From: an uncultured Candidatus Hydrogenedens sp.
GTDB taxonomy: Bacteria; Myxococcota; UBA4151
Assembly: GCA_902574205.1 (NCBI GenBank)
Contig: CACGMS010000002.1
Coordinates: 22,746 to 86,745 of the forward strand
Direction: 5' to 3'
Length of the DNA: 64,000 nt
Under the pieces are notes generated by a model. It made no database searches and had not been told where the DNA came from. It saw only the letters and a program-made list of their open reading frames with translations. The number at the start of each line of letters is the position of its first letter. Positions within the stretch are counted from its first letter, which is position 1. Both the position numbers and the translations under genes were made by a program. Shown in pieces: positions 1 through 64,000 of this stretch.

Positions 1-1
1 T

Positions 2-412
2 CAAGAGGCCCTGGATGCCTTCGTGCGTGAGTCGCACGCTGTCGGTATTCAGCTTTGCGAACGCTCTGGTGCTTCGCTGGCCATAAGTGGCGATCTATTC
101 CGTGTGGATCCCGGTCGCTTCGCGGCCTCTCTGGCCGGTTTGTTGGCTAGTGCGCAGGGCGTGATGCGCCCTTTAGGGCGGGAACAGGTTGAGAGTCTTC
201 ACATCGATGCCGGGGAGGTGAAACTCCTCTCGGCGCTCGTGAAACCCGGTTTCACGCTAGTCGTTGTCTTTGATGCGCGAAGTAGCCTTGGGGTGGTCCG
301 ATGGCGTTTGGCGTCTTTAGTGAGTCGTTTGGGGAGTCTTTTGGGTGCGAATGAGCATCAAAGAATAGGCTCACCGATCACGGATGAAGAAATTGAGAAT
401 CTGTTCTCTTAG
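2..412 (+). CDS. mglB: Roadblock/LC7-family protein, MglB-like (GTPase-activating protein homologue). 5' partial: the reading frame is open to the window edge.
   Basis: Frame 2 is open from nt 2 and stops at 412. The C-terminal part, TLVVVFDARSSLGVVRWRL...GSPITDEEIENLFS, matches by eye the M. xanthus MglB roadblock core and its acidic C-terminal helix (VVLVVIFDNRTSLGLVRLRI...GSPFAEISDDDIDNLFSE, recalled from memory). Confidence 0.55.
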   Translation, partial: QEALDAFVRESHAVGIQLCERSGASLAISGDLFRVDPGRFAASLAGLLASAQGVMRPLGREQVESLHIDAGEVKLLSALVKPGFTLVVVFDARSSLGVVRWRLASLVSRLGSLLGANEHQRIGSPITDEEIENLFS

Positions 413-413
413 T

Positions 414-447
414 GTAACACTGCTATACATGTTTGACGGGCTATAAT
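414..447 (+). promoter_or_regulatory. Candidate sigma70-type promoter for the downstream operon, with a -10 TATAAT at 442-447 and a weak -35.
   Basis: A TATAAT hexamer sits 49 nt upstream of ATG 496. The only -35-like hexamer, GTAACA, lies about 22 nt upstream, which is poor spacing. Confidence 0.2.
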
Positions 448-495
448 AGGGCTTGTTACCTGCGCGGCCTGACCGTGAGAGGCTTGGAGATTGCG

Positions 496-1320
496 ATGAA
501 TCTGATGGTTCGAGCAGCACTGTTTATTGCTCTAGTTGGCGTGCCCTTACCGGCTTGGTCTCAAGCAGCTTTGGAGGCGGCTCCGGCTGAAGCCGCGAAT
601 CCGACTGATGGTGATGAGCCTGGCGAAGATAAGGAGGCCCCTGCTGCAGTGGAGCAGTCGACCCCAGCCGCTTCAGCTGATCAAGCAGGATCAGGAAACT
701 CTGGGAACGCAGATGATGCAGATGATGCAGATGACGGCGAAGATGATGGTGACGATGCATACGATGTTCGAGTGCGCGATCTAGAAGAACGAGTCAACCA
801 ACTCAAGATGCGGATTTATCAAAGTAAAGCGCGCTTGGTTCGCTTGCAAGAGGCGGTCATGCATGGCGTGGTCAGTGGTGCTCGAGCACGGTTGGTTCAT
901 CGTAATGAGATGGGTTCGACATTCAAACTTCAAGAAGCTCATTATTTCCTTGATGGCGCACCGTTGAAGCAGATGTCGAACTTGGATGGTAGCCTTGCCA
1001 ATCAAAAGGAGATCGAACTGTTTCAAGGTCAAATTGTCCCGGGCAATCATCAGTTATCGGTGAATTTGGTTTATGCCGGTAATGGCTTCGGGATCTTTTC
1101 CTACTTGAAGGGTTATCGATTCAAAATCCGATCCAGCTACACCTTCTCCGCTGAGGAGGGTAAGTTCACCGAGATCAAAGTCGTTGGCTTTGAGCGTGGA
1201 GGGATTACGACTGACCTGAGGGAGCGACCGACTGTCCGTTATGACGTTGATGTCATGAAGGATACGGCTAGGTCTCAAAAGAAAGAGCAGGCGGATAAGC
1301 CTGTCGCCAAGGGGAACTGA
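496..1320 (+). CDS. Secreted hypothetical protein with a signal peptide, an Asp/Glu-rich low-complexity segment (DDADDADDGEDDGDD), a coiled-coil and a C-terminal beta-rich domain.
   Basis: ATG at 496 is preceded by GGAGA. MNLMVRAALFIALVGVPLPAWSQA is a signal peptide. The ORF track's 433 start adds a non-signal N-terminus and is unlikely. A 7-bp gap separates it from the next gene. Confidence 0.6.
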   Translation: MNLMVRAALFIALVGVPLPAWSQAALEAAPAEAANPTDGDEPGEDKEAPAAVEQSTPAASADQAGSGNSGNADDADDADDGEDDGDDAYDVRVRDLEERVNQLKMRIYQSKARLVRLQEAVMHGVVSGARARLVHRNEMGSTFKLQEAHYFLDGAPLKQMSNLDGSLANQKEIELFQGQIVPGNHQLSVNLVYAGNGFGIFSYLKGYRFKIRSSYTFSAEEGKFTEIKVVGFERGGITTDLRERPTVRYDVDVMKDTARSQKKEQADKPVAKGN

Positions 1321-1326
1321 CCCACT

Positions 1327-3675
1327 ATGCTGCGTCCTGCGGGGCTCTCGCTCCTTACTTTAGTCATCGCATTTAGCGTTGATGCCGAGGCTCAGTCCTC
1401 GGTCAAAGAGGGTTTGCGTACGGTTTCGGGGATGGCGGATGAGGTCAGCGGTCGAGCGCAGTTTATCGAGCAGCAGTTCCGCAAGAAGTCGATGGGTGTA
1501 GAAGAACGTGGTCGTAAAGCTCGGCTAGAAAACGGCGAGGTTTTGTTTTTGCTCAAAGACTACCGCAACGCTGCGGTTGTTCTTTTTGATCTCGTTGAAG
1601 ACCCTAAGCTTAAGAATGACAAACGGTATGCTGACGCCGTTTATTTTTTGGCTGAGTCATTGTTTCAAGATGGCAACGGCTCGGCGGCTCGTATTTACTT
1701 TAAGCGTTTGGTTGAAGCAGGGGCATCCCGTCATCTGACCCCCTCTATCCTGCGACTGATAGAGATAGCGGGCTCGCGTGCAGAGTTTGATGAGGTCGGT
1801 AAAGCGTTCAAGGCCTATCAAAAGGCGAGTGGTGGTCGGATTCCGCCGCAGGTCGATTATTTTTATGGAAAGTCGTTGATTCACGGTGGTGATTATGCGG
1901 CCGCTATCGAGCGCCTCAAGCGCTCTGCTGTTGAGGGGCCTTACCGTCATCAGTCGACGTATGCGACTGGTGTGGCGTTGGCCGCTTTGGGTAAACTCAA
2001 CGATGCGGCAGAAATGTTCGACTCTTTGCTGAAGTTTGTTCCTTCGACCGACGCTCAGAAAGAAATACGAGAACTTACCCACCTTGCCCGCGGACGAGTC
2101 TACTACGAAATTGGTGAAATCGGTGCGAGTATCGATGCCTATCAAAGCATTGATCACCGTTCGAAGTATTTCGATGAGATGTTGTTCGAAATTACATGGG
2201 CATACGTCAAAAGCGCTGAAGAAAAAGACGACGAAGACGATAAGAATACGCAATACAAAAAGGCGGTGCGGGCGGTTGAGATTTTACTTGCCAGTAATCC
2301 GCATTCGCCGGTTGTTCCTGAGGCGAAGGTTTTGCTTGGAAACCTGCACTTGCGCCTTAAGCAGTATGGACTGGCGGTCAAAGCATTTGACCAGGTGGTG
2401 AAGGACTACGAGCCGGGGCATGAGGAATTGCGACGGATTATTCGCGAGCGTGGTGATCCCATGCGGTATTTCCGCGAGATTATTGCGACCGGATTGGACA
2501 AGTTATCAGCAGAAAGCATGTTGCCGCCAGTTGCTTTGGATTGGGCTCGCTCTGACGGTGATCTGGACGGTGCTGTTCGTTTGTTCACCGAGCTTGAGCG
2601 CGGTGAGCGCGATTTAGCAGAAGCCGATCAGTTGATTGAAAAGATTCTTAGTCGCATTGAAGGTGAACGCCGAATTAACATGTTTCCGACCCTTGCCGAC
2701 CAACAAGGTCGAGCGGTTGAGGTTGGCGCTTTGGCTGCTGATTGTGAGCGTCGGTTGCTTGATTTGGAAACCCGCATCCTGCGTGAGCAGGGCTTGAATA
2801 CCGAGCAGTTGAGCGCGTTGCGTGCTGAGCGTCTACGGCTTCAGGCTCAGGTCGATAAGCTACCACCGACACTCAAGGCTCGAACGGAGCGAGTGGCGTC
2901 GGTCACGCGTCGGCTGGGTGATTTGAAGCAGCGTTTGTTCCGGCTGACGCTTGAGTTAAAAGGGTTTAAAAAGACGATCGCTGCGGTCGATCAGTACGTC
3001 GCAGGGCGTCGACAAAAAGGGAACCTGAGCCGTGAGGAGCTTGGATTCTTCCAGGTTAATGTGCCGGTGATTCGCGATATGATTATTGATATGGAGCGTA
3101 TTGCGCAGCGCCTCAAAGCTGAAATTGAGAGCGAGGTTTCGGGGGTTGGTGCTGGTGCCGGCAGTGATGAATTTGCGTTACGTGCTGAATTTCGCCAAGC
3201 GCTCGCTAGAGAGCGCGACGCCGCCACTCAGTTGAGGGCGCGATTGACTGGCGAAAATCTCACCGACATACGCAATCTTGATGCCGTTCGGCAGCGTGTG
3301 GCTCGAGCACAGCAACAAGTGGATAAGGTCTTGCGAGAACTTGAGACTGTAGTCGCTAACGAGGCGGGCAACATAAGAGGTCGCGTGATGGTGGAGCAAG
3401 CTCGTTTGAGGGGGCTTCGAGCAGAAGAGGAGGCCTTAGCGAGGCAGGCTGAGCGTGGAGCGATCGGCGCCGTAAATGCGACGCTGAGCAACGTGAGTAA
3501 CAAGTTCTATCAAATTATTCGCAACGCAGACGTTGGTAAAATCGATGTGGCTTGGGAGCAGAAAGAAACAGAAACCAAAGGGATTACTAAGCTGGGTCGA
3601 GCAAAAGAACGAGAGATGTCTCGTATTCGAGAGCAGTTTGACGAAGCTTTAGGCGGTGAGGGGGCTAGCAAGTGA
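1327..3675 (+). CDS. Periplasmic TPR-repeat protein with a long central coiled-coil (GltD/GltE-type candidate).
   Basis: 782-aa ORF. N-terminal signal peptide (MLRPAGLSLLTLVIAFSVDAEA). TPR-like helical repeats in the N-terminal half and heptad-rich segments from about aa 400 to 780. Its stop overlaps the next start (GTGA at 3672-3675). Confidence 0.7.
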   Translation: MLRPAGLSLLTLVIAFSVDAEAQSSVKEGLRTVSGMADEVSGRAQFIEQQFRKKSMGVEERGRKARLENGEVLFLLKDYRNAAVVLFDLVEDPKLKNDKRYADAVYFLAESLFQDGNGSAARIYFKRLVEAGASRHLTPSILRLIEIAGSRAEFDEVGKAFKAYQKASGGRIPPQVDYFYGKSLIHGGDYAAAIERLKRSAVEGPYRHQSTYATGVALAALGKLNDAAEMFDSLLKFVPSTDAQKEIRELTHLARGRVYYEIGEIGASIDAYQSIDHRSKYFDEMLFEITWAYVKSAEEKDDEDDKNTQYKKAVRAVEILLASNPHSPVVPEAKVLLGNLHLRLKQYGLAVKAFDQVVKDYEPGHEELRRIIRERGDPMRYFREIIATGLDKLSAESMLPPVALDWARSDGDLDGAVRLFTELERGERDLAEADQLIEKILSRIEGERRINMFPTLADQQGRAVEVGALAADCERRLLDLETRILREQGLNTEQLSALRAERLRLQAQVDKLPPTLKARTERVASVTRRLGDLKQRLFRLTLELKGFKKTIAAVDQYVAGRRQKGNLSREELGFFQVNVPVIRDMIIDMERIAQRLKAEIESEVSGVGAGAGSDEFALRAEFRQALARERDAATQLRARLTGENLTDIRNLDAVRQRVARAQQQVDKVLRELETVVANEAGNIRGRVMVEQARLRGLRAEEEALARQAERGAIGAVNATLSNVSNKFYQIIRNADVGKIDVAWEQKETETKGITKLGRAKEREMSRIREQFDEALGGEGASK

Positions 3676-6600
3676 CGCGTGGACTAACGCTGGCACTCGG
3701 TTTCTTTTTAGCCGCCCAGGTTGTTGCTCAGGGTCAGCCGGATACAGCCAAGCAATCGGAAGACGCTGAACCAGCACCAGCGAAAGCCGGGTCGACAGAC
3801 TCAAAGGCAGCAGAGCAACCATCAAATGATGATCCGCCAGAGGCGGGAGCCGCTGTGGCTGAGGCGCAGCAAAAGACGCCAGAGCAGTTAGCGAAAGAGA
3901 AAGCCAAAAAAGAATTTGAAGAGACCGTTGCTCGCTTCAAAAAGGTCTCTGATGAGTTCAATGCTGAGATTATGGCGACGATCAAGCGCAAGCGAGATGC
4001 TCGCATGCGCCGCATCGATATCGATTTTGAACAGCGTATCGGCGAGTTAGAGCGGCGTGAATCCGAGCGACGTAAAGGTGCAATTGAAGCATTTGAGCGC
4101 TTTGTGAGTCGCTATGCTTATGATGCCGAATATTCACCTCAAGCGATGTTTCGATTGGCTGAACTCTACTTTGAGCAAGCTAAATACGACTACAATGATG
4201 CCGATGAGGAGTTTTCTAGGCAGCTTGAATTGTTTGAGCAGAAAAAGATTGGCAAAGAGCCCGATGCGCCGGTTTTGGATTTGGCTAAGAGCATTAAGTT
4301 GTACGAGACAATCCTCAAGCGCTTTCCAAAGTTCGAACAAAACGACGGTGTTCAATATCTCCTAGCGTTTTGTTTAGAGGAGACCGGCGAATTTGAGCGC
4401 AGCCTGTCGAATTATGAAGGCTTGGTCGCTAACTACCCCGACAGTAAGTTTGTACCTGAAGTCTGGTTGCGTATCGGTGAAAATCATTTCACTGAAGATC
4501 GGTTATGCGAAGCGCTTGATGCTTATCGTCGGGTACTCAACAATCCCGAGTCAGCTTTGTACGATAAGGCACTCTACAAAGTCGCGTGGACGCACTATCG
4601 CCTCGATCGTTTTGATGCGGCGTACAAGCGCTTCATCGAGTTGATCGATTTTTCGGATAAAAAAGCTGAAGAAACCGGTGAGAGTGGATCAGACCTTAGG
4701 AAAGAGGCGTTGCAATACGTCGCTGTTGCTGCCGTTGAACAGGGGTGGGGGCGGCCTGCGACGGGCGAAGAGTTAGATCAGTGTAAAGCGGTTGTAGCTC
4801 AAGACGAGTTGTACGACGAAAAACAGGCTGAGTTGATGGATGAGTATGATGCCAAGGGGATCACGCCACCAGAAGTCTCAGCTGGTGACCGTTTGGAGCA
4901 GATGTTCGCTGCGGTGGGTGGGCGTAGCTACCAACGTGAAGTGTATTTAGAGGTGGCTAAGGTCCTGTTCGACCAAGCCGCATGGCAGAAGTATACGCCG
5001 ATCGCTAAGCGGGTGATCGAGCTTGACCCTATGCACCCGGATAATCCGAACGTGGCGATGAATATTATTGCTGCTTATGACCAACTGGGTCGCGAGAAGC
5101 TCGCTGAGGGCGCTGCTGCGCGTGAGGCATTGTTTACGACTTATGGTCCGGGTACCGAGTGGCAAGAGGCGAACAAAAATCGCCCTTCGGTGATTCGAAA
5201 GGCGATGAAGCTGGCTCAAGACGCTTTGATTTCCTCGGCCTTGTTTCGACTCGACCTTGCCCAGAAATACTTCCAGGAAGAGAAGGTCGCTTTAGCCTCT
5301 GAAGAAGCTCGAGTTTCTGCGCAGATGCTTTCTGACTACATCGAGCGATTTCCTTATGACCCAAATCTCTACGAGTACAACTATTACCTAGGTATTGGTT
5401 ATACAATGTCGGTGCAGTTTCTTAAGGCAGCCGACGTCTTTGAGTTGGTACGCGACGATAAGAAGAATAGTAAATATCGCGAGGATGCGGCTTACCGTGC
5501 GTTCTTGAACTTGCAGGCCGAGGTCGATTCGCAAACTCAAAAAGGTACGTTGCCTGAGCCGCCACCGCTAGCGGATACTCCGCAGGAGATTCCTCGCCTT
5601 TTGGTGCGTTTGATCGACGCGTCGATGAGGTACATCAAATCAAGTCCAAACACCGAAGATACACCGCGTTTCTACTTTAATGCAGCGACAATTTATGCCC
5701 AATACTCACACAAGTCGAAAGCCGATAAATGGTACCGAAAACTGATCGATACCTTCCCTGAGTCGGAAGGGGCGGTGGATGCTGCTCGATGGGTGCTCAA
5801 TGAGTACTCTGCTACAGAAGACTGGAAGAACGTTGAGGCCTGGTGTCGCCGTATGCTCAAGATTGGCGTCGGTAAAGACAACGAAGAATTCAAAGAGCAG
5901 ATGAGCAAAAGCGCTGCCGGTGCTGTGTATAAGCAAGCCGTCGCTGCGTTTGGTAAAAAGGAATTCCAACTGGCGCATGACGAGTTTTTGCGCTTGGTCA
6001 AGGAGGACCCGAAGAATCAGTTTGCAGCTAAGGCGCTGTATTCAGCAGCTCAGTCAATGGCTGAACTTAAGCGCTTTTTGTCGGCCGGTCAGCTTTATGA
6101 GCGAGTCTTCAAAGAGTACCCAGAAGATAAAGATCTCGCTGCAAAAGCATTATTTAATGTTGCATCGACGGCCTATGAGGGCTTTGAGTTCGATCGCGCC
6201 ATCTCATTGTATTTGAAATTGGTGTCCGATTACAAAGATTTCCCCGATCGAGCCGATGCGCTCTACAACGCTGCTGTTGCGCTACAGAGCACCGAACAGT
6301 TCAAGCGCGCCGCGCTGTTGTTTCAGAAATACACCAAGCTGTTTAAAGATCGGCCTGATGTACCTGAGGTGTTTTTCAATTCGGCTTTGGTTTGGGAGCA
6401 GGCGAAAGACGATCGCCGCATGAAACGAACATTTAATGAGTTTATTCGTAAGTACGGCAGTAAGAAAGAACAAGGCGGGCGTGTCGTTCAAATCTATTCG
6501 AAGTTTAGCGACCAATTGTGGGACGAGTTGGTGACTTTGAAATCGAAGCCGCCGAAAAGCAGGGCTCAGCGCCGGCGGTGGTCTAAATCGGTCAAGAATG

Positions 6601-7640
6601 CGCGAAAGAAAGTCGACCGATTTGTTGATAAAACGCTGGATGAATACAAAAAACGAGGTTTTGCACCGCAAACGATTGAGGCAGCTTATGCTGCTAAGGC
6701 GCATTTTCGTAAACTCGAAGCTGAATTCGAAGAGTACGCGGCGCTCGATTTTGGTGTGCAGGCACGAAAAGATGTTGAGCTTGCAAAGAAGCTTCAAAAG
6801 CGCATCAAAGAGAAGTTTGAATGGGCGAACAATCTTGAGAAAAAGTACCTCGATATCTTCCAGTATCTGACCTTTGATTGGACCTTGGCTGCATCGTATC
6901 GAATTGGTTCGATCTGGGAGAATTTTGCCGAGAAACTCTACAATGCGCCAGTGCCGAGACAGTTTCGTAATGACGACATTATGATGGATGAGTGGAAGGT
7001 TTTGCTTGAGCAGCAAGCCGAGCCATTTGAGCAGCGTGCGGTGCAAAAGTATGGCGACCTCATCAAAGAGGCGCGCAAGCGGAAGTTCCGCAACATGTGG
7101 ACGAAAAAGGCACTTCAGAGTTTGAATCGTTATGCGCGAGACGAATGGCCGATCGAAAAAGAAGCAATTACGAGTGGTCTTGAGGCGTTGTTGCCTGGTG
7201 ACTTGTTCGCTCAGCCCGCAGCTTATCGAAAGCCGCCACCACCGCCGCCGGAACCCAAAGACAAGGGCGAAGAGAAGCCTGAGGATAAGGGCGAAGAGAA
7301 GTCTGAGGACAAGGGTGAAGAGAAGCCTGAGGATAAGGGCGAAGAGAAGTCTGAGGACAAGGGTGAAGAGAAGCCTGAGGATAAGGGCGAAGAGAAGTCT
7401 GAGGACAAGGGTGAAGAGAAGCCTGAGGATAAGGGCGAAGAGAAGTCTGAGGACAAGGGTGAAGAGAAAGCTGAGGACAAGGGTGAAGAGAAAGCTGAGG
7501 ATATGGTGGAAAATCAACCCGCCGTCGATGTTCAGCCGTCGGATGTGCCTAGCCCGGACCAAGTAGAAGCCGACCAAAAATCCGCCGAAGAGAAATCGGA
7601 TCAAGCGCCACCAGCCGATAGCGATGAGGAGGACAAATGA
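3672..7640 (+). CDS. Large secreted TPR-repeat protein (1322 aa) with a C-terminal acidic (DKGEEK[P/S/A]E)x10 repeat tail.
   Basis: GTG start overlaps the upstream stop. Signal peptide MTRGLTLALGFFLAAQVVAQG. Multiple TPR-like repeats with the Y/W/F-A-L pattern. A 240-bp perfect tandem repeat sits at the 3' end. Its stop overlaps the next ATG (ATGA at 7637). Confidence 0.75.
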   Translation: MTRGLTLALGFFLAAQVVAQGQPDTAKQSEDAEPAPAKAGSTDSKAAEQPSNDDPPEAGAAVAEAQQKTPEQLAKEKAKKEFEETVARFKKVSDEFNAEIMATIKRKRDARMRRIDIDFEQRIGELERRESERRKGAIEAFERFVSRYAYDAEYSPQAMFRLAELYFEQAKYDYNDADEEFSRQLELFEQKKIGKEPDAPVLDLAKSIKLYETILKRFPKFEQNDGVQYLLAFCLEETGEFERSLSNYEGLVANYPDSKFVPEVWLRIGENHFTEDRLCEALDAYRRVLNNPESALYDKALYKVAWTHYRLDRFDAAYKRFIELIDFSDKKAEETGESGSDLRKEALQYVAVAAVEQGWGRPATGEELDQCKAVVAQDELYDEKQAELMDEYDAKGITPPEVSAGDRLEQMFAAVGGRSYQREVYLEVAKVLFDQAAWQKYTPIAKRVIELDPMHPDNPNVAMNIIAAYDQLGREKLAEGAAAREALFTTYGPGTEWQEANKNRPSVIRKAMKLAQDALISSALFRLDLAQKYFQEEKVALASEEARVSAQMLSDYIERFPYDPNLYEYNYYLGIGYTMSVQFLKAADVFELVRDDKKNSKYREDAAYRAFLNLQAEVDSQTQKGTLPEPPPLADTPQEIPRLLVRLIDASMRYIKSSPNTEDTPRFYFNAATIYAQYSHKSKADKWYRKLIDTFPESEGAVDAARWVLNEYSATEDWKNVEAWCRRMLKIGVGKDNEEFKEQMSKSAAGAVYKQAVAAFGKKEFQLAHDEFLRLVKEDPKNQFAAKALYSAAQSMAELKRFLSAGQLYERVFKEYPEDKDLAAKALFNVASTAYEGFEFDRAISLYLKLVSDYKDFPDRADALYNAAVALQSTEQFKRAALLFQKYTKLFKDRPDVPEVFFNSALVWEQAKDDRRMKRTFNEFIRKYGSKKEQGGRVVQIYSKFSDQLWDELVTLKSKPPKSRAQRRRWSKSVKNARKKVDRFVDKTLDEYKKRGFAPQTIEAAYAAKAHFRKLEAEFEEYAALDFGVQARKDVELAKKLQKRIKEKFEWANNLEKKYLDIFQYLTFDWTLAASYRIGSIWENFAEKLYNAPVPRQFRNDDIMMDEWKVLLEQQAEPFEQRAVQKYGDLIKEARKRKFRNMWTKKALQSLNRYARDEWPIEKEAITSGLEALLPGDLFAQPAAYRKPPPPPPEPKDKGEEKPEDKGEEKSEDKGEEKPEDKGEEKSEDKGEEKPEDKGEEKSEDKGEEKPEDKGEEKSEDKGEEKAEDKGEEKAEDMVENQPAVDVQPSDVPSPDQVEADQKSAEEKSDQAPPADSDEEDK
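7260..7499 (+). repeat. In-frame tandem DNA repeat: 24-bp unit x10, with strict 48-bp super-period. Encodes DKGEEKPE/DKGEEKSE alternation.
   Basis: Units gacaagggYgaagagaagYctgag / gataagggcgaagagaagtctgag alternate. U3 to U8 are three perfect 48-bp copies. The last two units carry aaagct (KAE). Confidence 0.92.
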
Positions 7641-9589
7641 AACGTGTCGTACTTTTCATGATCCTCGGTGCTTCGTGTGCCTCACCGAAACCTGCCCAGC
7701 CTGAACCGGTTGTCTTTGATGAGGCGCCAGTAATGGAGCCTGAAGCCGGCCCGGCTGAGCCTGTTGAGGCGGGTTTTACACCGGATGCAGCGGCAGACGC
7801 AGGTGAGATCGTTGTTCCGGATGCAGCGGTCGATGCTGGTTCGGTGCTTCCTGATGCGGGTACTGTCGACGCAGGGCGTTTGGTTGAGCCTTTGTTGCCC
7901 GATGAGGCCCTAAAAGCGCGCTTTGAAAAAGCTCTAGACCAAGCGCTTGATGACCCGAAAGCTGCGGAGTCTGAGTTTGATGCGATCGCTGCTGTGGCAC
8001 CCAACTTCTATTTTGCGCATTACAATGCTGCGCTGTGTCGTTTGAGACAGGGTGATAAACAAGCAGGCATGGCTCGATTGCAGTCTGTGCATGACCAGTT
8101 TGGTTCGGTTTTTCATGGCGCAACAGAAGCGCTTGCTTGGGCAAAGTTTCGCGATGGCGATAAAGAAGGCGCACAGTCCCTTCTAAGGGGCGCGATGAAT
8201 GATCACCCTCGTGTTCTTGATTTGCGAAACGCGTACGGTCGCATGTTGCTTGAAGTTGGTCGTTACGAAGAGGCGGCTGCGCTATCGATGAAAACTCTTA
8301 AGAAAGACGAAGTAAATGTCTCTGCGATGCAGGTTCTAGGTTGGTCGTTTTGTAAGCGTGAAAAGATGGGGCTGTGCCTTCTCGTGCTCGGGAACGCGTT
8401 GAAAGTTCCTGGTGAAGAAGCGAACGGGATGACCAATTACCTAGCGGCTTTAGCGTACCTAAAATATGCGAAAGGTGCTCAGAAGTTAACAGCTGAAGCG
8501 CGCGTTCGCCGCGCTCATGGGTATTTGGAAAAGGCAGCCGCAGGCTTGCCAGATAAGCCAGAGGTACTGATTAATTATGCTCGCGTTTTGCTCGATCGCG
8601 GCGACCCTCAGCAGGCCTATAAGTTAAGTCGAAGAGCCACGGTTCTGCGGCCGGACTTAATCGAGGGTTGGATGCTCAAGGCTGTCGCTGAGCGCGATAA
8701 GGGTGACTATGCCGCAAGTCGAACGACCTTTTTGAAGATTCTCAACGAGTATCCAGAACAGTATTCGGTGCTTTATAATTTGGGTATTTTGTATCTCGAT
8801 CACGGCATGAAAAAGGTCGAGGGACAAGAGTTGTGTCCAGATGTCTCGATCGACGACATGAAGCAAGAAGTGGGATCGGATTTGTTTGACGGTGTCGCGG
8901 TCAAGCACGTCGACAAGACGATGGTCGACAAACTGCGCCGATTGCGTCAGGCGACGAGTTACCTTGAGCGGTTTCGTAAGAGTACGGAGCTCGATAATGA
9001 GCGCTCGATCGAAGTGGAGAAACAGATCCGCGCAGCGAATAAGGCCATTCGTAGCGAGAGTAAGAAACGCGCGCGGAACATCAAGCGTGCCAAGCGAGAA
9101 AAGAAAAAGGCAGAGCGGCGCAAAAAGCGGATGGAGCGCGAAGCCAAGAAAAAAGCTGCTGAGGAAAAGAAAGCCGCTGAGGAAAAGGCTGCTGCTGAAG
9201 CGCAGGGCGCTGCTGTAAGTGGAGAAGCTGACGGTTCATCGCAGGTTGAGTCGACGTCTTCGAAGGATAACGCGAACACGGACGCTGATGCGCCTGTTGC
9301 TGAGCCGGTGCCAACGCCAGAGACCGCAGCGGGAGCGCCGCGAGCGAACGCCGGCGAAGGCGAAGAAAAGGGCGAAGAAAAGGGCGACGAAAAGAGCGAA
9401 GAAAAGGGCGAAGAAAAGAGCGACGAAAAGAGCGACGAAAAGAGCGACGAAAATTCGTCTGAGCAAACTAAGCCTGCGTCGGAATCCAAATCTGATGATG
9501 AATCGCAGTCTTCTGCTTCGGAAGATCAGCAGCAAGCCGAAGCTGAGAATGAAGAACCTTCTGATGGTTCGGAGCGCGAAGAGAAATGA
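7637..9589 (+). CDS. TPR-repeat lipoprotein (650 aa) with a Lys-rich coiled-coil segment and an acidic EEKGE/DEKSD repeat tail.
   Basis: N-terminus MKRVVLFMILGASC has signal and lipobox-like features. TPR-like repeats at aa 120-400. KRAKREKKKAERRKKRMEREAKKKAAEEKKAAEEKAAAEA helix. 15-bp repeats at 9352-9455. Coupled by ATGA at both ends. Confidence 0.72.
   Translation: MKRVVLFMILGASCASPKPAQPEPVVFDEAPVMEPEAGPAEPVEAGFTPDAAADAGEIVVPDAAVDAGSVLPDAGTVDAGRLVEPLLPDEALKARFEKALDQALDDPKAAESEFDAIAAVAPNFYFAHYNAALCRLRQGDKQAGMARLQSVHDQFGSVFHGATEALAWAKFRDGDKEGAQSLLRGAMNDHPRVLDLRNAYGRMLLEVGRYEEAAALSMKTLKKDEVNVSAMQVLGWSFCKREKMGLCLLVLGNALKVPGEEANGMTNYLAALAYLKYAKGAQKLTAEARVRRAHGYLEKAAAGLPDKPEVLINYARVLLDRGDPQQAYKLSRRATVLRPDLIEGWMLKAVAERDKGDYAASRTTFLKILNEYPEQYSVLYNLGILYLDHGMKKVEGQELCPDVSIDDMKQEVGSDLFDGVAVKHVDKTMVDKLRRLRQATSYLERFRKSTELDNERSIEVEKQIRAANKAIRSESKKRARNIKRAKREKKKAERRKKRMEREAKKKAAEEKKAAEEKAAAEAQGAAVSGEADGSSQVESTSSKDNANTDADAPVAEPVPTPETAAGAPRANAGEGEEKGEEKGDEKSEEKGEEKSDEKSDEKSDENSSEQTKPASESKSDDESQSSASEDQQQAEAENEEPSDGSEREEK
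9352..9455 (+). repeat. Imperfect 15-bp in-frame tandem repeat (about 7 units) encoding (E/D)EK(G/S)(E/D).
   Basis: Units are gaagaaaagggcgaa / gacgaaaagagcgaa / gacgaaaagagcgac variants. Confidence 0.7.
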
Positions 9590-9660
9590 TGATCGACTTC
9601 TCGTTAATTTCGAACCCTTGCGCTCAACTGAAGCGTGTGTACCATGCGGTAGGGGAGCGT

Positions 9661-9918
9661 ATGATGCGAGTGAAGCAGCCAGGGTGGCTACGATTGCGTT
9701 GGGCTGGCCTCGCGGTCCTGGCCGTTCTAATGTTTGGCTCGACACCAGCGTATGCGAAAAAGTTGGTTATCTCAGAAGCTTTTGAAATTACTGGGAAAAT
9801 ACAGCGACCTCAGGCGATGTATATCCTCCAGCGACAAAAGCTAAATCTCAAGGGTCTTCAACTTCGCCGGAGTCTAATTCCCAAGCTCTTAGAAAGTATG
9901 CGCAAGCCGCCACTTTGA
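9661..9918 (+). CDS. Small secreted hypothetical protein (about 85 aa).
   Basis: In the 9586-9918 ORF, the internal start ATG 9661 (after GGGGAG) gives the signal peptide MMRVKQPGWLRLRWAGLAVLAVLMFGSTPAYA. No recognisable domain. Confidence 0.3.
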   Translation: MMRVKQPGWLRLRWAGLAVLAVLMFGSTPAYAKKLVISEAFEITGKIQRPQAMYILQRQKLNLKGLQLRRSLIPKLLESMRKPPL

Positions 9919-10020
9919 CGGCTTGCCACACAAAAGAAAGTTAACTAACAACCCTCTTCAGATAATTGTGTGGTCCAAAATCTTGGGTCACTGAGGACAA
10001 GAGACATACAGGAGGTTCTC

Positions 10021-10671
10021 ATGTCGGTAGTTGCCGAGTTTTACAAACAGGGTGGTACTTGGATGCATCCCATCGCATTCGTGTCGGTGGTGGTGGTCGC
10101 GGTTTGTGCGGAGCGGATTTATTTCCTCTGGTTCCGTTACAACCTAAATGCTCACAGTTTCATGGGTCAGATTCAAAAGCTGATCATGGAAAACAGTGTC
10201 GATCGGGCGATCAAGCTGTGCAATGCTGAGCAGCATGCTGCGTTGCCGAGGATCGTGAAATCCGGTCTGACTCGCGCCAACAAAGGTGAGCAAGAAATCA
10301 CAAACGCTGTCGAAGAGATGGTGCTTGAGATGACCCCGCTCATCAGCAAGCGGATGGCATGGCTTCCGACGTTGGCGTCGTTGGCAACGATGCTCGGTCT
10401 TCTTGGTACGATTATCGGTATGATCGAAGCGTTCGCCGCCGTGGCGAAGGCAGCGCCTGATCAGAAGCAGGAAATGCTTGCCGGTGCTATTGCTATCGCG
10501 ATGAACACCACGGCGTTTGGTCTGATGGTCGCGATCCCGACCATGTTCCTTAGTCTGATTCTCAACACGTTGGTGAAGAAGATTATGGATGAAATTGATC
10601 AATACAGCATCAAGCTGGTTAATATGCTTGTCCTGCGTGGTCAGGGTGGGACCAACCCGCTCAATCGCTAG
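10021..10671 (+). CDS. MotA/TolQ/ExbB-family proton channel (AglR/TolQ-like).
   Basis: AGGAGG lies 6 nt upstream of ATG 10021, so the ORF-track start at 9970 is unlikely. About 216 aa with three TM helices and the conserved TolQ/ExbB C-terminal TM pair (LASLATMLGLLGTIIGMIEAF...AIAMNTTAFGLMVAIPTMF). Confidence 0.82.
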   Translation: MSVVAEFYKQGGTWMHPIAFVSVVVVAVCAERIYFLWFRYNLNAHSFMGQIQKLIMENSVDRAIKLCNAEQHAALPRIVKSGLTRANKGEQEITNAVEEMVLEMTPLISKRMAWLPTLASLATMLGLLGTIIGMIEAFAAVAKAAPDQKQEMLAGAIAIAMNTTAFGLMVAIPTMFLSLILNTLVKKIMDEIDQYSIKLVNMLVLRGQGGTNPLNR

Positions 10672-10751
10672 GAAGTGAATTGAGTGAATTGAGTCCTGTC
10701 GCTGGCGACGGTGGCTCTCTTATGGTTGTCTGAATATGTTGGAGTGACAGC

Positions 10752-11522
10752 GTGGCACGCAAAAAGATCAAGGAAGAAGTCCCTGAGCCAAACTTGGTTC
10801 CTGTGATGAACCTGGTGATGTTGTTGATCCCGTTCTTGTTGATGGCTTCGGCCTTCTTCGAAGTGGCGATCATTAACGTCAGTGCGCCGAAGGTAGCTTC
10901 TGGGCCGAGCTCGGATGATACCCCTAAAGATGATAAGCCGAAACTCAATCTGACCGTTGTGGTTAGTGACGGTGGTTTCAAGATTTGTGCGTATGGTGGT
11001 TGTCTTGGACCGGGCGGGGTTCGAGCTGAGGGTGGCGCCGCAAACGGTCCTGGGGCAGGTGGTAAGCCAACCGTTGCAACGACGCGCTTCTCGCATGAGT
11101 GCGTCGATAAAACTGCAACGCCTGCTCCTCCGGCATGTACCTTGCCGTTGCTTGCTTCGTGTCGGTCTGACGGCAGCGCACCTCATGATTTGCCGTATCC
11201 CGAGCGTTTGGCGAAAAATATGGATACGAACGGTGGCAGTCGCAAGGACTGCGATGGTGACGGTAAAGCCGATGTAGATATCTGCAAGGGTGAAGCAACA
11301 GACTGCAATTATCAGAATTATGACTACGCTGCATTGCGCAAGCATCTAGCTAAACTCAAGGCGGGAGCTGAGCAGGAGCGTAAGGTGATGATCATGGCCG
11401 ACGAAGGTATTCCCTTTGAGGTAGTCGTTGGGGTTATGGATATCGCTCGTGATATGAAGACCGAGAGCGGGGAGACGAAAGAGTTGTTCCCCGACGTGGT
11501 CCTTTCGCCGGGCTTCCAGTAG
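10752..11522 (+). CDS. ExbD/TolR-family protein (AglQ/AglS-like) with a roughly 110-aa Gly/Cys-rich periplasmic insertion.
   Basis: GTG start after GGAGTGA. Basic N-terminus plus TM (NLVPVMNLVMLLIPFLLMASAFF) as in ExbD. The C-terminal ExbD core is RKVMIMADEGIPFEVVVGVMDIARDMK. An 8-Cys Gly-rich insert lies between the first beta-strand and the core. Confidence 0.7.
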   Translation: MARKKIKEEVPEPNLVPVMNLVMLLIPFLLMASAFFEVAIINVSAPKVASGPSSDDTPKDDKPKLNLTVVVSDGGFKICAYGGCLGPGGVRAEGGAANGPGAGGKPTVATTRFSHECVDKTATPAPPACTLPLLASCRSDGSAPHDLPYPERLAKNMDTNGGSRKDCDGDGKADVDICKGEATDCNYQNYDYAALRKHLAKLKAGAEQERKVMIMADEGIPFEVVVGVMDIARDMKTESGETKELFPDVVLSPGFQ

Positions 11523-11541
11523 TCCGAAAGGAAGGTAAATC

Positions 11542-12144
11542 GTGACCGAAGAGCAAAATGTCGAGTCGGTTGAAGAGCAGAAGGCCGTTGAGTCGGTCGA
11601 CGGTGCTTATCCTGGATGGGATGAGCAACAACCGCCAGCGAAGAAGAAGAAACAGGCAGGAGGTATTGGTGACGAAGAGGTCCCGATGCCGAATATTACG
11701 TCGCTACTCGACGCGCTGTTCATTATTCTCGTGTTCCTCCTGAAAAGCTATTCAACCAACCCAGTTTCGGTGACTCAGAGCGCGAGTCTGAAGTTAGCGG
11801 CTTCCGCTGCGCAGCTCAGTCCGAAAGATGCATTGCCGGTGATTATTGATAAAAAAGGTATCACCGTCGACGGTATCGAGACGATGAAGTTTGATGATAA
11901 GGGTATGGTTCCGGCGGATCAGGTTGCCGGTCACATTATTGCGCCTTTGTCGCAGGCATTGCGTGATCAAGCTGAGAAGCAGCGTAAGCTGGCTCAGTTG
12001 AACACCGATGTCAGTTTTAAAGGTGAGTTGATTCTTATTTGCGATAAGGATTTACCATATAAAATCCTGCGCGATATCTTAATGACGGCTGGCGATGCGG
12101 AGTATGGTAATTTCCGTTTCGCTGTGATTAAGGCTGCGGGCTGA
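11542..12144 (+). CDS. ExbD/TolR-family protein (second paralogue).
   Basis: GTG start after AGGAAGG. Acidic N-terminal extension, then TM (ITSLLDALFIILVFLLK). The periplasmic ExbD-like core is GELILICDKDLPYKILRDILMTAGDAEYGNFRFAV. Confidence 0.7.
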   Translation: MTEEQNVESVEEQKAVESVDGAYPGWDEQQPPAKKKKQAGGIGDEEVPMPNITSLLDALFIILVFLLKSYSTNPVSVTQSASLKLAASAAQLSPKDALPVIIDKKGITVDGIETMKFDDKGMVPADQVAGHIIAPLSQALRDQAEKQRKLAQLNTDVSFKGELILICDKDLPYKILRDILMTAGDAEYGNFRFAVIKAAG

Positions 12145-12175
12145 TTACCCACCAGAGAGAAAGGCGACGCCATCT

Positions 12176-13534
12176 ATGGGCACGAAGGTTCTCAAGGTAG
12201 CGGTCACTCAAGGTAAAAAAATCCTTGAGCAGAAACTCATCAGTAGCCGAACTTCGGTTACCGTGGGGACTGCGGCATCGAATACATTGCATGTAAGCGG
12301 TGAAGGCTTACCGGATACTTATAATCTGTTTGAGGTTGTTGGCGGAAAGTATTGCCTGAACTTCACGGAGAAGATGACGGGCAAGGTCAATGTTGGTGGT
12401 GGTCAGCTTGATTTTGAAACTGCCCGACAACAGACCGGTGTGCGTAAGCGCGGTAATGAATACCAAATGGTACTCAGCGAGGCGTCCAAAGGTGCAATCG
12501 AGTTGGGTGCTGGCGGTGTCCGCATCATCTTTCAGTTTGTCGATGCGCCCGCTGATGCGGTGCCTGCAAAACTGGCAGATTCGACGTATATGCCGCCTCT
12601 GCAGCGCTTGGATCGAGTGTTTTGGGGTTGTTTGGTTGTCTCTGCGTTGCTGCATACGGGTGGGGTGATCGGTGCGATGAACGCGCCGCCACCGCCGAAG
12701 CGCAAGATCACCGAGTTGCCTGATCGTTTTGCTAAGATGATCATCAAGAAGCCGCCAAAAGTTAAGCCGAAAGAAGAAAAGAAAAAAGAGCCCAAGAAAG
12801 ACGGTGAGAAGAAGCCGTCCGAGAAAAAATCCGAAAAGAAAGCTGAGCCGAAACCAGAGAAAAAGCCGGCTAAAAAAGCTCAAACAGCTGCCAAGAAAGA
12901 AGAGCGTCGTGCCCAGGCTCAACAAGCCGTCCGCCAGAGCGCTGTCTTCAAGGCTTTAGCGATCGCTACGTCCGGCGGCGGCGCTGGCGTCGTGTTTCAG
13001 GCAGACGGTGACCCTCGAACTGATGTTAGCGCAGCGTTAGCGGCTTCGGGCGGAGCGGGTATCGCCGCTGCGGATGGAGGGCCCGGTGGGCCTGCTGTTC
13101 GAGGTGGCTCCGGTGGCGGAGGGCCTGTTGGTATTGGTGAAGTGGGCGGCGTGGCCGTCGGCGGCGGTGGGGGTAAGATAGCCAAGCGAAAAGGCCCGAA
13201 AATCCGCGTACGTATGAAGATGAGTAAGCCGAAGATTGACGACGGCGAGCTGGACGGAAAATCAGTTGCTCGTAAAATTCGGGCTCGAAAGCGTGCGTTC
13301 CAGGCTTGTTATGAGCGAGAACTCAAACGTAATCCGTCGCTCAAAGGTAAGCTGGTCTTAGAAGTTACGGTTGGCGAGAATGGTCGTGTCGCCGATATCT
13401 TTGTCGCCGATAACGCGCTCAATAACGCTGTGGCTAACTGCATCAAAGGCAAGATGCGTTCGATTCGTTTCCCGAAACCAGAGGGTGGCGAAGCAACGTT
13501 CTCCTATCCGTTCGTCTTTGCATCGAGTGGGTAG
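12176..13534 (+). CDS. Bitopic GltG(PglI)/GltJ(AgmX)-like protein. It has a cytoplasmic FHA-like domain, one TM, a Lys/Pro/Glu-rich linker, a Gly-rich segment and a C-terminal TonB-C-like AgmX/PglI-type domain.
   Basis: The N-terminal 135 aa carry a degenerate FHA pattern (VTVGTAASNTLHV...GGKYCLNFTEKMTGKVNVGG). TM is VFWGCLVVSALLHTGGVIGAM. Linker is PPPPKRK...KPKEEKKKEPKKDGEKKPSEKKSEKKAEPKPEKKPAKK. C-terminus is FQACYERELKRNPSLKGKLVLEVTVGENGRVADIFV...CIKGKMRSIRFPKPEGGEATFSYPFVF, which resembles the AgmX/PglI C-terminal (TonB-C-like) family. Confidence 0.65.
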   Translation: MGTKVLKVAVTQGKKILEQKLISSRTSVTVGTAASNTLHVSGEGLPDTYNLFEVVGGKYCLNFTEKMTGKVNVGGGQLDFETARQQTGVRKRGNEYQMVLSEASKGAIELGAGGVRIIFQFVDAPADAVPAKLADSTYMPPLQRLDRVFWGCLVVSALLHTGGVIGAMNAPPPPKRKITELPDRFAKMIIKKPPKVKPKEEKKKEPKKDGEKKPSEKKSEKKAEPKPEKKPAKKAQTAAKKEERRAQAQQAVRQSAVFKALAIATSGGGAGVVFQADGDPRTDVSAALAASGGAGIAAADGGPGGPAVRGGSGGGGPVGIGEVGGVAVGGGGGKIAKRKGPKIRVRMKMSKPKIDDGELDGKSVARKIRARKRAFQACYERELKRNPSLKGKLVLEVTVGENGRVADIFVADNALNNAVANCIKGKMRSIRFPKPEGGEATFSYPFVFASSG

Positions 13535-13536
13535 TT

Positions 13537-14463
13537 ATGCAGCGGCTGGATCGTGCGGGGATTGAAGTCCTTCTCGAGACTGAACAGTTCAAGAGTTGGT
13601 TTGCCGAACTTAACGGTCTCAATCATCGCCTCGAACTTTTAGAATCCTCGATTGAGCGCGCTGCGGAGGCGTGCGCAGAAGCCGGCTTCCGATGCACCTA
13701 TTGGCAAGAAGCTGCTGAAGAGGCGTTGTTGCGGTCAGCCGACCTGGGTAATACCTGCCATAATCTGCGTACGGAGATCGCTCGCTTAGAGAACGAAGCT
13801 TTTAGACGGCTTGCAGAGTTTGAGAGCGTTCGGGATGAGGTCACCGATCTGTGGATCAAAATTACAGCGATCGAGCATCGTTGTGATGATCATCCGGACG
13901 AAGCAACTCGCGTAAGGTCTCGAGCTCGCTATCAAGGCGAGTTGAAAAAACTTCGAGCAGCCTATGCATCCAGTAATGAGCGTAAAGAAGCACTTTGGCA
14001 GGCCGAAGAGCTGCTTTGGATGCAAGTGGCGGAGCAGACCCTCATGGTGCCCGAGATCGAAGTTCGTTCTCAGCGTTTAGAAGAGCGCTATGGACAGTTG
14101 ATGCACCGCGTTGAGGCGTTACAAGAGCGGGAGAAGCGTGCGCAACAAACGCTGGCTGATGAGCGTGAGGAACTGGTTGAAGTTCAGAAGCAAATGGCAA
14201 AATTGCGCTCTGCGGCAAAGATGTCGTTTTCCTGTGTTTGCCATGAAAATTTTCTCTATTGGCCGATTGGTGACGATGCGAAACTTGCTCTGGTTGTCGC
14301 CCTCAATTCGAATCCGACGGATTACAATATTGAGGTGAAGAGCGGGCAATTGTATCAATGTGAAACCGAGAGAGGCGTCCGGTATCTTGAGCCCGTCAGT
14401 GTCGGTACGTCGGTTGTGGAAGAAGATGAGCGTCTTATTCGGTTCTTTGAGGAGGTCGCATGA
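13537..14463 (+). CDS. Cytoplasmic coiled-coil hypothetical protein (308 aa).
   Basis: Starts 3 bp after the upstream stop. Heptad-rich, no TM or signal peptide. Its stop overlaps the next ATG (ATGA at 14460). Confidence 0.6.
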   Translation: MQRLDRAGIEVLLETEQFKSWFAELNGLNHRLELLESSIERAAEACAEAGFRCTYWQEAAEEALLRSADLGNTCHNLRTEIARLENEAFRRLAEFESVRDEVTDLWIKITAIEHRCDDHPDEATRVRSRARYQGELKKLRAAYASSNERKEALWQAEELLWMQVAEQTLMVPEIEVRSQRLEERYGQLMHRVEALQEREKRAQQTLADEREELVEVQKQMAKLRSAAKMSFSCVCHENFLYWPIGDDAKLALVVALNSNPTDYNIEVKSGQLYQCETERGVRYLEPVSVGTSVVEEDERLIRFFEEVA

Positions 14464-14918
14464 GTGAGGCTTATGATCGGGTCGAAGCGCTTCAGGCCTC
14501 GCCTTTGTTTAACGATCTTTTGCCGTTGGAAAAACAATATCTTGCGGATTTAGCAGTCCATCGCCAACTCGGAGCAGGCGACATCCTTTTTGAGGAAGGT
14601 GATGTTGGTGATGCGATGTATGTCGTGGTCAGTGGTGAGTTGGGCGTTGAGGTTGGCGAGAATGGTGTAAATCACGAAATAGCGACTTTAGTGGCGCCTG
14701 ATTTTGTGGGTGAAATGGCGTTGATTGATAAACGGCCTAGGGCAGCTCGCGTTCGCGCAAAATCGGATGCGGTTTTGTTAGCGATCAGCCATGCGAACAT
14801 TTACTCTTTTGCCCGTGTTCATCGAAGCGGTTTTACTTGGTTAGTGGTCAATATTGCGAAAAACCTGGCCAGCCGCTTACGTGCGATGAACGACGCTGCT
14901 TCGGGTGTGGCCGAGTGA
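14460..14918 (+). CDS. Standalone cyclic-nucleotide-binding (CAP-family cNMP) domain protein with no HTH.
   Basis: GDILFEEGDVGDAMYVVVSGEL...FVGEMALIDKRPRAARVRA is the canonical cNMP-binding beta-roll with the phosphate-binding GE...R(A)A. Only 152 aa, so no effector domain is fused. Confidence 0.8.
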   Translation: MSEAYDRVEALQASPLFNDLLPLEKQYLADLAVHRQLGAGDILFEEGDVGDAMYVVVSGELGVEVGENGVNHEIATLVAPDFVGEMALIDKRPRAARVRAKSDAVLLAISHANIYSFARVHRSGFTWLVVNIAKNLASRLRAMNDAASGVAE

Positions 14919-15028
14919 CCTTTTGGCCACCATTTTAAAAGGGTTACTTTGAACGACCATTTCCCTTGCCCCGATCGGCCGTTTCCCGGATACTATAACT
15001 CTAGCGCCGCGGTCTGTGATTTTGGCGC

Positions 15029-16333
15029 GTGTTTGGAGCCTTTGATTTGTTCATGTTAATGAACCAAAACCGCTTGTTGGTAGCGGTCTTAGGCTTCGCG
15101 TTCGTCAGCGCGCCTGCGTACGCAGAAGGCGGCATCAAGCTCACCTCGGAAGCACGAATGCACCCGTTGGTGCAAACTGGGTTCGCATTCGATTCGAATC
15201 CGCACCGTGCTTCTGGCGATACAGCTAAAGGCGATGGGTTCTTTCTGGTTCAAGGCGGCTTTGAGTTGAGTGTACCTTCTGATCGGCTCGACGTCCGCAT
15301 GAACAATGTCATCAGTTACAACCACTATCTGGGGTTGATGGCGGATCCGAACACCGTGGGGGGGAATACGGCAGCGCTCTCGACGGTCAAGGGTGGTTCG
15401 GCACTCCAGTTGCTCGGCAATCGTAAGGGTAAACTGCGATGGGGGCTGGCTGGGAAGGTCAGTCGCCTTGATGAGCCAGAGCCCCTGAATCTGGGTATTC
15501 GGCAGGGGCGTTGGTCCAATGGTGTTGATACGTTCTTGGAGTGGCGCCCCAGTGGCGGTGCTTTGGGCGTCAAACCAGCAGCCAGTTTGGTGTATGATGC
15601 GTATGACGCGTCAGGTGGGGTAGGCGCAACGAAGCTCAATAAGGTCGCTCCGGGTCTGAGACTTGATTTTGACTGGCGCTTTCTCCCGCGGACGCAGTTC
15701 GTGATCAACAATCATTGGACATCGGTGACGTACGTAAACGACGAAGCGGCTAACGGTTACGCTGATCCTGTGAGTTCAGAACTGGGCGTTATGGGACAGT
15801 TTTCGCCGCGTCTTTCAGCGATCATTGCCGTGGGTTATTCGGGTAGTCAGTTTCTGACATCGGACAAGAATACGGACAACGCGACGAAAACGTTTTCTGG
15901 GCAAGCCGAGATTCGTTACGATGAACGACGAAAGGTGACCTGGCGATTAGGTTTGCGCCGTCGGCTGCTGCCCGTATCGGTTTTTGGCTTCATGGCGGAC
16001 AACAGTGCCTATGCGCGCTACTCTGAGAAGTATTTGGGCGGTCTGCGCGTGGTGACACAACTCAAGGCAAGCCTTCGTACATTTGGCGCGCAGACGTCTG
16101 CACAAGACGTCATCCAGATTGGTACGGGTGAAGCACGAGCAGATATCACCGCGAGCTTTGATGCAAACATTCTCTGGCAACCGCAGAAATGGTGGGTAGC
16201 TGGTTTGACGAATCGTTTTGAGTACTTCACCACCAATAGTGTGTTCAAGTCAGCCGGTATGGCAGGTGATTCGCTGATTAGTCCTGATTTTGGGCGTAAT
16301 CTAACCATGTTGGTGTTCGAAGCCAAGTACTGA
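15029..16333 (+). CDS. Outer-membrane beta-barrel protein (partner of the downstream short OPX protein).
   Basis: Signal peptide (LLVAVLGFAFVSAPAYA). Alternating amphipathic beta-strand pattern throughout. Ends ...LTMLVFEAKY with a terminal aromatic typical of OMP barrels. A start at 15053 or 15059 is also possible. TGATG overlap with the next gene. Confidence 0.7.
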   Translation: MFGAFDLFMLMNQNRLLVAVLGFAFVSAPAYAEGGIKLTSEARMHPLVQTGFAFDSNPHRASGDTAKGDGFFLVQGGFELSVPSDRLDVRMNNVISYNHYLGLMADPNTVGGNTAALSTVKGGSALQLLGNRKGKLRWGLAGKVSRLDEPEPLNLGIRQGRWSNGVDTFLEWRPSGGALGVKPAASLVYDAYDASGGVGATKLNKVAPGLRLDFDWRFLPRTQFVINNHWTSVTYVNDEAANGYADPVSSELGVMGQFSPRLSAIIAVGYSGSQFLTSDKNTDNATKTFSGQAEIRYDERRKVTWRLGLRRRLLPVSVFGFMADNSAYARYSEKYLGGLRVVTQLKASLRTFGAQTSAQDVIQIGTGEARADITASFDANILWQPQKWWVAGLTNRFEYFTTNSVFKSAGMAGDSLISPDFGRNLTMLVFEAKY

Positions 16334-16926
16334 TGCGACTTGGTTGGGTTTGGATCGTCCTGGCGCTGGGTGCCTGTCGCGGGACAGTCGCTCCGGCACC
16401 TAAAACCGTTGATATCGAGAGTATTCGCGAGACGATTGAGAAGCGTCGTCACTTTATTGGCGCGGGTGACTCGGTTCAGATCCAAGTGTACCGAGAAAAG
16501 GAACTGTCGCTGAGCCAGATCGTCAGTCAGGATGGGACCATTTCGTTGCCGGTCACCGGAGAAGTCCAAGTCGCTGGAAAAACGCGTCAGCAGATTGAAG
16601 CTGAGCTCGAGACTAAACTGGTTAAGGCCGGTTTGAGTAACCCGAGGGTGTCCGTTTTGATCAAAAGGCTGATCTCCGCAAAGGTCTCTGTCTATGGTGA
16701 GGTGACTAAGCCTGGTACCTTTCCGTACGAGTCTGGGATGACAGTTGTTCAGGCGATTACCATGGCCGACGGGTTTAAGCGGACCGCCCTACAAGATAGA
16801 GTCATGATTATTCATGCCAATGGGGAGCGCCTCGAGGTGCCTGTGCGCCAGATTGGGTTGGGAAAAGTTCCGAATGTACCTTTGTTACCCGGTGATGTGA
16901 TCTACGTCCCAGAGAGCTATTTTTAG
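16333..16926 (+). CDS. Short Wza-like outer-membrane polysaccharide export (OPX) protein with a Poly_export/SLBB domain.
   Basis: VQIQVYREKELS...ISQDGTISLPVTGEVQVAGKTRQQIEAELETKL matches the PES/Wza N-terminal motif and is followed by an SLBB-like segment. At 197 aa it lacks the C-terminal OM-spanning helix of full-length Wza. Confidence 0.75.
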   Translation: MRLGWVWIVLALGACRGTVAPAPKTVDIESIRETIEKRRHFIGAGDSVQIQVYREKELSLSQIVSQDGTISLPVTGEVQVAGKTRQQIEAELETKLVKAGLSNPRVSVLIKRLISAKVSVYGEVTKPGTFPYESGMTVVQAITMADGFKRTALQDRVMIIHANGERLEVPVRQIGLGKVPNVPLLPGDVIYVPESYF

Positions 16927-16945
16927 TCGCTGAAAGGACTGGGTC

Positions 16946-17683
16946 ATGAAGGGTATTGTGCTCGCGGGTGGTATGGGGACGCGTCTCGCTCCCTTGACGC
17001 ACGTCACCAACAAGCATTTGTTACCGGTTTATGATCGACCCATGGTCGATTATCCGCTCGAGACATTGATCACGGCAGGTATCGAGGAAATCATGGTTGT
17101 TACGGGCGGTGAACACGCTGGTGATTTCCTCAAGTTGATGGGTAACGGTGAACGCCTCGGTTTACGTCATCTGAACTACACCTACCAAAAAGGTCATGGT
17201 GGCATCGCGGAAGCGCTTGGTCTGTGCGCGCATTGGGCAGATGGTGAGCCGATCTGCGTGATCTTAGGCGATAACCTTTTTGAGTATCAGTTGAGCCCAG
17301 GACTCATGGCGTTTGCGGATGATCCTAAAGGTGCCATGGTCTTCTTAAAGCAAGTCCATGATCCTGAGCGGTTTGGTGTCGCCACTCTTGAGGGTGATCG
17401 TGTCGTGGATATCACCGAGAAGCCCTCGCAACCGAATAGCGATTGGGCAGTGACCGGCGCCTATTGTTACGATGCAGAGGTCTTTGAAATCATTAAAACG
17501 CTCAAGCCAAGTGCTCGTGGCGAGCTTGAAATTACGGACGTCAATAATGCGTATCTGCAACGAGGTATGTTGCAAGCGCACAAGCTCGACGGTTGGTGGA
17601 CCGATGCAGGAACTTTCGAGAGTCTCTTGCGCGCTGGCAATTTGGTGGCCAAAAGCGGTGCCAATAAATCGCACGAGTCGTAA
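16946..17683 (+). CDS. Sugar-1-phosphate nucleotidyltransferase (short-form glucose-1-phosphate thymidylyl/uridylyltransferase family).
   Basis: MKGIVLAGGMGTRLAPLTHVTNKHLLPVYDRPMVDYPLE is the canonical NTP-transferase N-terminal motif. Confidence 0.82.
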   Translation: MKGIVLAGGMGTRLAPLTHVTNKHLLPVYDRPMVDYPLETLITAGIEEIMVVTGGEHAGDFLKLMGNGERLGLRHLNYTYQKGHGGIAEALGLCAHWADGEPICVILGDNLFEYQLSPGLMAFADDPKGAMVFLKQVHDPERFGVATLEGDRVVDITEKPSQPNSDWAVTGAYCYDAEVFEIIKTLKPSARGELEITDVNNAYLQRGMLQAHKLDGWWTDAGTFESLLRAGNLVAKSGANKSHES

Positions 17684-17691
17684 AAGGTATC

Positions 17692-19935
17692 ATGCGCGAA
17701 CAACTCATTGCATTCGTTGATCCTCGTCATCGAAACGGTGCACTTCGATTAGGTCTTCTTTTTGCTGCATTGATCTTTGTGCCCTTTTTAGGTGCCTCTG
17801 GTCTCACGTCGCCATGGGAAGCACAGTACGCTGAAGTCGCTCGCGAAATGACGGCTAATGGTAACTATGTTTATCCAAAATACAGGAATACAGGGTTCTT
17901 CTCGAAACCCATTTTGACGATGTGGTTAACGAGTCCTGGGCTGAGCATTACGGGTGGCTGGCAAGCTGACGGCATGATTTCATCGTGGACGCCATTCGCT
18001 GTGCGTTTACCGATGGTTTTGTTGTTGTTGTTTGCCTTGTTTACGATGTTTTGGTCGATGGATCGGATCTTTGGTCATCGCATCGCGCTGGCGTGTATAT
18101 TGGTGGCTTCGACATCACCGTTTATTTTACTCGCAGGGCGCCAAGCGGTTACTGATATGCCGTTTTTTGCAACGGTAAGCGCGGCTTTATTCGCTCTAAT
18201 GGGGTATCTGTTTGGTGAGGATGAAGAGGCAGAGGCTCAGGCGCGTGTGGATACCCCGGCTGTCTGGGTTTTTGCTGTGCTTGCTGGGGTCGTCGTTGAG
18301 TTGGTTGTAGGGCTAGCTGCTCCGGCGGTTCATAGCGGTTGGCGACTGTTGTTTCTCTTGATTACGGTGCTTGCCGTCGCTCACCTTTTAGACCGTGCAG
18401 CCCGTCGACAACTGGAGAACTCTGAGGCTCGCTGGCTGACCGTTCGTGAAGATGGCGGTGATAAGTTACCGCTATGGTTCTTGACGGGGTTAGCTTGTGT
18501 CGTTGGCTTGCAGATCTTTTGGTATGTGACTTGTCCGGAGAATGATCCAATTTTGCCGATCAGAGGCTTGCGCTTGCCGAGCCGTATCACGGTCGTTGCT
18601 GGTATGATTGTACTCGCCGGCGTTTTGTATGCCCAACTTCGTCACAAAGCGCGCAATGAACTTCCGTTGTATGGCTTTTATGCCCTAGTCGGTTTGGCGA
18701 CATTAGCGAAAGGTTTTGGCGGCTTTATGCTCCCGGGAGCTGTTGCTCTGGGTTATATTGTCAGTGCCTGGGATTGGGGAGTTCTCAAGCGGGTTCGCTT
18801 GGTCACGGGTCCTGCTTTGTCTCTACTTGTTGGTGCACCTTGGTTCTTAATTATGTTCGCTTATCCTGGACGAGATGAAGAGCATAAGACCTTTTATTCT
18901 CGGTTTGTGGTGCATGATCACCTTCGGCGAATGGGCGGTGGAATTCATGGGGATTCAAGTAAGCGTGGTCTCGGCTTTACATACCATATTCGCTACTTAG
19001 CGTATGGTTTGTTTCCGTGGGTTTTGGCGCTTCCAGCTGCCGTCGCTCGTCTGATTGGAAACACCAAAGCACGTCGAGGTAAGGATGCCGCCGAGATGTT
19101 CTTGGTGGTTTGGTTGGTGGTGAGCTTTTTACTCTTTACGCTGATGTCGACCAAGTTTCATCATTATGGATTGCCGGTTGTCGCGCCGCTCGTTGCGTTG
19201 ATCGGGATTTGGTTGGGTAATTTGAGTTTAGATCGCTTTGTGTGGTCGCCGCCTATTGCTGCGTTGACGATTTTGCTCGGGGTCGCTGTTGCGGCTGACT
19301 TGATCCGGTTTCCATGGGAGTGGATGGATCTAACAACATACCACTATATTAACTATAAACCTCAAGATTATTTCCCAAGTGTTGCCGGTGGTCAGTGTGA
19401 TCTGAGCACAACGTACTGTTGGGTTCTTGGTTTCATTCCAGTGACCATCGACTTCAATTGGCCGTTATTGGTAGGAATCGCTGTTGTTGTATCAACAGCT
19501 CTCGCTGTTATGGCATCGCTCTACGGCGCCTACAAAGCCGGTGCGGGATTTTTACAGAGCAAGGTGTGGGTCGCCTCGGGTTTGGTGACAGGCCTCTTTG
19601 TGGCGCATTTGTATTTCCCTGTCCTGGGTCAGCATTGGACGCATGCTTCGTTAGTTGGAACGTACTTTAAGCGACGACAGCCAGCTGACCCGCTCGTGGC
19701 TTATCAGATGAATTGGCACGGCGAGACTTTTTACGCGCGTAACTTAGAGTGGCAAATCAATGACTCGAAGCGGTTACGACAAATTGTGGACCGGCCAGGA
19801 ACCGCTTGGGTGTTGGTTGAGCAGTCGCGATTTGATGGGATGAAAAAATCGCTGGGAAATCGGTACAAAGAGCGAGTTCATATTGCTGATCGCTCGAATG
19901 TGAAATGGTATTTGGTACGCGTTGATGATCCCTAG
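17692..19935 (+). CDS. GT-C fold membrane glycosyltransferase (ArnT/PMT-like, GT39/GT83 type).
   Basis: 747 aa and polytopic. N-terminal ...PWEAQYAEVAREMTANGNYVYPKY resembles the ArnT/PMT first periplasmic loop motif. About 12 or more TM helices. Confidence 0.7.
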   Translation: MREQLIAFVDPRHRNGALRLGLLFAALIFVPFLGASGLTSPWEAQYAEVAREMTANGNYVYPKYRNTGFFSKPILTMWLTSPGLSITGGWQADGMISSWTPFAVRLPMVLLLLFALFTMFWSMDRIFGHRIALACILVASTSPFILLAGRQAVTDMPFFATVSAALFALMGYLFGEDEEAEAQARVDTPAVWVFAVLAGVVVELVVGLAAPAVHSGWRLLFLLITVLAVAHLLDRAARRQLENSEARWLTVREDGGDKLPLWFLTGLACVVGLQIFWYVTCPENDPILPIRGLRLPSRITVVAGMIVLAGVLYAQLRHKARNELPLYGFYALVGLATLAKGFGGFMLPGAVALGYIVSAWDWGVLKRVRLVTGPALSLLVGAPWFLIMFAYPGRDEEHKTFYSRFVVHDHLRRMGGGIHGDSSKRGLGFTYHIRYLAYGLFPWVLALPAAVARLIGNTKARRGKDAAEMFLVVWLVVSFLLFTLMSTKFHHYGLPVVAPLVALIGIWLGNLSLDRFVWSPPIAALTILLGVAVAADLIRFPWEWMDLTTYHYINYKPQDYFPSVAGGQCDLSTTYCWVLGFIPVTIDFNWPLLVGIAVVVSTALAVMASLYGAYKAGAGFLQSKVWVASGLVTGLFVAHLYFPVLGQHWTHASLVGTYFKRRQPADPLVAYQMNWHGETFYARNLEWQINDSKRLRQIVDRPGTAWVLVEQSRFDGMKKSLGNRYKERVHIADRSNVKWYLVRVDDP

Positions 19936-20006
19936 CGACTAAAGGCGTTGCGACGGCGGGCTTGCTTGCTTATTGAGGGGACCGCTTTCGACGATAGGGG
20001 TAAACG

Positions 20007-20405
20007 ATGCGGTGGTTTATTGGGTGCGCTTTGTTTGCCGTAGTGGCTTGTTCGAGTGGGCCGAATAACCGCTTTACCGAACATCAAAAGAAGATCACAC
20101 CGCCGCCTCCGAAAGAAGCGCTAAAGAAAGTCGTAAAAAAAGAAGTCGATTATCACGGTCTTGTCGCAGAAGGTGCCATCTTAGTTGATGTACGAACGCC
20201 TCCTGAGTTTGCTCGCGGTAGTGTTCCTGGCGCAAAGAACGTTCCTTATGAGAACTTACTTCAAAAGATGGACGCCTTCGGAACGCACGATCAAACCGTG
20301 ATCGTGTTTTGTGAGTCTGGACGGCGTGCTGGGTTAGCTAAAGAGATCCTCGTTCAGCAGGGCTGGAAAGAGGTTCATAACATGGGAAGTCACAGGGACT
20401 GGTAA
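20007..20405 (+). CDS. Rhodanese-domain lipoprotein (sulfurtransferase-like).
   Basis: Lipobox (VVACSSG). Rhodanese fold with the active-site loop FCESGRRAG. TAATG-coupled to the next gene. Confidence 0.8.
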   Translation: MRWFIGCALFAVVACSSGPNNRFTEHQKKITPPPPKEALKKVVKKEVDYHGLVAEGAILVDVRTPPEFARGSVPGAKNVPYENLLQKMDAFGTHDQTVIVFCESGRRAGLAKEILVQQGWKEVHNMGSHRDW

Positions 20406-21967
20406 TGAAGAATTTATTGATTGCATTATCGTGTATGCTGGCACCGTCGGTCGCTTTGGCGGCTGGGGGCGGCATGGAAGCTTATGGCGAGATTGTCGCC
20501 ATCTTTATTTTGCTCGCCGTTGTGGTGTTCGTGATCAGTCGGTTGCCCACGGTTGAAGAGGTCAACCATTCGGCTGAGTTCCGTCGTCGACGCGTTATGA
20601 ACTGGCTTCCTTTGGGGCTGACCTATGCGTTCTTGTATATGGGTCGCTACAACCTCAAGGTCTCCAAGTTTGCCTTTGAAGAAATGCAAGATTCGGCGGG
20701 CGGCGCGCTGATGAGTAACGAGGGCTTTGGCGTGATCTTCACCGTTGGGGTGTGGGTTTACGGCTCGGCCTTTTTGATCAACGGCCCGCTCACTGACAAA
20801 TTGGGCGGTCGCTTCGCTATTTTAGTGGGTGCCGGTGGGTCTGCATTCGCTAATCTGTTAATGGGCTTGGCGACTTGGAGTTTAGTCAATCAGGGGCCCA
20901 TGCACACCGCTATCGGTGAGAACTTCATCACGATTTTCTCTGTGCTCTATGGCGTAAATATGTACTTTCAGAGCTTTGGCGCTGTGGCAGTGGTTAAGTG
21001 TAACGCACCATGGTTCCATGTCAGAGAGCGCGGTGTATTTGGCGCGATTTTCGGTATCTTGATCTCGCTCGGCGTCTATTTTGCGTTTGATTTGGGCTAC
21101 AAAATTGTCAACCACATCGGCGTCGCTGAGGTCTTCTTTATACCCACAGTGATGTTAGCGATCTTCTGGATTGCTGATTACTTCTTGGTGCGTAACTCAC
21201 CCGAGGATGCAGGCCTGAAAGACTTTGATACGGCGGACGCTTCATCAGGCGATGATGGACCGCAACTCGGAGCCTTAGAAGTCTTTAAGAAGATGCTGAC
21301 CAATCCGATCATCATCACCATTGCGTTGGTTGAGTTCTGCAGTGGGTTTATTCGCCAGGCGCCGATGCAATGGTACCGAACGTTTGCTAAGCAGACCAAC
21401 GAGGTGCTGCAGCTCAAAGGCGACTTTATCTATGATCACTGGGGTATGTGGTTGTGCGTCGCTGGTATTATGGGCGGCGTGCTCGCTGGTGTGATTTCGG
21501 ATCGAGTCTTTCAGTCCCGCCGAGGACCCGTGGCAGCCATCTTGTATTTGGGCGTGACCTTAGGTTCGGTTGTTCTGTACTTTACCTATCAAATCCCAGC
21601 GATTGAGTTTGCCGGTGTGAAGTTATCGGTTCCAGGCGTGATGGCGATTTTGATTTCGATGTGCGTCATCGGCGTACACGGTATGTTATCCGGGACGGCG
21701 TCCATGGACTTTGGTGGTCGCAAGAATGTGGGGATTGCGGTCGGGATTATCGACGGGTTTGTCTATTTGGGCACCGGAGTGATGTCACTGACGTACGCTT
21801 ATGTCTTGCCGCAAGAGCAGTTCGATACATCGGGTCAACTCATCGGACCGGTCACACAGCCTGAGAACTGGTCGCCTTGGCCGATTTCGATGATCATCAT
21901 CGGGTTCTGCGGCTTTGCGCTGGCTACACGCGTCTGGAATGCGAAGCCTAAAGGTAAAGGCGCCTAA
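20405..21967 (+). CDS. MFS-type transporter.
   Basis: 12-TM topology. The motif LTYAFLYMGRYNLKV is the MFS signature region after TM2. Confidence 0.7.
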   Translation: MKNLLIALSCMLAPSVALAAGGGMEAYGEIVAIFILLAVVVFVISRLPTVEEVNHSAEFRRRRVMNWLPLGLTYAFLYMGRYNLKVSKFAFEEMQDSAGGALMSNEGFGVIFTVGVWVYGSAFLINGPLTDKLGGRFAILVGAGGSAFANLLMGLATWSLVNQGPMHTAIGENFITIFSVLYGVNMYFQSFGAVAVVKCNAPWFHVRERGVFGAIFGILISLGVYFAFDLGYKIVNHIGVAEVFFIPTVMLAIFWIADYFLVRNSPEDAGLKDFDTADASSGDDGPQLGALEVFKKMLTNPIIITIALVEFCSGFIRQAPMQWYRTFAKQTNEVLQLKGDFIYDHWGMWLCVAGIMGGVLAGVISDRVFQSRRGPVAAILYLGVTLGSVVLYFTYQIPAIEFAGVKLSVPGVMAILISMCVIGVHGMLSGTASMDFGGRKNVGIAVGIIDGFVYLGTGVMSLTYAYVLPQEQFDTSGQLIGPVTQPENWSPWPISMIIIGFCGFALATRVWNAKPKGKGA

Positions 21968-22039
21968 GCGAAGAGCTAAGGTGGGCGTTATTGCCAGTTC
22001 TGCCAATATGGCCGATTGGAACCTGTCAGGCCGGCAGTT

Positions 22040-22131
22040 GGGCTGAGGCCTTTAAGTTATAAGTCATTGGAATTCAAAGTTTATAATTAAGGCATGAATC
22101 CTGCTTAACCCTTCTGCGTACGTAGGAGGAC
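22040..22131 (+). promoter_or_regulatory. Candidate promoter and RBS region of the T2SS operon. TATAAT at 22082-22087 and AGGAGGA at 22124-22130.
   Basis: 165-bp intergenic gap. A consensus -10 hexamer, but no well-spaced -35. A strong Shine-Dalgarno sits 1 nt before ATG 22132. Confidence 0.25.
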
Positions 22132-23073
22132 ATGCGGGTGGATCGGCTGAAACAGCTCAAACCGCTAGGAACGTTTTTCGGGTTGGCGCTCTGTGCTTAT
22201 CTGGCTGCGGGTATTGTGACGACGGTGGTTGCTGAATGGCGCCGCCCGGTGCCGCCTTTGCCTGAGGTCAAGGCGCCGAAGAGCAGCAAGCGTTTTGTGC
22301 GTCAAATCAGCGCTATCGCTGATCGTAATCTAGCAGGAACTGCCAAAGAGGTGGTTGAAGAAATCGAGTCGGTTGAAGAGGGCCCAGAAGACCTCGATCC
22401 CAGCGGTGAGGTGATGAAATCCGGGCTCAACGCTCGGGTTGTTGCGACGGTATTGTTTGAGCATCAGGCATGGGATTTTGCGCTGATTGAGGACGGACTT
22501 CGGCGCAAAACCTTTATTGGTCATGTCGGCGATGAACTCTTTCCCAAGAACGAACTCTTTACGGTGATGACCATCGAAGAGGATCGCGTGATCATTCGCG
22601 AGGGCTCGAGTCCTCGACTCACATATCTTGAAAAGGAAAAGGTCAGCGACTCGGGCACCAGCAGCAGTTCTTCGACTTCGTCGTCAAGCAGTTCACCTAA
22701 CGATAAGTCCGATATCAACAAGCGGATTCTTGCGGGGGTGAAGAAAAAAGGAGCCGGCAAATATGAGATTTCTCGCGACAGCATCGATACCGTACTCTCA
22801 AATATGAGTGCGCTCTCCACAGACGCTCGGGTGGTCCCTGACTTCAAAGGGGGCAAACAACGCGGCTTTAAGTTGTTTTCGATCAAACCCAAGTCGGTCT
22901 TCTCAAAAATTGGTTTAAAAAACGGGGACGTTCTCAAGACCGTCAACGGTTATACTCTGTCTAGTCCTGATAAAATCCTAGAGGTCTACGGGAAACTCAA
23001 AGATTCCGAACAGATCTCGATCGAAGTTTTACGACGCGGCAAGCCTCGTAACTTTGAATACTCCATTCGTTAA
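22132..23073 (+). CDS. gspC: Type II secretion system protein C (GspC), with a PDZ domain.
   Basis: N-terminal TM. Ser-rich linker. C-terminal PDZ (GFKLFSIKPKSVFSKIGLKNGDVLKTVNG). Directly precedes the secretin gene. Confidence 0.72.
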   Translation: MRVDRLKQLKPLGTFFGLALCAYLAAGIVTTVVAEWRRPVPPLPEVKAPKSSKRFVRQISAIADRNLAGTAKEVVEEIESVEEGPEDLDPSGEVMKSGLNARVVATVLFEHQAWDFALIEDGLRRKTFIGHVGDELFPKNELFTVMTIEEDRVIIREGSSPRLTYLEKEKVSDSGTSSSSSTSSSSSSPNDKSDINKRILAGVKKKGAGKYEISRDSIDTVLSNMSALSTDARVVPDFKGGKQRGFKLFSIKPKSVFSKIGLKNGDVLKTVNGYTLSSPDKILEVYGKLKDSEQISIEVLRRGKPRNFEYSIR

Positions 23074-25487
23074 TGAAGAAAGGCTTGGTTATGCGTACCC
23101 TGAGCCTCGTTGTGCTCTCATTGATTCTTACGACTCCAGCTTTGGCGCAGAATGCCTCAAAGCCGGTCTCTGAGCGTTCTAAAAAACGGCGAGCCCGCAA
23201 AGGTAAGTTCGACTTTAAGGAGCAGACCTACAAGCTGCCAAAGTTGCTGCAGTTGATGGGTGAGTTGACCCGTAAGAATTTTATCTTAGGTAAAGAACTC
23301 AAAAATAAAGAGATCACGATCTATTGCCAAAGCCCGGTAAGCATTACTGAAGCTTATCGTGTGTTTGTCTCTGCTTTGTCGGCTCATAAATTGAGTTTGG
23401 TCAAAGTCGGTAAGTTCTATCGAGTGGTAAAAGCGAAAGATGCCGTCAAAGGCCCCTCACCAACCTTCATTGATGGTCGCATGAACGAAGTGCCCTACGA
23501 TGAGCGCATGGTGACCGTTTTGCATAAGCTGCGCCACTTAGACGGTAACGATCTGCTCAAGGTGCTGAAGAAGATGATTAGCCCGTCTGGCAGTGTGCAG
23601 ATCGTGCCGCCACGGTTGTTGTTGATCTCCGATTCGGCGATGAATGTTCATCGCTTGATGCGCTTGGTCAAACACCTGGATAAAGCCGGCGCCACCCACC
23701 AGATTCACTACTATGAAGCGCGCTACGCTGATGCGGGTGATTTGGCTTCAAAACTTGGTGAGGTCTTTACCGTACTAGGGAAGAATAAGAAGAAGGCATC
23801 CACGAAATCTAAGAGCACTGCGCCGAGCGATGTGGTTCTGCAGCAGGTGGTCGCCGACGACCGAACCAACACCTTGATTATCGTTTCGGAACAAGTGGCT
23901 TATGAGCGCGCCGTGCAATTGCTCGATCGATTGGATCTACCGACACCCGATGATGAGGGTGCAATTCACGTCCTTCGTTTGGAAAATGCTGACGCCAAGG
24001 AACTTGCCTCGACGCTTTCGAGTTTGATCTCCGGATTGAGCAGCCAGCGAAACCGAAAAGGCAAGGGGAAGAGTAAATCGAAGAAAAAATCAGGCAAAGG
24101 CGCGTCTGCCGAAGGCTTGTTTACCGGGGAAGTTAAAGTGAGCGCTGATGAGGCGACGAACTCACTTGTTGTAGTCGCCAGTCGCAACGACTTGAGGGTT
24201 CTTCAGCGCATCGTCAAGCGGCTGGATTACCGTCGTCCGCAGGTTTTTGTTGAAGCAGCCTTTCTTGAGCTGTCAGTCAAAGAAGGCTCGGATGTGGGTG
24301 CCAGTATGCATAGCGGTGTAACTGCTGAAGGTACCGATTGGGTCGATGCAACTGAAAGCCCTTGGGTTGCCGGTGCACTGGCTGGTGGCGCGGGTATTGT
24401 TGGCTCAACGACAGCTCAAGGCCTTCGTTCGATCTCACCGGTAAGTGCCGCCGGATTGCTGGGTTTAGTCGGTGCCTTTCAAGGGGTTTCGATCCCTGGT
24501 CTTGATGAGGCCTTTGGGGTGAAGTTACCCACTTTTGGCGTGGTCTTTCAGGCGCTCAAGAGCACGACGGGTGTGGATGTCTTATCGACGCCGCATTTGT
24601 TGACGACCGACAATGAAGAAGCTGAGATTACGGTGGGCAAAAATGTACCTTTTGCATCGAGCATGATGGGTGGACTCGGTAATCTAGCGAGTTTGGCAGG
24701 TGCTGCAGGGTCTTCAGCAGCGAGCACGGGATTAGGTGCTTTGGGTGGTTTAGGGATCCCTTCTGTATCCATTCAGCGTCAAGATGTGGCGCTCAAGCTC
24801 AAGCTGACGCCACACGTCACCAATACGGGACAGGTCCGTATGGAACTTGAAGCTGAGATCAGTGAATTAGGCGGCATTGAACCGACAACCAACTCACCGA
24901 TTACGACGCAGCGAAAGATCAAAACCGTTGTGGTCGCTGGAGACAGCCAGACCATTGTTATCGGCGGTTTGATGGGGGATCGAAAAACGGATTCAGTGAC
25001 AAAGATTCCGTTGCTCGGTGATCTGCCCTTACTTGGAGCGTTGTTTCGTTCGAAAAAGACCGAGATCGATAAGACCAATCTGTTGTTGGTCCTGACCCCG
25101 CATATTGTCACGAACGACGAGGATTTTGCTCGGATTTTTGAGCGTAAGCTTGAGGAACGTCGCGAGTATGCAAAGTTTATGAGTGATCGTGCGAATAAAT
25201 TCCGATCAACGATGAATTGGCAGCGAAAAGTCGGTCCGTTCGGTCGGCTCGATCGCGACCTCACGCGTCATCTTGACTCAATTGAAAATGGGGGTGGTGG
25301 TGAAGGTGATGAAGAGGTCATCGGTGCCGATGTGACGCCAAGTATTGAAGACGCCGTGACGTCTGAAGCGAAGCTTGAAGCGCCAGCAGCAGCGCAAACG
25401 GAACCGAAAGTAAAGACGGATTCATCTGCTCAGCCTGGCGCCGAAGCCAAACCGGCTGAAACTAAAGCCGCTGCGAAGAAAGACTGA
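23073..25487 (+). CDS. gspD: Type II secretion system secretin GspD.
   Basis: Secretin C-domain (GDSQTIVIGGLMGDRKTDSVTKIPLLGDLPLLGALFRSKKTEIDKTNLLLVLTPHIV) plus N0-N3 domains. Confidence 0.9.
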   Translation: MKKGLVMRTLSLVVLSLILTTPALAQNASKPVSERSKKRRARKGKFDFKEQTYKLPKLLQLMGELTRKNFILGKELKNKEITIYCQSPVSITEAYRVFVSALSAHKLSLVKVGKFYRVVKAKDAVKGPSPTFIDGRMNEVPYDERMVTVLHKLRHLDGNDLLKVLKKMISPSGSVQIVPPRLLLISDSAMNVHRLMRLVKHLDKAGATHQIHYYEARYADAGDLASKLGEVFTVLGKNKKKASTKSKSTAPSDVVLQQVVADDRTNTLIIVSEQVAYERAVQLLDRLDLPTPDDEGAIHVLRLENADAKELASTLSSLISGLSSQRNRKGKGKSKSKKKSGKGASAEGLFTGEVKVSADEATNSLVVVASRNDLRVLQRIVKRLDYRRPQVFVEAAFLELSVKEGSDVGASMHSGVTAEGTDWVDATESPWVAGALAGGAGIVGSTTAQGLRSISPVSAAGLLGLVGAFQGVSIPGLDEAFGVKLPTFGVVFQALKSTTGVDVLSTPHLLTTDNEEAEITVGKNVPFASSMMGGLGNLASLAGAAGSSAASTGLGALGGLGIPSVSIQRQDVALKLKLTPHVTNTGQVRMELEAEISELGGIEPTTNSPITTQRKIKTVVVAGDSQTIVIGGLMGDRKTDSVTKIPLLGDLPLLGALFRSKKTEIDKTNLLLVLTPHIVTNDEDFARIFERKLEERREYAKFMSDRANKFRSTMNWQRKVGPFGRLDRDLTRHLDSIENGGGGEGDEEVIGADVTPSIEDAVTSEAKLEAPAAAQTEPKVKTDSSAQPGAEAKPAETKAAAKKD

Positions 25488-25489
25488 TC

Positions 25490-27187
25490 ATGCGTATCGG
25501 TGAACTTCTAATTCGGCATCAGGGTGTGACCGCAGAAGCGGTTGACGCGGCTCTTGAAGAGCAGGTGGAACGTGGTGGCTTGCTTGGTGAGTTGCTCGTA
25601 GGCGCCAAAGCGGTTGATGAGTCCGGTTTAGCGATGAGTTTAGCCCAGCAGGCAGGCTGTGGCTTTCGCAAGCAGATCGATGCGAACGCCATCCCGGATG
25701 AGTTGCTTGATTTGATTCCGCTTAGTTTTGCTCGTGCACGGCAAGTGTTACCGCTTGAGGTGTCTGATGATGGCTCGGTGGTGGTGGTCGTTGCAGATCC
25801 TTACGATTTGTCGGTGGTCAGTGATCTGCAGTTGATGCTGCAGCGACCTTTGGTCACCGAAGTGGCGACATCGACACTGATTACCGCCAGCGCCAACAGC
25901 GCTTATGATCGAGCGACTCGGTTAGCCGAAGATGCTGCCGAAGGGCTTGAAGAGAGCCATGCGGAAGAAGAAGAAGAGTTCGCAATTCAAGACATCCTCG
26001 ATGCCGAGGATGAGGCACCGATTATTCGATTTGTTCACTCGATTTTATCTCAGGCCGTTCGCGAGCGTGCCTCTGATATTCATGTGGAGCCCTTTGAGCG
26101 AGAAGTCGCAGTGCGTTTTCGAGTCGATGGCGTGTTGCGCGAGGTGGTTCGTCCGCCTAAGGCCGCCCAGAGCTCGATTACCAGTCGTATCAAAGTGATG
26201 GCTGGCCTGAACATCGCTGAGAAGCGTTTGCCTCAAGATGGGCGTATCCGTCTCAAGCGTGCCGGTCGCGATATTGATATTCGTGTCTCGACCGTACCCA
26301 CCAGTCATGGCGAGCGGGTGGTGATGCGTTTGCTCGATCGCTCGGCAGTTCTCAAACCGCTTGATGATTTGGGCTTTGCTCAGAGTCAGTTGGACGGCGT
26401 GGACCGACTCATCAAGCGCAGTCATGGGATCATTTTGGTCACCGGTCCAACCGGTTCAGGTAAAACGACGACGCTTTATGGTTGTTTGAGCAAGATCAAT
26501 TCGCCGGATAAGAACATCTTAACGATTGAAGATCCCGTCGAGTATCAGCTCCAAGGCGTGGGTCAGGTCCCTGTTAATCCAAAGATCGATTTGACCTTCG
26601 CGTCTGGTTTGCGTGCGTTCTTACGCCAGGATCCTGACGTGATCATGGTGGGTGAGATTCGCGATAAGGATACCGCAGAGATTGCCATTCAAGCCTCGTT
26701 GACGGGCCACTTAGTCCTCTCGACGATTCACACTAACGATGCCGCTTCAGCGATGACTCGTTTGGTCGATATGGGCGTTGAAGCCTTTTTGGTGGCGTCG
26801 TCATTAGCGGGTGTCTTGGCTCAGCGTCTGGTGCGTACGGTTTGTGATGAATGCGCCGAGACTCTACCCTTGAGTGACGGTGCGTGCCGTGAACTCGGTG
26901 TGGATCCGCGTATTCACGCCGGCAAACCTGTCCGTCGTGGCACAGGGTGTATCGAATGCCAAAATACAGGCTACAAAGGTCGAACTGGAATTTATGAGTT
27001 GTTGTTGGTTGATGACAACGTGCGTGAGTTGGTGCTGACCAACTCCGATGCAGCCCGGGTTAAAAAGGCTGCCCGTGAATACGGCATGGAAACCCTACGA
27101 GAAGACGGTCTTCGCAAAATCCTAAACGGTGAGACGACGGTTGCTGAGGTGTGTCGCGTCACGACGGAAGAAGCGGTGTTGGACTAA
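25490..27187 (+). CDS. gspE: Type II secretion ATPase GspE.
   Basis: Walker A GPTGSGKTTTLY. Asp box. Tetracysteine C-terminus (CDECAE...CIECQNTGYKGR). Confidence 0.93.
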   Translation: MRIGELLIRHQGVTAEAVDAALEEQVERGGLLGELLVGAKAVDESGLAMSLAQQAGCGFRKQIDANAIPDELLDLIPLSFARARQVLPLEVSDDGSVVVVVADPYDLSVVSDLQLMLQRPLVTEVATSTLITASANSAYDRATRLAEDAAEGLEESHAEEEEEFAIQDILDAEDEAPIIRFVHSILSQAVRERASDIHVEPFEREVAVRFRVDGVLREVVRPPKAAQSSITSRIKVMAGLNIAEKRLPQDGRIRLKRAGRDIDIRVSTVPTSHGERVVMRLLDRSAVLKPLDDLGFAQSQLDGVDRLIKRSHGIILVTGPTGSGKTTTLYGCLSKINSPDKNILTIEDPVEYQLQGVGQVPVNPKIDLTFASGLRAFLRQDPDVIMVGEIRDKDTAEIAIQASLTGHLVLSTIHTNDAASAMTRLVDMGVEAFLVASSLAGVLAQRLVRTVCDECAETLPLSDGACRELGVDPRIHAGKPVRRGTGCIECQNTGYKGRTGIYELLLVDDNVRELVLTNSDAARVKKAAREYGMETLREDGLRKILNGETTVAEVCRVTTEEAVLD

Positions 27188-27190
27188 GTT

Positions 27191-28411
27191 ATGCCGCTTT
27201 ACGAATACAAAGGGTTCAGTGCTTCAGGGAAAGCAGCGAAGGGTGTTCGCGATGCCGAAACACCCAAGGCTTTGCGCGCACAACTCCGTCGTGACGGTGT
27301 TTTTATTTCCGAGGTCAAAGAAGCAAAGGTTGAGAAGAAGCAAGGCAGCGCAAAAGCGTTATCAAGTGGCAAGGTTAATGTCCGTGTGTTGGCGGTGGTT
27401 ACGCGGCAATTTGCGGTTCTTATTCGTTCCGGTATCCCACTCGTTCCGGCGCTCACGGCATTGGCAGAGCAGGTTGAAGATGAACGATTAGCCCGTGTGC
27501 TCGCAGACGTTAAAGGGCGCGTGAATGAAGGGGCATCGCTTGCCGATGCCATGGGAGCTCACCCGAGAGCATTTTCAAATATTTATATCAATATGGTGCG
27601 TGCGGGCGAAAGCTCAGGTGCGCTCGATGTCGTTCTCGAGCGACTCGCCGATTTCACCGAAGGTCAAGCGGAACTCAAGTCGAAAGTTATCGGTGCTTTG
27701 ATCTATCCGGTGGTGATGGTGATCGCCGGTGCTTTAGTCATGTTTGGATTGTTTATCTTTGTGGTGCCGCGCATCACTAAGATTTTCTCGTCGGCTGAAG
27801 CTCAATTACCTTTGCTTACGCGCACACTGATCGGCTTATCCGAAGTGATGCGTAATCCGGTTTTGATGTTCGGCGTGTTGGCTTTATTGGTGGTGGGTTT
27901 CATTATCTTTCGAAATTGGGTCCGCACCGAGACCGGACGTCGAAGCTTTGATGCGTTTAAGCTTAGCTTGCCACTGTTTGGTCGTATTCACCGCATGGTC
28001 GCCATTGCTCGATTTGCGCGCACATTAGGAACACTCTTAGCCTCGGGTGTGCCGCTTTTAGCCGCCTGTAAAATTGTACGAAATGTGGTGAGTAATGAGG
28101 TGCTGGCTGAAACCATTGACGCAGCGGCTTTAGCTGTTAGCGAGGGCCAGAGCTTTGCTGCGCCACTCAAGCGTAGTGGTGAGTTTCCACCTCTCGTTCA
28201 TCACATGATTTCCGTCGGTGAACAAAGCGGTAAACTTGAAGGTATGCTCGAGAATGTGGCGACCGCATACGAACAACAGGTCGAAGTGACCGTCGGTGGT
28301 TTGACTTCGATTATCGAACCCATCTTGATTTTGTTTATGGGTGGCGGCGTGGCGACCGTCGTCTTTGCGATTTTGATGCCTATTTTACAAATGAACCAAT
28401 TCATCCGCTGA
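27191..28411 (+). CDS. gspF: Type II secretion inner-membrane platform protein GspF.
   Basis: 406 aa. Duplicated GspF domain, three TMs. Confidence 0.88.
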   Translation: MPLYEYKGFSASGKAAKGVRDAETPKALRAQLRRDGVFISEVKEAKVEKKQGSAKALSSGKVNVRVLAVVTRQFAVLIRSGIPLVPALTALAEQVEDERLARVLADVKGRVNEGASLADAMGAHPRAFSNIYINMVRAGESSGALDVVLERLADFTEGQAELKSKVIGALIYPVVMVIAGALVMFGLFIFVVPRITKIFSSAEAQLPLLTRTLIGLSEVMRNPVLMFGVLALLVVGFIIFRNWVRTETGRRSFDAFKLSLPLFGRIHRMVAIARFARTLGTLLASGVPLLAACKIVRNVVSNEVLAETIDAAALAVSEGQSFAAPLKRSGEFPPLVHHMISVGEQSGKLEGMLENVATAYEQQVEVTVGGLTSIIEPILILFMGGGVATVVFAILMPILQMNQFIR

Positions 28412-28422
28412 AAGGCGATTTC

Positions 28423-28854
28423 ATGGAAAACACATCAACAAAAATTCTGAAAGCAAGCGCAAGGCGCGGGATGACTTTGATCGAAATCCTTGTTGTGGTT
28501 GCGATTTTAGGCATGTTGGCAACGGCAGTAACTGTGACGGTGCTTGATCAGTTTGAAGACGCCAAGGGTGAACGCGCCCGTATGGATATTGCCGCGGTGA
28601 CCCAGGGCTTATCTGCCTATTACATCAAGATGGGTAAGTACCCGACGACGGGCGAAGGCTTGAGCAGTTTGGTCAGTCCTCCCAAAGGCAGCCCGCTGTT
28701 GAGTGAACTCCCTAAAGACCCGTGGGAAAACGAGTATAATTACGCCTATCCTGGCACGCGTAATGCCAAAGGTTTTGATTTGTGGAGTTCGGGTAAGGAC
28801 GGTCAATCTGGTAGCGAAGACGATATCGGTAACTGGAAAGACTCGGCTGAGTAA
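28423..28854 (+). CDS. gspG: Major pseudopilin GspG.
   Basis: Prepilin leader RRG|MTLIEILVVVAILGMLA with Glu+5. Confidence 0.87.
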   Translation: MENTSTKILKASARRGMTLIEILVVVAILGMLATAVTVTVLDQFEDAKGERARMDIAAVTQGLSAYYIKMGKYPTTGEGLSSLVSPPKGSPLLSELPKDPWENEYNYAYPGTRNAKGFDLWSSGKDGQSGSEDDIGNWKDSAE

Positions 28855-28857
28855 ATC

Positions 28858-29529
28858 GTGAGGATTCCTGCTTCTTCCTCAGCTTTTCGATCAGGTTTTA
28901 CCTTGATTGAGTTGATGGTCGCCATTGGTATTTTGGCGATTGTGACCGCAGGTGCTGTCAGTGGTATTTCGGCGGTCGATGGTGCTCGCACGCGCGAGGC
29001 CGCGGGAAAAGTTTCGGCAGCCGTTCGTGAGAGTTTCGATCGCGCCGCGCTGTCTGGTGAGATGCATCGATTAGTGTTTGAACTTGGTGGATCTGGAATG
29101 CGCCTTGAATCGGCCGATGGTTTCTTTGCGCTTCCTGCAGTCGGTGGTGATTTAGGCGAAACCGCAGAAGAGCGCGCAAGTCGCCTCGCAGAACAAGAAG
29201 AAGATTTATACGATGGCTTGAGCGATGAGGCGAAAGCTGGACTCAAGGCACTCAGACAGCCGCCGACTTGGAGTCCGGTTGATGGTCCGCTGGGTGAAGG
29301 TGTTGATTTAGGCAGCGCCAAAATCCTCTCATTTTGGTCGGACGCCTTTGAGCGCTTTCAATCCAAGGGCGAAGGGATTCTATATTTCTTTCCACGAGGA
29401 GAAACTCAAGACGCGGTCTTTTTCATCGGTGAAAGTGACGAGGAGAGTTTTACGGTTCGCGTGGACGGTATGGCTGCTCGTGTTCACGCTAAGTTTGGGC
29501 GTTACGATCACCGGGGTAAAGAGCTATGA
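28858..29529 (+). CDS. gspH: Minor pseudopilin (GspH-like).
   Basis: G|FTLIELMVAIGILAIV prepilin N-terminus. GTG start. Named by position in the operon. Confidence 0.6.
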   Translation: MRIPASSSAFRSGFTLIELMVAIGILAIVTAGAVSGISAVDGARTREAAGKVSAAVRESFDRAALSGEMHRLVFELGGSGMRLESADGFFALPAVGGDLGETAEERASRLAEQEEDLYDGLSDEAKAGLKALRQPPTWSPVDGPLGEGVDLGSAKILSFWSDAFERFQSKGEGILYFFPRGETQDAVFFIGESDEESFTVRVDGMAARVHAKFGRYDHRGKEL

Positions 29530-30128
29530 TGCGTGGTTTTACTTTACTCGAAGCGCTCGTTGCAATGGGCATTTTAGCCGGGCTGTTCACGGCGATCTAT
29601 GGCGTTCAAGCAAGTGCCGTACGTTCGGTTCGTTATGCTCGTGATTTGCAGCGTGCTGCGCTGCTTGCTCGTGATAAGGTTCTTGAAGTCGAATGGAAGC
29701 TCAAAAAGGATGGGTTTTCAGTTGCTGATATGACGATGGAAGGGGACTTTGATGATGCTCAGGCGCCTGAGTTTAAGTGGCGAGCTGAGATTCGTCGCGT
29801 TAAAGCGGAAGCTTTTGAAAATATGGCGACGCCCGCCATGGACGGTGAAGTGTCGCCGTTAGCTGGTGCTTTTGCCCCAGCATTTTCAATGATCGGTCGA
29901 CGCCTAGCCGATCAGGTTCGTGAGCTTCGTGTGGTCGTTTCGTGGAAAGATGGCACCTATGATGAATCGTTTGATGTCGTGACCCATATTGTTCAACTCA
30001 CTGGGATGGGCTCGTCGGCAGCTAGTCCGGTTCCCAATGCCGGTCCGGGAGGGACATCCCTGCTTCAGCAAATGAAAACGAAGGCTTCGACTACAACTGG
30101 TTCAGCGGCATCGGGAGCGAGAAAATGA
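29526..30128 (+). CDS. gspI: Minor pseudopilin (GspI-like).
   Basis: G|FTLLEALVAMGILAGLF prepilin N-terminus. ATGA coupling. Confidence 0.6.
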   Translation: MMRGFTLLEALVAMGILAGLFTAIYGVQASAVRSVRYARDLQRAALLARDKVLEVEWKLKKDGFSVADMTMEGDFDDAQAPEFKWRAEIRRVKAEAFENMATPAMDGEVSPLAGAFAPAFSMIGRRLADQVRELRVVVSWKDGTYDESFDVVTHIVQLTGMGSSAASPVPNAGPGGTSLLQQMKTKASTTTGSAASGARK

Positions 30129-30814
30129 ACCGCGGGTTTACTCTTCTAGAAGTGATGATTGCGACGGTTGTGGTAGGGATGATTGGTGTTTCTATTTACG
30201 GCGCTGTTGATCGTTCTTTTGAGCTCAAAGAAGAAGTCGCCGCCTATTCTGAGCGTTATCGTCAAGCGTACGTCGCGCTTGACCGGATGACGCGCGAGAT
30301 CAGCTCGGCATTTGTGTCCAAGCATGTCGAGCCCGGCGAGCCACGGGTCGAAACATTGTTCATGGGCGAAGATGATGAACTTCGCTTTACCGCCTTTTCC
30401 AATACTGTTTTGCGCGCTGGCGCCCGTCAGGGCGATCAAGAGACCATTCACTATCGCTTAGATAGCGACCCGGCCGGTCTTGAGACGGAAGGTAAATGTC
30501 TGATTCGTTGGTCGGCACCTCGTCTACTTGAAGATGCTGAAGACGACAGTAAGGGGCGGGATCGGGTCGTGATTTGCGGCGTGGATCGACTCGTCTTTAG
30601 TTATCATGCTCAGCGTGAGGACGATTGGTCAGAAGATTGGAAGACCACGGACTCACTGCGCGAATCGAAAGATTACGGTTTAGGGATTGAAGAGGTTCGA
30701 AAGCGTTTGCCTGATCGGGTTCGTATCGATCTCACTTTGATGATGCCTGATGACGAACCCAAGTTGTTTCGCACAGCCACGAAAGTACGCCTTCACAAGG
30801 CGCTAAACTTCTAA
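30125..30814 (+). CDS. gspJ: Minor pseudopilin (GspJ-like).
   Basis: G|FTLLEVMIATVVVGMIG prepilin N-terminus. ATGA coupling. Confidence 0.6.
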   Translation: MNRGFTLLEVMIATVVVGMIGVSIYGAVDRSFELKEEVAAYSERYRQAYVALDRMTREISSAFVSKHVEPGEPRVETLFMGEDDELRFTAFSNTVLRAGARQGDQETIHYRLDSDPAGLETEGKCLIRWSAPRLLEDAEDDSKGRDRVVICGVDRLVFSYHAQREDDWSEDWKTTDSLRESKDYGLGIEEVRKRLPDRVRIDLTLMMPDDEPKLFRTATKVRLHKALNF

Positions 30815-30820
30815 GGTGGG

Positions 30821-32245
30821 ATGATGCGAAGACGACGCGGTGTAGCTTTGTTGATGGTGCTTGCGACGGTGGCGGTGATGACCACCGTGGTCATGGAGTT
30901 TGTTCATGATAGTCAAGTGCGTAGTCGCATTGCAGCCAACGCTCGTGACTCGGTCCGTGCCTACTTTTTGGCGCGCTCGGGTATGGAGCTTTCGCGCTTG
31001 ATGATTGCGTTTATGAAGCAATCACCGTGTCCGGTGAGTAGTGGTCTTGCTTCGGTTCAAGCCTCTGTAGGCGGTGCTAAAGGTGGGACTTCAAACACCC
31101 CAGCAACCTGTGAAGATGAACTGCGAATTTTGCAGCAAATGCTCAATCTGCCGCCCACACCTTTTTGGAAGATGATTCCGATTACCTCAGAGCTCTTTCA
31201 AGGCGTCGCTGATGGATCATTTGGTTCGATGCTTGGTGTGCCTTCTCCGCCGCTCGTGATGGGCGTCGAAAGTTCTGATCCTTCAGCTCAACTCGCCGAT
31301 GTTGATGAGGGCTCAGGTGTCTTGTTTGGCGATATGCCAGGTTCGTTCAGTGTGGAGATTGATGATGAGGACCGAAAAATTCCGCTGAAAAGCTTATGGA
31401 AGGGTAGTCCTGCTCAGAATCGAGCAGCGATGATGCGTTTTGCCGCTTTGATCGCCCCTCCTCGCTATGACGCACTGTTTGGTGGTGTGAACAGTCGCGG
31501 TGAAGAAGTCGACCGGCAAGAGTTTTTATCGTCGGTCCTTGACTGGATGGATCCGGATACGACCATGTCAGAAATTGATCTTTTGACCGGTCGCCGAGTC
31601 ACGAGCACCTCACCTGAAGATGCACGTTATGATACGGATGAAGCGCCATATCGGTCGCGTAATGCGGTCTTTGATTCGATTGCTGAACTCCGCTTGGTTA
31701 AGGGTTTTTCCGATGAAGCGTACCGCGCTTTTGCTGATCATTTATCGATCTACAGCGAAGACAAAGTGAATATTGAATCGATGCTTGCTGGCTTACTTGG
31801 GCTCCAGCTCCCTGCACCAGACGGCGATATGACCGCAATGAACGCACCCTCTCAATTTTTAGCCGGTTTATCCGTCTGTTTGACAGCTGATCAGTTGGTT
31901 GCTGTCTGGCAGCGTGTTGGCTTGTGGTATCAGGCCATCAATAACTGTGTTTTGGTCGGCTTGTTGCCTGAAGAAATGCAAGTTGATGTGTTGTGTCCAT
32001 TAGAACCTAACCCGCCGATCAATCCGTTTCCCAAGTTCTTTGTCGAAGCCCTCGCTCAGTTGTCTGAAGCCGAAGGCATCGCCTTTGATAAAGGTAAGTG
32101 CGAGAACGCGGTGACCGCTACTTCACGTTATTTTAAACTGATCAGCCAAGCTCAAGTCGGCGATGCTCGCCGAACGTTGACGATGGTTATTCGCCACGCG
32201 CCTACGGATGCCCAGGAAGAGCGCTACTATTGGCGAGAGGAGTAA
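30821..32245 (+). CDS. gspK: Minor pseudopilin GspK (large, lacks Glu+5).
   Basis: MMRRRRGVALLMVLATVAVMT. 474 aa. Typical GspK size and position. Confidence 0.65.
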   Translation: MMRRRRGVALLMVLATVAVMTTVVMEFVHDSQVRSRIAANARDSVRAYFLARSGMELSRLMIAFMKQSPCPVSSGLASVQASVGGAKGGTSNTPATCEDELRILQQMLNLPPTPFWKMIPITSELFQGVADGSFGSMLGVPSPPLVMGVESSDPSAQLADVDEGSGVLFGDMPGSFSVEIDDEDRKIPLKSLWKGSPAQNRAAMMRFAALIAPPRYDALFGGVNSRGEEVDRQEFLSSVLDWMDPDTTMSEIDLLTGRRVTSTSPEDARYDTDEAPYRSRNAVFDSIAELRLVKGFSDEAYRAFADHLSIYSEDKVNIESMLAGLLGLQLPAPDGDMTAMNAPSQFLAGLSVCLTADQLVAVWQRVGLWYQAINNCVLVGLLPEEMQVDVLCPLEPNPPINPFPKFFVEALAQLSEAEGIAFDKGKCENAVTATSRYFKLISQAQVGDARRTLTMVIRHAPTDAQEERYYWREE

Positions 32246-32247
32246 TT

Positions 32248-34263
32248 ATGGCTGCCCAACTAGGCCTAATTGATTTGAGTACAAAACGGTTGCGTATACT
32301 CGCTGCAGAGGCGGGTGGTCGGCGCGATGAACCTAGCTTGCTGCGTCGCGAAGAGTCACTCGAGGAGGGTCTTGATAGTCTTCCTGACGTGCTTGACCAG
32401 TTGCTCGAAGAGGGTGTGCTGAGCCCTGGTCGCTGGCAGTTGGCATTAAGCGGTGATTTGGTCACTTTTCATCGGATGCATAGTCCGTTGAAAGACCAAC
32501 GCAAAGTGCGGCTTACATTAGAGTTTGAGCTAGAAAACGCGCTTCCCTTTCGCAGTGAGGATGTCGTTGTTTCTCCGATTTTGCGTAAAGCTGAAGACGG
32601 AACCGATATTTTAGCGTTCGTCACGCGTCGCGACGTTCTTGAGCCTTTGATCGACTGTTTCCAGGCGCGCCGAATCGAAACTGTACAGGTCGTTCCAAGT
32701 GCATTTGGTGCTGTTCCTGTCGATTTGTGCGCAAGTGGACGTCATCTGCTCCTTGATCTTGGAAAAGAGCAGATTGATGTGGTGGCGATTGAGGATGGAT
32801 CGATCGAGACGATGGTTACTTTACCGGGTGGCGGAGACTTGGTCACTGCCGCGCTGCGCCGCAGTCACTTCCTTGATGTTCAAGAGGCAGAGCACGCCAA
32901 GGTTTTTGAGGGAGAAACCGTAGAGGGGCGAGAGGCTCTTGCACCAGCGATTGAAGCTTTTACCGAGCATGTTCAGCGAGCGGTTCGAGGGGGCTTGAGG
33001 ACAGCCAATTGGCGCCAAGCTACAGTGCATCTAAGCGGAGGAGCAGCCTGCTTGACAGGATTGGTTGAGCGGTTGCACGAGCGCACGGGATTACGTGTCT
33101 TTCGTGTTGAAAATGTCGATTCGCTGACACCCAGTGCGCAAGAGGCATGTGCACTTGCTGCAGAGGTTGGTCATCTGCGCTCTGTGGTCAAAGGAGGTGG
33201 CTTTAAGCCGGTCAACTTACGAGCAGGCGACCTTGCACATACCACAGATGTGATGAAGGTTTTACAGGGCTTTCGCCCGGTTGCTGGTTGGGCTGCAGCC
33301 GTCTTGATTTTAGTCCTGATGCAGTTTTTTGCCGGGGTGTCGGCGCGCGATGCGCGAGCGGCTCGGTTTGAGTCGGCACGACGGCAGGCTTGTGCCGATA
33401 TCGCGGGGATAACGAGCGCGAACGCAAGGCAGTGTCTCGCAGCGATGAACGAGACCATTGCAGGTACCGGATCGGGCGATATCCCGCGTTTTGACGCCAT
33501 CGATCTGTTTTCACGCATCTCCCAAGCGGTTCCGACAGATTTGGAGGTTAAGCTTGATGATATTCGTATTGATGGGCGATCGTTACGTTTAGCTGGAACT
33601 ACGACTGGCTTTCAACAGGCACGTAGTCTCGTTGACGCGTTATCGGTGGTGCGTTGTGTCGTTGGTTTACGCTCGGATAAGACGGTCAAAAAGGGTGATA
33701 AGGTGATGTTTTCACTGACGGGACGAATCGATTGTTCGGTCAAGCCTACAGACCCGGAGGCGCCCGCATCGCCGTCCGGTCAAAGTCGGGTTCAAAGCGC
33801 TACTCCCAGCGAGTCATCGGGTGCGTCGATCGATTCAAAGCGAAAGGAGAAAAAAGCACCTTCGCTGCCGGTTAAGGACCCGTCATCAGCTAAGGATTTT
33901 GGCAAAGGATTTAGGGGGTCATCACCGACGCAGACACAGCGTCAAGCAGAACAGCAAAAACGACTACGCGCCCAGGGGGATTCGGCAAAGGTCATTGAAG
34001 GTCCGGGCGAGGATGCAGAAGCCGAGGATAACACGGAAGCCGACGAGACCACGGAAGCCACGGGTTACGATGAACCGATTGTTGACCCTGCAACAGGAGT
34101 TACTGTCCCTTCAAGAATTCCAAATCCTTACCCAGGGATCAAACCCTTTCCGGGTGGCTCGCTCAAGCTTCCAAATGGGATCGGTAATGTGATGAAATTA
34201 CCGGAAGATACTTTGGTTGGTGTCCCTCCAGCGGACATGGACACTGAGGAGGGCGACGAATGA
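32248..34263 (+). CDS. gspL: GspL-like assembly platform protein with a roughly 200-aa disordered C-terminal extension.
   Basis: ATG 32248 after GAGAGGAG is the likely start; the ORF track's 32230 is TTG. Actin-like cytoplasmic domain, then TM (GWAAAVLILVLMQFFAGV), a periplasmic domain and a long Pro/Ser/acidic tail. Confidence 0.62.
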   Translation: MAAQLGLIDLSTKRLRILAAEAGGRRDEPSLLRREESLEEGLDSLPDVLDQLLEEGVLSPGRWQLALSGDLVTFHRMHSPLKDQRKVRLTLEFELENALPFRSEDVVVSPILRKAEDGTDILAFVTRRDVLEPLIDCFQARRIETVQVVPSAFGAVPVDLCASGRHLLLDLGKEQIDVVAIEDGSIETMVTLPGGGDLVTAALRRSHFLDVQEAEHAKVFEGETVEGREALAPAIEAFTEHVQRAVRGGLRTANWRQATVHLSGGAACLTGLVERLHERTGLRVFRVENVDSLTPSAQEACALAAEVGHLRSVVKGGGFKPVNLRAGDLAHTTDVMKVLQGFRPVAGWAAAVLILVLMQFFAGVSARDARAARFESARRQACADIAGITSANARQCLAAMNETIAGTGSGDIPRFDAIDLFSRISQAVPTDLEVKLDDIRIDGRSLRLAGTTTGFQQARSLVDALSVVRCVVGLRSDKTVKKGDKVMFSLTGRIDCSVKPTDPEAPASPSGQSRVQSATPSESSGASIDSKRKEKKAPSLPVKDPSSAKDFGKGFRGSSPTQTQRQAEQQKRLRAQGDSAKVIEGPGEDAEAEDNTEADETTEATGYDEPIVDPATGVTVPSRIPNPYPGIKPFPGGSLKLPNGIGNVMKLPEDTLVGVPPADMDTEEGDE

Positions 34264-34805
34264 AGTCCTTGTGGGATGCGTTTTCTAATTTGTCGCCCAA
34301 CGATAAGCGGGCGTTGACTATTTTAATTGTATTCACTGCGACGATGGCATTGCTCTTTGGAGGCGTGGGGATGCGGAACATGAGTCGCACTTCGGAGCGC
34401 CAAGCGATAAAGGCGCAAGAGCAATACGCCAAAGTTCTTAATCTGGCTCAGGATTACGCCACCGCAAAAGCGCAAAAAGAGGCGTTGCAGCGACGGATCC
34501 GCAGCAGCCGTGTGCGGCTCGAAAGTGATATTGAAGCTGCGGCGAGTACGCTCGATATCGATATTCACGATATGAAGAATCAGAGTCCAGCGCCGGCAAA
34601 AGGTGATGCGCTGCGTGAAGAACGGCTCCGAATCACGATCAAAGCGATTACCATGGATCGCTTTACCGAGTTGATGAGTAAATTATTAGATAATCGGTCA
34701 GGTGATCTGATTCGTGTGCGAGAAATCAGTCTCAAGACTCAGTTTGATGACCGCGAAAAGGTTAAGGCGATCTTTGTCATATCGACGTGGCGGAGGAATT
34801 CGTAA
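34260..34805 (+). CDS. gspM: GspM-like protein.
   Basis: 181 aa. N-terminal TM (ALTILIVFTATMALLFGG). ATGA coupling to gspL. Confidence 0.6.
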   Translation: MKSLWDAFSNLSPNDKRALTILIVFTATMALLFGGVGMRNMSRTSERQAIKAQEQYAKVLNLAQDYATAKAQKEALQRRIRSSRVRLESDIEAAASTLDIDIHDMKNQSPAPAKGDALREERLRITIKAITMDRFTELMSKLLDNRSGDLIRVREISLKTQFDDREKVKAIFVISTWRRNS

Positions 34806-35752
34806 TGCAGCAGCTATGGCAGCGTAAATCGGTTCGTCTCCTGATCTATTCGTCGTGGACAACATTGATCTTCGTACTCTCTTTGGTGTGGACGTACCCT
34901 TCTGATGCGCTGGTCGCCGAAGTCGAAGCTGCTGTAAACAATAGTGGCACGCTAAAGAGCTTTGAAGCGCGTAAAGCATCGTTATCCGGACTCGGCGTAG
35001 CCATTGATGGAGTATCGTTGGTGACGGCGAAAGGTGATCCCAACTTGCCCTGGAAATTCAAGAGGGTTTGGGTGGGCCTCAACGGTTTTAGCTTTGATCC
35101 TAAAAACCCAAGTCTGAGGTTTGCTGTCGATGCGTACAAGGGATCGGTGAGTGGTTCTTATTCTGATCGACAATTAGATGTTGAGGTCGATGCGTTAGAC
35201 CTCGGTGGCATCATGCCTTTGCAAAAAATAGTTAAGGTTGGCTTGAGCGGACAGGCGAATGGTGAAGCGGCATTTAAATTTGCTGAAAAGCCGTCGGGTA
35301 TGCGCGGCCTGAGCGGTCGCGTCGACCTCGCCATCAAGTCGGCAGGTGTTGGTCCGGGGGAAGTCCCTATTCCGGGGTTTGGATCGGCATTGACTTTACC
35401 TCCTGCTCAAGTGGGTGACCTGCCTCTTGATCTCGAAATTAATAAAGGCGAGTTTGAGTTGAAAAAGTTCAAAGTCACTGGTGGTGATGTCGAGCTTGCG
35501 GGCGAAGGGACTGTTTCCTTCGTCGGTCGGCGTTCATCCGGACGAATGGATATGGCCTTTGATCTGCGACCGACTGACAAGCTCAAAGCAACCCAGGAAG
35601 GTAAGAACCTTTTGACTGCTTTGGATCCGAAGTCGCCATTATTGCCCTCACGTATCAAGCGGAGTTTTTCGAAAAAAGGATGGTTGGGTATTTCGGTAAC
35701 AGGCCGAGTTAATCGTCCGCGTCTCAAAGTACGCAAAAGTCGTATCGATTAG
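34805..35752 (+). CDS. gspN: GspN-like protein.
   Basis: ATG 34805 (TAATG overlap, GGAGGA RBS) is the likely start; the ORF track's GTG 34787 is less likely. N-terminal TM (VRLLIYSSWTTLIFVLSLVW). Last gene of the gsp operon. Confidence 0.55.
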   Translation: MQQLWQRKSVRLLIYSSWTTLIFVLSLVWTYPSDALVAEVEAAVNNSGTLKSFEARKASLSGLGVAIDGVSLVTAKGDPNLPWKFKRVWVGLNGFSFDPKNPSLRFAVDAYKGSVSGSYSDRQLDVEVDALDLGGIMPLQKIVKVGLSGQANGEAAFKFAEKPSGMRGLSGRVDLAIKSAGVGPGEVPIPGFGSALTLPPAQVGDLPLDLEINKGEFELKKFKVTGGDVELAGEGTVSFVGRRSSGRMDMAFDLRPTDKLKATQEGKNLLTALDPKSPLLPSRIKRSFSKKGWLGISVTGRVNRPRLKVRKSRID

Positions 35753-35824
35753 TTGAGCGTGTTCTCTGGTTTTCGATCAGGATGGTTGCTGGTCTGTCTT
35801 CATTATTGAGCGTTGAAGCAAGCG

Positions 35825-35856
35825 ACCCAACTCTAGTCTTGGGTTTGAATTTTGCG
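35825..35856 (+). terminator. Candidate rho-independent terminator after the gsp operon.
   Basis: ACCCAA-ctctagtc-TTGGGT stem-loop followed by ttgaattttg. Confidence 0.35.
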
Positions 35857-35919
35857 CTATGGCTGGTGTAGCCGATAGGTGGAGATCTCGAGTAGATCGC
35901 ACCCAAGCTTGGAGTCGTC

Positions 35920-36954
35920 GTGGAATCCGGCATAACCACTGCACAAAGTTTGTGGGCTAATTTAAATGAGCGCGTCGTCAGCGATCCGCTTGTTCTCGTC
36001 CTTCTTATTTTGTTGGCGGTTTTGTTCGCGGTTGTCCTTGGTGTCTCGCTTGGAAGTCGACCCGTTAAGAGGGTGTTGCGAACCATCACGCCGTCTAAAC
36101 AACCGATTGAGGAAGCGATTAAGCCGGAAACGACACTCTCGGAACCGCCACCTCTAGGCTTTGCTGATCTGCAAAATCTGTTGGAAACTTACCCCTATGA
36201 AGCGATTCAAGAACTCCGTGGAATGGGGCACCTTAAAGAGGATCAGGATCAAGCTCAGCTACGTTGGCAGCAGCAAGTTTTAGCGGCATATGTGGGTGCA
36301 CCTGTTTTGGATAAACTGCGCGCCGCCGATGACGTCGATGTGGCGGCAGGTGCTATTGAGCTTGCACAGACCGTCTCAGGTGCCATTTTATTCTTTGATT
36401 TGCGCGGGTTTACTATCGCCACGGAGCACTTGGGTGGTGCTTATGTCATGCGTTTACTCAACGTTTACCTTCGTCAGATGGCACAAGTCGTTGCGGAAGC
36501 GGGTGGTGTTGTTGATAAGTTTATCGGTGATAACGTCATGGCGACTTTTGGTGTGCTTAAAGGATTGGATAACCCGTCTCAGTCAGCCTGTGATTGTGCT
36601 CAATCGATGATTGAAAACATGGAGCATATTAACGGTCAACTCGCTGAACGAGGTTTACCGAGTTTGCGCCCGAGTGTGGGTTTGTCTTTTGGTGAGGTTG
36701 TCTCGGGTACACTTGGTGGTTCTAAACGTCGTTCGTTTACCGTGATTGGCGCTGCGGTCAACCGAGCGGCTCGATTGGAATCGCACACTCGAGAACTCGG
36801 TGTTGATTTGTTGATGGATCATCGCAGTTATGAACTCTTAGATGACCCGCCATGGGGGATGAAAGTGCATCATCGAGTGGCGTTGCGCGGGGTTGAAGAG
36901 CCGATTATGGCGTGGTCGTGGACCAAGCCTCGAATAACGCCTCCATCATCCTGA
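35920..36954 (+). CDS. Membrane-anchored class III adenylate/guanylate cyclase (CHD domain).
   Basis: N-terminal TM. The CHD motifs AILFFDLRGFT and KFIGDNVMATFG carry the metal-binding Asp residues. Confidence 0.82.
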   Translation: MESGITTAQSLWANLNERVVSDPLVLVLLILLAVLFAVVLGVSLGSRPVKRVLRTITPSKQPIEEAIKPETTLSEPPPLGFADLQNLLETYPYEAIQELRGMGHLKEDQDQAQLRWQQQVLAAYVGAPVLDKLRAADDVDVAAGAIELAQTVSGAILFFDLRGFTIATEHLGGAYVMRLLNVYLRQMAQVVAEAGGVVDKFIGDNVMATFGVLKGLDNPSQSACDCAQSMIENMEHINGQLAERGLPSLRPSVGLSFGEVVSGTLGGSKRRSFTVIGAAVNRAARLESHTRELGVDLLMDHRSYELLDDPPWGMKVHHRVALRGVEEPIMAWSWTKPRITPPSS

Positions 36955-37012
36955 CCTTGTCAGGCGGCAGCGTCCTACTTATCACAGGCCTATTGCAGAA
37001 GAGGAGGCCGCA

Positions 37013-38059
37013 TTGATGCTGCGTGCCGGAGTTTTGATCGCGATGACGGGTTGCCTAGCAACGGGTAGTTCTAAGAAGGCGCCGACGGATCGAATTGAAC
37101 GCCGTTCATCGAGTCCGAAAACCAAAGCGAAAGCCCAAGGTCCAAGCGCTTTATCGGAGGCACCGGGCGAGGGCGAGCGACCGGAATTGATCGATTCAAG
37201 TTTGGCAATTGAACTCGACAACGGGCGCGGTGGTGGTTCGGTGCGGGTCGGGGTTGCCTTCGCTCTGCACGGTTTGTTCGCTACCGATGACGCCATCCGT
37301 TTGCGCTTGCTAACCGCTGCGGGTCGACCGATCGGTAAGCCCGTTCGATGCCCCCAGCGGGCGAGTCGGCGAACCGGCACGAGGGTGACGTGTCGAGCAC
37401 GAGTGGATCAACGAGCAGGCGAGTTGCCGGTTCGCAAAGGACAGTATCGGTTTCGTATCGAGCACCTTCGCGCCAACAAGCCGTATTTACTGCGCAAAGG
37501 TCGCTTCAATGTTTTCCCGTGCAGTTTTGGCTTGTGCTTGGATCAGGATTATCTGACCGGCGAGCATTGGGCTGAATTTGAAGGGCGCCGGCTCACCTTC
37601 CGAGTCACCGTCAAGCGACGCTCCGCCGCGCTCGCGTTGCATCGAAACCCAAAGCGTCAAGCCAAGGCAAAGCCGCCGTTTCCCATCGAAACGATTTCGA
37701 CCAAATGTCAGCGTGGTAAACAGCAAGTCGGGAAGACGAGTGAGTCGTTTGAGATCTTGAATGATGATGGTATTTGGACGACGCTCCGGGCGAGGAGTGG
37801 TGCTGGCGTCAAGCAGTTGAAGAAAATCGGGCCAGGCCGCCTGAGTTGCTTCGTGCGGATCAACGGACGAGACAAAATACGTTTGGATATGAAGATTAAC
37901 GAACAGGGGTCTCTAACACTACACCGGCTGCAAAAGCGGGAAAATAACCCAATTCGCTCATCTTGGTTTTGGGTGGACGCGCGTCGTCCGAAGCGGCTTG
38001 ACGCGAATGCGCGTGTGGGTCGGTCTGTTCAACGACTGCGTCTTTTGGGAAAGCGCTAA
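37013..38059 (+). CDS. Highly basic (Arg-rich) lipoprotein, hypothetical.
   Basis: Lipobox (LIAMTGCLA). Very high Arg/Lys content throughout. No recognisable domain. Confidence 0.5.
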   Translation: MMLRAGVLIAMTGCLATGSSKKAPTDRIERRSSSPKTKAKAQGPSALSEAPGEGERPELIDSSLAIELDNGRGGGSVRVGVAFALHGLFATDDAIRLRLLTAAGRPIGKPVRCPQRASRRTGTRVTCRARVDQRAGELPVRKGQYRFRIEHLRANKPYLLRKGRFNVFPCSFGLCLDQDYLTGEHWAEFEGRRLTFRVTVKRRSAALALHRNPKRQAKAKPPFPIETISTKCQRGKQQVGKTSESFEILNDDGIWTTLRARSGAGVKQLKKIGPGRLSCFVRINGRDKIRLDMKINEQGSLTLHRLQKRENNPIRSSWFWVDARRPKRLDANARVGRSVQRLRLLGKR

Positions 38060-38123
38060 GCAGCATTCATTGACAGCCTAAGGGTCAAGGGCCACATCGG
38101 GCTGCCACGCACGGGAGATCATT

Positions 38124-39152
38124 GTGTCTAACTGGCTCTCACGCCTCGCTTTGACTACCGACCTAGCTATTGACCTAGGGACAGCAAATACGGTGGTCGC
38201 CGTGCGCGGACAGGGGATTGTACTCGACGAACCTTCGGTGGTTGCCATTCGAAGGGGCTCGCGGCCGACGAAAGTCCAAGCCGTGGGGCGAGAAGCCAAA
38301 GATATGTTGGGGAAAACTCCAGCAGCGATCAAAGCGATTCGGCCGATGCGTGAAGGGGTGATTTCGGACGTCGATGTCACCGAGGAAATGATTCGTCGCT
38401 TTATTGAAAAGGCGGTGGGGCGTCGGCCGCTTCGTGCACGAATGCTCATCTCTGTGCCGGCGGGTATCACTCAAGTTGAACGCAAAGCCGTACGCGATGC
38501 GGCACTCAAGGCGGGAGTTAAGGAAGTTCATTTGATCGAGCAGCCGATGGCTGCAGCAATCGGCGCCGGCTTGCCCGTCAGTGAACCGCGTGGGTCGATG
38601 ATCGTGGATATCGGTGGCGGCACCACCGATGTAGCGGTGATCAGTCTGGGCGCGATGGCAACAGAGTATACGCTTCGGACCGCTGGTGATGCGATGGATC
38701 TCGCGATTCAGCAGTATATTCGTGAGCGAAAGGGTATTTTAGTGGGTTTACCCACGGCTGAGAAAATCAAGATGAAGATCGGCTCGGCGCATCCTCTTGA
38801 AGAAGAACTTGAGATGGATGTGCGCGGACGAGACGCGTTGCAAGGTGTCCCCCGGTCTGAGGTTGTGACGTCGGTTGACGTCCGTGAGGCGGTTGCCGGT
38901 TGTATCGCCGAAATTGATCAAGCAGTCCGAAAAGTCCTTGAGGAAACCGATCCAGAGCTTGCCAGTGACTTAATGGAGCATGGAATCTTGCTTGCGGGTG
39001 GTGGTTCTCAGTTGCTTGGGTTGGACGCCCACTTAACTGAAGTGACGCAAGGCCTGAAGGTGCGTTGCGCAGAGACTCCCCTGCATGCGGTGGTCCACGG
39101 CGTGCTTGTGGCGCTTGAGCAACTCGATACCTACAGAGAACTTCTGCAGTAG
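38124..39152 (+). CDS. mreB: Rod-shape/actin-like protein MreB.
   Basis: GTG start after GGGAGA. DLAIDLGTANTVVAVRGQGIVLDEPSVVAI matches the MreB phosphate-1 motif. Full-length conservation. Confidence 0.92.
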   Translation: MSNWLSRLALTTDLAIDLGTANTVVAVRGQGIVLDEPSVVAIRRGSRPTKVQAVGREAKDMLGKTPAAIKAIRPMREGVISDVDVTEEMIRRFIEKAVGRRPLRARMLISVPAGITQVERKAVRDAALKAGVKEVHLIEQPMAAAIGAGLPVSEPRGSMIVDIGGGTTDVAVISLGAMATEYTLRTAGDAMDLAIQQYIRERKGILVGLPTAEKIKMKIGSAHPLEEELEMDVRGRDALQGVPRSEVVTSVDVREAVAGCIAEIDQAVRKVLEETDPELASDLMEHGILLAGGGSQLLGLDAHLTEVTQGLKVRCAETPLHAVVHGVLVALEQLDTYRELLQ

Positions 39153-39283
39153 GAATTCGCGTCGATCGCTTACGTTCTTGATCGGTATCTGTATCAGGGT
39201 TAGCAGGCACCATCTTGAGTTGGTATCGACGACAGCAGGTCGTTCATAAGTGCTCAACAAACGATTCACTGATAGGCAATTGC

Positions 39284-40558
39284 ATGACGACATTTCGTGA
39301 GCTTGGCCTCGCCGAGGCCTTACTCAAAGCACTAATCGTTGAAGGTTACGAGGTGCCTACTCCTGTGCAGGAATTAGCAATTCCACCATTGCTTGAAGGC
39401 AAGGATGTTTTAGGAGTGGCGCAAACAGGAACGGGTAAGACAGCAGCGTTTGCCCTCCCCGTTCTTCAGGCGATGTTGGGCAAAAAACCTCAAGCAAAGC
39501 GCAAGGTTAGAGCGCTCGTACTTTCGCCAACGCGTGAGCTCGCGGCTCAAATTGGTGATCGGTTCGCCGCCTATTCCAAAGAACTCGATTTGCGTCATTT
39601 GGTGATTTTTGGAGGGGTTAATCAAAACCCTCAAGTGCGAGCGCTGCGGCGCGGTTTGGATATTCTAGTGGCGACGCCTGGGCGGCTTTTGGATCTCGTA
39701 GGTCAAGGTTATATTGACCTAACTGAGGTTGAATTTTTCGTGCTCGATGAGGCGGACCGTATGCTGGATATGGGCTTTATTCATGATATTCGTAAAGTCC
39801 TGCGTATTTTACCTAAAGCTCGTCAGAATCTTTTGTTCAGTGCGACGATGCCATCGAGTATTTCAGATCTAGCGGGCTCTTTCTTGCGCAACGCCGTTCG
39901 AGTTGAGGTCACTCCAGAGACCGTCACTGTAGAACGCATTGAACAGCGCGTCATGTTTGTAAAGAAACCCGATAAGCGACGCTTGCTTGGCGATTTAATC
40001 AAGGCTCATGACGTGCGCTGCGGGATTGTGTTCACCCGCACGAAACACGGTGCCAATCGTTTGGTTAAACAACTCAGTCAGGTCGGTATTGAGGCAGCAG
40101 CTATTCATGGCAACAAAAGTCAAAATGCGCGCAATCGCGCCATGAATGGGTTTCGTTCGGGTGAATTACCGATTCTGGTGGCCACCGATATTGCGAGCCG
40201 CGGAATCGACGTCGATGGCGTGACGCATGTCTTTAATTTTGATTTACCTAATGAGCCGGAAAGCTATGTTCATCGGATTGGTCGAACAGCACGAGCAGGT
40301 AAGAGCGGTCTCGCGATTGCCTTTTGTGACGAAAGCGAAGGTGCCTATCTTAGGGCGATCGAGCGACTTACTGGTGTTGTACTTACGGTTGATGATGAGC
40401 ATGAATACCATCATCCCCCGGCGGTACCGCCGCCGGCGAAACCTCGTCAGGCAAGGCGAGCCGCTTCGCCAAAGCAAGGGACTCGGACAGACCAAAATAG
40501 CTCTTCTCGTCGTCGCCGTCGTCGTCGTCGCGGACCCCATCGCGGGAATGCCCATTGA
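39284..40558 (+). CDS. DEAD-box ATP-dependent RNA helicase with an Arg-rich C-terminal tail.
   Basis: Q-motif region. AQTGTGKTAAF (motif I), VLDEADRM (motif II), SAT, HRIGRTAR. The tail ...SSRRRRRRRRGPHRGNAH. ATG 39284 is preferred over the ORF-track start 39215. Confidence 0.9.
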   Translation: MTTFRELGLAEALLKALIVEGYEVPTPVQELAIPPLLEGKDVLGVAQTGTGKTAAFALPVLQAMLGKKPQAKRKVRALVLSPTRELAAQIGDRFAAYSKELDLRHLVIFGGVNQNPQVRALRRGLDILVATPGRLLDLVGQGYIDLTEVEFFVLDEADRMLDMGFIHDIRKVLRILPKARQNLLFSATMPSSISDLAGSFLRNAVRVEVTPETVTVERIEQRVMFVKKPDKRRLLGDLIKAHDVRCGIVFTRTKHGANRLVKQLSQVGIEAAAIHGNKSQNARNRAMNGFRSGELPILVATDIASRGIDVDGVTHVFNFDLPNEPESYVHRIGRTARAGKSGLAIAFCDESEGAYLRAIERLTGVVLTVDDEHEYHHPPAVPPPAKPRQARRAASPKQGTRTDQNSSSRRRRRRRRGPHRGNAH

Positions 40559-40612
40559 CCAAGACGGTTGTGGCGCCTAGAAGCGCACGCTTCTCGACCC
40601 AATGGAGAGATC

Positions 40613-42595
40613 ATGAATGAAGCTAAAGGCGGCGCAGGAGCCTATCTCCTCGTCATGTTAATTGCCGGCGGTGCCGGTTTCTATTTTGGACAGCAAAGTG
40701 CCGGTACACCGGCAACAGCAGCAGTCGACGGTGATATCGATTGCAACTCTGACGCCGTTCAAGAGTGTCTCAATGCTGAACCGATTTACAAGATTCCAGT
40801 TGGTGATGCGGCGACTAAAGGTAACCCTGAGGCGCTGGTGACGATCGTTGAAGTTAGCGATTTCCAATGTCCCTTCTGTAATCGAGTCAATAAGACCATC
40901 GATCAGTTGATGAAGGGTAAGTACGGCAAAGATTTGCGAGTCGCATTTTATCACAACCCCCTTGGTTTTCATAATCGCGCTGAGCCTGCGGCGGTCGCTG
41001 CGGAAGCGGCGGGTCGACAAGGCAAGTTCTGGGAAATGCATGACAAATTGTTCGCTAACTTGCGAAACCTGACCGACGCCAACTTTGATAAGTGGGCAGG
41101 TGAACTTGCTTTGGATATGACCAAGTTTAAAGCGGATCTCAAAGATCCCGCGTTGCTCAAGAAAGTTAAGGCACAGCAAGCCACAGCGGTGAAGCTCGGT
41201 GCCCGAGGTACCCCAGCTTTCTTCATCAACGGTCGCTTCTTGAGCGGCGCTCAGCCGCTCGCTAAGTTTGAAGAAGTGATCGAAAAGGCGCTCAAAGACG
41301 CCAAGAAGCAGATCAAGAAGGGCGTTGCTGCAAAAGATGTCTACGCAAAGATCATCGAAAAGGGCGCAACCTCGAAGGTGAACAACCCGGCTCCTGCCGC
41401 AGCGCAGCCGCCTGCGCGTCCCAAGCCTCCGGCGGATACGCGTCAAAACGTGCCGGTCAAGAAGAGCTACCGCGGTAAAGGGACCTGGCCTGCTAAGGTG
41501 GTGATCGTTGAGTACTCTGACTTTGAATGTCCCTTCTGTTCACGTGGTGCAAAGACTGTCGAAGACATCATGAAGAATCACGGCAAAGACGTGTACTTTA
41601 TCTACAAGCACAACCCCTTAGGCTTCCACCCCAATGCTGAGCCTGCCGCACGCGCTTGTGAAGCCGCGGGTATGCAGGGCAAGTTCTTTGAAATGCACGA
41701 CAAGATGTTCGCTGATTATAAAAATCTCACGCAAGAGAACTTTGAGAAATGGGCGAAAGAACTGGGTCTGAATGTCGCCAAGTTCAAGAAGGACATGAAC
41801 TCGCAAAAGGTCAAAGATATCGTCAAAGCTGACGTCGCCGAAAGCGCGAAGGTTGGCGCTCGGGGTACCCCGAACTTCTTCGTCAACGGTATTCCCGTTC
41901 GCGGGGCGCTCCCTTATGATCGCTTCAAGCCAACCATCGAAGCCGAACTCAAAAAGGCGGACGCGTTGATCAAGAAGGGCGTGAAGCTCAAAGATGTGTA
42001 TGCTGAAGTGATGAAGGAGGCCGGTAAGCCTGCTCCGAACTTCAAGCTGCCGAACGCGCCGGTCAAACCTAAGGGTCCAGTCAAAGTCGATGACCACCCA
42101 GAGGACATGGCATTTGGTCCGAAGAACGCCAAAGTTACGATTTACGAGTTTAGTGACTTTGAATGTCCCTTCTGCTCAAAGGGTGCCGACACCATCACGG
42201 CGCTTAAAAAAGAGTATGGCGATAAGATTCGAGTGGTGTTCAAGAACTTGCCGCTGTCCTTTCATAAGAACGCAGAACTTGCGGCGAGAGCAGCTCATGC
42301 AGCCGGTAAGCAAGGTAAGTTCTGGGAAATGCACGATAAACTGTTCGCTAACTTTCGCACTTTGGGCGAAGCATCGATTAAGGGCTTTGCCAAAGAAATT
42401 GGTGTGGACATGGCGAAGTGGGAGAAAGATCTCAACAGTGAGTCGACCAAAGCGAAAGTTGAAGCCGATAAGAAACTCGCCAATAAGGTGGGTGCTCGGG
42501 GAACGCCCAACTTCTATATCAATGGTGATCACCTTGCCGGTGCTCAGCCGATCGATCGGTTCAAGGCGATTATCGATAAGCATTTGAAGAAATAA
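40613..42595 (+). CDS. Membrane-anchored protein with three tandem DsbA-like thioredoxin-fold domains (thiol:disulfide oxidoreductase).
   Basis: ATG 40613 after GGAGAG. TM (AYLLVMLIAGGAGFYF). Three repeats, each with a C-P-F-C active site (DFQCPFCNR, DFECPFCSRG, DFECPFCSKG), the ...FH... motif and the cis-Pro loop (GARGTP). Confidence 0.8.
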   Translation: MNEAKGGAGAYLLVMLIAGGAGFYFGQQSAGTPATAAVDGDIDCNSDAVQECLNAEPIYKIPVGDAATKGNPEALVTIVEVSDFQCPFCNRVNKTIDQLMKGKYGKDLRVAFYHNPLGFHNRAEPAAVAAEAAGRQGKFWEMHDKLFANLRNLTDANFDKWAGELALDMTKFKADLKDPALLKKVKAQQATAVKLGARGTPAFFINGRFLSGAQPLAKFEEVIEKALKDAKKQIKKGVAAKDVYAKIIEKGATSKVNNPAPAAAQPPARPKPPADTRQNVPVKKSYRGKGTWPAKVVIVEYSDFECPFCSRGAKTVEDIMKNHGKDVYFIYKHNPLGFHPNAEPAARACEAAGMQGKFFEMHDKMFADYKNLTQENFEKWAKELGLNVAKFKKDMNSQKVKDIVKADVAESAKVGARGTPNFFVNGIPVRGALPYDRFKPTIEAELKKADALIKKGVKLKDVYAEVMKEAGKPAPNFKLPNAPVKPKGPVKVDDHPEDMAFGPKNAKVTIYEFSDFECPFCSKGADTITALKKEYGDKIRVVFKNLPLSFHKNAELAARAAHAAGKQGKFWEMHDKLFANFRTLGEASIKGFAKEIGVDMAKWEKDLNSESTKAKVEADKKLANKVGARGTPNFYINGDHLAGAQPIDRFKAIIDKHLKK

Positions 42596-42633
42596 ATCGA
42601 CCGCCAATAGCGGTGGATCATGCTTGAAGAAGG

Positions 42634-42668
42634 GAGCCTCATGACGAGGCTCTCTTTTTCATTTTTTG
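42634..42668 (+). terminator. Rho-independent terminator.
   Basis: GAGCCTC-atgac-GAGGCTC perfect 7-bp stem followed by tctttttcattttttg. Confidence 0.65.
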
Positions 42669-42731
42669 TGACCCGTTGACGTCTCGTAGCTAAGGCCGCT
42701 TTATCACTCAGGTCGTAAGGGGTTCATCGCT

Positions 42732-43355
42732 TTGAATGCGGATCTTAAATTTTGGCTCAAAGAGGCGCAGTTGATGGGCTTTACCGATGTCGCGTTGAAT
42801 CCTTCTGTGCCTATTGAGGTGGCGGTTGAATGCGATGCGGAGCCGGTCGTTCAGTTTGCCCATCCCATCGAGCCCGTAGGTCAGCGATTTACCGTCGGTT
42901 TAGGACCACGAGACGCTGAACTGATGTTTATCGGCCTTGGTGAGTCAAAGGGTGACTATTTTGATGGTCGCGGTATGGTTGGTGACGCTTTTGACCTGTT
43001 GTCAGCCATGATTGAGAAAGGGATGAAACGCTCGCGCCGAGATATTTTTGTGAGTTGGACGATCCCGACTAATTTGCATGAACAGGGCGGAGTAGAGGAC
43101 GATTGTTTGAGGTGTTTGCGCGCTCAGATTGATTGGGTTTCACCAAAGGTTATTGTTCTTTTGGGCGCCAGGGCTTTGCAACTATTTCGCCCGGACTTAC
43201 AAGATGTAGGTCGTTATCGTGGTCAATGGATAGAGTTAGCAGGACGCATGGCATTGCCGACTTTTCACCCCGAATTTTTGCTGCGTCAGCCTCAGGCGAA
43301 ACGCACTGCATGGCAGGACCTTCAACAGGTCATGGAGCGCCTCGGATGGTCTTAG
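42732..43355 (+). CDS. Uracil-DNA glycosylase superfamily protein (divergent family 4/5-like).
   Basis: LMFIGLGESKGDYFDGRGMVGDAFDLL aligns with the family-4 GEGPG...FVGKAGQLL region. The C-terminal HPEFLLRQP matches the HPSxLLR motif. Start is TTG 42732 (or ATG 42774). Only 3 Cys in total. Confidence 0.6.
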   Translation: MNADLKFWLKEAQLMGFTDVALNPSVPIEVAVECDAEPVVQFAHPIEPVGQRFTVGLGPRDAELMFIGLGESKGDYFDGRGMVGDAFDLLSAMIEKGMKRSRRDIFVSWTIPTNLHEQGGVEDDCLRCLRAQIDWVSPKVIVLLGARALQLFRPDLQDVGRYRGQWIELAGRMALPTFHPEFLLRQPQAKRTAWQDLQQVMERLGWS

Positions 43356-44035
43356 TTTTTGGTCTACTTTTTGTTTTGGCGACTCCGCAAACCACGGAAA
43401 TTCGCACAGAGATCCAAGTCGAAGCAACCCAACCACCGGATCGTCGGGCTGAATTAGCCGGCGAGATCAGTCGCGCGCAAAGCGAGCTCGAAGAGGTTCG
43501 TCGGGTGATGCAGAGTCTTCCAGAGGGCGAAGAAAAGGAAGCCGAAAGCAAACGAATTAAAGCATTAGATGACCAGATAAAGGAAATGCGAAAATTGGTC
43601 TTGCAGTTGCCGGACCCGCCTCGAGATTTGGTTCAGCCGGTTGAGCAACTTCCATCCGTCCAGGTTGACGCGACCAGCGTGTCGTCGGCGCAGACCGCTT
43701 CGGTGGGCTCATCTTCATCGGTTTGGATTGGGTGGGGCTTTGGCTTAATCATCGGTGCCTTTTTAGCGTTTGCCTTCGCTTTTCGTGTGTTGCCAGGTCA
43801 GCTTCCCGAAGGTGCCATGCGCATGCCTCAGTTGGCTGTAATCGCTGCGCTGCTTGCGGCTATAGGCCCCCAGTTACAGTCGCTCAATTATGATCAGTTG
43901 CCTATTGTATTGGGTTGGGTTGCGCTGAGTGTAGGTGCGGTTATTCGACTGGGTATGCGTCGCGTACGTTCACAGATCGAACTTTTTTCGTTAGACCGAC
44001 TTCGTGCTCAAAGTCAGGAGGACGAGGATGAGTAA
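43346..44035 (+). CDS. Hypothetical membrane protein with a signal peptide, a coiled-coil and two C-terminal TM helices.
   Basis: The ATG 43346 start gives [19 protein letters not shown]. The ORF-track start 43133 would overlap the UDG gene by 220 bp and is unlikely. Confidence 0.5.
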
Positions 44036-44870
44036 CGACGGATTAGTCCAAGCGATTACCGCTGAGGTGCAGCGTCGGCTCAAAGATCCTGTAACCGGTC
44101 AGCCCAAGCGAAGTTGGCACAGTGAAGATGCTCGATTGCCTCATCGTCAACGAGCGGCAGTTGAAAAGCCAGCACCTCAAGGTCCCGATGTACCACCCCC
44201 GAGTTCGAAACAACTGGCTCAGTTGATTGATCATACGCTGTTGCGCCCAGAAGCTACGGACGAGCAGTTGCGAAAGGTGTGTGCTGAGGCGCGTCGGTAT
44301 CAGTTCAAAACGGTCTGTGTTAACTCGTGCAACGTACGATTGGTCGCCCAGGAGCTTAGCGGCAGTTCGGTCTTACCGATCGCCGTGGTTGGCTTTCCGC
44401 TCGGCGCTCAGAATCCCGACGCCAAAGCATATGAAACCCGTCAGGCGATTCGCGATGGCGCCAAAGAGATTGATATGGTGATCAACATAGGCGCCTTAAA
44501 GTCGACGCGCTATGCCGAGGTTTTAGACGATATTCGAGCTGTGGTTGAAGCCGCTGCACCTGCGCCGGTTAAAGTCATTCTTGAAACGTCACAGTTGACC
44601 GAAGAAGAGAAAGTGATTTCTTGCGCGTTATCCAAAGCTGCTGGCGCCGCGTTTGTGAAAACGAGCACCGGATTCGATAAGGCAGGCGCAACGGTTGAGG
44701 ACATCACGCTCATGCGTCGTGTGGTTGGTCCGGACCTTGGCGTCAAAGCATCGGGCGGTGTGCGCAGTAAAGCCGATGTCGAAAAGATGGTTCGAGCAGG
44801 CGCCACCCGTGTGGGTGCGAGTTCGTCGGTGACGATTGTTACCGGGGGTACTGCCTCGGGAAGCTATTAG
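44028..44870 (+). CDS. deoC: Deoxyribose-phosphate aldolase DeoC.
   Basis: [12 protein letters not shown]...FKTVCVN...VVGFPLGA...KVILETSQL...FVKTSTGF...GVKASGGVR matches the DeoC fingerprint and catalytic Lys. ATG 44028 after AGGAGG is plausible. The protein has a roughly 50-aa N-terminal extension. Confidence 0.82.
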
Positions 44871-44879
44871 CGTTATCCG

Positions 44880-46178
44880 ATGAACCCTGTTGATCTAATT
44901 GCGAAGAAGCGCGCAGGCCAAGCGCTGAGCGATGAAGAGATCGCATGGTGGATCGCCGCCTACACGCACGCCGAGGTCCCCGATTATCAGATGGCGGCGA
45001 TGGCCATGGCGATTTGCTTTCAAGGGCTCAATGCGCGCGAAACGAGTGTCTGGACGACCGCCATGAGAGATTCGGGTAAGCCGATTTCCTTTGAGGGCAT
45101 GGCGGGCTTTCGAATTGATAAACACAGTACCGGTGGCGTTGGCGATAAGATATCGATTCCCTTAGCTCCCATCGTTGCTGCTTTGGGTTTACAGGTACCC
45201 ATGATTTCGGGTCGAGGCTTAGGACTGACCGGAGGAACTCTTGATAAACTTGAATCCATTCCTGGTTATCGAACCGATCTGAGTTTAGACGAGTTTAAGC
45301 GCACCGTCCTGACTACGGGTTGTTCAATTATTGGTCAGACCGGTCAGCTTGCGCCTGCCGACCGCAAACTCTATGCGCTGCGTGATGTCACCGCGACCGT
45401 CAGCTCGATTCCGTTAATTGTTGCCTCGATTTTATCAAAGAAGTTGAGTGAGGGGCTTGATGCTCTGGTTCTCGATGTCAAGTTTGGCTCGGGCGCATTC
45501 ATGTCCGACTTTGATCAAGCCAATGATCTAGCTCAAGCGCTGGTTTCGGTTAGTCAGTTGAATGGAGTCGCCTGTTCGGCGTTGATCACCGATATGAATC
45601 AGCCGATTGGCCGCTGTATCGGTAATGCGTTGGAGATCAAGGAGAGTATCGAGGTGCTCAAAGGTCAAGGACCAGCCGATACTTGGGAGCTCACCGAAGC
45701 GCTCGCGGTGCGCATGTTGCGATTATCTGGTGAAGCCAAGCACGATGATGAAGCCCGAGAAGCGATTCATGCCGTCGTCGATTCAGGGCGCGCACTAGCA
45801 CGGTTTTCGGAGATGATTTCGGCTCAAGGTGGCGACGCGCAAATCATTGACGATGAGACTCGGATGCCCCAGGCGCCTCGTATTGAAGAGGTCAATGCGC
45901 AGTGCACGGGTATGCTCAAGCGAATTGATGCCCAAGCGGTGGCGCGAGCTGGTCATAGTGTGGGGGTTGGGCGTGAGCGAGCCGATCAAGCTGTGGATTT
46001 AGCGGTGGGTGTGGAGTGGTTGGTTGAACCTGGACAGGAACTGGCACCAGAGACACCGATTGCTCGTTTGCATTGGCGCGATAAAGGTCGAGACGAAGCG
46101 CTCGATTATTTGCGTGCAGCGTTGATTATGGATGGTGAGGTTCAGCCGAGAACAGGGCGTATAAGGGCACAGGTTTAA
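44880..46178 (+). CDS. deoA: Thymidine/pyrimidine-nucleoside phosphorylase.
   Basis: IDKHSTGGVGDKISIPLAPIVAALG is the conserved phosphate-binding segment. 432 aa. Confidence 0.87.
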   Translation: MNPVDLIAKKRAGQALSDEEIAWWIAAYTHAEVPDYQMAAMAMAICFQGLNARETSVWTTAMRDSGKPISFEGMAGFRIDKHSTGGVGDKISIPLAPIVAALGLQVPMISGRGLGLTGGTLDKLESIPGYRTDLSLDEFKRTVLTTGCSIIGQTGQLAPADRKLYALRDVTATVSSIPLIVASILSKKLSEGLDALVLDVKFGSGAFMSDFDQANDLAQALVSVSQLNGVACSALITDMNQPIGRCIGNALEIKESIEVLKGQGPADTWELTEALAVRMLRLSGEAKHDDEAREAIHAVVDSGRALARFSEMISAQGGDAQIIDDETRMPQAPRIEEVNAQCTGMLKRIDAQAVARAGHSVGVGRERADQAVDLAVGVEWLVEPGQELAPETPIARLHWRDKGRDEALDYLRAALIMDGEVQPRTGRIRAQV

Positions 46179-47671
46179 TGTTCGCGCTTGCCGTGAGTAG
46201 TGCCCTGCTCTTTGCCGCGCCAGCGCCGGTAGATCCAGCACCATCGCCTACAGTGTCAGCGGTCGACGCGGCTCAACTCAAGGTCATGATGCGTGATATG
46301 CATCGCGTTGGCGAAGCCCAGGCACAGGTCGCTGCGCCGGTTCCGATTACGAGTTCGTGGGGTCGTCGAGCGGTCTCCTTTCTCGGTATTTTGGTTATGA
46401 TCGTTTTAGCCTTCTTGATGTCTGAGAATCGTCGGTCTGTACCTTGGCGCCTGGTGGGGTTAGGTTGTTTGCTTCAGCTTACCTTCGGGCTTTTGGTCCT
46501 CAAGACCGATGCAGGCGCAGCCCTTTTTAGTTTGGTCAACGAGTTGGTTAACGGCTTGCTCGCTTTTACGACTGAAGGTTCGCGGTTTTTGTTTGGTAAT
46601 TTGGTGACGAACAATGTCCCGGTGGGCGGGCCTCTAGGCGACCCGGTTATGGGTCCGGTCATTGAAGCCAATCAAACCGGGTGGGCAAGTGTGGGTGCGT
46701 ATTTTGCCTTTGGCGTGTTGCCGACCTTGATCTTCTTTTCATCGATCACCGCAGTCGGCTACCATTTGGGTATCTTGCAAAAATTGGTAGGCGCTGTCGC
46801 TTGGCTGATGCGACGAACGCTGCGCACTTCAGGACCTGAAAGCTTGTCTGCGGCGGGTAATATTTTCTTAGGTCAAACGGAGTCTCCCCTTTTGATTCGC
46901 CCCTATGTTCAGCGGATGAGCGATAGTGAATTAATGGCGGTGATGGTTGGCGGTTTTGCGACCGTTGCGGGTGGCGTCATGCTGGCTTTTGTTGGCATGC
47001 TAAGCGGCTATTTCCCAAACATTGCTGGTCACCTTTTAGCGGCAAGTGTGATGTCGGCGCCCGCCGCGTTAGTGATGGCTAAAATTATGGTTCCGGAATT
47101 ACAGGAGCGTTCAGAGGATGAAGTGGTCGAAGTCCACGATGAGAGTGAAGCCGTCAACGTCATCGATGCAGCCGCTCGAGGCGCTGGAGATGGTCTAACC
47201 TTAGCCTTGAACGTAGGCGCCATGCTCATTGCATTTGTAGCCTTGGTCGCCTTGATCAATGCTATTTTCGCCTGGTTTGGTGGGTTCTTTGGGTTTCCCG
47301 AGTTGAGCATGGAATGGTTGCTCGGTCGCTTGCTTGCCCCTTTGGCGTGGGTCATGGGTGTTGATTGGGCTGACGCCGCATTTTGTGGTGCACAACTTGG
47401 CGTGAAAACGGTGACTAACGAGTTTGTCGCTTTTCTCAACGTTGCCGGGAATTTAGGAGCCGAAGGCTCCATATCCGGGCGAAGTGCGGTGATTTTGACC
47501 TATGCGCTTTGTGGGTTCGCCAATTTTTCGTCGATTGCCATTCAAATCGGCGGAATTGGATCGATCGCACCGTCGAGGCGCTCCGATTTGGCGCGACTTG
47601 GTCTTCGTGCGATGATCGCTGGGAACCTAGCGGCTTATATGACGGCTTGTGTGGTCGGTATTTTGCTTTAG
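46178..47671 (+). CDS. nupC: Concentrative nucleoside transporter (NupC/CNT family).
   Basis: VSFLGILVMIVLAFLMSENRRSV...LVNELVNGLLAFTTEGSRFLFG matches the NupC N-terminal region. Multiple TMs. TAATG-coupled. A roughly 65-aa N-terminal extension makes the true start uncertain. Confidence 0.8.
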   Translation: MFALAVSSALLFAAPAPVDPAPSPTVSAVDAAQLKVMMRDMHRVGEAQAQVAAPVPITSSWGRRAVSFLGILVMIVLAFLMSENRRSVPWRLVGLGCLLQLTFGLLVLKTDAGAALFSLVNELVNGLLAFTTEGSRFLFGNLVTNNVPVGGPLGDPVMGPVIEANQTGWASVGAYFAFGVLPTLIFFSSITAVGYHLGILQKLVGAVAWLMRRTLRTSGPESLSAAGNIFLGQTESPLLIRPYVQRMSDSELMAVMVGGFATVAGGVMLAFVGMLSGYFPNIAGHLLAASVMSAPAALVMAKIMVPELQERSEDEVVEVHDESEAVNVIDAAARGAGDGLTLALNVGAMLIAFVALVALINAIFAWFGGFFGFPELSMEWLLGRLLAPLAWVMGVDWADAAFCGAQLGVKTVTNEFVAFLNVAGNLGAEGSISGRSAVILTYALCGFANFSSIAIQIGGIGSIAPSRRSDLARLGLRAMIAGNLAAYMTACVVGILL

Positions 47672-47719
47672 CAGCCGGTTTTGTGGAGACTACGGGACCG
47701 TCCGTTATAGGAGACAGAG

Positions 47720-48568
47720 GTGATTGCTGCTCAAGACCTGGTTGCTCAGGTTGCTCAAGCTACCGAATCGGTACGCAGCGCTGGAATTGGCGAGGTGGAC
47801 TTTGCTGTTGTCTTGGGTTCGGGGTTGTCAGCTTTTGCGGATGACTTGGATCAACCGATCCGCCTTCCATACAAAGATATACCGGGGTTCAAGACGGCCA
47901 CCGTCAAGGGTCATCGCGGTGAACTCTTGTACGGTGAGCTCGCAGGTTACCGCATCCTGGTATTTTCGGGGCGCATGCATTTGTACGAAGGGATTGAGCC
48001 GTGGCGCGCAGGGTTGCTGCCTCGTCTCGCCGCTGCTCTTGGTGCGCGACTGTTCCTGGTGACAAACGCTAGTGGCGGTATTCCTGGCAAAGGTTTAGAG
48101 CCGGGTGACTTGATGCGCATCACGGATCAGATCAACGCCCAAGGCACGAATCCTTTGGTTGGCGACCATGACGAGCGCTTGGGGGCACGATTCCCCGACA
48201 TGGGCCAGCCTTACGACCGCGCATTGGGTGCGCATCTTGATACGTTGGCAGCTCGCCTCGGAGTCCCTTTGAAGCGAGGTGTGTATATTGGGGTTTTGGG
48301 GCCGGGCTATGAGAGCCCAGCAGAGGTTCGAATGTACGGACTGATGGGCGCTGATACCATTGGCATGAGTACGGTTGGCGAAGTTTTGGTCGCTCGCCAG
48401 GTGGGTCTTCCTGTCGTCGGCGTGAGCTGTATCTCGAATTACGCGGCAGGGAACGATGGAGAAGAGGTGTTAACGCACGCTGATGTGACTGAAGTCGTGG
48501 GCGCTGCGGCTAAACGCTTTGTTCAGCTTCTTCGATCAGCAGTGCCTTATTTGATGGAGCGATTGTGA
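47720..48568 (+). CDS. Purine nucleoside phosphorylase (trimeric PNP-I/PunA family).
   Basis: GTG start after AGGAG. VVLGSGLS...HRGELLYGEL...MSTVGEVLVARQVGLPVVGVSCISNYAAG motifs. Confidence 0.87.
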   Translation: MIAAQDLVAQVAQATESVRSAGIGEVDFAVVLGSGLSAFADDLDQPIRLPYKDIPGFKTATVKGHRGELLYGELAGYRILVFSGRMHLYEGIEPWRAGLLPRLAAALGARLFLVTNASGGIPGKGLEPGDLMRITDQINAQGTNPLVGDHDERLGARFPDMGQPYDRALGAHLDTLAARLGVPLKRGVYIGVLGPGYESPAEVRMYGLMGADTIGMSTVGEVLVARQVGLPVVGVSCISNYAAGNDGEEVLTHADVTEVVGAAAKRFVQLLRSAVPYLMERL

Positions 48569-48590
48569 TCGCATTCAGCTCGCCGATGAG

Positions 48591-48620
48591 GGGATGCGCT
48601 TACATCCCTTTGGATTTGGT
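48591..48620 (+). terminator. Candidate rho-independent terminator after the nucleoside operon.
   Basis: GGGATG-cgctta-CATCCC stem followed by tttggatttgg. Confidence 0.45.
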
Positions 48621-48723
48621 CCGAAAGACGTGAACGAACAAGGACTGAAATTGATGTGCTGCGGTGAGTAGCGGTCTGCCACGAACTCAGGTAACATCTG
48701 ACGACTTTGAGGAGCTTAGAAAC

Positions 48724-50694
48724 ATGCGGATAGCGGGACTTTCGCTGTGGTGTTTTGTGATGATGTCGTGTGCGCCGACGGTGAACGCGCCAGAGCTTTT
48801 GCAGGATACAGGGAGTGGCCCGCCGTCTGCTGCAGACGCGGCGGTGGTTGCGGATAGCGGCGCGCCTCCCGCGACGACGGATGCGGGTGTTCTGGATGCA
48901 ACCGATCCTGAGTCCGAGTGTTTGAGCGACATCAACTGCCCACGTGGTCAATATTGTTTGGATTCTCGCTGCGTTGATCAATGCGTTGATGATTCCGGTT
49001 GTCCCGAGGGCAGCATTTGTGAGGTGAATGGCCGCTGTCGCGTCGGCTGTCGTAACGATGCGGCGTGCGGCGCAGGCTCGATCTGTATTGATGAAAGTTG
49101 CACGCCAGGCTGTCGCGATGACGAGGCCTGCGAAGGCCGTCAGATCTGTAATGATAATCGGTGCGTTAATGGTTGTCGCGGTGATGCGATCTGTCCAGCC
49201 GGTCAAATTTGTCTCGATGATGTCTGTCGGTCGGGTTGTCGAAGCGATGAAACCTGTCCGGATGCGCACATCTGTGAAGATGACATCTGTCGCGTCGGTT
49301 GTCGCGAAGACGACGGCTGCGCTGCTCGGCAAATCTGCGTTGAGACGCGCTGTCAGGCGGGTTGTCGAAGCAACGAAGGCTGCGGCCTAGGTCAGCTTTG
49401 CGCCAACAACATCTGTATTCCAGGGTGCATTGAGACGGCTCGTTGTCCTGAAAATCAGGTCTGTCGTGCCGGGCAGTGCGCCGACGGCTGTCGCAGCAAC
49501 GAGGCATGCGCGATTGGTCAGGTCTGCAACGAGGATGGGTTGTGTATTCCTGGCTGTCGCGACGATGAGGGTTGTCCTCAGGGACAGTTCTGCAACGACG
49601 CAAGTCAATGCGCGCCTGGCTGTCGAGCTAATGCCGAATGTCCTCAGGGACAAGCGTGCATCGACAACAGTTGCCAAGACGGCTGTCGTGCAGACGCCGA
49701 ATGTCCCGTGAACAACGTCTGCGCCGACGGTCGCTGCATCAACCAGTGTCGCACGGCGGAACAGTGCAACGTCGGTCAGTATTGTGAGGGCGCTCAAGGA
49801 AACCAGTTGGGTGTATGCGTCGATGGATGCGTCGAGGACAGCAATTGCGGCGACGACAGGATCTGCTCGAACCGAGCGTGTGTTGAAGGTTGCCGCAACG
49901 ATGATGCGTGCCCTCGAGGGTATGCCTGCATCGACAATCAGTGCGCCTATCGTTGCACGCAACAAAACGGCTTTACATGTCCGGGCGGGCAAGTCTGCAA
50001 TCGCTTAGCAAGCCAATGTGTCGAGTGCTTACAAGAGAGTGATTGTGACGCCGGGTTGTTGTGTAATCGGCAAACGCTCACCTGCGAGCGCTGCCAGAAT
50101 AACGCACAGTGTGGTCAAGGCCGTGTGTGCTCAGAGGCGCGAGGCTGCGTGGGCTGTGCGCAAAATAGTGACTGTGCGCAAAACCAGCAATGTGATGTTC
50201 AACGAGGCGTCTGTGTCGATGGTGCGAACGGTGCACTGTATTGCCAGGCATGTAATGATCAAACCCCGTGTGCAGGGGGTATGCGCTGCGTTGGTTTCGG
50301 TCGAGATACACCGCGCAATCGATGCCTGAATACCTGTCAAGATGCCGATGATTGTATTAGCGGTACCCGCTGCGCTGATGGGGTCTGCCAACCGGTGAAC
50401 TACTTAGGGAATACGTGGTGGACAGGGCGGGTAACCGGCAGTAGGCAGGCGAGCTCTTGCGAGGCTGTTTTGAATACGGGAACGCCGTGTCAGAACGCCG
50501 CAACCTGTGACCGGATTGATGATCGTGGCTTCACTGCCGGTCATTGCGGTAGCCAGGGCGCCGCACGCGGGATGTGTACCAAGGTCTGTCGTCTGGATCG
50601 CACCTATAACCCAGCAGAGTGCCCGGTGGGTTGGTCATGTGCCAGTGTACCCCGTTGGGGAGGCAGGTACGGTCAATGCGAGCCTAACCAGTAA
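48724..50694 (+). CDS. Secreted cysteine-rich repeat protein, with at least 12 tandem 21-aa four-Cys modules (Myxococcales-type Cys-rich repeat).
   Basis: ATG 48724 after GAGGAG. Signal peptide MRIAGLSLWCFVMMSCAPTVNA. Modules of the type GCRxDxxCxxGQxCxDxxCxx recur from about aa 100 to 360. Further Cys-rich motifs run to the C-terminus. Confidence 0.8.
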   Translation: MRIAGLSLWCFVMMSCAPTVNAPELLQDTGSGPPSAADAAVVADSGAPPATTDAGVLDATDPESECLSDINCPRGQYCLDSRCVDQCVDDSGCPEGSICEVNGRCRVGCRNDAACGAGSICIDESCTPGCRDDEACEGRQICNDNRCVNGCRGDAICPAGQICLDDVCRSGCRSDETCPDAHICEDDICRVGCREDDGCAARQICVETRCQAGCRSNEGCGLGQLCANNICIPGCIETARCPENQVCRAGQCADGCRSNEACAIGQVCNEDGLCIPGCRDDEGCPQGQFCNDASQCAPGCRANAECPQGQACIDNSCQDGCRADAECPVNNVCADGRCINQCRTAEQCNVGQYCEGAQGNQLGVCVDGCVEDSNCGDDRICSNRACVEGCRNDDACPRGYACIDNQCAYRCTQQNGFTCPGGQVCNRLASQCVECLQESDCDAGLLCNRQTLTCERCQNNAQCGQGRVCSEARGCVGCAQNSDCAQNQQCDVQRGVCVDGANGALYCQACNDQTPCAGGMRCVGFGRDTPRNRCLNTCQDADDCISGTRCADGVCQPVNYLGNTWWTGRVTGSRQASSCEAVLNTGTPCQNAATCDRIDDRGFTAGHCGSQGAARGMCTKVCRLDRTYNPAECPVGWSCASVPRWGGRYGQCEPNQ

Positions 50695-50736
50695 AGTCAG
50701 ACACTCGCCTAATCTCAAGATCAAGATGTGACGAAG

Positions 50737-50766
50737 GAACCCTTAAGGGTTCTTTTGTCCTTTTTG
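50737..50766 (+). terminator. Rho-independent terminator.
   Basis: GAACCC-ttaa-GGGTTC perfect palindromic hairpin followed by ttttgtccttttt. Confidence 0.6.
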
Positions 50767-50778
50767 AGGAGCTTGCCT

Positions 50779-53121
50779 GTGGCCGAGTCCAGCACACTGA
50801 TTAATGTCTATAAAGAGGCCGCGCGTCTTTGCACTGAGGTGGGAAAACGTTCTGAGCCGCAAAGCTTTTATTTGCTGATGGCGCTGTACACGACGCCCAA
50901 CCCGACCGGCGATTTTTTGCGCGCGCATGGGATCGAAGAAGACCTGTTGCTCGATGTTTTTCCTAAGGCATGGATTGAGCCGAGCGGCACTGCCCAAAAG
51001 TTGAGAAATGAAGCGATGCAAGAAGCCGAGAGACTCGGTGATCACTGGACCAATTCGTATCATCTGTTACTCGCTTTGATCGCCGATACCGAAGGTCGAG
51101 CGCGAATCGCTTTGGAACGAGCTGTCCAAGAACGCCATATTGAACTCAGGAAATTGCGCCAACGTTGTCATAAACTGCTGGCGAAACATCGCCATGATGT
51201 TCATCGGCGAGCAGGCGCTGCGTCGGTTCAGCGAGCGCATAATAGTCGCCCTCCTCAAAGCGGTAGTCGAACACCAGAAGCGGTGGGAACAGCGACCATT
51301 GCTCCGGTCGAAGTCGACCCGTGTGAACCGGCGACGCTGTTGCCGCACTTTTCAGTATCCTCGACGCCGACTTTGGATAGCCTGTGTATTGACTTGATCG
51401 CTCAAGCCAAGGGCGGAGCACTCAACCCCGTCGTCGGTCGAGAGGTTGAACTCGCTAAAACACTCGACGTTCTGGGTAAACGCCAAGCGAATAATCCCCT
51501 CATTATTGGACCGTCTGGCGTCGGTAAAACCGCTTTGGTTGAAGGGCTTGCCATCGCCATCTCGGGCGGTGAGGCAGGACCGCTTAACGACAAACGCTTA
51601 CTCGCCTTAGAGGTCGGCGCTTTGCTTGCAGGAACAGCGCTTCGAGGTTCGCTCTCTGAGCGCCTTGCGGGTGTTCGTCGAGAGGTGGCTGCGGGCGGCG
51701 CCGTGTTGTTTATCGATGAGTTGCACAGTTTGATGGGCAGTGGGTCTGAAGGTGGAGGCGGCAATGGAGCAGCTGATGAACTCAAGAGCGCTTTAGCTCG
51801 CGGTGAACTTCCATGCATTGGAGCAACCACTGAAGAGGAATATCAGCGACACATTGCGAAGGACCCCGCTTTAGCTCGTCGATTCACGCCGATTTATTTG
51901 GCTGAGCCTGAGCCCGAGGAAGCTGAAGCGATGATCACCGGCAGTTTGCCCGCTTATGAAAGTCATCATGGCTGCTCGTTTGAGCCGGCTACGGTCACCG
52001 CAGCGGTGCGGTTGAGTCATCGCTACATCAGCGAAGGTGCGTTACCTGCCAAGGCTTTTGATATCCTTGATTTAGCGGCTTCTCGCTCGGTTCGGCGCGG
52101 CGATCAGGTGGTTACCAAACGCGCCGTTGCCGAAGTGGTCGCCGAAGCTCTACGCATGCCCGTTGAGCGTATCGATGGCGGCGACGAAGAGCGATTGCTC
52201 AATCTTGAATCGATTATGGCTGATCGGGTCGTTGGGCGTGAGCAGGCGATTACTCGCATCAGCGAGACGTTACGACGTAACCAAGCCGGCTTTGGTGGAC
52301 GTCGACCCATTGGTTCGTTCTTATTGCTCGGCCCAACCGGTGTCGGGAAGACTGAAGTTGCGCGTGCGCTGAGCGACGTCTTGTTTGGCAGCAGTGATGA
52401 TTTGCTGCGTTTTGATATGGGTGAGTTTACTGAGAGTCATTCGGTTGCCCGCTTGATTGGGGCACCTCCCGGTTATGTCGGTCATGAAGACGGTGGACAA
52501 TTAACCGAAGCCGTTCGCCGCAAACCGTATCGAGTGTTGCTTTTTGATGAGGTAGAAAAAGCTCATCCTGACGTGCATCAGGTGTTGTTGTCTTTGCTTG
52601 ACGAAGGCCGCGTCAGTGACGGGCGCGGTATTCGTGTCAGCTTTAGGCATTGCTTGGTCATTCTTACTTCGAATCTAGGTGCTGTGCGTTCGTCGGAGCG
52701 GCGGATTGGCTTTGGCGGAGCCGTTGAGCCTGTCGAAGCGATTCAGAGTTCAGCGTTGATCGATGCAGCAAAGACTGCGATGCCGCCCGAACTTTTTGGC
52801 CGAATTGACGAAGTGCTCGCCTTTCCGATGTTGACACGCACGGAAGCCGTGCAGATTGCTGAGCGATTGTTAGCATCGTCATTGGCGCGTCTTGAGCAGG
52901 AACGTCGAATAACGGTCAACAGCACCGCCGGTGTGGTCGAGTGGTTGGTCGACGAAGGGTTCACGCCCCAAGACGGAGCGCGTCCGATGCGCCGTTTGAT
53001 TCAAAGGCAGGTCGAGGGCTTGCTCGCTCAAAGTGTGTTACGCGGTGAACTCAAAGCTGGAGATCAAGCGGAGCTAATTTCCGATGATCAGGGGCTGAAG
53101 GTGCTGTGCGTACCGCAGTAA
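50779..53121 (+). CDS. ClpA/ClpC-family AAA+ ATPase (two nucleotide-binding domains, Clp_N).
   Basis: GTG 50779 after GAGGAG. Clp_N repeats. D1 Walker A GPSGVGKTAL. D2 Walker A GPTGVGKTEVARAL. An IGFG ClpP-docking-type loop. The ORF-track start 50728 would span the upstream terminator hairpin. Confidence 0.85.
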   Translation: MAESSTLINVYKEAARLCTEVGKRSEPQSFYLLMALYTTPNPTGDFLRAHGIEEDLLLDVFPKAWIEPSGTAQKLRNEAMQEAERLGDHWTNSYHLLLALIADTEGRARIALERAVQERHIELRKLRQRCHKLLAKHRHDVHRRAGAASVQRAHNSRPPQSGSRTPEAVGTATIAPVEVDPCEPATLLPHFSVSSTPTLDSLCIDLIAQAKGGALNPVVGREVELAKTLDVLGKRQANNPLIIGPSGVGKTALVEGLAIAISGGEAGPLNDKRLLALEVGALLAGTALRGSLSERLAGVRREVAAGGAVLFIDELHSLMGSGSEGGGGNGAADELKSALARGELPCIGATTEEEYQRHIAKDPALARRFTPIYLAEPEPEEAEAMITGSLPAYESHHGCSFEPATVTAAVRLSHRYISEGALPAKAFDILDLAASRSVRRGDQVVTKRAVAEVVAEALRMPVERIDGGDEERLLNLESIMADRVVGREQAITRISETLRRNQAGFGGRRPIGSFLLLGPTGVGKTEVARALSDVLFGSSDDLLRFDMGEFTESHSVARLIGAPPGYVGHEDGGQLTEAVRRKPYRVLLFDEVEKAHPDVHQVLLSLLDEGRVSDGRGIRVSFRHCLVILTSNLGAVRSSERRIGFGGAVEPVEAIQSSALIDAAKTAMPPELFGRIDEVLAFPMLTRTEAVQIAERLLASSLARLEQERRITVNSTAGVVEWLVDEGFTPQDGARPMRRLIQRQVEGLLAQSVLRGELKAGDQAELISDDQGLKVLCVPQ

Positions 53122-53828
53122 TCGGTAAGGGACCTGTCGGTCGCTTTGTTGCTTCACGTTTGGGCGTGACTCCGCTGGGGCGTGACGTGCTTCCGGCGAG
53201 CGATATTCAGGTGGTTGTCTTGGCAGTACCTGATCGAGCCATCGCTGCTTTAGCTGCCCGCCTGCGTCAGCACGGTCAGTGGACTTTAGTCCATTGCAGC
53301 GGTGCGTGTTCACTTCGTGATTTGGCAGGAGGTCCAGCAGCCGTATGGCATCCTATGCGCGCGTTTACATCGACCGATTCGGTTCCGAACGATTTGGATG
53401 GCGCGGTGGTTGGATTAAGAGGCGATTCGGATGTCGTGCGGTGGCTGGAACAGCAAACGCTTATGTGGGGCGGCGTGCCTGTCTGCATTGCCGAGGATCA
53501 AGCGGTTGCCATTCATGCCGCGTGTTGCTTTGCCGCGGGCTTTACAGCCTCGGTCGCCGCACATGCGCAGACTTTGATGGAGTCATCGGGTTTGTCCCGA
53601 GATCACGCTCGACGAGCAGTTGAATGTCTGAGTTCCAGCGCCATGACTCAGGCTTTACAGGGGCTCGGGCTGACGGGACCTGCGATTCGAGGTGACCTCA
53701 ACACCTTGGAGGCTCATCTTGAGGTTTTGGGACCATTGGCACCTTTGTATCGGGCGTTGAGCTTGAGTATGGATACTCATCACCCTCTTGATTCGAGGAT
53801 TAAAGCGCGTCTTCGCTCGGTAGATTAA
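53106..53828 (+). CDS. Rossmann-fold NAD(P)-binding protein (DUF2520/ketopantoate-reductase-like).
   Basis: MRTAVIGKGPVGRFVASRLG dinucleotide-binding GxGxxG. 240 aa. Overlaps the clpA-like 3' end by 16 bp. Confidence 0.55.
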   Translation: MRTAVIGKGPVGRFVASRLGVTPLGRDVLPASDIQVVVLAVPDRAIAALAARLRQHGQWTLVHCSGACSLRDLAGGPAAVWHPMRAFTSTDSVPNDLDGAVVGLRGDSDVVRWLEQQTLMWGGVPVCIAEDQAVAIHAACCFAAGFTASVAAHAQTLMESSGLSRDHARRAVECLSSSAMTQALQGLGLTGPAIRGDLNTLEAHLEVLGPLAPLYRALSLSMDTHHPLDSRIKARLRSVD

Positions 53829-54807
53829 GCCAGCCCATGACCGGATGATGATCCGAGCAACCGCCGGCATCGTAAGCACGTGTTTGACCGCGCCAATCCA
53901 TGGTACTTGAGGCGTACAGGTAATCGATGCGTACCGGCAGCCAGCCACCAAACCATCGGCTCGCTCCAATGCCGCGCCCGCGACGTCTGTGCGCATCACG
54001 AAAGAGTGCTCGCATCTGACCATGCACCCACGTGTTCGGTGTCGAGTTGAAATCGCCAGCGATCAGGAGTGGATCGTCCAAGCCTTGAGCGACGCGTAAG
54101 ACCTCAAACAGTTGCCAGATCTGTCGAGCGGTCGTGTGCCCTAATATGCTCGGCGCACTCTTTGAGCCCTCTTGTTGGCGACTGAGCTCAGGACTTTGAA
54201 GGTGAACGTTCATGAAATTGAACGGCTTTCCTTTAGAGGGGCGAATTTCTGCGAACAAATAAGCGTATTGCGTGTGACTCGTGAACCGACGCTGTTGGGC
54301 CAGATGAATAGTCCATTCTTTAGGTACACAAAGACCGAGTCCATTGCTCCCCAATTTAGGGAAATAACCGGCCCACGTGCAGCGCATATCGAGCGCCCTG
54401 GCAACACTTTCTAGACCCTCTTGTCGTATTTCCTGGAGCGCAACAATACGTGGATTGTGATCGGCAATAACCTTTTGAACGCATCGGTGTTGTTCGGAAA
54501 AACCGAGCGCAACATTCCACGTCATGACTGGAGTAGCTTGCTTTGGCTCGTCCAGTGACCAGCGTACATCTTCGATCACTAACGTGAGGTTGAGCAGCAG
54601 CATGATGCCGAACACAAGGCGTTGGTTCGGACGTGCTTTGATTAGGAAGGCTGCTCCACATACGGCGATAAGTCCGAGTAAAGGTCCCATCACGCCAGCG
54701 ATCAGGCTCCATGGGCCGCTCAAGATCGCATAGGTGCCCAGCAGTCGAAGTGACAGTGGGATCAAAAGGATCAGCGTGAGCGGTGGAAACCAAGATGCCA
54801 GCGGCAT
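53800..54807 (-). CDS. Membrane-anchored endonuclease/exonuclease/phosphatase (EEP) family protein.
   Basis: Three N-terminal TMs. EEP motifs IVALQEIRQEG ... IAGDFNSTPN ... SDHHPV. Confidence 0.75.
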   Translation of the reverse strand: MPLASWFPPLTLILLIPLSLRLLGTYAILSGPWSLIAGVMGPLLGLIAVCGAAFLIKARPNQRLVFGIMLLLNLTLVIEDVRWSLDEPKQATPVMTWNVALGFSEQHRCVQKVIADHNPRIVALQEIRQEGLESVARALDMRCTWAGYFPKLGSNGLGLCVPKEWTIHLAQQRRFTSHTQYAYLFAEIRPSKGKPFNFMNVHLQSPELSRQQEGSKSAPSILGHTTARQIWQLFEVLRVAQGLDDPLLIAGDFNSTPNTWVHGQMRALFRDAHRRRGRGIGASRWFGGWLPVRIDYLYASSTMDWRGQTRAYDAGGCSDHHPVMGWLNLPSEDAL

Positions 54808-54817
54808 AATCTGACCG

Positions 54818-55687
54818 TTAGGCGGGGGCGTCTGACAGGCCGGTATGCCGAGCCCATGCGCACACCGTATTGTGGAGTAACGTGGCGATGGTCATAGGTC
54901 CGACACCACCAGGAACAGGCGTTGCTGCACTGGCGACAGCATCGAGGCCCTGCCACTCAATATCACCGACTAAGCCCTCGTTGGTTCGGTTGATACCCAC
55001 ATCGATACATACTGCGCCTGGTTTCAACCATTCGGCTTTAACGAACTCAGGACGGCCAATCGCTGCTACGACGATATCGGAGGTTGCGATCAGACTTTTG
55101 AGATCATGCGTTCGACTGTGAGCGATGGTTACCGTGGCGTGTTGTTGCAGTAAGAGCTCGGCCATTGGTCGACCGACAATGTTTGATCGACCAACAACCA
55201 GTGCACTTTTTCCACTCAGCTCAATGTTGTAGGCATCGAGAAGGTGCATGATACCTAAGGGCGTGCACGGAGCAACCTCGCCGCGCTGTTGCCAGAGGGC
55301 ACCACTATTGACCGGATGAAAACCATCCACATCTTTGCTCGGATGAATGGCGTCTAGAACCAAATTTTCATCGAGACCTTCAGGGAGCGGCAACTGCACT
55401 AAAATTCCATCAACGTCTGGATCGGCGTTGAGCGCTTCGATGCGCGCCAAGAGTTCATGCTCTGTAATGGTGCTCGGTAAGCGTTGTACTTCACCGCGTA
55501 TACCGGCCTTAGCCGATGCCTTTTCTTTGCTTCGGACATAGGTGGCGCTGGCAGGGTCATCGCCAGCGAGCAAAACGGTGAGACCGGGTGGTCGCCCTGC
55601 CTGTTGGACGTGGTGTTCGACCCAGTCAGCGAGTGCAGACCGGCGAGTGAGGGCGAGTGATTTTCCGTCGAGTATCTTCATGCTCAA
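54818..55687 (-). CDS. folD: Bifunctional 5,10-methylene-tetrahydrofolate dehydrogenase/cyclohydrolase FolD.
   Basis: KILDGKSLA...LTVLLAGDDPASATYVRSKEKA...VVGRSNIVGRPMAELL...ATVTIAHSRT matches across the full length. Confidence 0.92.
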   Translation of the reverse strand: MSMKILDGKSLALTRRSALADWVEHHVQQAGRPPGLTVLLAGDDPASATYVRSKEKASAKAGIRGEVQRLPSTITEHELLARIEALNADPDVDGILVQLPLPEGLDENLVLDAIHPSKDVDGFHPVNSGALWQQRGEVAPCTPLGIMHLLDAYNIELSGKSALVVGRSNIVGRPMAELLLQQHATVTIAHSRTHDLKSLIATSDIVVAAIGRPEFVKAEWLKPGAVCIDVGINRTNEGLVGDIEWQGLDAVASAATPVPGGVGPMTIATLLHNTVCAWARHTGLSDAPA

Positions 55688-55702
55688 CTCGGTGCATGAA
55701 TT

Positions 55703-57238
55703 CTACCTGGTCGGCAAGGGTAGCGGCTCAACCTGCAGTTGCTCCATACGGTTCCTTAACCCTTCCGGGTCGATCGTTGATCGTTGTTTCTTCCATTGCG
55801 TTGAACGAACGAATCGTAGCGTTCTTTGAGGCCCTAGACTCCATGTAACTGAGGCTTGTAGCGGACCGTTGCTGATGCTTTTCATCCGCGTTGGGGGTGG
55901 CAGCCGTACATTATCAGGCCAGTCAAAAACCCATTCCACACGCCTTTGTTCGACACGGGGGCCCAGAACTTCGGAACTGTTGAGGTAGCGAAGTTCAGGT
56001 AGTGGTGATCCCAGCCATCGTGTGGGATCAAGTTCACCGATGGTAAAGGAAACGGTAAAGGGCAGATGGACAGGACCGGTGCCACCCAATTGTTGTTCAC
56101 CGCTTTGTATCTTAGACCGTAGCGGTTCCATGAGTTGTTTGAGTGAATCGATCATATTGATCGACCCTTGCCTAACGAGTCGAGCGCCTGCGCCCGAAAA
56201 TATGAGCTGACCTCGTCCACTGACTTGACCTTGCACGCTGACCGAAGTTCGAACCCGAAGAAGCCGTGTTCCCGATTCATGCCGAACAGGTATTCGAGCG
56301 AGCGCACCGGGCTGAATGAGCGTGCAATCTCGAAATGGGCGCCGATACGCATCAGGCAAATGAAGATCATATCCGCCTTCTGTCCGTTGCGTCGCAGTCC
56401 CTAAAACGACTTGGCTTGGACGTAGCGTCTCCGAGCCCCAATAGCGCAGCAAGCACGCAACGGAACCTTGTTTCGCTTGAACAACGGGTAAGGTCTTGAG
56501 TTGATAATCGAGGTGGTTGCTGCTCACCAAACGCTGAACTAAGTTCGGGTGGATCTTCTTTTTCCAGTGAGCATACGCGATGCGTTTCCCTAAATATCCA
56601 GGAGCATAAGGATGACTTCCGGAGGGTTGTAGTTGCGACCACGTACCCATGATCGACGTTTCATTTTTTATCTGTCCGCCGTTCAATCCACGTGTTTTGA
56701 TCTCGATTTGAGAGACTCCTTGACCGGATACTCGAATTTCGGCTTTGTCGATCGGAAAAGGACCCGACAAATCGAGCTGTGGCAAGAAGCTGGGTCTTTG
56801 GTGGTGCACGATCCATCGCCAGCGCAACAAAACACCGGCAGGCAATCGGAGTTTGTGCGCGTAAAATGCCGGGCTGGCACCCGAGGTTAGTGGTTTGTCG
56901 GCGCGGTCGATCGGCGCAAAGTGGTCGCTGTTTAGTTGGGTGATAGGGCCGCTGAGCGTACGCCAGTCCACGGCGATCGCTTCAATGCGTTGATCTGGTC
57001 CTGTCGGCACCCGTAGGGTAATTGTTGTCGGCTGTCGGAGCAGTCGAGATTCAAAGTAGTTGGCGCGTAAGCTTTGTCCATTTTGGAGCAGTTCTAAGTT
57101 GAGCCGCCGCTCAAGAATCACTTGAGATTCAGCACCGGGTTTGGACCAACCACCAACGACCGGGGGTAATAACGTTGGGTTGCATCCGCTGGTTATCGCA
57201 AGACAGATGATCAGATGGGAGCGTGACTTCATCGGCAA
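55703..57238 (-). CDS. Hypothetical lipoprotein (511 aa).
   Basis: Lipobox (LAITSGCN). No recognisable domain. Its start overlaps the STK stop by 10 bp. Confidence 0.55.
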   Translation of the reverse strand: MPMKSRSHLIICLAITSGCNPTLLPPVVGGWSKPGAESQVILERRLNLELLQNGQSLRANYFESRLLRQPTTITLRVPTGPDQRIEAIAVDWRTLSGPITQLNSDHFAPIDRADKPLTSGASPAFYAHKLRLPAGVLLRWRWIVHHQRPSFLPQLDLSGPFPIDKAEIRVSGQGVSQIEIKTRGLNGGQIKNETSIMGTWSQLQPSGSHPYAPGYLGKRIAYAHWKKKIHPNLVQRLVSSNHLDYQLKTLPVVQAKQGSVACLLRYWGSETLRPSQVVLGTATQRTEGGYDLHLPDAYRRPFRDCTLIQPGALARIPVRHESGTRLLRVRTSVSVQGQVSGRGQLIFSGAGARLVRQGSINMIDSLKQLMEPLRSKIQSGEQQLGGTGPVHLPFTVSFTIGELDPTRWLGSPLPELRYLNSSEVLGPRVEQRRVEWVFDWPDNVRLPPPTRMKSISNGPLQASVTWSLGPQRTLRFVRSTQWKKQRSTIDPEGLRNRMEQLQVEPLPLPTR

Positions 57239-59172
57239 CGCAACTTGATGTTGACGGTTTGTTCACCCATGCCTTGGCTGCTCACTCGCTTGGTTCGTCG
57301 TTTGCATCGCGCATTGCTCACCATCACCATCACTTTCGCTGATGGCTTTAGACCACGAAGAGTTTGCCTACCCTTTCCAGCGATTGATGCGTGCCCGGGG
57401 CTCGAGATTTTGACGCGCGCTGTCGGCGGATCGGGAACGATCTCCAAATTCCAGCGCTCCATTTTCAACGCAACATCAACAGGTGTTGTACTGCCAGGTT
57501 TGAGTGGGCCCATCTTTCGTCGGTACGGTCGATAGTTGTTGGCTCTGATAAACAGATCCTTTTTTAAGCCATCACCCAAAGTGAGTATCGCTTTACCGTC
57601 GGTAAGTTGGAACTCTTCATCGCCTAACGTCACCAATGAATTCGCGGGTTTTACGCTGAGTTCAATACGCCCGTCGGGAAGGGCTTCTTTCGGTAGGTTG
57701 GGTTGCCACGCGAAGGTTTGCGCGGGTCGGATGTTGATTTTTTCTTTGAGGCTAGTGTGCCCTTGGGCTTCGAGAAGAACATCGACCATTCCGTGCGGGA
57801 TTTGTTCGACAACTAGGGAACCCCTACCGTCTGGCGAAGGCTTTGTTTCGCCCATGAATTCCTGGTCGATGTACACGCGGACTTTGGCTGGCATGGTTGA
57901 GACTTGCAGGCTTCCGGGTCGGGTGATCCACCATTGCCATGTTTCCCATCCGACTCCGAGGGTCAGCAAGGCTGCGATTAAGACCATAATCAGCGGTTTG
58001 AGCGATGAGCGCTTGGGAGGTAGTTTGGGCGCAGGCTCTCGCATCCGTACCGCTGAAGGCGTACGGCTCGGTGGCTGTTTTGGACTTGGCGTGGCGCTAG
58101 GAATCGGGTGGTGTACTTGTGTATTTTTGCTGACACCGACTTGGACCGACGGCGTTGACCGGGTGGCACCCGGAGCGCGGATTTCTGATTCGATGAGTGA
58201 GGCATCATATTTTTCGTAACTTGAAAGAAGTTTACGCTCACTTCGGTATTTATCGCTAAAGGTTTGAGTTAATGTGTTGGACAATTCGAGCTGACCGACT
58301 TGGTCGTCTTGTGAGCTCAGCCATCGCGTAATATCTCGAGCCATATGCTCGCTTCGGCTGTAGCGCTCCTCTTCATCCTTTTGCAGCGCTTTCAAGCAAA
58401 TCATTTGGAGCGCTTTGGGGACCGTGCGTGCGGCTTGGTCAAATGAAGGGAGATCAACAGCCCTTACGGCATCCATGGTGGCGTAGTCGGTTTCTCGATC
58501 GAAGGCTCGATGTCCGGTAAGCAGTTCCCAAAATACCGTACCTAAACTGAAAAGATCTGAGCGGTTTGAAAGCGGTAGCCCGCGGACTTGTTCGGGGCTC
58601 ATATAACCAAATTTACCTTTGAGCACTCCAGCGTCTGTTTGTTGTGTTTTTTGACGGGCTTTAGCGATACCAAAATCGACCAGTTTGACCTCCCCTTGCC
58701 AGCTCAAGAGGACGTTTTGTGGACTGACATCACGGTGGATGAGACCGAGGCTACTTCCCGAACTATCGGTTGCCCGATGGGCGTAGCCCAAACCGAGCGC
58801 AACCTCACGAACGATGAGTGCAGCAAAAGCAGGGTTCATGGGTTTACCCGACTTCTCACAGGCATTGAAAAAGGTCTTTAAGTCGAGTCCAGAAACGTAC
58901 TCCATGGTGAGGTAATAACTACCATCCAGTTTTCCAAAGTCGTAGACCTGTGCGATGTTGCCGTGTTGAAGGGTGCGGGTGATGTTTGCCTCGTCGCGAA
59001 ACATGGCGATGAACTGTTCGTTGTCCGAGACCGCAGGCAAAACACGCTTGATTGCGATCACCCGTTCGAAGCCCTCTTCGCCAAACTGCTTGCCTCGAAA
59101 AACTTCTGCCATCCCGCCATAGGCGATGCGGTCGAGCAAAAGATAACGTCCAAAGACGGTCGGTTTCGACAT
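57229..59172 (-). CDS. Ser/Thr protein kinase with TM and extracytoplasmic PEGA-like domains.
   Basis: Hanks kinase motifs (GGMAEVFRG, VAIKRV, HRDVSPQNVLL, DFGIAK, SPEQ). Pro-rich linker. TM (LIMVLIAALLTLGVGW). Three PEGA-like beta modules. Confidence 0.88.
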   Translation of the reverse strand: MSKPTVFGRYLLLDRIAYGGMAEVFRGKQFGEEGFERVIAIKRVLPAVSDNEQFIAMFRDEANITRTLQHGNIAQVYDFGKLDGSYYLTMEYVSGLDLKTFFNACEKSGKPMNPAFAALIVREVALGLGYAHRATDSSGSSLGLIHRDVSPQNVLLSWQGEVKLVDFGIAKARQKTQQTDAGVLKGKFGYMSPEQVRGLPLSNRSDLFSLGTVFWELLTGHRAFDRETDYATMDAVRAVDLPSFDQAARTVPKALQMICLKALQKDEEERYSRSEHMARDITRWLSSQDDQVGQLELSNTLTQTFSDKYRSERKLLSSYEKYDASLIESEIRAPGATRSTPSVQVGVSKNTQVHHPIPSATPSPKQPPSRTPSAVRMREPAPKLPPKRSSLKPLIMVLIAALLTLGVGWETWQWWITRPGSLQVSTMPAKVRVYIDQEFMGETKPSPDGRGSLVVEQIPHGMVDVLLEAQGHTSLKEKINIRPAQTFAWQPNLPKEALPDGRIELSVKPANSLVTLGDEEFQLTDGKAILTLGDGLKKDLFIRANNYRPYRRKMGPLKPGSTTPVDVALKMERWNLEIVPDPPTARVKISSPGHASIAGKGRQTLRGLKPSAKVMVMVSNARCKRRTKRVSSQGMGEQTVNIKLRCR

Positions 59173-59181
59173 GGATGCGAA

Positions 59182-60027
59182 CTAATCTTTACGAAGGTAA
59201 AATCGAGAACGGTCTATCTCGAAGTAGAAGCTGAACCTGTCTAGGTCAATCACCCCGTTACGAAGTAACGATTGTGGTGGGTTCGCAAAAGGTGCAGCAG
59301 CGACGACCGCGCGCACGGCTTCTTGGTCAAGTAAACGTAATCCGCTGCCTTTGATCACTTCAGGTTGCTCGAGGAGATAGCCTCTTGCGTTGAGCCTTAA
59401 TCGCAGTACGGTTTGTCGGTCTTGCGTTCCGTATAAGAGTCCCGTTGGGTCTCGACGATGCAAGGCAGAAACAGGATCCCATTGTTTTGCTATGGAATTT
59501 TGTAGGCGGCGAAAAAATCCTCCGTAGCGAACACCTCGTGAGTTAAGCCAGGTGACATCACCCTCAGCGACATCAAAATCTGGTAATCGAGGACCACCGA
59601 AAGCATCGGGTAAATCAAAAATATCGATCGAAGCGCTGTTCTTTTGATGGTGTAAAAAGTCGAGGTCGAGCGCCAGATTTTTTGTGTCTTGAGGGCTGGC
59701 CTTTAGGGCTGAAGTCACGGGTTGAGAGCGGCTAGCTGCTGGGCGTGACTGGCGAGCCATTGTCTCTTTTTTTACGTGACGATTAAAGGCGTCAGCTGTT
59801 CGCGCTTTGTCGTTATCCGGCTGTTTCTCGATGGGTTCATCTTGAGCTAAAAAAGGGAGGTCCAGCTGTGGTCGTTTTCTGAGTTCGAGGTCAACGGATG
59901 CCAGAGGCGAATCAGCTACCCGATCAAGAGTGTGATTGGGCAAGCTCAATACCAGGATCCAAAGCAACGCGAGTGCTGCCAAGCTGGCAGTGATCAGTCG
60001 TCCAATTTTGGGACTGAGGTGGACCAT
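59182..60027 (-). CDS. TonB-family C-terminal-domain protein (N-terminal TM anchor).
   Basis: N-terminal TM (LITASLAALALLWILVLSL). The C-terminal TVLRLRLNARGYLLEQPEVIKGSGLRLLDQEAVRAVVAAAPFANPP matches the TonB_C pattern. Confidence 0.65.
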   Translation of the reverse strand: MVHLSPKIGRLITASLAALALLWILVLSLPNHTLDRVADSPLASVDLELRKRPQLDLPFLAQDEPIEKQPDNDKARTADAFNRHVKKETMARQSRPAASRSQPVTSALKASPQDTKNLALDLDFLHHQKNSASIDIFDLPDAFGGPRLPDFDVAEGDVTWLNSRGVRYGGFFRRLQNSIAKQWDPVSALHRRDPTGLLYGTQDRQTVLRLRLNARGYLLEQPEVIKGSGLRLLDQEAVRAVVAAAPFANPPQSLLRNGVIDLDRFSFYFEIDRSRFYLRKD

Positions 60028-60063
60028 AGGTAGGGTTTAGCTCAAATCGCTATAAGCACCAAT

Positions 60064-61179
60064 TTAGTATTGGTTTGGCTTGAGACTATGTACGAATAGC
60101 GTACCGTCGCCCTCGTTGGTGAAGACAGAGACGATGCGTCCCTTTGAGTTGATTGCTAAATCGGCATGGACCACGGTTGCTTCACCGATTTTGAAGTGGC
60201 GATGCTTCTGATGGCGTTTGTCGTAGCGGATGAGATAGGCATGCCTTGAATAGGTGGTTAGTGTTTGGTCTGTTCCTCCCGTAAGAATCACGAGTTGACC
60301 ATCTTGATCACGAGCGGCTCGGACAAAAGATGCATGACGAGCAATCCATCGTGTCTTTTTATTCTTTTCACCGATTTTGATCCAAGCCCGACCATTCACA
60401 CTGTATACCCATTGGCTTGTGGGGTCCTTGCCTTCGCCAATGAACACGACACTGCGTCCAGGGCTTTTATGGTTATCAACGCTCGTTATGGTCCATTTGC
60501 CGTTCAGATCACGCTCGGCGCGTTCAAGTCCTGTTTTGACCATCCTTGCATCACCGTACATGACGGTGACTCGTCCATCGTCGTGGACAAAAAGATCGGG
60601 GCGAACGGAGTGTGAACCTTGCGCTTCTTTGGTGATGATTTCGTGCTTCCAAACACCTTTGGCGTCGGTGTAGCTGTATTGGAACCCTTCTTTGACACCG
60701 AAGTAGACCAGATGAAGTCGCCCGTCTTTACTTTCAAACAATCGACCTGCTCGCCCATCGCCATCGACTTTTGATATGATCGATTGCTTCCAGCCTGATT
60801 CAGTTTGACGCAGCAGGCGATAAATTCCTAGCTCTTGGACCTGATAAGCGAAGATCGGTCGACCGTCGCGCCCGAGGATCATCGTCATGTAACGACCCGC
60901 TCCAGGTGAGGTGTCGATCGGTTCCTTGGTCCAGCGACCATCCAAACCCTGTCGAGCATACCAGACATAGCCCGTTCGACCGTTGCACCAGCCGACATGA
61001 AGGACATCGTCTTTGGAAAACGCAGCAATCGGCCACCAACCGTTGCGCGGATCGAGAACTTTTAATCCCTTTTCACCTTCGGCAAGTACAGTCAGTTCGC
61101 CTTCGCTTGGCACTTGGTCGAAAGCAACTTCTTCACTTTCAGGAATACAACCAAGACCTCCTAAAAAAGCGATGAGCAT
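60064..61179 (-). CDS. Lipoprotein with a predicted beta-propeller-like repeat fold.
   Basis: True start ATG 61179 (MLIAFLGGLGC lipobox). Recurrent D-G-R/K ... hydrophobic-strand modules. The ORF-track version (to 61545) runs through the tRNA-Gly gene and is an artefact. Confidence 0.6.
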   Translation of the reverse strand: MLIAFLGGLGCIPESEEVAFDQVPSEGELTVLAEGEKGLKVLDPRNGWWPIAAFSKDDVLHVGWCNGRTGYVWYARQGLDGRWTKEPIDTSPGAGRYMTMILGRDGRPIFAYQVQELGIYRLLRQTESGWKQSIISKVDGDGRAGRLFESKDGRLHLVYFGVKEGFQYSYTDAKGVWKHEIITKEAQGSHSVRPDLFVHDDGRVTVMYGDARMVKTGLERAERDLNGKWTITSVDNHKSPGRSVVFIGEGKDPTSQWVYSVNGRAWIKIGEKNKKTRWIARHASFVRAARDQDGQLVILTGGTDQTLTTYSRHAYLIRYDKRHQKHRHFKIGEATVVHADLAINSKGRIVSVFTNEGDGTLFVHSLKPNQY

Positions 61180-61205
61180 GAGTCCAGATAGACGACGTGA
61201 TAATG

Positions 61206-61281
61206 TGGAGCGGGACACGGGACTCGAACCCGCGACATCCAGCTTGGGAAGCTGGCACTCTACCAACTGAGTTAGTCCCGC
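61206..61281 (-). tRNA. tRNA-Gly (anticodon CCC), 76 nt including the encoded CCA.
   Basis: Reverse complement GCGGGACTAACTCAGTTGGTAGAGTGCCAGCTTCCCAAGCTGGATGTCGCGGGTTCGAGTCCCGTGTCCCGCTCCA folds as a canonical cloverleaf: 7-bp acceptor, D-arm ACTC/GAGT, anticodon stem CCAGC/GCTGG with loop TTCCCAA, T-arm GCGGG/CCCGT. Confidence 0.93.
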
Positions 61282-61360
61282 AAGGTCACGTAACATCACT
61301 ATTGACCACTTTGTATCTGCCCTCATTCGAGACGACTCATCGATCGCTCTTTGTTTGCCG

Positions 61361-63307
61361 TCAAGCGGGTTGTGGCGTGTTGGTGATTGTCTTGAGACGA
61401 TGGCTAGCGTCCAAGAAGTCAGCATCACTGCGCACGACCCGTTTGAGATAGTAACTCGCTTCGTCCATATCTTCCATGCTTTGGTACGCACATGCGAGCT
61501 CGTAGTGGACAAAAATGCGCAAGTCTTCGGGCAGATCTTCGCCATGTAAAGAGCGTTTCAAGAAGCTGATACCCCTTGGGATCTTATTGAGATCTTGGAG
61601 TGCAATACCGGCAAGATAATGTGCTGTCGCCTGCCCGGGAACCGATTTCTCGACCCAGTCACGCAGTGCATCAATCGCCAGTTGTGCATCACCTTGATTG
61701 ATCTGGTCTCGAATGGCGCTGTAGTGAGAGGGGATACCTCCAGGCAAATCTGGCACACGAGGCCCCTCGTGTCGCGCGGCTTGCCGAGCTTCCAAGCGTT
61801 CGAGCCGTATTTGTAACTCTGGATGGTCGGGAAAGATTTCAAGACCGTCGCGAATGAGTTGTGCCGCTTTATCTTGATTTCCTTGTCGGCTGGCGAGGTC
61901 GACATCAGCAATGACTTGGTTGATCGGGTCAACGGTCATCGACACATCGAGTTCATTGTTGGCGAGCTCGGCGGTTGCAGCCGCTAAGAGCTCGTCGAGG
62001 TCATCGGTATTCCATGAGCTGTTGGTCGCATTGCTACGCACTACCGTCTGACCGAGTTCTTGGAGTTGTTTGCGAAAATGTGATTCTTGTTCTGTGTTTC
62101 CTTGAGCCGAAGCTTCTTCGATGAGCGCAATGAGTTGTCGTACCGCACCCGACTTGTCATCCAGTTCAAGGTAAGCTTTGAGCAGCTTTTGTCGCATAGG
62201 AATGTCTTCGCCGCGCATTTGAACCGCTCGAATCAAGCAATCTCGTGCGCGGCTGAGTAAGCCCAATTGAGAAAAGCTTTCGGCTTCGGCTGCTAAGCGA
62301 TTAACTTGAGTTGACTCTCTGCGATTGAACATCCCTGTTGCTTCTGAACGAACAGGTTCAAGTGGGTCGGGTGCTTCTCTAAAACCAGGGGATTGACCAC
62401 TAAACTGTGGATCAAGCTGCAAGAATCTCATCGCTTCTTGATCTCCTGGTGTGAGTTCGAGGACTTTTTGAAAGAGTTCTTTCGCTTTGTCGGTATGCCC
62501 AGCCTGCTCGAAAACCAAAGCCCGCTCACGCATCACGCGGGCGGCTTTCTTTGGTTGGTCCAGACCAAGAAAAGCTTCGGCCATAATAGCGAGTGTATCT
62601 GGATTACGAGGTTCGCGTTTAAAAACGGTTTGAATGCGCGCCAACGCGGCGCGCGCGTTTCCTTGTTCAATATGGGCTTTAGCGACTTGAAGCACCATTT
62701 TTATATCGCCTGGTTTGAGTTTGATCAGCCGCTCTGCGACTTTGATAAACTCGGCAAGCCTTCCCTGTGTTTTTAGTGTTTTAGCGGCGTCTTTTATGCT
62801 GCTAAAGCCTTGCTCTCGACGCCCTGCTTTAATCAGCGCATCACCGTGGCGCAGTCGCGCTGTGACATTTTCAGGAGCGATTTGTACGAGGCGCTCAAGG
62901 AGGGATAACGCCTCTGGCTCATCACCTGCCTTTTGATGAATTCGAATCGCCGTCGTGAGGCTAGCAATCGCTTCAGCTTTGAGTTCCATTTTGAGGTGTA
63001 GATCAGCCAGTCGGCTGTGCACTTTCGGATTATTGGGTGCTAGTCGTTGGGCTTGCTTGTAGACCGCAACCGCCCGAGCAAAAAATCCTTGTCGTGTATG
63101 GTGCTCGGCGACGGTCATGTGAACGTCGAGAGCCTCTTCAGGTTGCCCATGTCGCGCGAGCACTTCTGCGAGTTTGTGTTGCGTTCGCATATCCGAAGGC
63201 TCTTCATCGCGCAGCACTCGGTAGGCATCGATGGCTTTTTCTAGCTGGCCTTTTTGCGCCAGTTTAGCTGCAGCTTCGATTCGAGTTTTGCGTTTTTGGT
63301 CCGACAA
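61361..63307 (-). CDS. TPR-repeat protein (648 aa).
   Basis: Multiple TPR units (A..Y...L.....A). Confidence 0.75.
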   Translation of the reverse strand: MSDQKRKTRIEAAAKLAQKGQLEKAIDAYRVLRDEEPSDMRTQHKLAEVLARHGQPEEALDVHMTVAEHHTRQGFFARAVAVYKQAQRLAPNNPKVHSRLADLHLKMELKAEAIASLTTAIRIHQKAGDEPEALSLLERLVQIAPENVTARLRHGDALIKAGRREQGFSSIKDAAKTLKTQGRLAEFIKVAERLIKLKPGDIKMVLQVAKAHIEQGNARAALARIQTVFKREPRNPDTLAIMAEAFLGLDQPKKAARVMRERALVFEQAGHTDKAKELFQKVLELTPGDQEAMRFLQLDPQFSGQSPGFREAPDPLEPVRSEATGMFNRRESTQVNRLAAEAESFSQLGLLSRARDCLIRAVQMRGEDIPMRQKLLKAYLELDDKSGAVRQLIALIEEASAQGNTEQESHFRKQLQELGQTVVRSNATNSSWNTDDLDELLAAATAELANNELDVSMTVDPINQVIADVDLASRQGNQDKAAQLIRDGLEIFPDHPELQIRLERLEARQAARHEGPRVPDLPGGIPSHYSAIRDQINQGDAQLAIDALRDWVEKSVPGQATAHYLAGIALQDLNKIPRGISFLKRSLHGEDLPEDLRIFVHYELACAYQSMEDMDEASYYLKRVVRSDADFLDASHRLKTITNTPQPA

Positions 63308-63370
63308 TACTGAGTCCCTTCACGACAAGAGTATTGAGGCCCGCTCAAAGGTCAAGGTGACCTGTAATCG

Positions 63371-63964
63371 TCACTGCGCTTTCTTGCATTTTACACGCTG
63401 GCCGGTCTTGCTCCAGCAGGTCCAAGCCTCGGATTTTTGACCATTAATATAAGCGCCTTTAGCCCGTTTTTTTCCGTTGTTGTGCCAAAATCGCCAGGTG
63501 CCTTGGCGAACACCAGCGCGCATTGGTCCTTGAGCCCGTTTTTTCCCGTTCCGATGAAAATAGGTCCAAAGACCCTCTTCAGCGCCCTCGACGACTAAAC
63601 CTTTTCGGATCGGAACACCGTTGTTTCGGCGACAATCTTGGAAATCTCCGTCGCCTTTAGGGGACCAGCTACACATTCCGTTTTTCCGACCGCGCGCATC
63701 AAAGTAGGTCCACCTGCCGACCATACGTCCGAGTCGGTAGTTCCCCTTGCTGCGTGGCTTACCTAGGTCATCGTAGAGCAGCCATCGGCCATGCCGTCGT
63801 CCATTTTTGAATGCGCCCTTACTTTGTGACTGGCCACGGTCGTTACGAAAACTCCATACGCCAAATCGAATCCCATTTTTATAGTGACCATTCGATCGCA
63901 AATGGCCGCTATCATGCCAACTTTTAGACTGACCTGATTCTAGACCTTGCTTGTAAGTGACCAC
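63371..63964 (-). CDS. MORN-repeat (YwqK-like) protein. The N-terminus may extend beyond 63964 or the window end.
   Basis: Repeated G.W..Y/W..G motifs (GRWLLYDDLGKPRSKGNYRLGRMVGRWTYFDARGRK...). Confidence 0.6.
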   Translation of the reverse strand: MVTYKQGLESGQSKSWHDSGHLRSNGHYKNGIRFGVWSFRNDRGQSQSKGAFKNGRRHGRWLLYDDLGKPRSKGNYRLGRMVGRWTYFDARGRKNGMCSWSPKGDGDFQDCRRNNGVPIRKGLVVEGAEEGLWTYFHRNGKKRAQGPMRAGVRQGTWRFWHNNGKKRAKGAYINGQKSEAWTCWSKTGQRVKCKKAQ

Positions 63965-64000
63965 ATGGGCTTTCTTACCGTTCGCGTGCCAGCGGATCCA

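Follow-up and report, generated by a model that had tools for sequence, protein, structure and literature searches.

A probable WzpB/WzaB-type composite OPX/porin translocon encoded beside an Agl/Glt-like core complex in an uncultured member of the Myxococcota

The composite OPX/porin translocon WzpB/WzaB of M. xanthus was described in 2022 (Saidi 2022, PMC9603273), and its mechanism was reported in 2026 (Mellouk 2026, PMC12819527). WzaB, the OPX protein, binds the porin WzpB via Phe203-Phe204. Lipidation is required for WzaB oligomerisation, and both WzpB and WzaB are required for secretion of BPS (PMC12819527). WzaB also binds the PCP protein WzcB directly (PMC12819527). The wzaB gene has been called 'orphan-like', lying 1.016 Mbp from the BPS cluster with wzx, wzy and wzc (PMC7310880). 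Two other pairs, EpsX/EpsY (WzpX/WzaX) and ExoB/ExoA (WzpS/WzaS), likewise consist of a D1D2 OPX lipoprotein and an 18-stranded barrel (Schwabe 2022, PMC9601211), and EpsX and EpsY interact and stabilise each other (PMC9601211). Since 2011, the Agl/Glt core complex has been recognised in many non-gliding bacteria and, in M. xanthus, as the Glt-paralogue cluster G4, neither of them having an assigned function (Luciano 2011, PMC3169522).

The DNA analysed here (the window, 64 kb in length) comes from an uncultured member of the Myxococcota and carries, on the + strand, a beta-barrel gene followed by a short OPX gene. This pair probably represents a new member of the described class, i.e. a WzpB/WzaB-type, Class-3 OPX/porin translocon, because the OPX protein aligns end to end with WzaB and keeps both the lipobox cysteine and the C-terminal aromatic motif. 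The barrel is likened to WzpB by its homologous OPX partner, by gene order and by size.

The reading frame of the barrel opens with a GTG at position 15029, which gives 434 aa, the length in the original prediction. Its close homologues are all 422-423 aa long and have an N-terminus of the form MNQ(H/N)R, so the ATG at 15059 is the most likely start; the gene then extends over 15059..16333 and encodes 424 aa, with a predicted signal peptide ending in SAPAYA, followed by EGG. Both reading frames lie at the stated coordinates, on the + strand, and the predicted barrel fold was borne out; the length is most likely the shorter one. When the strand number was checked with AlphaFold2 (18-sequence alignment, mean pLDDT 77, pTM 0.71), the model was a barrel of 18 beta-strands. 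These strands are amphipathic, long and short loops alternate, and there are eight short periplasmic turns. The C-terminal residue is aromatic, as it is in 61 of the 63 family members sampled, and an N-terminal segment (GGIKLT..AR.HP) is conserved. Among close relatives, the barrel in JAYZBQ01 is 78% identical. The barrel family comprises 1,913 representatives at E<=1e-3, and PF10082 was matched by 29 of the 63. The window barrel itself, with no direct Pfam or NCBIfam match, is placed among the distant members of PF10082/BBP2_2. The top PDB structures retrieved with Foldseek were 18-stranded Occ/OprD proteins (TM about 0.5, identity 8-13%); AlgE and PgaA were absent among the 50 best Foldseek PDB matches, and the barrel-family profile gave nothing meaningful against PDB sequences. 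One distant relative (locus L012) weakly matched TIGR03016, under the curated cut-off of 90.85. Literature searches on PF10082, DUF2320, TIGR03016 and TIGR03014 found nothing relevant.

The OPX gene (16333..16926, + strand) encodes a Class-3 (D1D2) protein of 197 aa. It had been predicted to be a Wza-like protein with PES and SLBB domains, too short to contain the outer-membrane-spanning helix of Wza, and both statements held. In HMM searches, Poly_export (PF02563) matched residues 42-110 (E=8e-21; 74.4 bits against a Pfam gathering cut-off of 28), and SLBB and SLBB_2 matched residues 117-192 (E=1e-10 and 2e-11, respectively) as a single D2 domain. The protein ends at residue 197; no D3, GfcC or Wza_C membrane-spanning segment was found in it, and its model (pLDDT 83) has no C-terminal helix. 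From residue 33 to the last residue, it aligns with WzaB of M. xanthus (PDB entry 9N9A, a chain of 186 residues; phmmer E=2e-33), which is also the best PDB match of its fold (Foldseek E=3e-19). Identity to WzaB is about 40% over a full-length alignment. The best NCBIfam match was TIGR03027, which scored 110 bits over the whole 169-position model, under its cut-off of 180.

Three short segments of the OPX protein are informative when compared with WzaB and with the family. The protein is predicted to be a lipoprotein lipidated on Cys15 of the lipobox L-G-A-C15; this cysteine is invariant in 50 homologues, and a lipobox is recognisable in 110 of 140 OPX sequences. The C-terminus reads VPESYF, in agreement with a family consensus of VPES-hydrophobic-F, and WzaB also fits VPES[FY]F. 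The final residue pairs among the 140 sequences are LF (69), YF (21), MF (11) and FF (10). The Arg106-Arg107 pair at the PCP-contact position of WzaB is replaced by Ser-Asn in the clade of the window protein. Among the 140 sequences only WzaB has Arg-Arg in this loop, most others having RD, KN or RN, and the contact looks WzaB-specific rather than family-defining. A lack of the twin arginine was considered as a sign that no PCP partner exists; this idea was dropped, since the motif is missing from nearly all relatives and its absence is therefore uninformative about such a partner.

The two genes are joined at ...TAC TGA TGC..., in which the TGA stop (16331-16333) and the ATG start (16333-16335) have one base in common; the predicted TGATG overlap can thus be read directly at 16331-16335. 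Scans for promoters and terminators around the pair gave counts equal to those of shuffled controls. Of the 15 barrel lineages that are informative, 11 have a short OPX gene downstream of the barrel gene, at barrel identities as low as about 24-25%, and this recurrence argues that the pairing is not due to chance. The pairing also occurs in two further contexts and in four loci found by starting from the OPX protein. The genome scan used the closer barrel alignment (A1), which biases the recovered loci towards one barrel subfamily; a more diverse alignment (A2) was too variable for scanning. One clade of barrel relatives has no adjoining OPX gene; a neighbouring OPX is therefore dispensable for the function of the barrel, or at least for its persistence. 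No homologue of a small secreted two-cysteine protein (about 190 aa, encoded upstream of the barrel elsewhere) that recurs in these loci was found in the window. Taken with the 18-stranded model, the gene overlap and the conserved adjacency uphold the predicted pairing of the OPX gene with one for an integral outer-membrane beta-barrel.

In its most likely role, the pair would be a composite outer-membrane translocon for a secreted polysaccharide. The overlap would couple translation of barrel and OPX. By analogy with WzaB, the OPX protein would be exported, lipidated on Cys15 and anchored at the outer membrane's inner leaflet, where a ring of Poly_export (D1) and SLBB (D2) domains could form an open periplasmic conduit. 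The docking site of Tyr196-Phe197 would be the eight short periplasmic turns of the barrel, which in turn would supply the actual outer-membrane pore. The absence of Wzx, Wzy, Wzc and ABC-transporter genes, first noted for the adjacent genes, extends to the whole 64 kb: a Pfam search of 56 ORFs found no Wzx, Wzy, Wzz/Wzc (PCP) or ABC-transporter gene, and the window contains no synthase gene. Assembly of the polymer probably depends on genes outside the window, just as the wzx, wzy and wzc genes for BPS in M. xanthus lie far from wzaB. Octamer formation and docking are inferred, as are the substrate's nature and the place where the synthesis genes lie.

Upstream of the pair, all on the + strand, is a set of genes that, judged by homology, order and size, appears to encode a complete Agl/Glt-like core complex. 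The first three genes encode TPR proteins. The GltC-like protein (1327..3675, 782 aa) has TPR matches and a homologue at the same position in locus L016, and its size and order match MXAN_1923 and GM21_0438. The GltD-like protein (3672..7640, 1322 aa) has TPR and YbgF-like repeats, a homologue in L016 (E=1e-131), and the size and order of MXAN_1922. The GltE-like protein (7637..9589, 650 aa) has TPR matches and follows the gene order of G4 and of the Geobacter core clusters. The Glt models themselves match weakly (GltC, 41 bits against a cut-off of 450; GltE, 34 against 225), while order and sizes fit for all three. A small secreted protein of 85 aa (9661..9918) is GltF-like by size and position; it is homologous to genes of 88-92 aa located ahead of the GltG-like one in L016, L039 and L040, and is conserved in syntenic loci. 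It falls under the 150-aa minimum of the ORF listing. GltF has 89 aa with a signal peptide, and MXAN_1920 has 91 aa.

The remaining core genes encode a putative motor and its transducer. An AglR-like MotA/TolQ/ExbB proton-channel subunit (9970..10671; MotA_ExbB, PF01618, E=1.5e-24) is followed by two AglQ/AglS-like ExbD/TolR subunits (10752-11522 and 11542-12144; ExbD, PF02472). A GltG-like TonB/TolA-type transducer of 452 aa (12176..13534) scored 94.5 bits with NF033768 (cut-off 40) and 177 bits with the GltG equivalog model (cut-off 650). Its N-domain is cytoplasmic and is followed by one TM helix, a linker rich in Pro and Lys, and a TonB-C-like tail of the AgmX/PglI type; no FHA-domain match was found in it. 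Between this gene and the barrel lie genes for a coiled-coil protein (308 aa) and a cyclic-nucleotide-binding protein (152 aa; cNMP_binding E=3e-20), at 13537..14918. Both products are cytoplasmic, with no signal peptide and no TM segment, and the genes occupy the same position in L009, L010, L040 and L042.

This cluster is not the gliding machine itself. No homologues of GltA, GltB, GltH, GltK or CglB were seen in the window, and the GltH, GltA and GltB proteins of the gliding machine have 209, 256 and 275 aa, as against the 424-aa, 18-stranded barrel found here. GltH, whose gene follows gltG in M. xanthus, was considered as an identity for the barrel and was ruled out by size and strand count. 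The barrel is also probably not the 'additional gene' of the core complex of Luciano, because in Geobacter that gene (GM21_0441/Gura_3074) lies between gltE and aglR, which is the position of the 85-aa GltF-like ORF.

The linkage raises the possibility, to which a lesser though still appreciable probability is given, that the pair serves the adjacent machine as its outer-membrane module. In such a device, the AglRQS-like proton-driven motor would engage the barrel, with or without the OPX ring, through the GltG-like transducer and the GltC/D/E/F-like scaffold. The machine might then gate the exit of the polymer or supply energy for it, or it might shift the polymer across the surface once exported, and the Glt-like complex might replace or supplement a PCP as the periplasmic bridge. 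This is compatible with the translocon reading. A GltG-like gene lies upstream of the barrel in 10 of the 13 lineages that are informative, a linkage that holds at barrel identities as low as about 24%, and motor genes are present in barrel loci whenever the contigs reach far enough. The same cluster was found in all four loci sampled from the OPX side, three of which have no glycan genes after the OPX gene. The window has what appears to be the full set of core-complex genes, arranged as in Geobacter (C-D-E-small-R-Q-S-G). Going by locus tags, wzpB/wzaB of M. xanthus (MXAN_1916/MXAN_1915) are two genes from G4 (MXAN_1919-1923). GltC of M. xanthus docks onto N-terminal segments of outer-membrane barrels (PMC11761067), and Agl-Nfs handles the Exo polymer, which is itself exported by a short OPX protein (PMC3858216). 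The Ser-Asn at the PCP-contact position could be counted here as well, subject to the reservation already made. The case for such a module is one of gene linkage, however, and Agl-Glt/Nfs were concluded to act after export and to be unneeded for polymer synthesis or export (Wartel 2013, PMC3858216). The direct binding of WzaB to WzcB (PMC12819527) also counts against it, as does the lack of a motility phenotype in a mutant of the G4 gltD homologue, which was scored for motility. Moreover, small-barrel-OPX arrangements occur with no GltG-like gene nearby in L003/L004 and L025, and L018 has the small-barrel part only. Functional coupling of the core complex with the pair is thus plausible but unproven. 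The original prediction placed the synthesis partner elsewhere or had the pair serve an Agl/Glt-type machine. The two options can hold together, and both are best retained on the evidence, because the M. xanthus OPX gene lies 1 Mb from Wzx/Wzy/Wzc and the Glt-like linkage is deeply conserved.

Downstream of the OPX gene are two genes for sugar enzymes, also on the + strand. The first, beginning 19 nt after the OPX gene (16946..17683), encodes an RmlA-like sugar-1-phosphate nucleotidyltransferase of 245 aa (NTP_transferase, E=8e-54). The rmlA model scored 244 bits, under the equivalog cut-off, and the gene is syntenic in L001, L006, L007, L009 and L020. The second (17692..19935) encodes a 747-aa membrane glycosyltransferase of the GT-C fold, ArnT/PMT-like, with about 14 hydrophobic segments; it matches the ArnT structure 5EZM at E=4e-21 and the NCBIfam ArnT model at 88.6 bits. 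It is unlikely, but conceivable, that the pair exports the product of these genes, i.e. a glycan made from an RmlA-type NDP-sugar by the ArnT-like enzyme with no Wzx, Wzy or PCP, the GT-C enzyme building or transferring it at the periplasmic face from polyprenyl-phosphate-sugar donors. The barrel, OPX, RmlA-like and GT-C genes are tightly packed (gaps of -1, 19 and 8 nt), and synteny of the block is kept at barrel identities as low as 41% (L009). Three distant lineages have, at the GT-C position, a gene for a Wzy_C membrane protein of about 770 aa, followed by RmlBDAC and an initiating phosphoglycosyl transferase. In contrast, in L010 and L039-L042 the OPX gene is followed by unrelated genes (UDG, RecA, SIS-domain protein), and no polyprenyl-phosphate sugar synthase, flippase or initiating transferase was found in the window. 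Enzymes like ArnT and PMT usually act on lipid A or on proteins instead of making polymers for export.

It is extremely improbable that the barrel serves as an ordinary porin for solutes, or is some unrelated outer-membrane protein that happens to adjoin the OPX gene: its best Foldseek matches are indeed substrate-specific channels and no Pfam or NCBIfam model matches it directly, but the two genes overlap translationally, their adjacency is kept across lineages at about 25% barrel identity, the OPX protein keeps the porin-docking C-terminal motif and, having no membrane-spanning domain, it needs an outer-membrane partner.

As a translocon of the WzpB/WzaB type, the pair adds an example from an uncultured member of the Myxococcota to the known export route through a composite of OPX and porin. 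Of the features mapped by experiment in WzaB, it supports two as family-wide, namely the lipid anchor and the aromatic docking motif at the C-terminus; the Arg-Arg contact is not conserved. The linkage also indicates that core complex and translocon were inherited together across very divergent bacteria, the window being the most complete form, in which a single block of genes with one orientation covers core complex, motor, barrel, OPX and sugar enzymes. The same adjacency, of G4 and wzpB/wzaB, appears to exist in the model organism and has apparently gone unremarked, as no published mention of it was found. It bears on a question asked since 2011, namely the role of the core complex and of the G4 cluster. 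As a rather speculative proposal, the core complex may ancestrally be a pmf-driven trans-envelope partner of this PF10082-type, 18-stranded barrel and, in most lineages, also of a short OPX ring. If so, the assembly of motor, GltG and TPR proteins would serve to gate, energise or position a translocon for polysaccharide, and the machines for gliding (Glt) and for the spore coat (Nfs) would have arisen later from a device that handled polysaccharide.

Among described systems, E. coli Wza (Class-1 OPX, PDB 2J58) has the same D1 (Poly_export) and D2 (SLBB) domains (E=4e-14), and the window protein matches only its residues 97-231 (D1-D2). In contrast to Wza, the window protein has neither D3 nor the D4 amphipathic helix and therefore does not span the outer membrane alone. 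The XrtA/PEP-CTERM pair (TIGR03027 OPX and TIGR03016 outer-membrane protein) is similar in that TIGR03027 is the top NCBIfam match; however, both scores fall under their cut-offs of 180 and 90.85, and no exosortase, PEP-CTERM or PrsK/R genes were found in the window. Like the window barrel, the synthase-dependent porins (AlgE and the barrels of BcsC and PgaA) and Occ/OprD are monomeric outer-membrane barrels of 16-18 strands; the window barrel has no periplasmic TPR domain. The original prediction of a short-OPX/beta-barrel arrangement stands, but WzpB/WzaB is a closer counterpart than EpsY/EpsX or ExoA/ExoB, given the barrel-then-OPX order, WzaB as the top PDB match and a score of 74 bits with the NCBIfam EpsY model (cut-off 320). 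In the EpsX/EpsY and ExoB/ExoA pairs, the OPX gene is upstream of the barrel, and both pairs lie inside Wzx/Wzy/PCP clusters.

The upstream genes correspond to the Agl/Glt core in their set (GltC/D/E/F-like, AglR/Q/S-like and GltG-like) and their order (Luciano 2011, PMC3169522). The gene order is identical to that of Geobacter GM21_0438-0445, and the protein sizes track those of MXAN_1923-1919 in G4. Here the cluster includes the motor genes, which in M. xanthus are found elsewhere (M1/M2). The closest likeness is to WzpB/WzaB. The M. xanthus pair differs in having a 23-bp gap instead of a 1-nt overlap and the PCP-binding Arg106-Arg107 instead of Ser-Asn; RmlA-like and ArnT-like genes follow the OPX gene in the window. 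Both loci have the barrel-then-OPX order, with proteins of 421 aa and about 204 aa in M. xanthus and of 424 and 197 aa here. Both have a lipoprotein signal, a C-terminal aromatic motif and an 18-stranded partner with eight periplasmic turns. Both pairs are encoded away from Wzx/Wzy/PCP genes (in the window, by the extent of its 64 kb), and both adjoin a cluster of Glt-like genes, which is G4 in M. xanthus and an apparently full core complex here.

Two adjacent genes on the + strand, one coding for an outer-membrane barrel (15059-16333) and the other for a short polysaccharide-export (OPX) lipoprotein (16333-16926), are best read as a translocon of the WzpB/WzaB type, which probably serves to export a polymer whose assembly is encoded elsewhere. 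Both open reading frames were found as originally predicted, and they overlap at a TGATG junction in which the barrel stop and the OPX start have one base in common. The predicted barrel length of 434 aa holds for the reading frame, which opens with GTG at 15029; the true start is probably the ATG at 15059, giving 424 aa, because 12 close homologues are 422-423 aa long and all begin with 'MNQ(H/N)R…'. From this ATG, the signal peptide ends in …SAPAYA, before EGG.

The OPX protein (197 aa) matches Poly_export over residues 42-110 (74 bits, cut-off 28) and SLBB/SLBB_2 over residues 117-192, with no further domain match in the Pfam scan. Its best sequence match in the PDB is 9N9A (186-residue chain, E=2e-33), the crystal structure determined for WzaB, a Class-3 OPX protein of Myxococcus xanthus (PMC12819527). 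The alignment runs from OPX residue 33 to the last residue, and VPES[FY]F forms the C-terminal end of both proteins. The match to Escherichia coli Wza is confined to Wza residues 97-231, which correspond to D1-D2. In an AlphaFold2 model based on 50 homologues (pLDDT 83), the ordered part begins at about residue 40 and runs through the C-terminus, and there is no terminal helix; a structural search with this model returned 9N9A as the best hit (E=3e-19) and D1-D2 of Wza as the next. Thus, the PES and SLBB domains ascribed to this protein were confirmed, and the WzaB-length alignment and the model agree with the proposed lack of a membrane-spanning C-terminal helix.

Three functional determinants have been mapped in WzaB, namely lipidation, a C-terminal Phe-Phe and Arg106-Arg107 (Mellouk 2026, PMC12819527). 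The OPX lipobox is LGAC15, with the Cys invariant in 50 homologues, and Tyr-Phe occupies the position of the porin-binding Phe-Phe; a hydrophobic-Phe C-terminus is nearly universal among 140 family sequences. Arg106-Arg107, which binds the polysaccharide co-polymerase (PCP), is replaced by Ser-Asn in the window clade. Arg-Arg occurs at this position in WzaB alone among the 140 sequences, and therefore this PCP-binding determinant is not family-wide.

The barrel protein has no direct Pfam or NCBIfam match. A word-indexed search retrieved just 17 homologues and an exhaustive profile search 1,913 cluster representatives (E<=1e-3); PF10082 ('putative beta-barrel porin 2') was matched by 29 of 63 sampled family members. 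The predicted integral beta-barrel was reproduced by an AlphaFold2 model with 18 strands (pLDDT 77, pTM 0.71), alternating long and short loops and eight short periplasmic turns. Its strands are amphipathic, and 61 of the 63 members end in an aromatic residue. These features are hallmarks of a BAM-assembled outer-membrane protein. The mature N-terminus (15125-15200; residues ~33-57 of the 434-aa reading frame) directly precedes strand 1, and conservation across the family is highest there (GGIKLT.EAR.HP…D.N). Within it G35, H45, P46 and D55 are invariant in close homologues, and G35 remains so at ~20% identity; this segment could be a docking site for a periplasmic partner.

When 56 ORFs of the 64-kb window were scanned against Pfam and NCBIfam, none matched Wzx, Wzy, a PCP or an ABC exporter, which extends to the whole window the earlier statement that Wzx, Wzy, Wzc and ABC-transporter genes are not adjacent to the pair. 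Upstream of the pair on the + strand are genes for three large TPR proteins (782, 1322 and 650 aa; weak GltC, YbgF and GltE matches), a MotA/ExbB-like protein, two ExbD-like proteins, a 452-aa GltG-like protein, a cytoplasmic coiled-coil protein and a cNMP-binding protein. The GltG-like protein has one transmembrane helix, a Pro/Lys-rich linker and an AgmX/PglI tail (94.5 bits, cut-off 40). Between the GltE-like and MotA-like genes lies an 85-aa secreted protein (9661-9918, +; signal peptide …STPAYA before KK), which falls below the 150-aa limit of the ORF listing. Homologues of it, 88-92 aa long, precede the GltG-like gene in three relatives (L016, L039, L040); it resembles GltF (89 aa) and MXAN_1920 (91 aa) in size and position, and occupies the spot of an unlisted gene in Geobacter core clusters. 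The cNMP-binding gene (14460-14918) keeps its position in L009, L010, L040 and L042, and an adenylate/guanylate cyclase is encoded 19 kb downstream (35920-36954), a hint of cyclic-nucleotide control of the cluster.

Downstream of the OPX gene, also on the + strand, are an RmlA-like nucleotidyltransferase gene (19-nt gap) and an ArnT-like GT-C gene (8-nt gap; 747 aa; 5EZM, E=4e-21), and then an MFS transporter and a complete T2SS (22132-35752, +; GspC-like, D, E, F, pseudopilins, K and L/M-like). The T2SS is syntenic with the pair in L001, L006, L007, L009 and L020. The M. xanthus T2SS secretin GspD is reported to be required for slime secretion and gliding (PMC12475490, 2025), so the placement of the T2SS near both the OPX/porin genes and an Agl/Glt-like cluster may be meaningful. 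GC skew is about +0.12 to +0.18 over 1-54000, where all genes are on the + strand, and about 0 over 54000-64000, where genes turn to the - strand.

Forty-two related loci were fetched, and their barrels were sorted into 17 lineages at 60% identity. All were recovered by similarity to the window barrel or OPX, and hence the linkage described here holds for this subfamily rather than for all PF10082 proteins. Close barrel relatives came from Myxococcota MAGs; some loci were binned as Gammaproteobacteria-like or 'Deltaproteobacteria' MAGs. Gene order from the TPR genes through the T2SS is conserved in loci with barrel identities as low as 41%; in many of the 42 loci, the barrel is only ~24-27% identical. 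An OPX gene follows the barrel gene in 11 of 15 informative lineages, and the lineages without one amount essentially to a single clade and L018; 10 of 13 informative lineages have a GltG-like gene upstream, and motor genes are present wherever the contig reaches far enough. In three further barrel contexts (P0168, P0169 and P0174/L016), TPR proteins, GltF-like, GltG-like, a small protein, barrel and OPX are followed by a ~770-aa Wzy_C protein, RmlBDAC and an initiating transferase. Sampling from the OPX side took in the four relatives with the longest NCBI/ENA contigs, one of which is an Anaeromyxobacter MAG. All four contain clusters of GltF/GltG-like genes, an FG-GAP giant, a small protein, barrel (PF10082) and OPX, with no sugar-synthesis genes after the OPX gene.

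Immediately 5' of the barrel gene, many loci (L002, L003, L010, L012, L014, L016, L018, L025-L030, L034, L037-L042) encode a secreted, helical protein of ~180-210 aa with two conserved Cys ('KD.VKLNCVN…QC[IV]GE'), a conserved C-terminal 'PP..SP[FVY]x' and no Pfam match. It was not found in the window or close relatives, where coiled-coil and cNMP-binding genes occupy its position. One Myxococcota group, to which Anaeromyxobacter-like MAGs belong (L010/L023, L024, L039-L042), encodes a ~1,555-aa FG-GAP/beta-propeller protein at a site flanked by the cNMP-binding gene on one side and the small-protein and barrel genes on the other; in that group's system, this protein may be a surface component or adhesin-like. 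In L039 (8828-9986), the barrel gene, called at 286 aa, is apparently split over two reading frames, either as a frameshifted pseudogene or through an assembly error. In the Anaeromyxobacter MAG L041, an opposite-strand 7-kb block (2987-9651) encoding a sugar ABC importer, mannitol dehydrogenase and SDR separates barrel from OPX, so the pair tolerates being split.

In a translocon like WzpB/WzaB, OPX proteins held by a lipid anchor would form a ring that docks by the C-terminal aromatic pair beneath the 18-stranded porin, and a polymer assembled by genes encoded elsewhere would leave through both. The conserved linkage raises the tentative possibility that the Glt-like core complex works together with this translocon. 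By analogy with the M. xanthus structural model in which GltC engages N-terminal segments of GltA/B (PMC11761067), contact with the barrel could be made by the TPR scaffold and the GltG-like transducer of the TonB type; alternatively, the exported polymer could be what the machine acts on, as with Agl-Nfs and the Exo polymer (PMC3858216). However, a direct role in export is disfavoured by the continued export of polymers in agl mutants (Wartel 2013, PMC3858216) and by direct binding of WzaB to a PCP (PMC12819527). Export of the product of the RmlA-like and ArnT-like genes is improbable; this local pathway is not conserved across lineages.

The originally proposed composite OPX/beta-barrel translocon is supported by the domains, the 18-stranded model and the WzaB match. 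Its short-OPX/barrel pairing stands, with WzpB/WzaB replacing the EpsY/EpsX and ExoA/ExoB types as the closest precedent. In M. xanthus, a gap of 23 bp separates the WzpB gene (MXAN_1916) from the WzaB gene (MXAN_1915) downstream of it, whereas the EPS and MASC OPX genes lie upstream of their barrels (Saidi 2022, PMC9603273); the barrel-then-OPX order of the window is therefore that of WzpB/WzaB and opposite to that of EPS and MASC. The gene mxan_1915 has been called 'orphan-like', and BPS genetically requires it although 1.016 Mbp separate it from wzx/wzy/wzc of the BPS pathway; its Sandaracinus counterpart is contiguous with those genes (Islam 2020, PMC7310880).

The M. xanthus G4 cluster is a paralogous Glt cluster of unknown function (Luciano 2011, PMC3169522), and Table S3 of that paper lists MXAN_1919 (447 aa), MXAN_1920 (91 aa), MXAN_1921 (490 aa, TPR), MXAN_1922 (1111 aa, TPR) and MXAN_1923 (809 aa). 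The 'homologue of' column for these genes runs in reverse order to the locus tags, and MXAN_1922 is named in the main text as the gltD homologue, but MXAN_4868 stands in the table line; protein sizes favour reading MXAN_1919-1923 as G, F, E, D and C. The GltG-, F-, E-, D- and C-like proteins of the window (452, 85, 650, 1322 and 782 aa) and of L016 (452, 92, 295, 1104 and 767 aa) parallel this series. From locus tags and protein sizes given in the papers, we infer that G4 and wzpB/wzaB have just two genes between them. Within the literature that could be searched, no paper was found connecting G4 or the core complex with WzaB/WzpB; 'Glt' is absent from both OPX papers naming MXAN_1915/1916 (PMC9603273; Mellouk 2026, PMC12819527), and 'polysaccharide' from Luciano 2011 (PMC3169522). 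The composite OPX/porin translocon is an already known kind, of which the pair is a further example. The deep linkage of pair and core complex, together with the inferred G4-wzpB/wzaB adjacency, is the part worth following up, and this linkage opens the question of what the core complex does to experiment. The window order C-D-E-small-R-Q-S-G is identical to that of the Geobacter core complex GM21_0438-0445.

Follow-up and report, generated by a model that had tools for sequence, protein, structure and literature searches.

The gene considered here lies on the + strand at positions 40613–42595 (stop codon included) of the window, which is the whole 64-kb stretch of DNA that was analysed. According to the list of open reading frames and their translations, it encodes a protein of 660 amino acids. 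A ribosome-binding site, GGAGAG (40604–40609, + strand), can be read in the sequence 3 nt before the ATG. The N-terminus is common to 11 orthologs aligned with the window protein, and the start codon occupies the same position in orthologs which are 79–95% identical. Directly 3′ of the gene, a hairpin resembling an intrinsic terminator (42625–42671, + strand) has a 16-bp stem with 7 G–C pairs and is followed by the T-run TTTTTTGTGA; the transcription unit ends there and is a separate one.

The protein begins with a hydrophobic helix (amino acids 8–28; 40634–40696, + strand) which is predicted to be a signal anchor or a transmembrane segment: its hydropathy peaks at about 1.6 and it is helical in the AF2 model. 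Lys5 is located on the N-terminal side of this helix and the protein has no further transmembrane segment. The predicted cytoplasmic part consists of 7 residues, without any output domain, and the remainder of the chain would face the periplasm. An earlier note on this DNA, made from the sequence, had described a membrane-anchored protein with a periplasmic Thr/Ala linker; the helix is there, as is a short Ala/Thr/Pro linker after it (amino acids 27–40), whose periplasmic side is predicted. Two cysteines, Cys44-x7-Cys52 (40742–40768, + strand), precede the first domain and are specific to the clade. In an alignment of 12 sequences (11 three-domain proteins and the four-domain protein P0014), Cys44 never varies, and at least 90% of the sequences have Cys52; the pair possibly forms a structural disulfide. 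Cys349, in the second domain, is not conserved in this alignment. Neither a lipobox, at the N-terminus, nor a selenocysteine, in the sequence, is present in the window protein.

The same note had read the polypeptide as three tandem DsbA-like domains, each with a CPFC site, and this reading holds. The two Pfam families that it named for modelling the domains, Thioredoxin_4 (PF13462, E 3e-75, 252 bits for a cutoff of 23.2) and DSBA (PF01323, E 5e-67, 226 bits for a cutoff of 25.6), each match the protein in three stretches and above their cutoffs. Domain 1 (amino acids 57–250; 40781–41362, + strand, as for all features of this paragraph) includes a C-terminal extension helix, has the secondary structure of DsbA with a pLDDT above 90, and is matched by Foldseek to 4PWO, 3GYK and BdbD. 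Its active site, CPFC at amino acids 86–89 (40868–40879), is invariant and stands at the start of helix 87–101; Thr200-Pro201 (41210–41215), invariant in both alignments and located before strand 202–205, is the predicted cis-Pro loop. A Pro/Ala-rich linker (amino acids 251–285; 41363–41467), with a pLDDT below 50 for residues 259–274, leads to domain 2 (amino acids 286–470; 41468–42022), which was delimited by Pfam and the AF2 model and also carries a C-terminal extension helix. Its conserved CPFC (amino acids 306–309; 41528–41539) starts helix 307–323 and its predicted cis-Pro loop, Thr419-Pro420 (41867–41872), is invariant in the alignments. A second linker, rich in Pro and Lys (amino acids 471–497; 42023–42103; pLDDT below 50 for residues 476–483), precedes domain 3 (amino acids 498–660; 42104–42592), again delimited by Pfam and the model, which is the top-scoring stretch against both Pfam and the sequences of the PDB. 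The third CPFC (amino acids 518–521; 42164–42175) is conserved and starts helix 519–538, and Thr631-Pro632 (42503–42508), the predicted cis-Pro loop of domain 3, is invariant in the 12-sequence alignment and reaches a conservation of at least 90% in a second alignment, which comprises 102 more distant members of the family.

The weak point that the note had named, a loss of CxxC from domains 2 and 3 on alignment, was looked at: the motifs are intact, and all three CxxC sites are invariant in both alignments. The cis-Pro regions read GARGTPAFFING (amino acids 196–207), GARGTPNFFVNG (415–426) and GARGTPNFYING (627–638). The motif HNPLGFH is found at amino acids 114–120 of domain 1 and 333–339 of domain 2, and NLPLSFH at 545–551 of domain 3; the note had seen these motifs correctly but had taken them for a helix, whereas in the AF2 model they form the end of a strand and a loop. 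With invariant CxxC sites, conserved Thr-Pro pairs and active sites suitably placed in confidently predicted DsbA folds, the three domains all look redox-competent, as had been supposed. They are near-equivalent in sequence and in conservation, with no sign of specialisation.

The AF2 model has a mean pLDDT of 89.5 and shows three confident domains, with disordered linkers and a pTM of only 0.49, which indicates that the domains are flexibly tethered. Each domain is composed of strands, helix α1, an insert of four to five helices, then strands and a helix, with a pLDDT above 90. Every CPFC is located directly at the N-terminus of helix α1, and every Thr-Pro loop stands before a β-strand, the cis geometry being inferred. 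Foldseek compares the domains to DsbA-fold structures with a probability of 1.00 and target TM-scores of up to 0.86. The nearest solved structures (4PWO/7UNN, 3GYK, BdbD and the ScsC proteins) are all single-domain DsbA-fold enzymes, oligomeric in some species in the case of ScsC.

The domains are 50–52% identical to one another in protein sequence and 55–59% identical in DNA sequence, but only 38–42% of their third codon positions are the same. The comparison of the protein and third-position values implies that the duplication is ancient and has been held by selection. Among orthologs, the position-specific identity is 72–78% in every domain; together with the low third-position identity, this points to purifying selection on all three. 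The domain that could be "missing" from the three-domain clade relative to the four-domain proteins was also sought, and it is unassignable, with an identity of about 0.50 to every position. The sole informative four-domain protein is P0014, whose second and third domains both match domain 2 of the window protein.

Proteins with two to six tandem DsbA domains make up a large family, which is found mainly in Myxococcota (among them the cultured genera Archangium, Vitiosangium and Nannocystis) and, with a few members, in Chloroflexota. The family was defined operationally by an N-terminal transmembrane anchor followed by at least two tandem CP[FY]C DsbA domains with Pro-rich linkers, and the window protein, with its three domains, fits this definition. 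Its whole-length identity to members from named Myxococcota is 40–63%, and a hydrophobic N-terminus is found in 224 of the 255 family members which start with Met. Judged by its sequence, the window gene is an ordinary member of this family. The 120 best homologs comprise 103 proteins with four domains, 11 with three, 5 with five and 1 with six (a twelfth three-domain entry is the query itself, which is not part of the 120). Three domains are found in 108 of 145 new representatives of clusters at 50% identity, and at 50 of the 84 loci examined (79 from contigs chosen as one genome per species, and 5 fetched earlier). The idea that a tandem triplication of DsbA is uncommon is contradicted by these counts, and also by the 2009 atlas of the thioredoxin fold by Atkinson and Babbitt, where bacterial proteins carrying two or three DSBA domains were already listed (PMC2757866). 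The atlas devotes one sentence to this architecture, without taxonomic, structural or functional analysis (PMC2757866). This sentence is the sole mention that was found in a literature search on tandem DsbA proteins and myxobacterial Dsb systems, which returned neither a characterised member nor an experimental study of a family in which a single membrane tether bears several full DsbA units.

Some relatives have the same three-domain array fused to a Ser/Thr kinase. A Hanks-type kinase profile is located N-terminal to three intact CxxC DsbA domains in eight cluster representatives and in one genomic ORF; seven of these nine are clear full-length fusions, and the transmembrane helix between the kinase and the array was checked in six. 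The automatic name given to the family by JGI is "protein-disulfide isomerase".

The best match to each domain, in sequence and in fold, is DsbA/TsdA of Corynebacterium diphtheriae (4PWO, 4PWP, 7UNN, 7UNO), with E 6e-20, about 32% identity and an rmsd of about 1.9 Å over 170 columns. This cell-envelope enzyme shares with the window domains the CPFC site, the Thr-Pro loop and the DsbA fold with a helical insert, but it is actinobacterial and consists of one catalytic domain, to which an N-terminal extension of its own is added, without any tandem array. Bacillus subtilis BdbD (3EU3/3EU4) has the same Thioredoxin_4-type DsbA fold (E 7e-15, target TM-score 0.78); it differs by having one domain, which is about 26–27% identical to a window domain. 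BdbD is an oxidase associated with the membrane; its active site is CPSC, it also has a Ca2+ site, its partner is BdbC, and ResA counteracts its function. The ScsC proteins of Proteus mirabilis (4XVW/5ID4), Caulobacter (7RGV) and Salmonella (4GXZ), and BcfH of Salmonella (7JVE), have a catalytic DsbA-fold domain of the same subfamily. The trimeric forms among these proteins, with three catalytic domains that work together on flexible arms, are the non-covalent counterpart of three tethered domains; however, their multivalency results from an N-terminal trimerisation helix, and that of the window protein from covalent repeats within the gene. The likeness to eukaryotic protein disulfide isomerase (PDI) concerns a possible way of working: one polypeptide, several thioredoxin-fold domains, more than one CxxC, and secretory substrates with multiple disulfides. 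The two architectures are not homologous: PDI is made of plain thioredoxin folds (PF00085) which lack the helical insert of DsbA, plus the non-catalytic b/b′ substrate-binding domains, whereas the three domains of the window protein are all predicted-catalytic DsbA folds. Membership in NCBIfam NF041057 (Rcas_1661 family thioredoxin-like (seleno)lipoprotein) was considered and rejected. Each domain matches this model better than any other of NCBIfam, but the three domains score 98.3, 77.7 and 102.2 bits, all below the cutoff of 190 bits, and the 274.6 bits of the whole protein are an artefact of adding three sub-threshold scores over the three repeats.

Disulfide bond formation is usually described with a single-domain DsbA as the oxidase. 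The reading that we favour, with a probability of roughly 0.55, is that the window protein is a general, membrane-held, multi-site thiol-disulfide oxidoreductase of the periplasm, which would catalyse oxidative folding. The single N-terminal helix would hold the protein on the inner membrane, and three independently folded, catalytically competent DsbA modules would be strung like beads on flexible linkers rich in Pro. Each oxidised CPFC site would pass a disulfide to cysteine pairs of proteins leaving the Sec translocon. With three sites on the same tether, several oxidising equivalents could be delivered per encounter, which would suit substrates whose cysteines are numerous and close together. 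Re-oxidation of the sites would then fall to a quinone-linked membrane enzyme of the VKOR or DsbB type, whose gene would lie elsewhere in the genome. We infer the oxidative direction, the advantage of multiple sites and the identity of the re-oxidant. The comparison of active-site dipeptides, proposed as a predictor of the redox potential, gives PF in all three sites, but CPFC does not settle this potential, and the sequence alone cannot separate an oxidase from an isomerase.

The search for a DsbB or VKOR partner, which the earlier note had also suggested, counts against the oxidase reading. No such gene was found in the window by Pfam and a screen of the long ORFs for multiple transmembrane segments and CxxC, nor within 10 kb of the 84 related loci, where only three ORFs combine at least three transmembrane segments with a CxxC and none of them is a VKOR or a DsbB. 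Similarly, PF07884 and PF02600 are absent from the gene tables of ten of the loci (L001–L010), and the 17 long family members that were scanned include fusions to kinases and proteins with additional DsbA domains, none being fused to VKOR or DsbB. An all-vs-all clustering of 4580 flanking ORFs yielded no neighbour conserved across the whole family. The only recurrent neighbours are specific to clades: a TlpA-like gene, a class-B PBP and MreB. In the four-domain clade, the gene of a membrane-anchored WATWCPPC reductase (ResA/CcmG/TlpA-like) is located immediately downstream at 8 of 13 loci. BdbD-type oxidases are known to be paired with ResA in Bacillus, and the arrangement of the four-domain relatives resembles this pairing, a point in favour of the oxidase reading.

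The alternative that survives best, which we regard as possible but somewhat doubtful, is that the protein is a disulfide isomerase or reductase, comparable in covalent form to dimeric DsbC, trimeric ScsC or PDI. Its modules would be kept reduced by a membrane electron transporter of the DsbD/CcdA/ScsB type and would reshuffle wrong disulfides in substrates with multiple cysteines; in a variant, the array would mix oxidase and isomerase modules, as PDI does. Multivalent arrangements of thioredoxin folds (the DsbC dimer, the ScsC trimer, PDI) are indeed a hallmark of isomerases and not of DsbA, and the ScsC proteins of Caulobacter, Salmonella and Proteus, which count among the nearest solved structures, owe their reduced state to ScsB and are linked to copper stress. 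The ScsC of Caulobacter is an isomerase reduced by ScsB (PMC3322552), and the C. diphtheriae DsbA, the closest solved homolog, which also has a CPFC site, shows isomerase/reductase activity in vitro (PMC4546943). The TlpA/ScsD-like thioredoxin gene adjoining the four-domain relatives and the automatic JGI name go in the same direction. However, the same corynebacterial enzyme, TsdA, acts as an oxidase in vivo, where it safeguards oxidative folding (PMC9974433). No DsbD/CcdA/ScsB-like gene was found in the window, in which every multi-transmembrane ORF belongs to another family: ExbB, GspF, MFS and a PMT-like glycosyltransferase, assigned by Pfam, and NupC, deduced from a syntenic ortholog. A second thioredoxin-like gene was not detected in the window either (domain HMM and WCxxC motif scans), and none of scsB, scsA and scsD is found beside the gene. 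Finally, nothing in the window protein corresponds to a dimerisation or trimerisation domain (domain 1 is preceded only by the transmembrane helix and the short linker with the CX7C pair), a non-catalytic domain for substrate binding, comparable to b/b′ of PDI, is also absent, and the near-equivalence of its three domains shows no division of labour.

It is unlikely that the protein is mainly a binding or sensing module, which would sense the redox state of the envelope or bind copper or unfolded proteins and would not be a bulk catalyst. The kinase fusions, in which the three-domain array is an ectodomain, are in favour of such a role. One of the receptor kinases of Mycobacterium tuberculosis has a redox-sensitive DsbG-like ectodomain (PMC1847690), and C. 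crescentus ScsC is reported to bind Cu(I) with a subpicomolar affinity (PMC8900818). But the window protein, with its 7 predicted cytoplasmic residues, has no output domain, there is no kinase gene adjacent to it in the window, and a catalytic role accords with the strict conservation of all its catalytic motifs.

The gene of a predicted Cys-rich lipoprotein is located 6 kb from the triple-DsbA gene (48724–50694, + strand). It encodes 100 cysteines, not the approximately 110 estimated earlier, in about 17 repeats of 21 amino acids with four cysteines each; its lipobox (...MMSC/...FASC) is aligned with that of the ortholog at the syntenic locus (L001). The earlier proposal of a catalyst dedicated to this protein, the two genes forming a functional module, is very improbable: the neighbour is exported and its repeats call for heavy disulfide catalysis, and the gene order is kept in a fully syntenic relative that is 88% identical, but the pairing is found only there, the DsbA gene has a terminator immediately downstream, the interval between the two holds six unrelated genes (UDG, one of unknown function, deoC, thymidine phosphorylase, nupC and PNP, which include nucleoside catabolism and transport), the neighbourhood of the 62%-identical orthologs is rearranged with no Cys-rich ORF within 10 kb, none is seen beside the four-domain genes of two further loci (L007 and L008), and the poly-DsbA family is far wider than the pairing. 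The only Cys-rich ORFs at a third such locus (L009) overlap annotated genes and look spurious. The Cys-rich lipoprotein is plausibly one substrate among many of a general periplasmic catalyst, and not a specific partner.

Myxococcota have many cysteine-rich secreted proteins. We advance, as a speculation, that the poly-DsbA proteins of this phylum could be a convergent bacterial counterpart of PDI: membrane-tethered strings of two to six modules would oxidise processively, and possibly proof-read, an unusually large exoproteome with Cys-rich repeats, disulfides being perhaps relayed outward from the membrane-proximal module. The kinase fusions would then be sensors of the periplasmic folding load which signal to the cytoplasm. 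To learn which of the two activities, oxidase or isomerase, these proteins have, or if they have both, and which partner restores their oxidised state, would widen the range of designs known for oxidative folding in bacteria, and multi-site foldases of this kind could be of use in the production of disulfide-rich proteins. The kinase fusions themselves hint at redox signalling in the envelope.

The gene under study (40613-42595, forward strand) encodes a protein of 660 residues, according to the ORF list and its translation. A ribosome-binding site, GGAGAG (40604-40609, forward strand), stands ahead of its ATG, and the N-terminal residues are the same in 11 orthologs. Pfam detects Thioredoxin_4 (PF13462, E 3e-75) and DSBA (PF01323, E 5e-67) each in three stretches, and CPFC occurs at residues 86, 306 and 518, so that domains 2 and 3 also keep an intact CxxC. 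A single ORF thus carries three tandem DsbA modules, as the earlier note had described, and the HNPLGFH/NLPLSFH and predicted cis-Pro-region (GARGTP(A/N)F(F/Y)(I/V)NG) motifs that it named are all found in the protein. The sole strongly hydrophobic segment lies within residues 1-28. The modules share 50-52% pairwise identity at the protein level, 55-59% at the DNA level and just 38-42% at third-codon positions. These figures show that the triplication is old and has been kept by selection, which rules out both an assembly artefact and a repeat of recent origin.

The AlphaFold2 model, built from an alignment of 102 sequences (mean pLDDT 89.5, pTM 0.49), shows three confident domains (each with pLDDT >90), an N-terminal helix (residues 8-28) and disordered linkers (residues 259-274 and 476-483). 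In the model, every CxxC opens helix alpha-1, a beta strand directly follows each Thr-Pro, and an insert of four to five helices splits the thioredoxin fold of each domain into two halves. On the basis of these features, each modelled module is a DsbA fold. The PDB was searched by structure with Foldseek and by sequence with phmmer, and both point to C. diphtheriae DsbA/TsdA (4PWO/7UNN), whose active site is likewise CPFC, Silicibacter pomeroyi 3GYK, B. subtilis BdbD and the ScsC proteins of Caulobacter, Salmonella and Proteus as the closest relatives. Neither search of the PDB finds tandem catalytic DsbA domains in a solved structure; the only one that aligns across more than one domain is UGGT, which does so poorly and whose DsbA-like domains are non-catalytic.

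By sequence, fold and active site, the protein falls within the DsbA-like superfamily, in its Thioredoxin_4 subtype. It lies outside NCBIfam NF041057 (its single domains score 78-102 bits, for a cutoff of 190 bits), outside the ScsC/DsbC class, as it has no oligomerisation domain, and outside the PDIs, its domains being of another type and the b/b' domains missing. It may nevertheless work like these multivalent ScsC, DsbC and PDI enzymes.

An indexed search returns 5619 homologs at E<=1e-10. The best 120 of them have mostly four domains (103/120), the others having three (11/120, the query itself, a twelfth, being excluded), five (5/120) or six (1/120), and CP[FY]C is intact in nearly all these domains. 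The genes at 84 related loci (79 from a one-genome-per-species scan and five fetched earlier) encode three domains in 50 cases, two in 21 and four in 13. These loci belong to Myxococcota and a few Chloroflexota; the carriers include Archangium minus Cbm 6, Vitiosangium, Nannocystis, Polyangiaceae, Sandaracinaceae, Anaeromyxobacteraceae and Bradymonadia. The window, too, derives from an uncultured member of the Myxococcota, and its MreB sequence falls into a cluster with members so named. When 1.84 billion cluster representatives are searched exhaustively, 3374 clusters match at E<=1e-30, the best 150 of which are all multi-domain, and 108 of 145 new representatives have three domains. With three domains at 50 of 84 loci and in 108 of 145 representatives, tandem triplication is not uncommon, contrary to what had been proposed. 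Bacterial proteins with two or three DSBA domains were on record as early as 2009 (PMC2757866). Tandem-DsbA proteins form a widespread family in which this one is typical; no experimental work on them was found in the literature searched.

In several genomes, multi-DsbA genes stand next to one another in pairs or threes (loci L028, 9632-15933; L005, 6465-10001; L031, L033, L065, L040, L043, L047 and L050). The L028 array encodes 3+3+2 domains and three Nannocystis or Nannocystaceae loci encode 2+3+2, so that up to eight predicted catalytic domains occur per locus.

Within the three-domain clade, domains at the same position are 72-78% identical, versus 46-49% between positions, a clear sequence signature of positional orthology. 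The nearest four-domain relative (P0014) holds two copies of domain 2 of the query (68% and 65% identity), which shows that the domain number shifts by internal duplication or loss. In an alignment of 213 domains, those of one four-domain protein are 56-62% identical to each other, versus 55-59% for the same position across species. This suggests repeated duplication, or hints at some homogenisation or gene conversion, among these repeats. The catalytic motifs are kept in every domain at every position of the family alignment; it is chiefly this conservation that speaks for activity in all three domains.

A terminator-like hairpin (42625-42661; 16-bp stem and T-run) lies directly after the DsbA gene, which forms a separate transcription unit. 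It is followed by UDG, an unknown gene, deoC, thymidine phosphorylase, nupC and PNP, the last four (44004-48568, encoding a NupC-type transporter and a purine nucleoside phosphorylase among others) being a nucleoside salvage/catabolism block; in the fully syntenic relative L001 (88% identical) this block has an extra cytidine deaminase gene, missing from the window. Then comes the gene of a Cys-rich predicted lipoprotein (48724-50694, with a start at 48724 most likely). Its product has 100 cysteines and about 17 near-perfect 21-residue repeats (C-x5-C-x5-C-x4-C-x3), with weak matches to Pfam DUF7107 and Dumpy DPY and to NCBIfam TraA. This protein certainly needs disulfide catalysis. Its pairing with the DsbA gene recurs solely in L001. 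The 62%-identical orthologs L005 and L006 have the order MreB, 3xDsbA, 2xDsbA, aldehyde dehydrogenase, with no Cys-rich ORF within 10 kb of the DsbA genes, and there is none at the four-domain loci L007 and L008. (Those of L009, another four-domain locus, look spurious, as they overlap annotated genes.) Given this distribution, the terminator and the six intervening genes, the idea of a catalyst dedicated to this neighbour is not supported. The earlier observation of the tandem modules stands and its interpretation is partly supported, but neither their rarity nor this link is borne out. The lipoprotein is plausibly one substrate among many.

We propose, with a probability of about 0.55, that the protein is a general periplasmic oxidative-folding catalyst. 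The three independent modules would hang on a flexible membrane tether, each giving its disulfide to substrates leaving the Sec translocon, and a tether with several sites would be well matched to cysteines that lie close together. A quinone-dependent enzyme encoded elsewhere would re-oxidise the modules. The earlier note suggested a search for a DsbB or VKOR partner, and neither gene is present in the 64-kb window or within 10 kb of the 84 related loci, nor is either fused to any of the 17 long family members scanned. The main rival, which we consider rather unlikely, is an isomerase or reductase that would be the covalent counterpart of the ScsC trimer, the DsbC dimer or PDI. The similarity to ScsC, the isomerase activity of CdDsbA in vitro (PMC4546943) and the fact that multivalency is generally a mark of isomerases speak for it, whereas the in vivo role of TsdA as an oxidative safeguard (PMC9974433) speaks against it.

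In distant family members, three tandem DsbA domains whose CP[FY]C are all intact follow an N-terminal Hanks-type Ser/Thr kinase in the same polypeptide (P0195, P0196, P0231, P0238, P0259, P0262, P0264 and possibly P0205; locus L072, 8906-11842); the TM helix separating the two parts was checked in six fusions. The three-domain array thus serves there as the kinase ectodomain, which suggests that it senses envelope redox or folding. A sensing role for the query, in line with these relatives and with the DsbG-like ectodomain of one M. tuberculosis receptor kinase (PMC1847690), is very improbable, as the query has no cytoplasmic output domain.

At 8 of the 13 four-domain loci, a gene for a TM-anchored WATWCPPC thioredoxin (ResA/CcmG/TlpA-like) lies 5-344 nt downstream (L007, 12630-13238; L008, 12954-13559; L011, 12779-13375; L014, L017, L023, L024 and L025). 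Judging from this arrangement, the two genes are likely to form a conserved redox operon; no such thioredoxin gene is present in the window. Directly upstream of four-domain genes there is a small ORF (L007, 9377-9889; L008, 9267-9821; L009, 9389-9919) of 170-185 residues with a signal peptide. It is rich in Pro and Ala, has a few Cys, a C-terminal ...PPR motif and a weakly conserved sequence, and gives no Pfam match.

Some 5 kb upstream of the DsbA gene there is a type II secretion gene cluster (22132-35752), after which comes a gene for an adenylate/guanylate cyclase; the cluster also keeps within 4-8 kb of the DsbA gene in the rearranged L005 and L006. Its members recognised by Pfam are a GspC-like PDZ protein, the GspD secretin, the GspE ATPase, GspF and a PilM/GspL-like protein; GspK, GspM and the intervening small ORFs were assigned by position or from orthologs in L001 and the related locus L002. 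In two clades, the genes beside the three-domain DsbA genes include ones for cell-wall elongation: the clade of the window has MreB upstream (38124-39152; L005, 5338-6366), and a class-B PBP transpeptidase gene is divergently upstream in Myxococcaceae and Archangium (cell-wall genes also lie upstream at L012, L015, L020, L021, L026, L027 and L051). The GC skew of the window is strongly positive (about +0.12 to +0.18) up to ~54 kb and drops to ~0 by 60-64 kb, the drop coinciding with a switch of the genes from the plus to the minus strand at ~53.8 kb.

Follow-up and report, generated by a model that had tools for sequence, protein, structure and literature searches.

A tandem array of twenty four-cysteine modules in a candidate envelope lipoprotein of an uncultured member of the Myxococcota

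Cysteine-rich repeat proteins are abundant in the envelopes of Myxococcota. To our knowledge, TraA is the only one of them that has been studied, and the stalk role of its repeats has merely been assumed. In TraA (MXAN_6895 of M. xanthus) the repeats have been proposed as a stalk and several of them are individually dispensable, and for the repeats described by the model TIGR04201 (Myxo_Cys_RPT) a rigid β-hairpin stalk stiffened by disulfides has been proposed (PMC6372800, PMC3325183, PMC12045341). In animals, the two-disulfide DPY module (PF21164, structure 1OIG) alternates with EGF modules in Dumpy, a giant protein of the extracellular matrix, while CREMP of the avian eggshell membrane (9PGB) is an extended string of tandem modules, each with a loop over a β-hairpin and with Cys1-3 and Cys2-4 disulfides (PMC12723725).

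The protein described here was compared with these systems. It is encoded in a window of 64,000 nucleotides, the whole stretch of DNA that was analysed, from an uncultured Candidatus Hydrogenedens sp. placed in the Myxococcota (contig CACGMS010000002.1). The features of the locus are the following.

48724-50694, plus strand: open reading frame of 656 aa, with the ATG at 48724 and the stop at 50692-50694.
48709-48714, plus strand: Shine-Dalgarno sequence GAGGAG, 9 nt 5' of the ATG, read from the sequence.
48724-48771, plus strand: putative lipoprotein signal peptide MRIAGLSLWCFVMMS with lipobox Cys16, from the regular-expression lipobox rule and ortholog conservation.
48772-48912, plus strand: tether of about 47 aa (aa 17-63), rich in Ala, Pro, Asp, Gly, Ser and Thr, predicted to be disordered.
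48919-50241, plus strand: 20 tandem four-Cys modules (aa 66-506), from Cys-spacing segmentation, periodicity, DUF7107, TIGR04201 and AlphaFold2.
50242-50691, plus strand: C-terminal Cys-rich domain (aa 507-656, 18 Cys), from alignment with the C-termini of relatives.
50692-50694, plus strand: stop codon TAA.
50730-50759, plus strand: hairpin of 13 pairs, GACGAAGGAACCC-TTAA-GGGTTCTTTTGTC, then a T-run, from a consensus scan.
48547-49332, minus strand: antisense open reading frame of 261 aa, an artefact.
49387-49992, minus strand: antisense open reading frame of 201 aa, an artefact.

The gene is real and conserved, and it is under strong purifying selection. Both the ATG and the Shine-Dalgarno sequence are kept in the relatives L020 and L022, and the syntenic orthologs in L020/L021, L022 and L023 showed 70-81% identity, the same number of modules and every Cys. 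These orthologs were recovered by way of the ClpC-like neighbour, a word-indexed protein search having missed them; the scan of GTDB gave orthologs at 28-46% identity only. Against the syntenic orthologs pN was 0.12-0.19 and pS about 0.78, a saturated value. By region, pN was lowest in the repeats (0.12-0.16), intermediate in the C-terminal domain (0.22-0.23) and highest in the tether (0.37), which evolves fastest and whose length differs between orthologs. The first-pass annotation had taken the two antisense reading frames for artefacts of composition, and we likewise rejected them as real genes, because both occupy the codon-aligned antisense frame, where stops need a sense TTA, CTA or TCA, and the sense gene has just 6 such codons. 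The sense CTA at 49387 makes the stop that ends the 201-aa antisense frame, and the next stop-creating codon, the TTA at 50005, sits a short way upstream of where that frame starts. The hairpin at 50730-50759 occurs once within the window, with about 45 nt invariant across five relatives; neither it nor the locus matched a family in Rfam, and it may either terminate the repeat-protein gene or serve the ClpC-like gene as a 5' element.

Around the distant orthologs (the P0004 locus, L001, L003, L005 and L007) the neighbours differed from those in the window apart from one Ser/Thr kinase family, a common one. No conserved partner gene was found. No evidence was found of a specific link with the triple-DsbA gene of the window, for which a co-occurrence analysis had been suggested earlier: this gene was retained only within whole-block synteny in close relatives and did not occur within ±8-10 kb of the distant orthologs. 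Positions 23073-34263, 14 kb from the repeat-protein gene and separated from it by housekeeping genes, contain a T2SS gene cluster.

The protein has 100 Cys in 656 aa (15.2%), which corrects an earlier estimate of roughly 110, and only 2 His. It is strongly acidic and nearly free of Lys, and the single conserved Lys, K621, falls within the C-terminal domain. Segmentation of aa 66-506 by Cys spacing gave 20 consecutive four-Cys units of 21-22 aa each, 16 of them near the canonical C-x5-C-x5-C-x4/5-C-x3 and the last four with slightly altered spacing. The module consensus, C-R-x-D-x-x-C-P-x-G-Q-I-C-x-D-N-x-C-x-x-G, agrees with the motif GCRxDxxCxxGQxCxDxxCxx proposed at first sight. The tandem modules are those that had been noticed, and the count of at least 12 was too low, there being 20 plus about three degenerate ones. 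The periodicity seen by eye was also recovered numerically, with a self-identity of the protein at lag 21 of 0.26, above the maximum of 0.17 among 500 shuffles, and a self-identity of the DNA at lag 63 of 0.41. Among the 12 exact 21-aa modules the mean identity was 40% in amino acids and 48% in nucleotides, close to the 50% first estimated for the DNA, and third codon positions were 32% identical, close to random. Tandem Repeats Finder detected nothing in the array, which is too diverged for it. Considering that the modules have diverged and that their number is the same in the orthologs of 70-81% identity, the array is old, as had been supposed, and a recent repeat expansion was rejected.

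A resemblance to the Myxococcales Cys-rich repeat family had been proposed and is clear with Pfam DUF7107 (PF23416), which gave 45.3 bits against a gathering threshold of 24.6 (E 1.1e-11, 7 stretches) and is also precomputed on most of the homologs. As a domain of unknown function, DUF7107 carries a label that is silent on mechanism, and its model of 48 positions covers about two 21-aa modules. The resemblance is marginal with TIGR04201, which gave 25.5 bits against a cutoff of 25 (E 9.7e-6, 10 stretches) when the repeat region was scanned alone, no match at E<=1 on the full-length protein, and scores that fell short of the cutoff, 24.1 and 22.1 bits, on the orthologs P0004 and P0005. The relatives with a named organism are all labelled as Myxococcota, Myxococcales, Polyangiales, Deltaproteobacteria or 'Proteobacteria' MAGs and share the trait of TIGR04201, that of exported proteins of Myxococcota. 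Since repeats of this type were known in myxobacteria before, the protein is a neat but rather ordinary representative of a family that is poorly understood.

Like TraA, it has tandem repeats of about 20-22 aa in an exported Myxococcota envelope protein, placed between the membrane anchor and another domain. The polarity is opposite: here the lipobox is N-terminal and the other domain C-terminal, whereas TraA has an N-terminal PA14-like head and a C-terminal MYXO-CTERM. The array here consists of 20 regular four-Cys units, while TraA has nine less regular ones, and unlike TraA the protein lacks the SCNCCP motif and a traB partner. A receptor for kin recognition or outer-membrane exchange of the TraA type could be read from a match to NF033759, the TraA model, in its Cys-rich part. 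This match is weak, scoring 31-47 bits where the cutoff is 750, and the match of 31.5 bits is confined to model positions 307-397, the Cys-rich region. Moreover, Pfam gave no match to a PA14-like variable domain, MYXO-CTERM (TIGR03901) was not among the NCBIfam matches at E<=1, the C-terminus (...RYGQCEPNQ) has neither a hydrophobic helix nor an Arg-rich tail, no traB-like neighbour was found, and the orthologs are under purifying and not diversifying selection. Orthology with TraA and membership of the MYXO-CTERM proteins were consequently rejected, and a TraA-type receptor is effectively refuted by these comparisons.

The AlphaFold2 model had a pLDDT above 90 over aa 150-380 and of 90.8 for a fragment of four modules, with a low pTM of 0.43. 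In it each module reads '310 turn + EEEE--EEEE', that is, a turn plus a β-hairpin. A disulfide-knotted stack of β-hairpins had been anticipated; the hairpin of each module is indeed predicted, but the analogues, predicted as well as solved, suggest that the modules form a string and not a compact stack. Foldseek searches of the PDB with the full model and the four-module fragment returned nothing at E<=1e-3 except a mastigoneme, which was discarded as geometrically meaningless (TM 0.07). Local superposition on the squash-type knottin core and on Dickkopf Cys-rich regions gave 0.4-1.0 Å over 20-22 residues, one module, 40% identical to the squash inhibitor MCTI-A (1mct_I), fitting it at 0.4 Å over 20 residues, and there were weak Pfam and PDB matches to the Dickkopf N-terminal region and the Dkk2 Cys-rich fragment. 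All these E-values are non-significant, and what is shared with squash knottins and Dickkopf is a sub-structure and does not make them one family. The core of the squash knottins also agrees with the modules in the spacing of Cys and in the non-Cys preferences. A multi-headed protease inhibitor made of knottin-like units would fit the local structural matches to squash trypsin inhibitors and the Ascaris carboxypeptidase inhibitor, a reading which we regard as extremely unlikely: the match is limited to the two-disulfide hairpin core, the third (knot) disulfide of 1MCT chain I is missing here, all Foldseek E-values were above 0.1, and the modules presumably lack the N-terminal reactive-site loop of the squash inhibitors.

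The closest sequence match in the PDB was DPY (1OIG). Twelve exact modules have the Cx5Cx5Cx4C spacing, identical to that of the DPY module, with a unit of about 21 residues and, in DPY, two disulfides (PMC12723725); the non-Cys preferences in common are D/N at +3, P after C2 and G/N-Q before C3. On a PSSM of the bacterial module DPY scored 10.8 bits against -17.5±8.5 for Cys-fixed shuffles, 2 of 10,000 of which reached its score (p ~2e-4). In the reverse direction PF21164 stayed below its gathering threshold of 27, with 19.3 bits (E 0.0011) in one stretch at aa 298-319. The modules here are directly in tandem in a bacterial lipoprotein, in place of the alternation with EGF seen in Dumpy. It is improbable, in our opinion, that the bacterial module is a true homolog of DPY and not a product of convergence, the protein then being a lipid-anchored, tension-bearing tether and its 18-Cys domain an undescribed docking domain; if this were true, a building block of a giant apical-matrix fibre of insects would have a bacterial counterpart or origin. 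As in CREMP, small modules form a tandem array, each predicted here to have an N-terminal loop over a β-hairpin; the spacing of that eukaryotic fibre protein differs (Cx4Cx5Cx8C), and no sequence or Foldseek match to it was obtained.

The Cx5Cx5Cx4C spacing bears on metal binding, put forward at first as a possible function. A metallothionein-like or copper-binding envelope protein with reduced thiols would suit the 15% Cys, and faint MopE-like matches were found among the neighbours of some homologs. We nevertheless consider it very unlikely and rejected the metallothionein-like candidate, given the export to an oxidising compartment, the even number of Cys in the mature protein (98), the mere 2 His, the spacing shared with known two-disulfide modules (PMC12723725) and the AlphaFold2 model, in which the Cys occupy sites in hairpins and loops that are usual for disulfides.

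For the N-terminus we applied a PROSITE-style lipobox rule, {DERK}(6)-[LIVMFWSTAG](2)-[LIVMFYSTAGCQ]-[AGS]-C, in which the Cys must fall at positions 15-35 and a K/R must occur close to the N-terminus. The sequence complies at Cys16, with R2 present, and the syntenic orthologs L020 and L022 keep Cys16 together with the A-[PQ]-T-V after it. The rule was satisfied by 49 of the 99 relatives fetched (92 of the 99 begin with Met), and homologs bear canonical LTGC, LTSC, VGAC and SAGC boxes. The protein had been described as secreted; the data fit a bacterial envelope lipoprotein instead, its lipidation being deduced from the lipobox. The tether after Cys16 had a pLDDT of about 37.

Within the C-terminal domain lie about three degenerate modules as well as an insert of about 60 aa without repeats (aa 558-617), and the pLDDT was about 30 for aa 560-629. 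In an alignment with the C-terminal ends of P0004, P0005, P0098-P0104, P0107, P0112, P0116 and P0117 the domain showed 18 invariant Cys, and it is rare, with 26 matches at E<=1e-3 among 1.84 billion cluster representatives. It belongs to no family in Pfam, its profile gave nothing significant against PDB sequences (best Dkk2, E 0.07), and no recognised 'head' domain was found. The relatives with the same domain measure from 366 to 692 aa, therefore the length of the stalk varies. In homologs PPC, LTD, Bmp, choice-of-anchor D and lipase domains are fused C-terminally to the repeats, and among the 85 homologs with at least 3 modules the repeats are N-terminal with more than 150 aa after them in 51, the reverse layout occurring in 7.

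Taking these layouts into account, we lean towards an outer-membrane lipoprotein in which a rod stapled by disulfides would display the C-terminal domain away from the membrane. Signal peptidase II would cleave so that Cys16 bears the lipid anchor, followed by the flexible acidic tether of about 47 aa and by about 440 aa of 20 head-to-tail two-disulfide modules, each a short turn over a β-hairpin presumably stapled C1-C3 and C2-C4. In the mature protein, the 98 Cys besides the lipidated one could pair into 49 disulfides, and folding would therefore have to depend on periplasmic Dsb oxidation. The array would most likely be a stiff stalk or spacer, resistant to proteases and shear, that holds the C-terminal domain, probably an interaction module, off the membrane, a role modelled on the proposal for the Cys-rich stalk of TraA. 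It is also possible, if doubtful, that the array itself is the functional part, serving at the cell surface as a multivalent adhesin, a structural fibre or a matrix fibre, with the C-terminal domain as a mere cap. The repeats are about 70% of the mature protein and its most conserved part, the protein is acidic and almost without Lys, and the structural analogues nearest to the repeats, DPY and CREMP, are modules of fibres, found in the tension-bearing filaments of Dumpy and in eggshell membrane fibres, respectively (PMC12723725). The N-terminal lipid anchor and the distinct, conserved C-terminal domain argue against this reading, as does the position of the repeats between the anchor and another domain in most homologs, and no cross-linking motif is evident.

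A repeat lipoprotein of this kind does not overturn the current understanding of the family. It is an unusually clean case, with 20 regular modules, a simple layout of anchor, tether, rod and domain, orthologs for comparison and a confident model for each module, and it is therefore suited to probing the mechanics of the rod and the binding of the C-terminal domain. Its likeness to DPY, CREMP and the knottin core links the two-disulfide fibre modules of bacteria and animals.

The gene under study and the two long ORFs lying antisense to it are as follows.

48724-50694, + strand: Cys-rich ORF, from ATG 48724 to the stop codon at 50692-50694, 656 aa
9 nt upstream of ATG 48724, + strand: Shine-Dalgarno sequence GAGGAG, read in the sequence
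48547-49332, antisense, codon-aligned frame: antisense ORF 1, where stops come only from sense TTA/CTA/TCA
49387-49992, antisense, codon-aligned frame: antisense ORF 2, bounded by a stop from the sense codon at 49387

Both the Shine-Dalgarno sequence and ATG 48724 are kept in relatives, and an alternative in-frame GTG upstream of the ATG (48664) is without counterpart in the related contig L022. Considering that both antisense ORFs occupy the codon-aligned frame and that the gene has few sense TTA/CTA/TCA codons to make stops in it (six in all), they are artefacts, as the first-pass annotation had held. The mature protein is divided into three parts.

aa 17-63: tether, Ala/Pro/Asp/Gly-rich; length varies between orthologs; pLDDT about 37
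aa 66-506: repeat array, 20 four-Cys units in a row, 21-22 aa each, segmented by Cys spacing
aa 507-656: C-terminal domain, 18 Cys; about three degenerate modules plus about 60 aa of inserted non-repeat sequence

The array has more modules than the "at least 12" of 21 aa noticed earlier, and the cysteines number 100 (15.2%) rather than about 110. Their spacings recur as 6-6-5/6-4, some units having longer hairpin loops, and the module consensus is C-R-x-D-x-x-C-P-x-G-Q-I-C-x-D-N-x-C-x-x-G. Protein self-identity at a lag of 21 aa was 0.26, against a maximum of 0.17 among 500 shuffles, so that the periodicity is more than a composition effect; DNA self-identity at a lag of 63 nt was 0.41. Among the 12 exact 21-aa modules, mean identity was 40% in amino acids and 48% in nucleotides, close to the 50% first estimated, with 32% identity at third codon positions. 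Tandem Repeats Finder reported nothing on the array.

A word-indexed protein search found 97 relatives of the Cys-rich protein, with a top identity of 40%, and two of the fetched homologs, P0004 (692 aa) and P0005 (687 aa), aligned end to end with the query. Closer orthologs were reached only via the ClpC-like neighbour, which is 84-95% identical in relatives. These orthologs, at 70-81% identity, sit in the same collections, yet were missed by the word-indexed search; close relatives can escape this kind of search when low-complexity repeats are the query. Their contigs (L020/L021, L022, and L023) show full synteny with the window, in the order triple-DsbA, UDG, DeoC, thymidine phosphorylase, NupC-type transporter, PNP, Cys-rich gene, ClpC-like, DUF2520, EEP, FolD ... 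Ser/Thr kinase. A cytidine deaminase gene lies between the PNP and Cys-rich genes in relatives (L020 7487-7885; L022 7461-7871), whereas in the window nothing but a 155-bp gap (48569-48723) separates the two. The respective Cys-rich proteins have 658, 661, and (partial) 454 aa, with 70%, 73%, and 81% identity to that of the window. Compared with the window gene, non-synonymous differences were 0.12-0.19 per site and synonymous ones about 0.78, that is, saturated, so this is a real gene, subject to strong purifying selection. By region, pN was lowest in the repeats (0.12-0.16), higher in the C-terminal domain (0.22-0.23), and fastest in the tether (0.37). Module number and all cysteines are the same in these orthologs, which bears out the earlier view of an old array and indicates a stable one.

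The likeness to the Myxococcales Cys-rich repeat held in part. Pfam DUF7107 gave a clear match (45.3 bits, cutoff 24.6); TIGR04201, whose model derives from the repeats of M. xanthus TraA (PMC3325183), scored 25.5 (cutoff 25) for the repeat region by itself and was not reported for the full protein. The TraA model NF033759 reached 31-47 bits (cutoff 750), in the Cys-rich part only. The protein is not TraA, because neither a PA14 domain nor MYXO-CTERM was found in it, and a TraA-like receptor role is unlikely.

AlphaFold2 predicted the full protein with a mean pLDDT of 72 (>90 at aa 150-380, about 30 at aa 560-629). Every module was modelled as a helical turn of three residues and then a 4+4 β-hairpin, a pattern repeated in a four-module fragment (pLDDT 90.8) and in line with the β-hairpin fold anticipated. 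A Foldseek search gave the array no significant match among solved structures. Over 20 residues, one module superposes on the squash trypsin inhibitor 1mct_I to 0.4 Å (40% identity). In squash inhibitors the matching segment has Cx5Cx5Cx4/5C spacing and 1-3 and 2-4 pairing, together with a third knot disulfide that our modules lack. Protease inhibition is an unlikely function. The top PDB sequence match was 1OIG, the DPY module of Drosophila Dumpy, with PECVLNSDCPSNQACVNQKCRD aligned to PGCRANAECPQGQACIDNSCQD. The DPY module has two disulfides and Cx5Cx5Cx4C spacing, and CREMP modules resemble it in architecture, with an N-terminal loop over the hairpin and disulfides Cys1-3 and Cys2-4 (PMC12723725). 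On a PSSM built from 418 bacterial modules, DPY scored 10.8 bits against -17.5±8.5 for shuffles with Cys fixed, 0.02% of which reach 10.8; the Pfam DPY model scored 19.3 on the Cys-rich protein, under its threshold of 27. Taking into account these alignments and models, the module would work like a DPY/knottin-core unit, homology with DPY being only putative. We infer the disulfide pairing and the rod length of the array.

The protein had been called secreted, and its N-terminus points rather to a lipoprotein. The signal peptide MRIAGLSLWCFVMMS-C16 agrees with the PROSITE-style lipobox rule, as do 49 of 99 fetched relatives; homologs have canonical lipoboxes, and Cys16 with the next residues A-P/Q-T-V is kept in orthologs. 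Leaving out Cys10 of the signal peptide and the predicted lipidated Cys16, 98 cysteines remain, enough for 49 disulfides. Metal binding, one of the functions first suggested for so many cysteines, is unlikely considering the export to an oxidising compartment, the even Cys count, the known two-disulfide spacing, and the presence of only 2 His.

The C-terminal domain matched no Pfam family and no PDB sequence significantly (best Dkk2, E 0.07), and just 26 out of 1.84 billion cluster representatives at E<=1e-3. It aligns at the very C-terminal end of proteins 366-721 aa long, behind Cys-rich repeats in varying number or other parts such as a Big_9 domain (homolog P0117). Lysine is avoided to an extreme degree: the 656 aa include one Lys, compared with 5.45% in the window's large ORFs, and 7.6% Arg. 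This Lys, K621 (in CTKVC), is kept in close orthologs, which have exactly one Lys apiece; the distant homologs P0005 and P0006 have zero.

Two loci upstream concern export and disulfide formation.

23073-34263: T2SS cluster, apparently complete, with GspD secretin, GspE, GspF, pseudopilins including J-/K-like ones, and a PilM/GspL-like protein
40568-42595: triple DsbA, 675 aa, three DsbA-like thioredoxin domains; same position in L020, L021, and L022

The T2SS cluster is 14 kb from the Cys-rich gene, with housekeeping genes in between. The T2SS serves MYXO-CTERM proteins (PMC11980579), but the Cys-rich protein does not carry that tag. The proposed co-occurrence with triple DsbA reduces to whole-block synteny in close relatives, the flanks (±8-10 kb) of the distant orthologs being without such a gene.

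Downstream of the stop codon lies one further element.

50730-50759: 13-pair hairpin, 3' of the Cys-rich stop codon

About 45 nt of the intergenic 50709-50759 (CTAATCTC...AGATGTGACGAAGGAACCCTTAAGGGTTCTTTTGT) are invariant in five relatives, while the genes on either side are saturated at synonymous sites. The element can be read as an RNA hairpin of 13 pairs, including two G·U, or as a perfect 16-bp DNA palindrome; it occurs once in the window, and Rfam gave no match to it. The T-run behind it is not kept in L019 (another relative's contig) and L020. The element may be regulatory, because its conservation exceeds the needs of a plain terminator. About 20 nt downstream of it come the Shine-Dalgarno sequence and GTG of the ClpC-like AAA+ gene (50728-53121), which probably starts at GTG 50779, not GTG 50728: GTG 50779 is 3' of the hairpin, has GAGGAG ahead, and its equivalent is the called start in L019 and L023. 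Elsewhere in the window, GC skew is strongly positive over 1-54000 (about +0.12 to +0.18), with nearly all genes on the + strand, and drops toward zero beyond about 54 kb, the point at which genes change orientation; 1327-9589 and 61361-63307 encode several TPR-repeat proteins of very large size (782, 1322, 650, and 648 aa).

Among 85 homologs with at least three modules, 51 have the repeats directly after the N-terminal anchor and >150 aa of other sequence behind, and 7 the reverse layout. Domains fused to the repeats include PPC, LTD, Bmp, choice-of-anchor D, and lipase, and stalk length varies, since relatives sharing the C-terminal domain span 366-692 aa. For the TraA repeats a rigid stalk has been proposed, several of them being singly dispensable (PMC6372800), and in AlphaFold they form a shaft of β-hairpins stiffened by disulfides (PMC12045341). 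Alternatively, the repeats themselves may be an adhesive or structural surface. The homolog layout, the fused domains, the varying stalk length, and the TraA precedent make an anchor-tether-rod-domain lipoprotein the best reading. The first-pass observation is confirmed, and most of its interpretation is right. The gene adds a new, well-behaved member to the DUF7107/TIGR04201 Cys-rich repeat proteins, one with an uncharacterised C-terminal domain, which a lipid-anchored rod of repeats would present.
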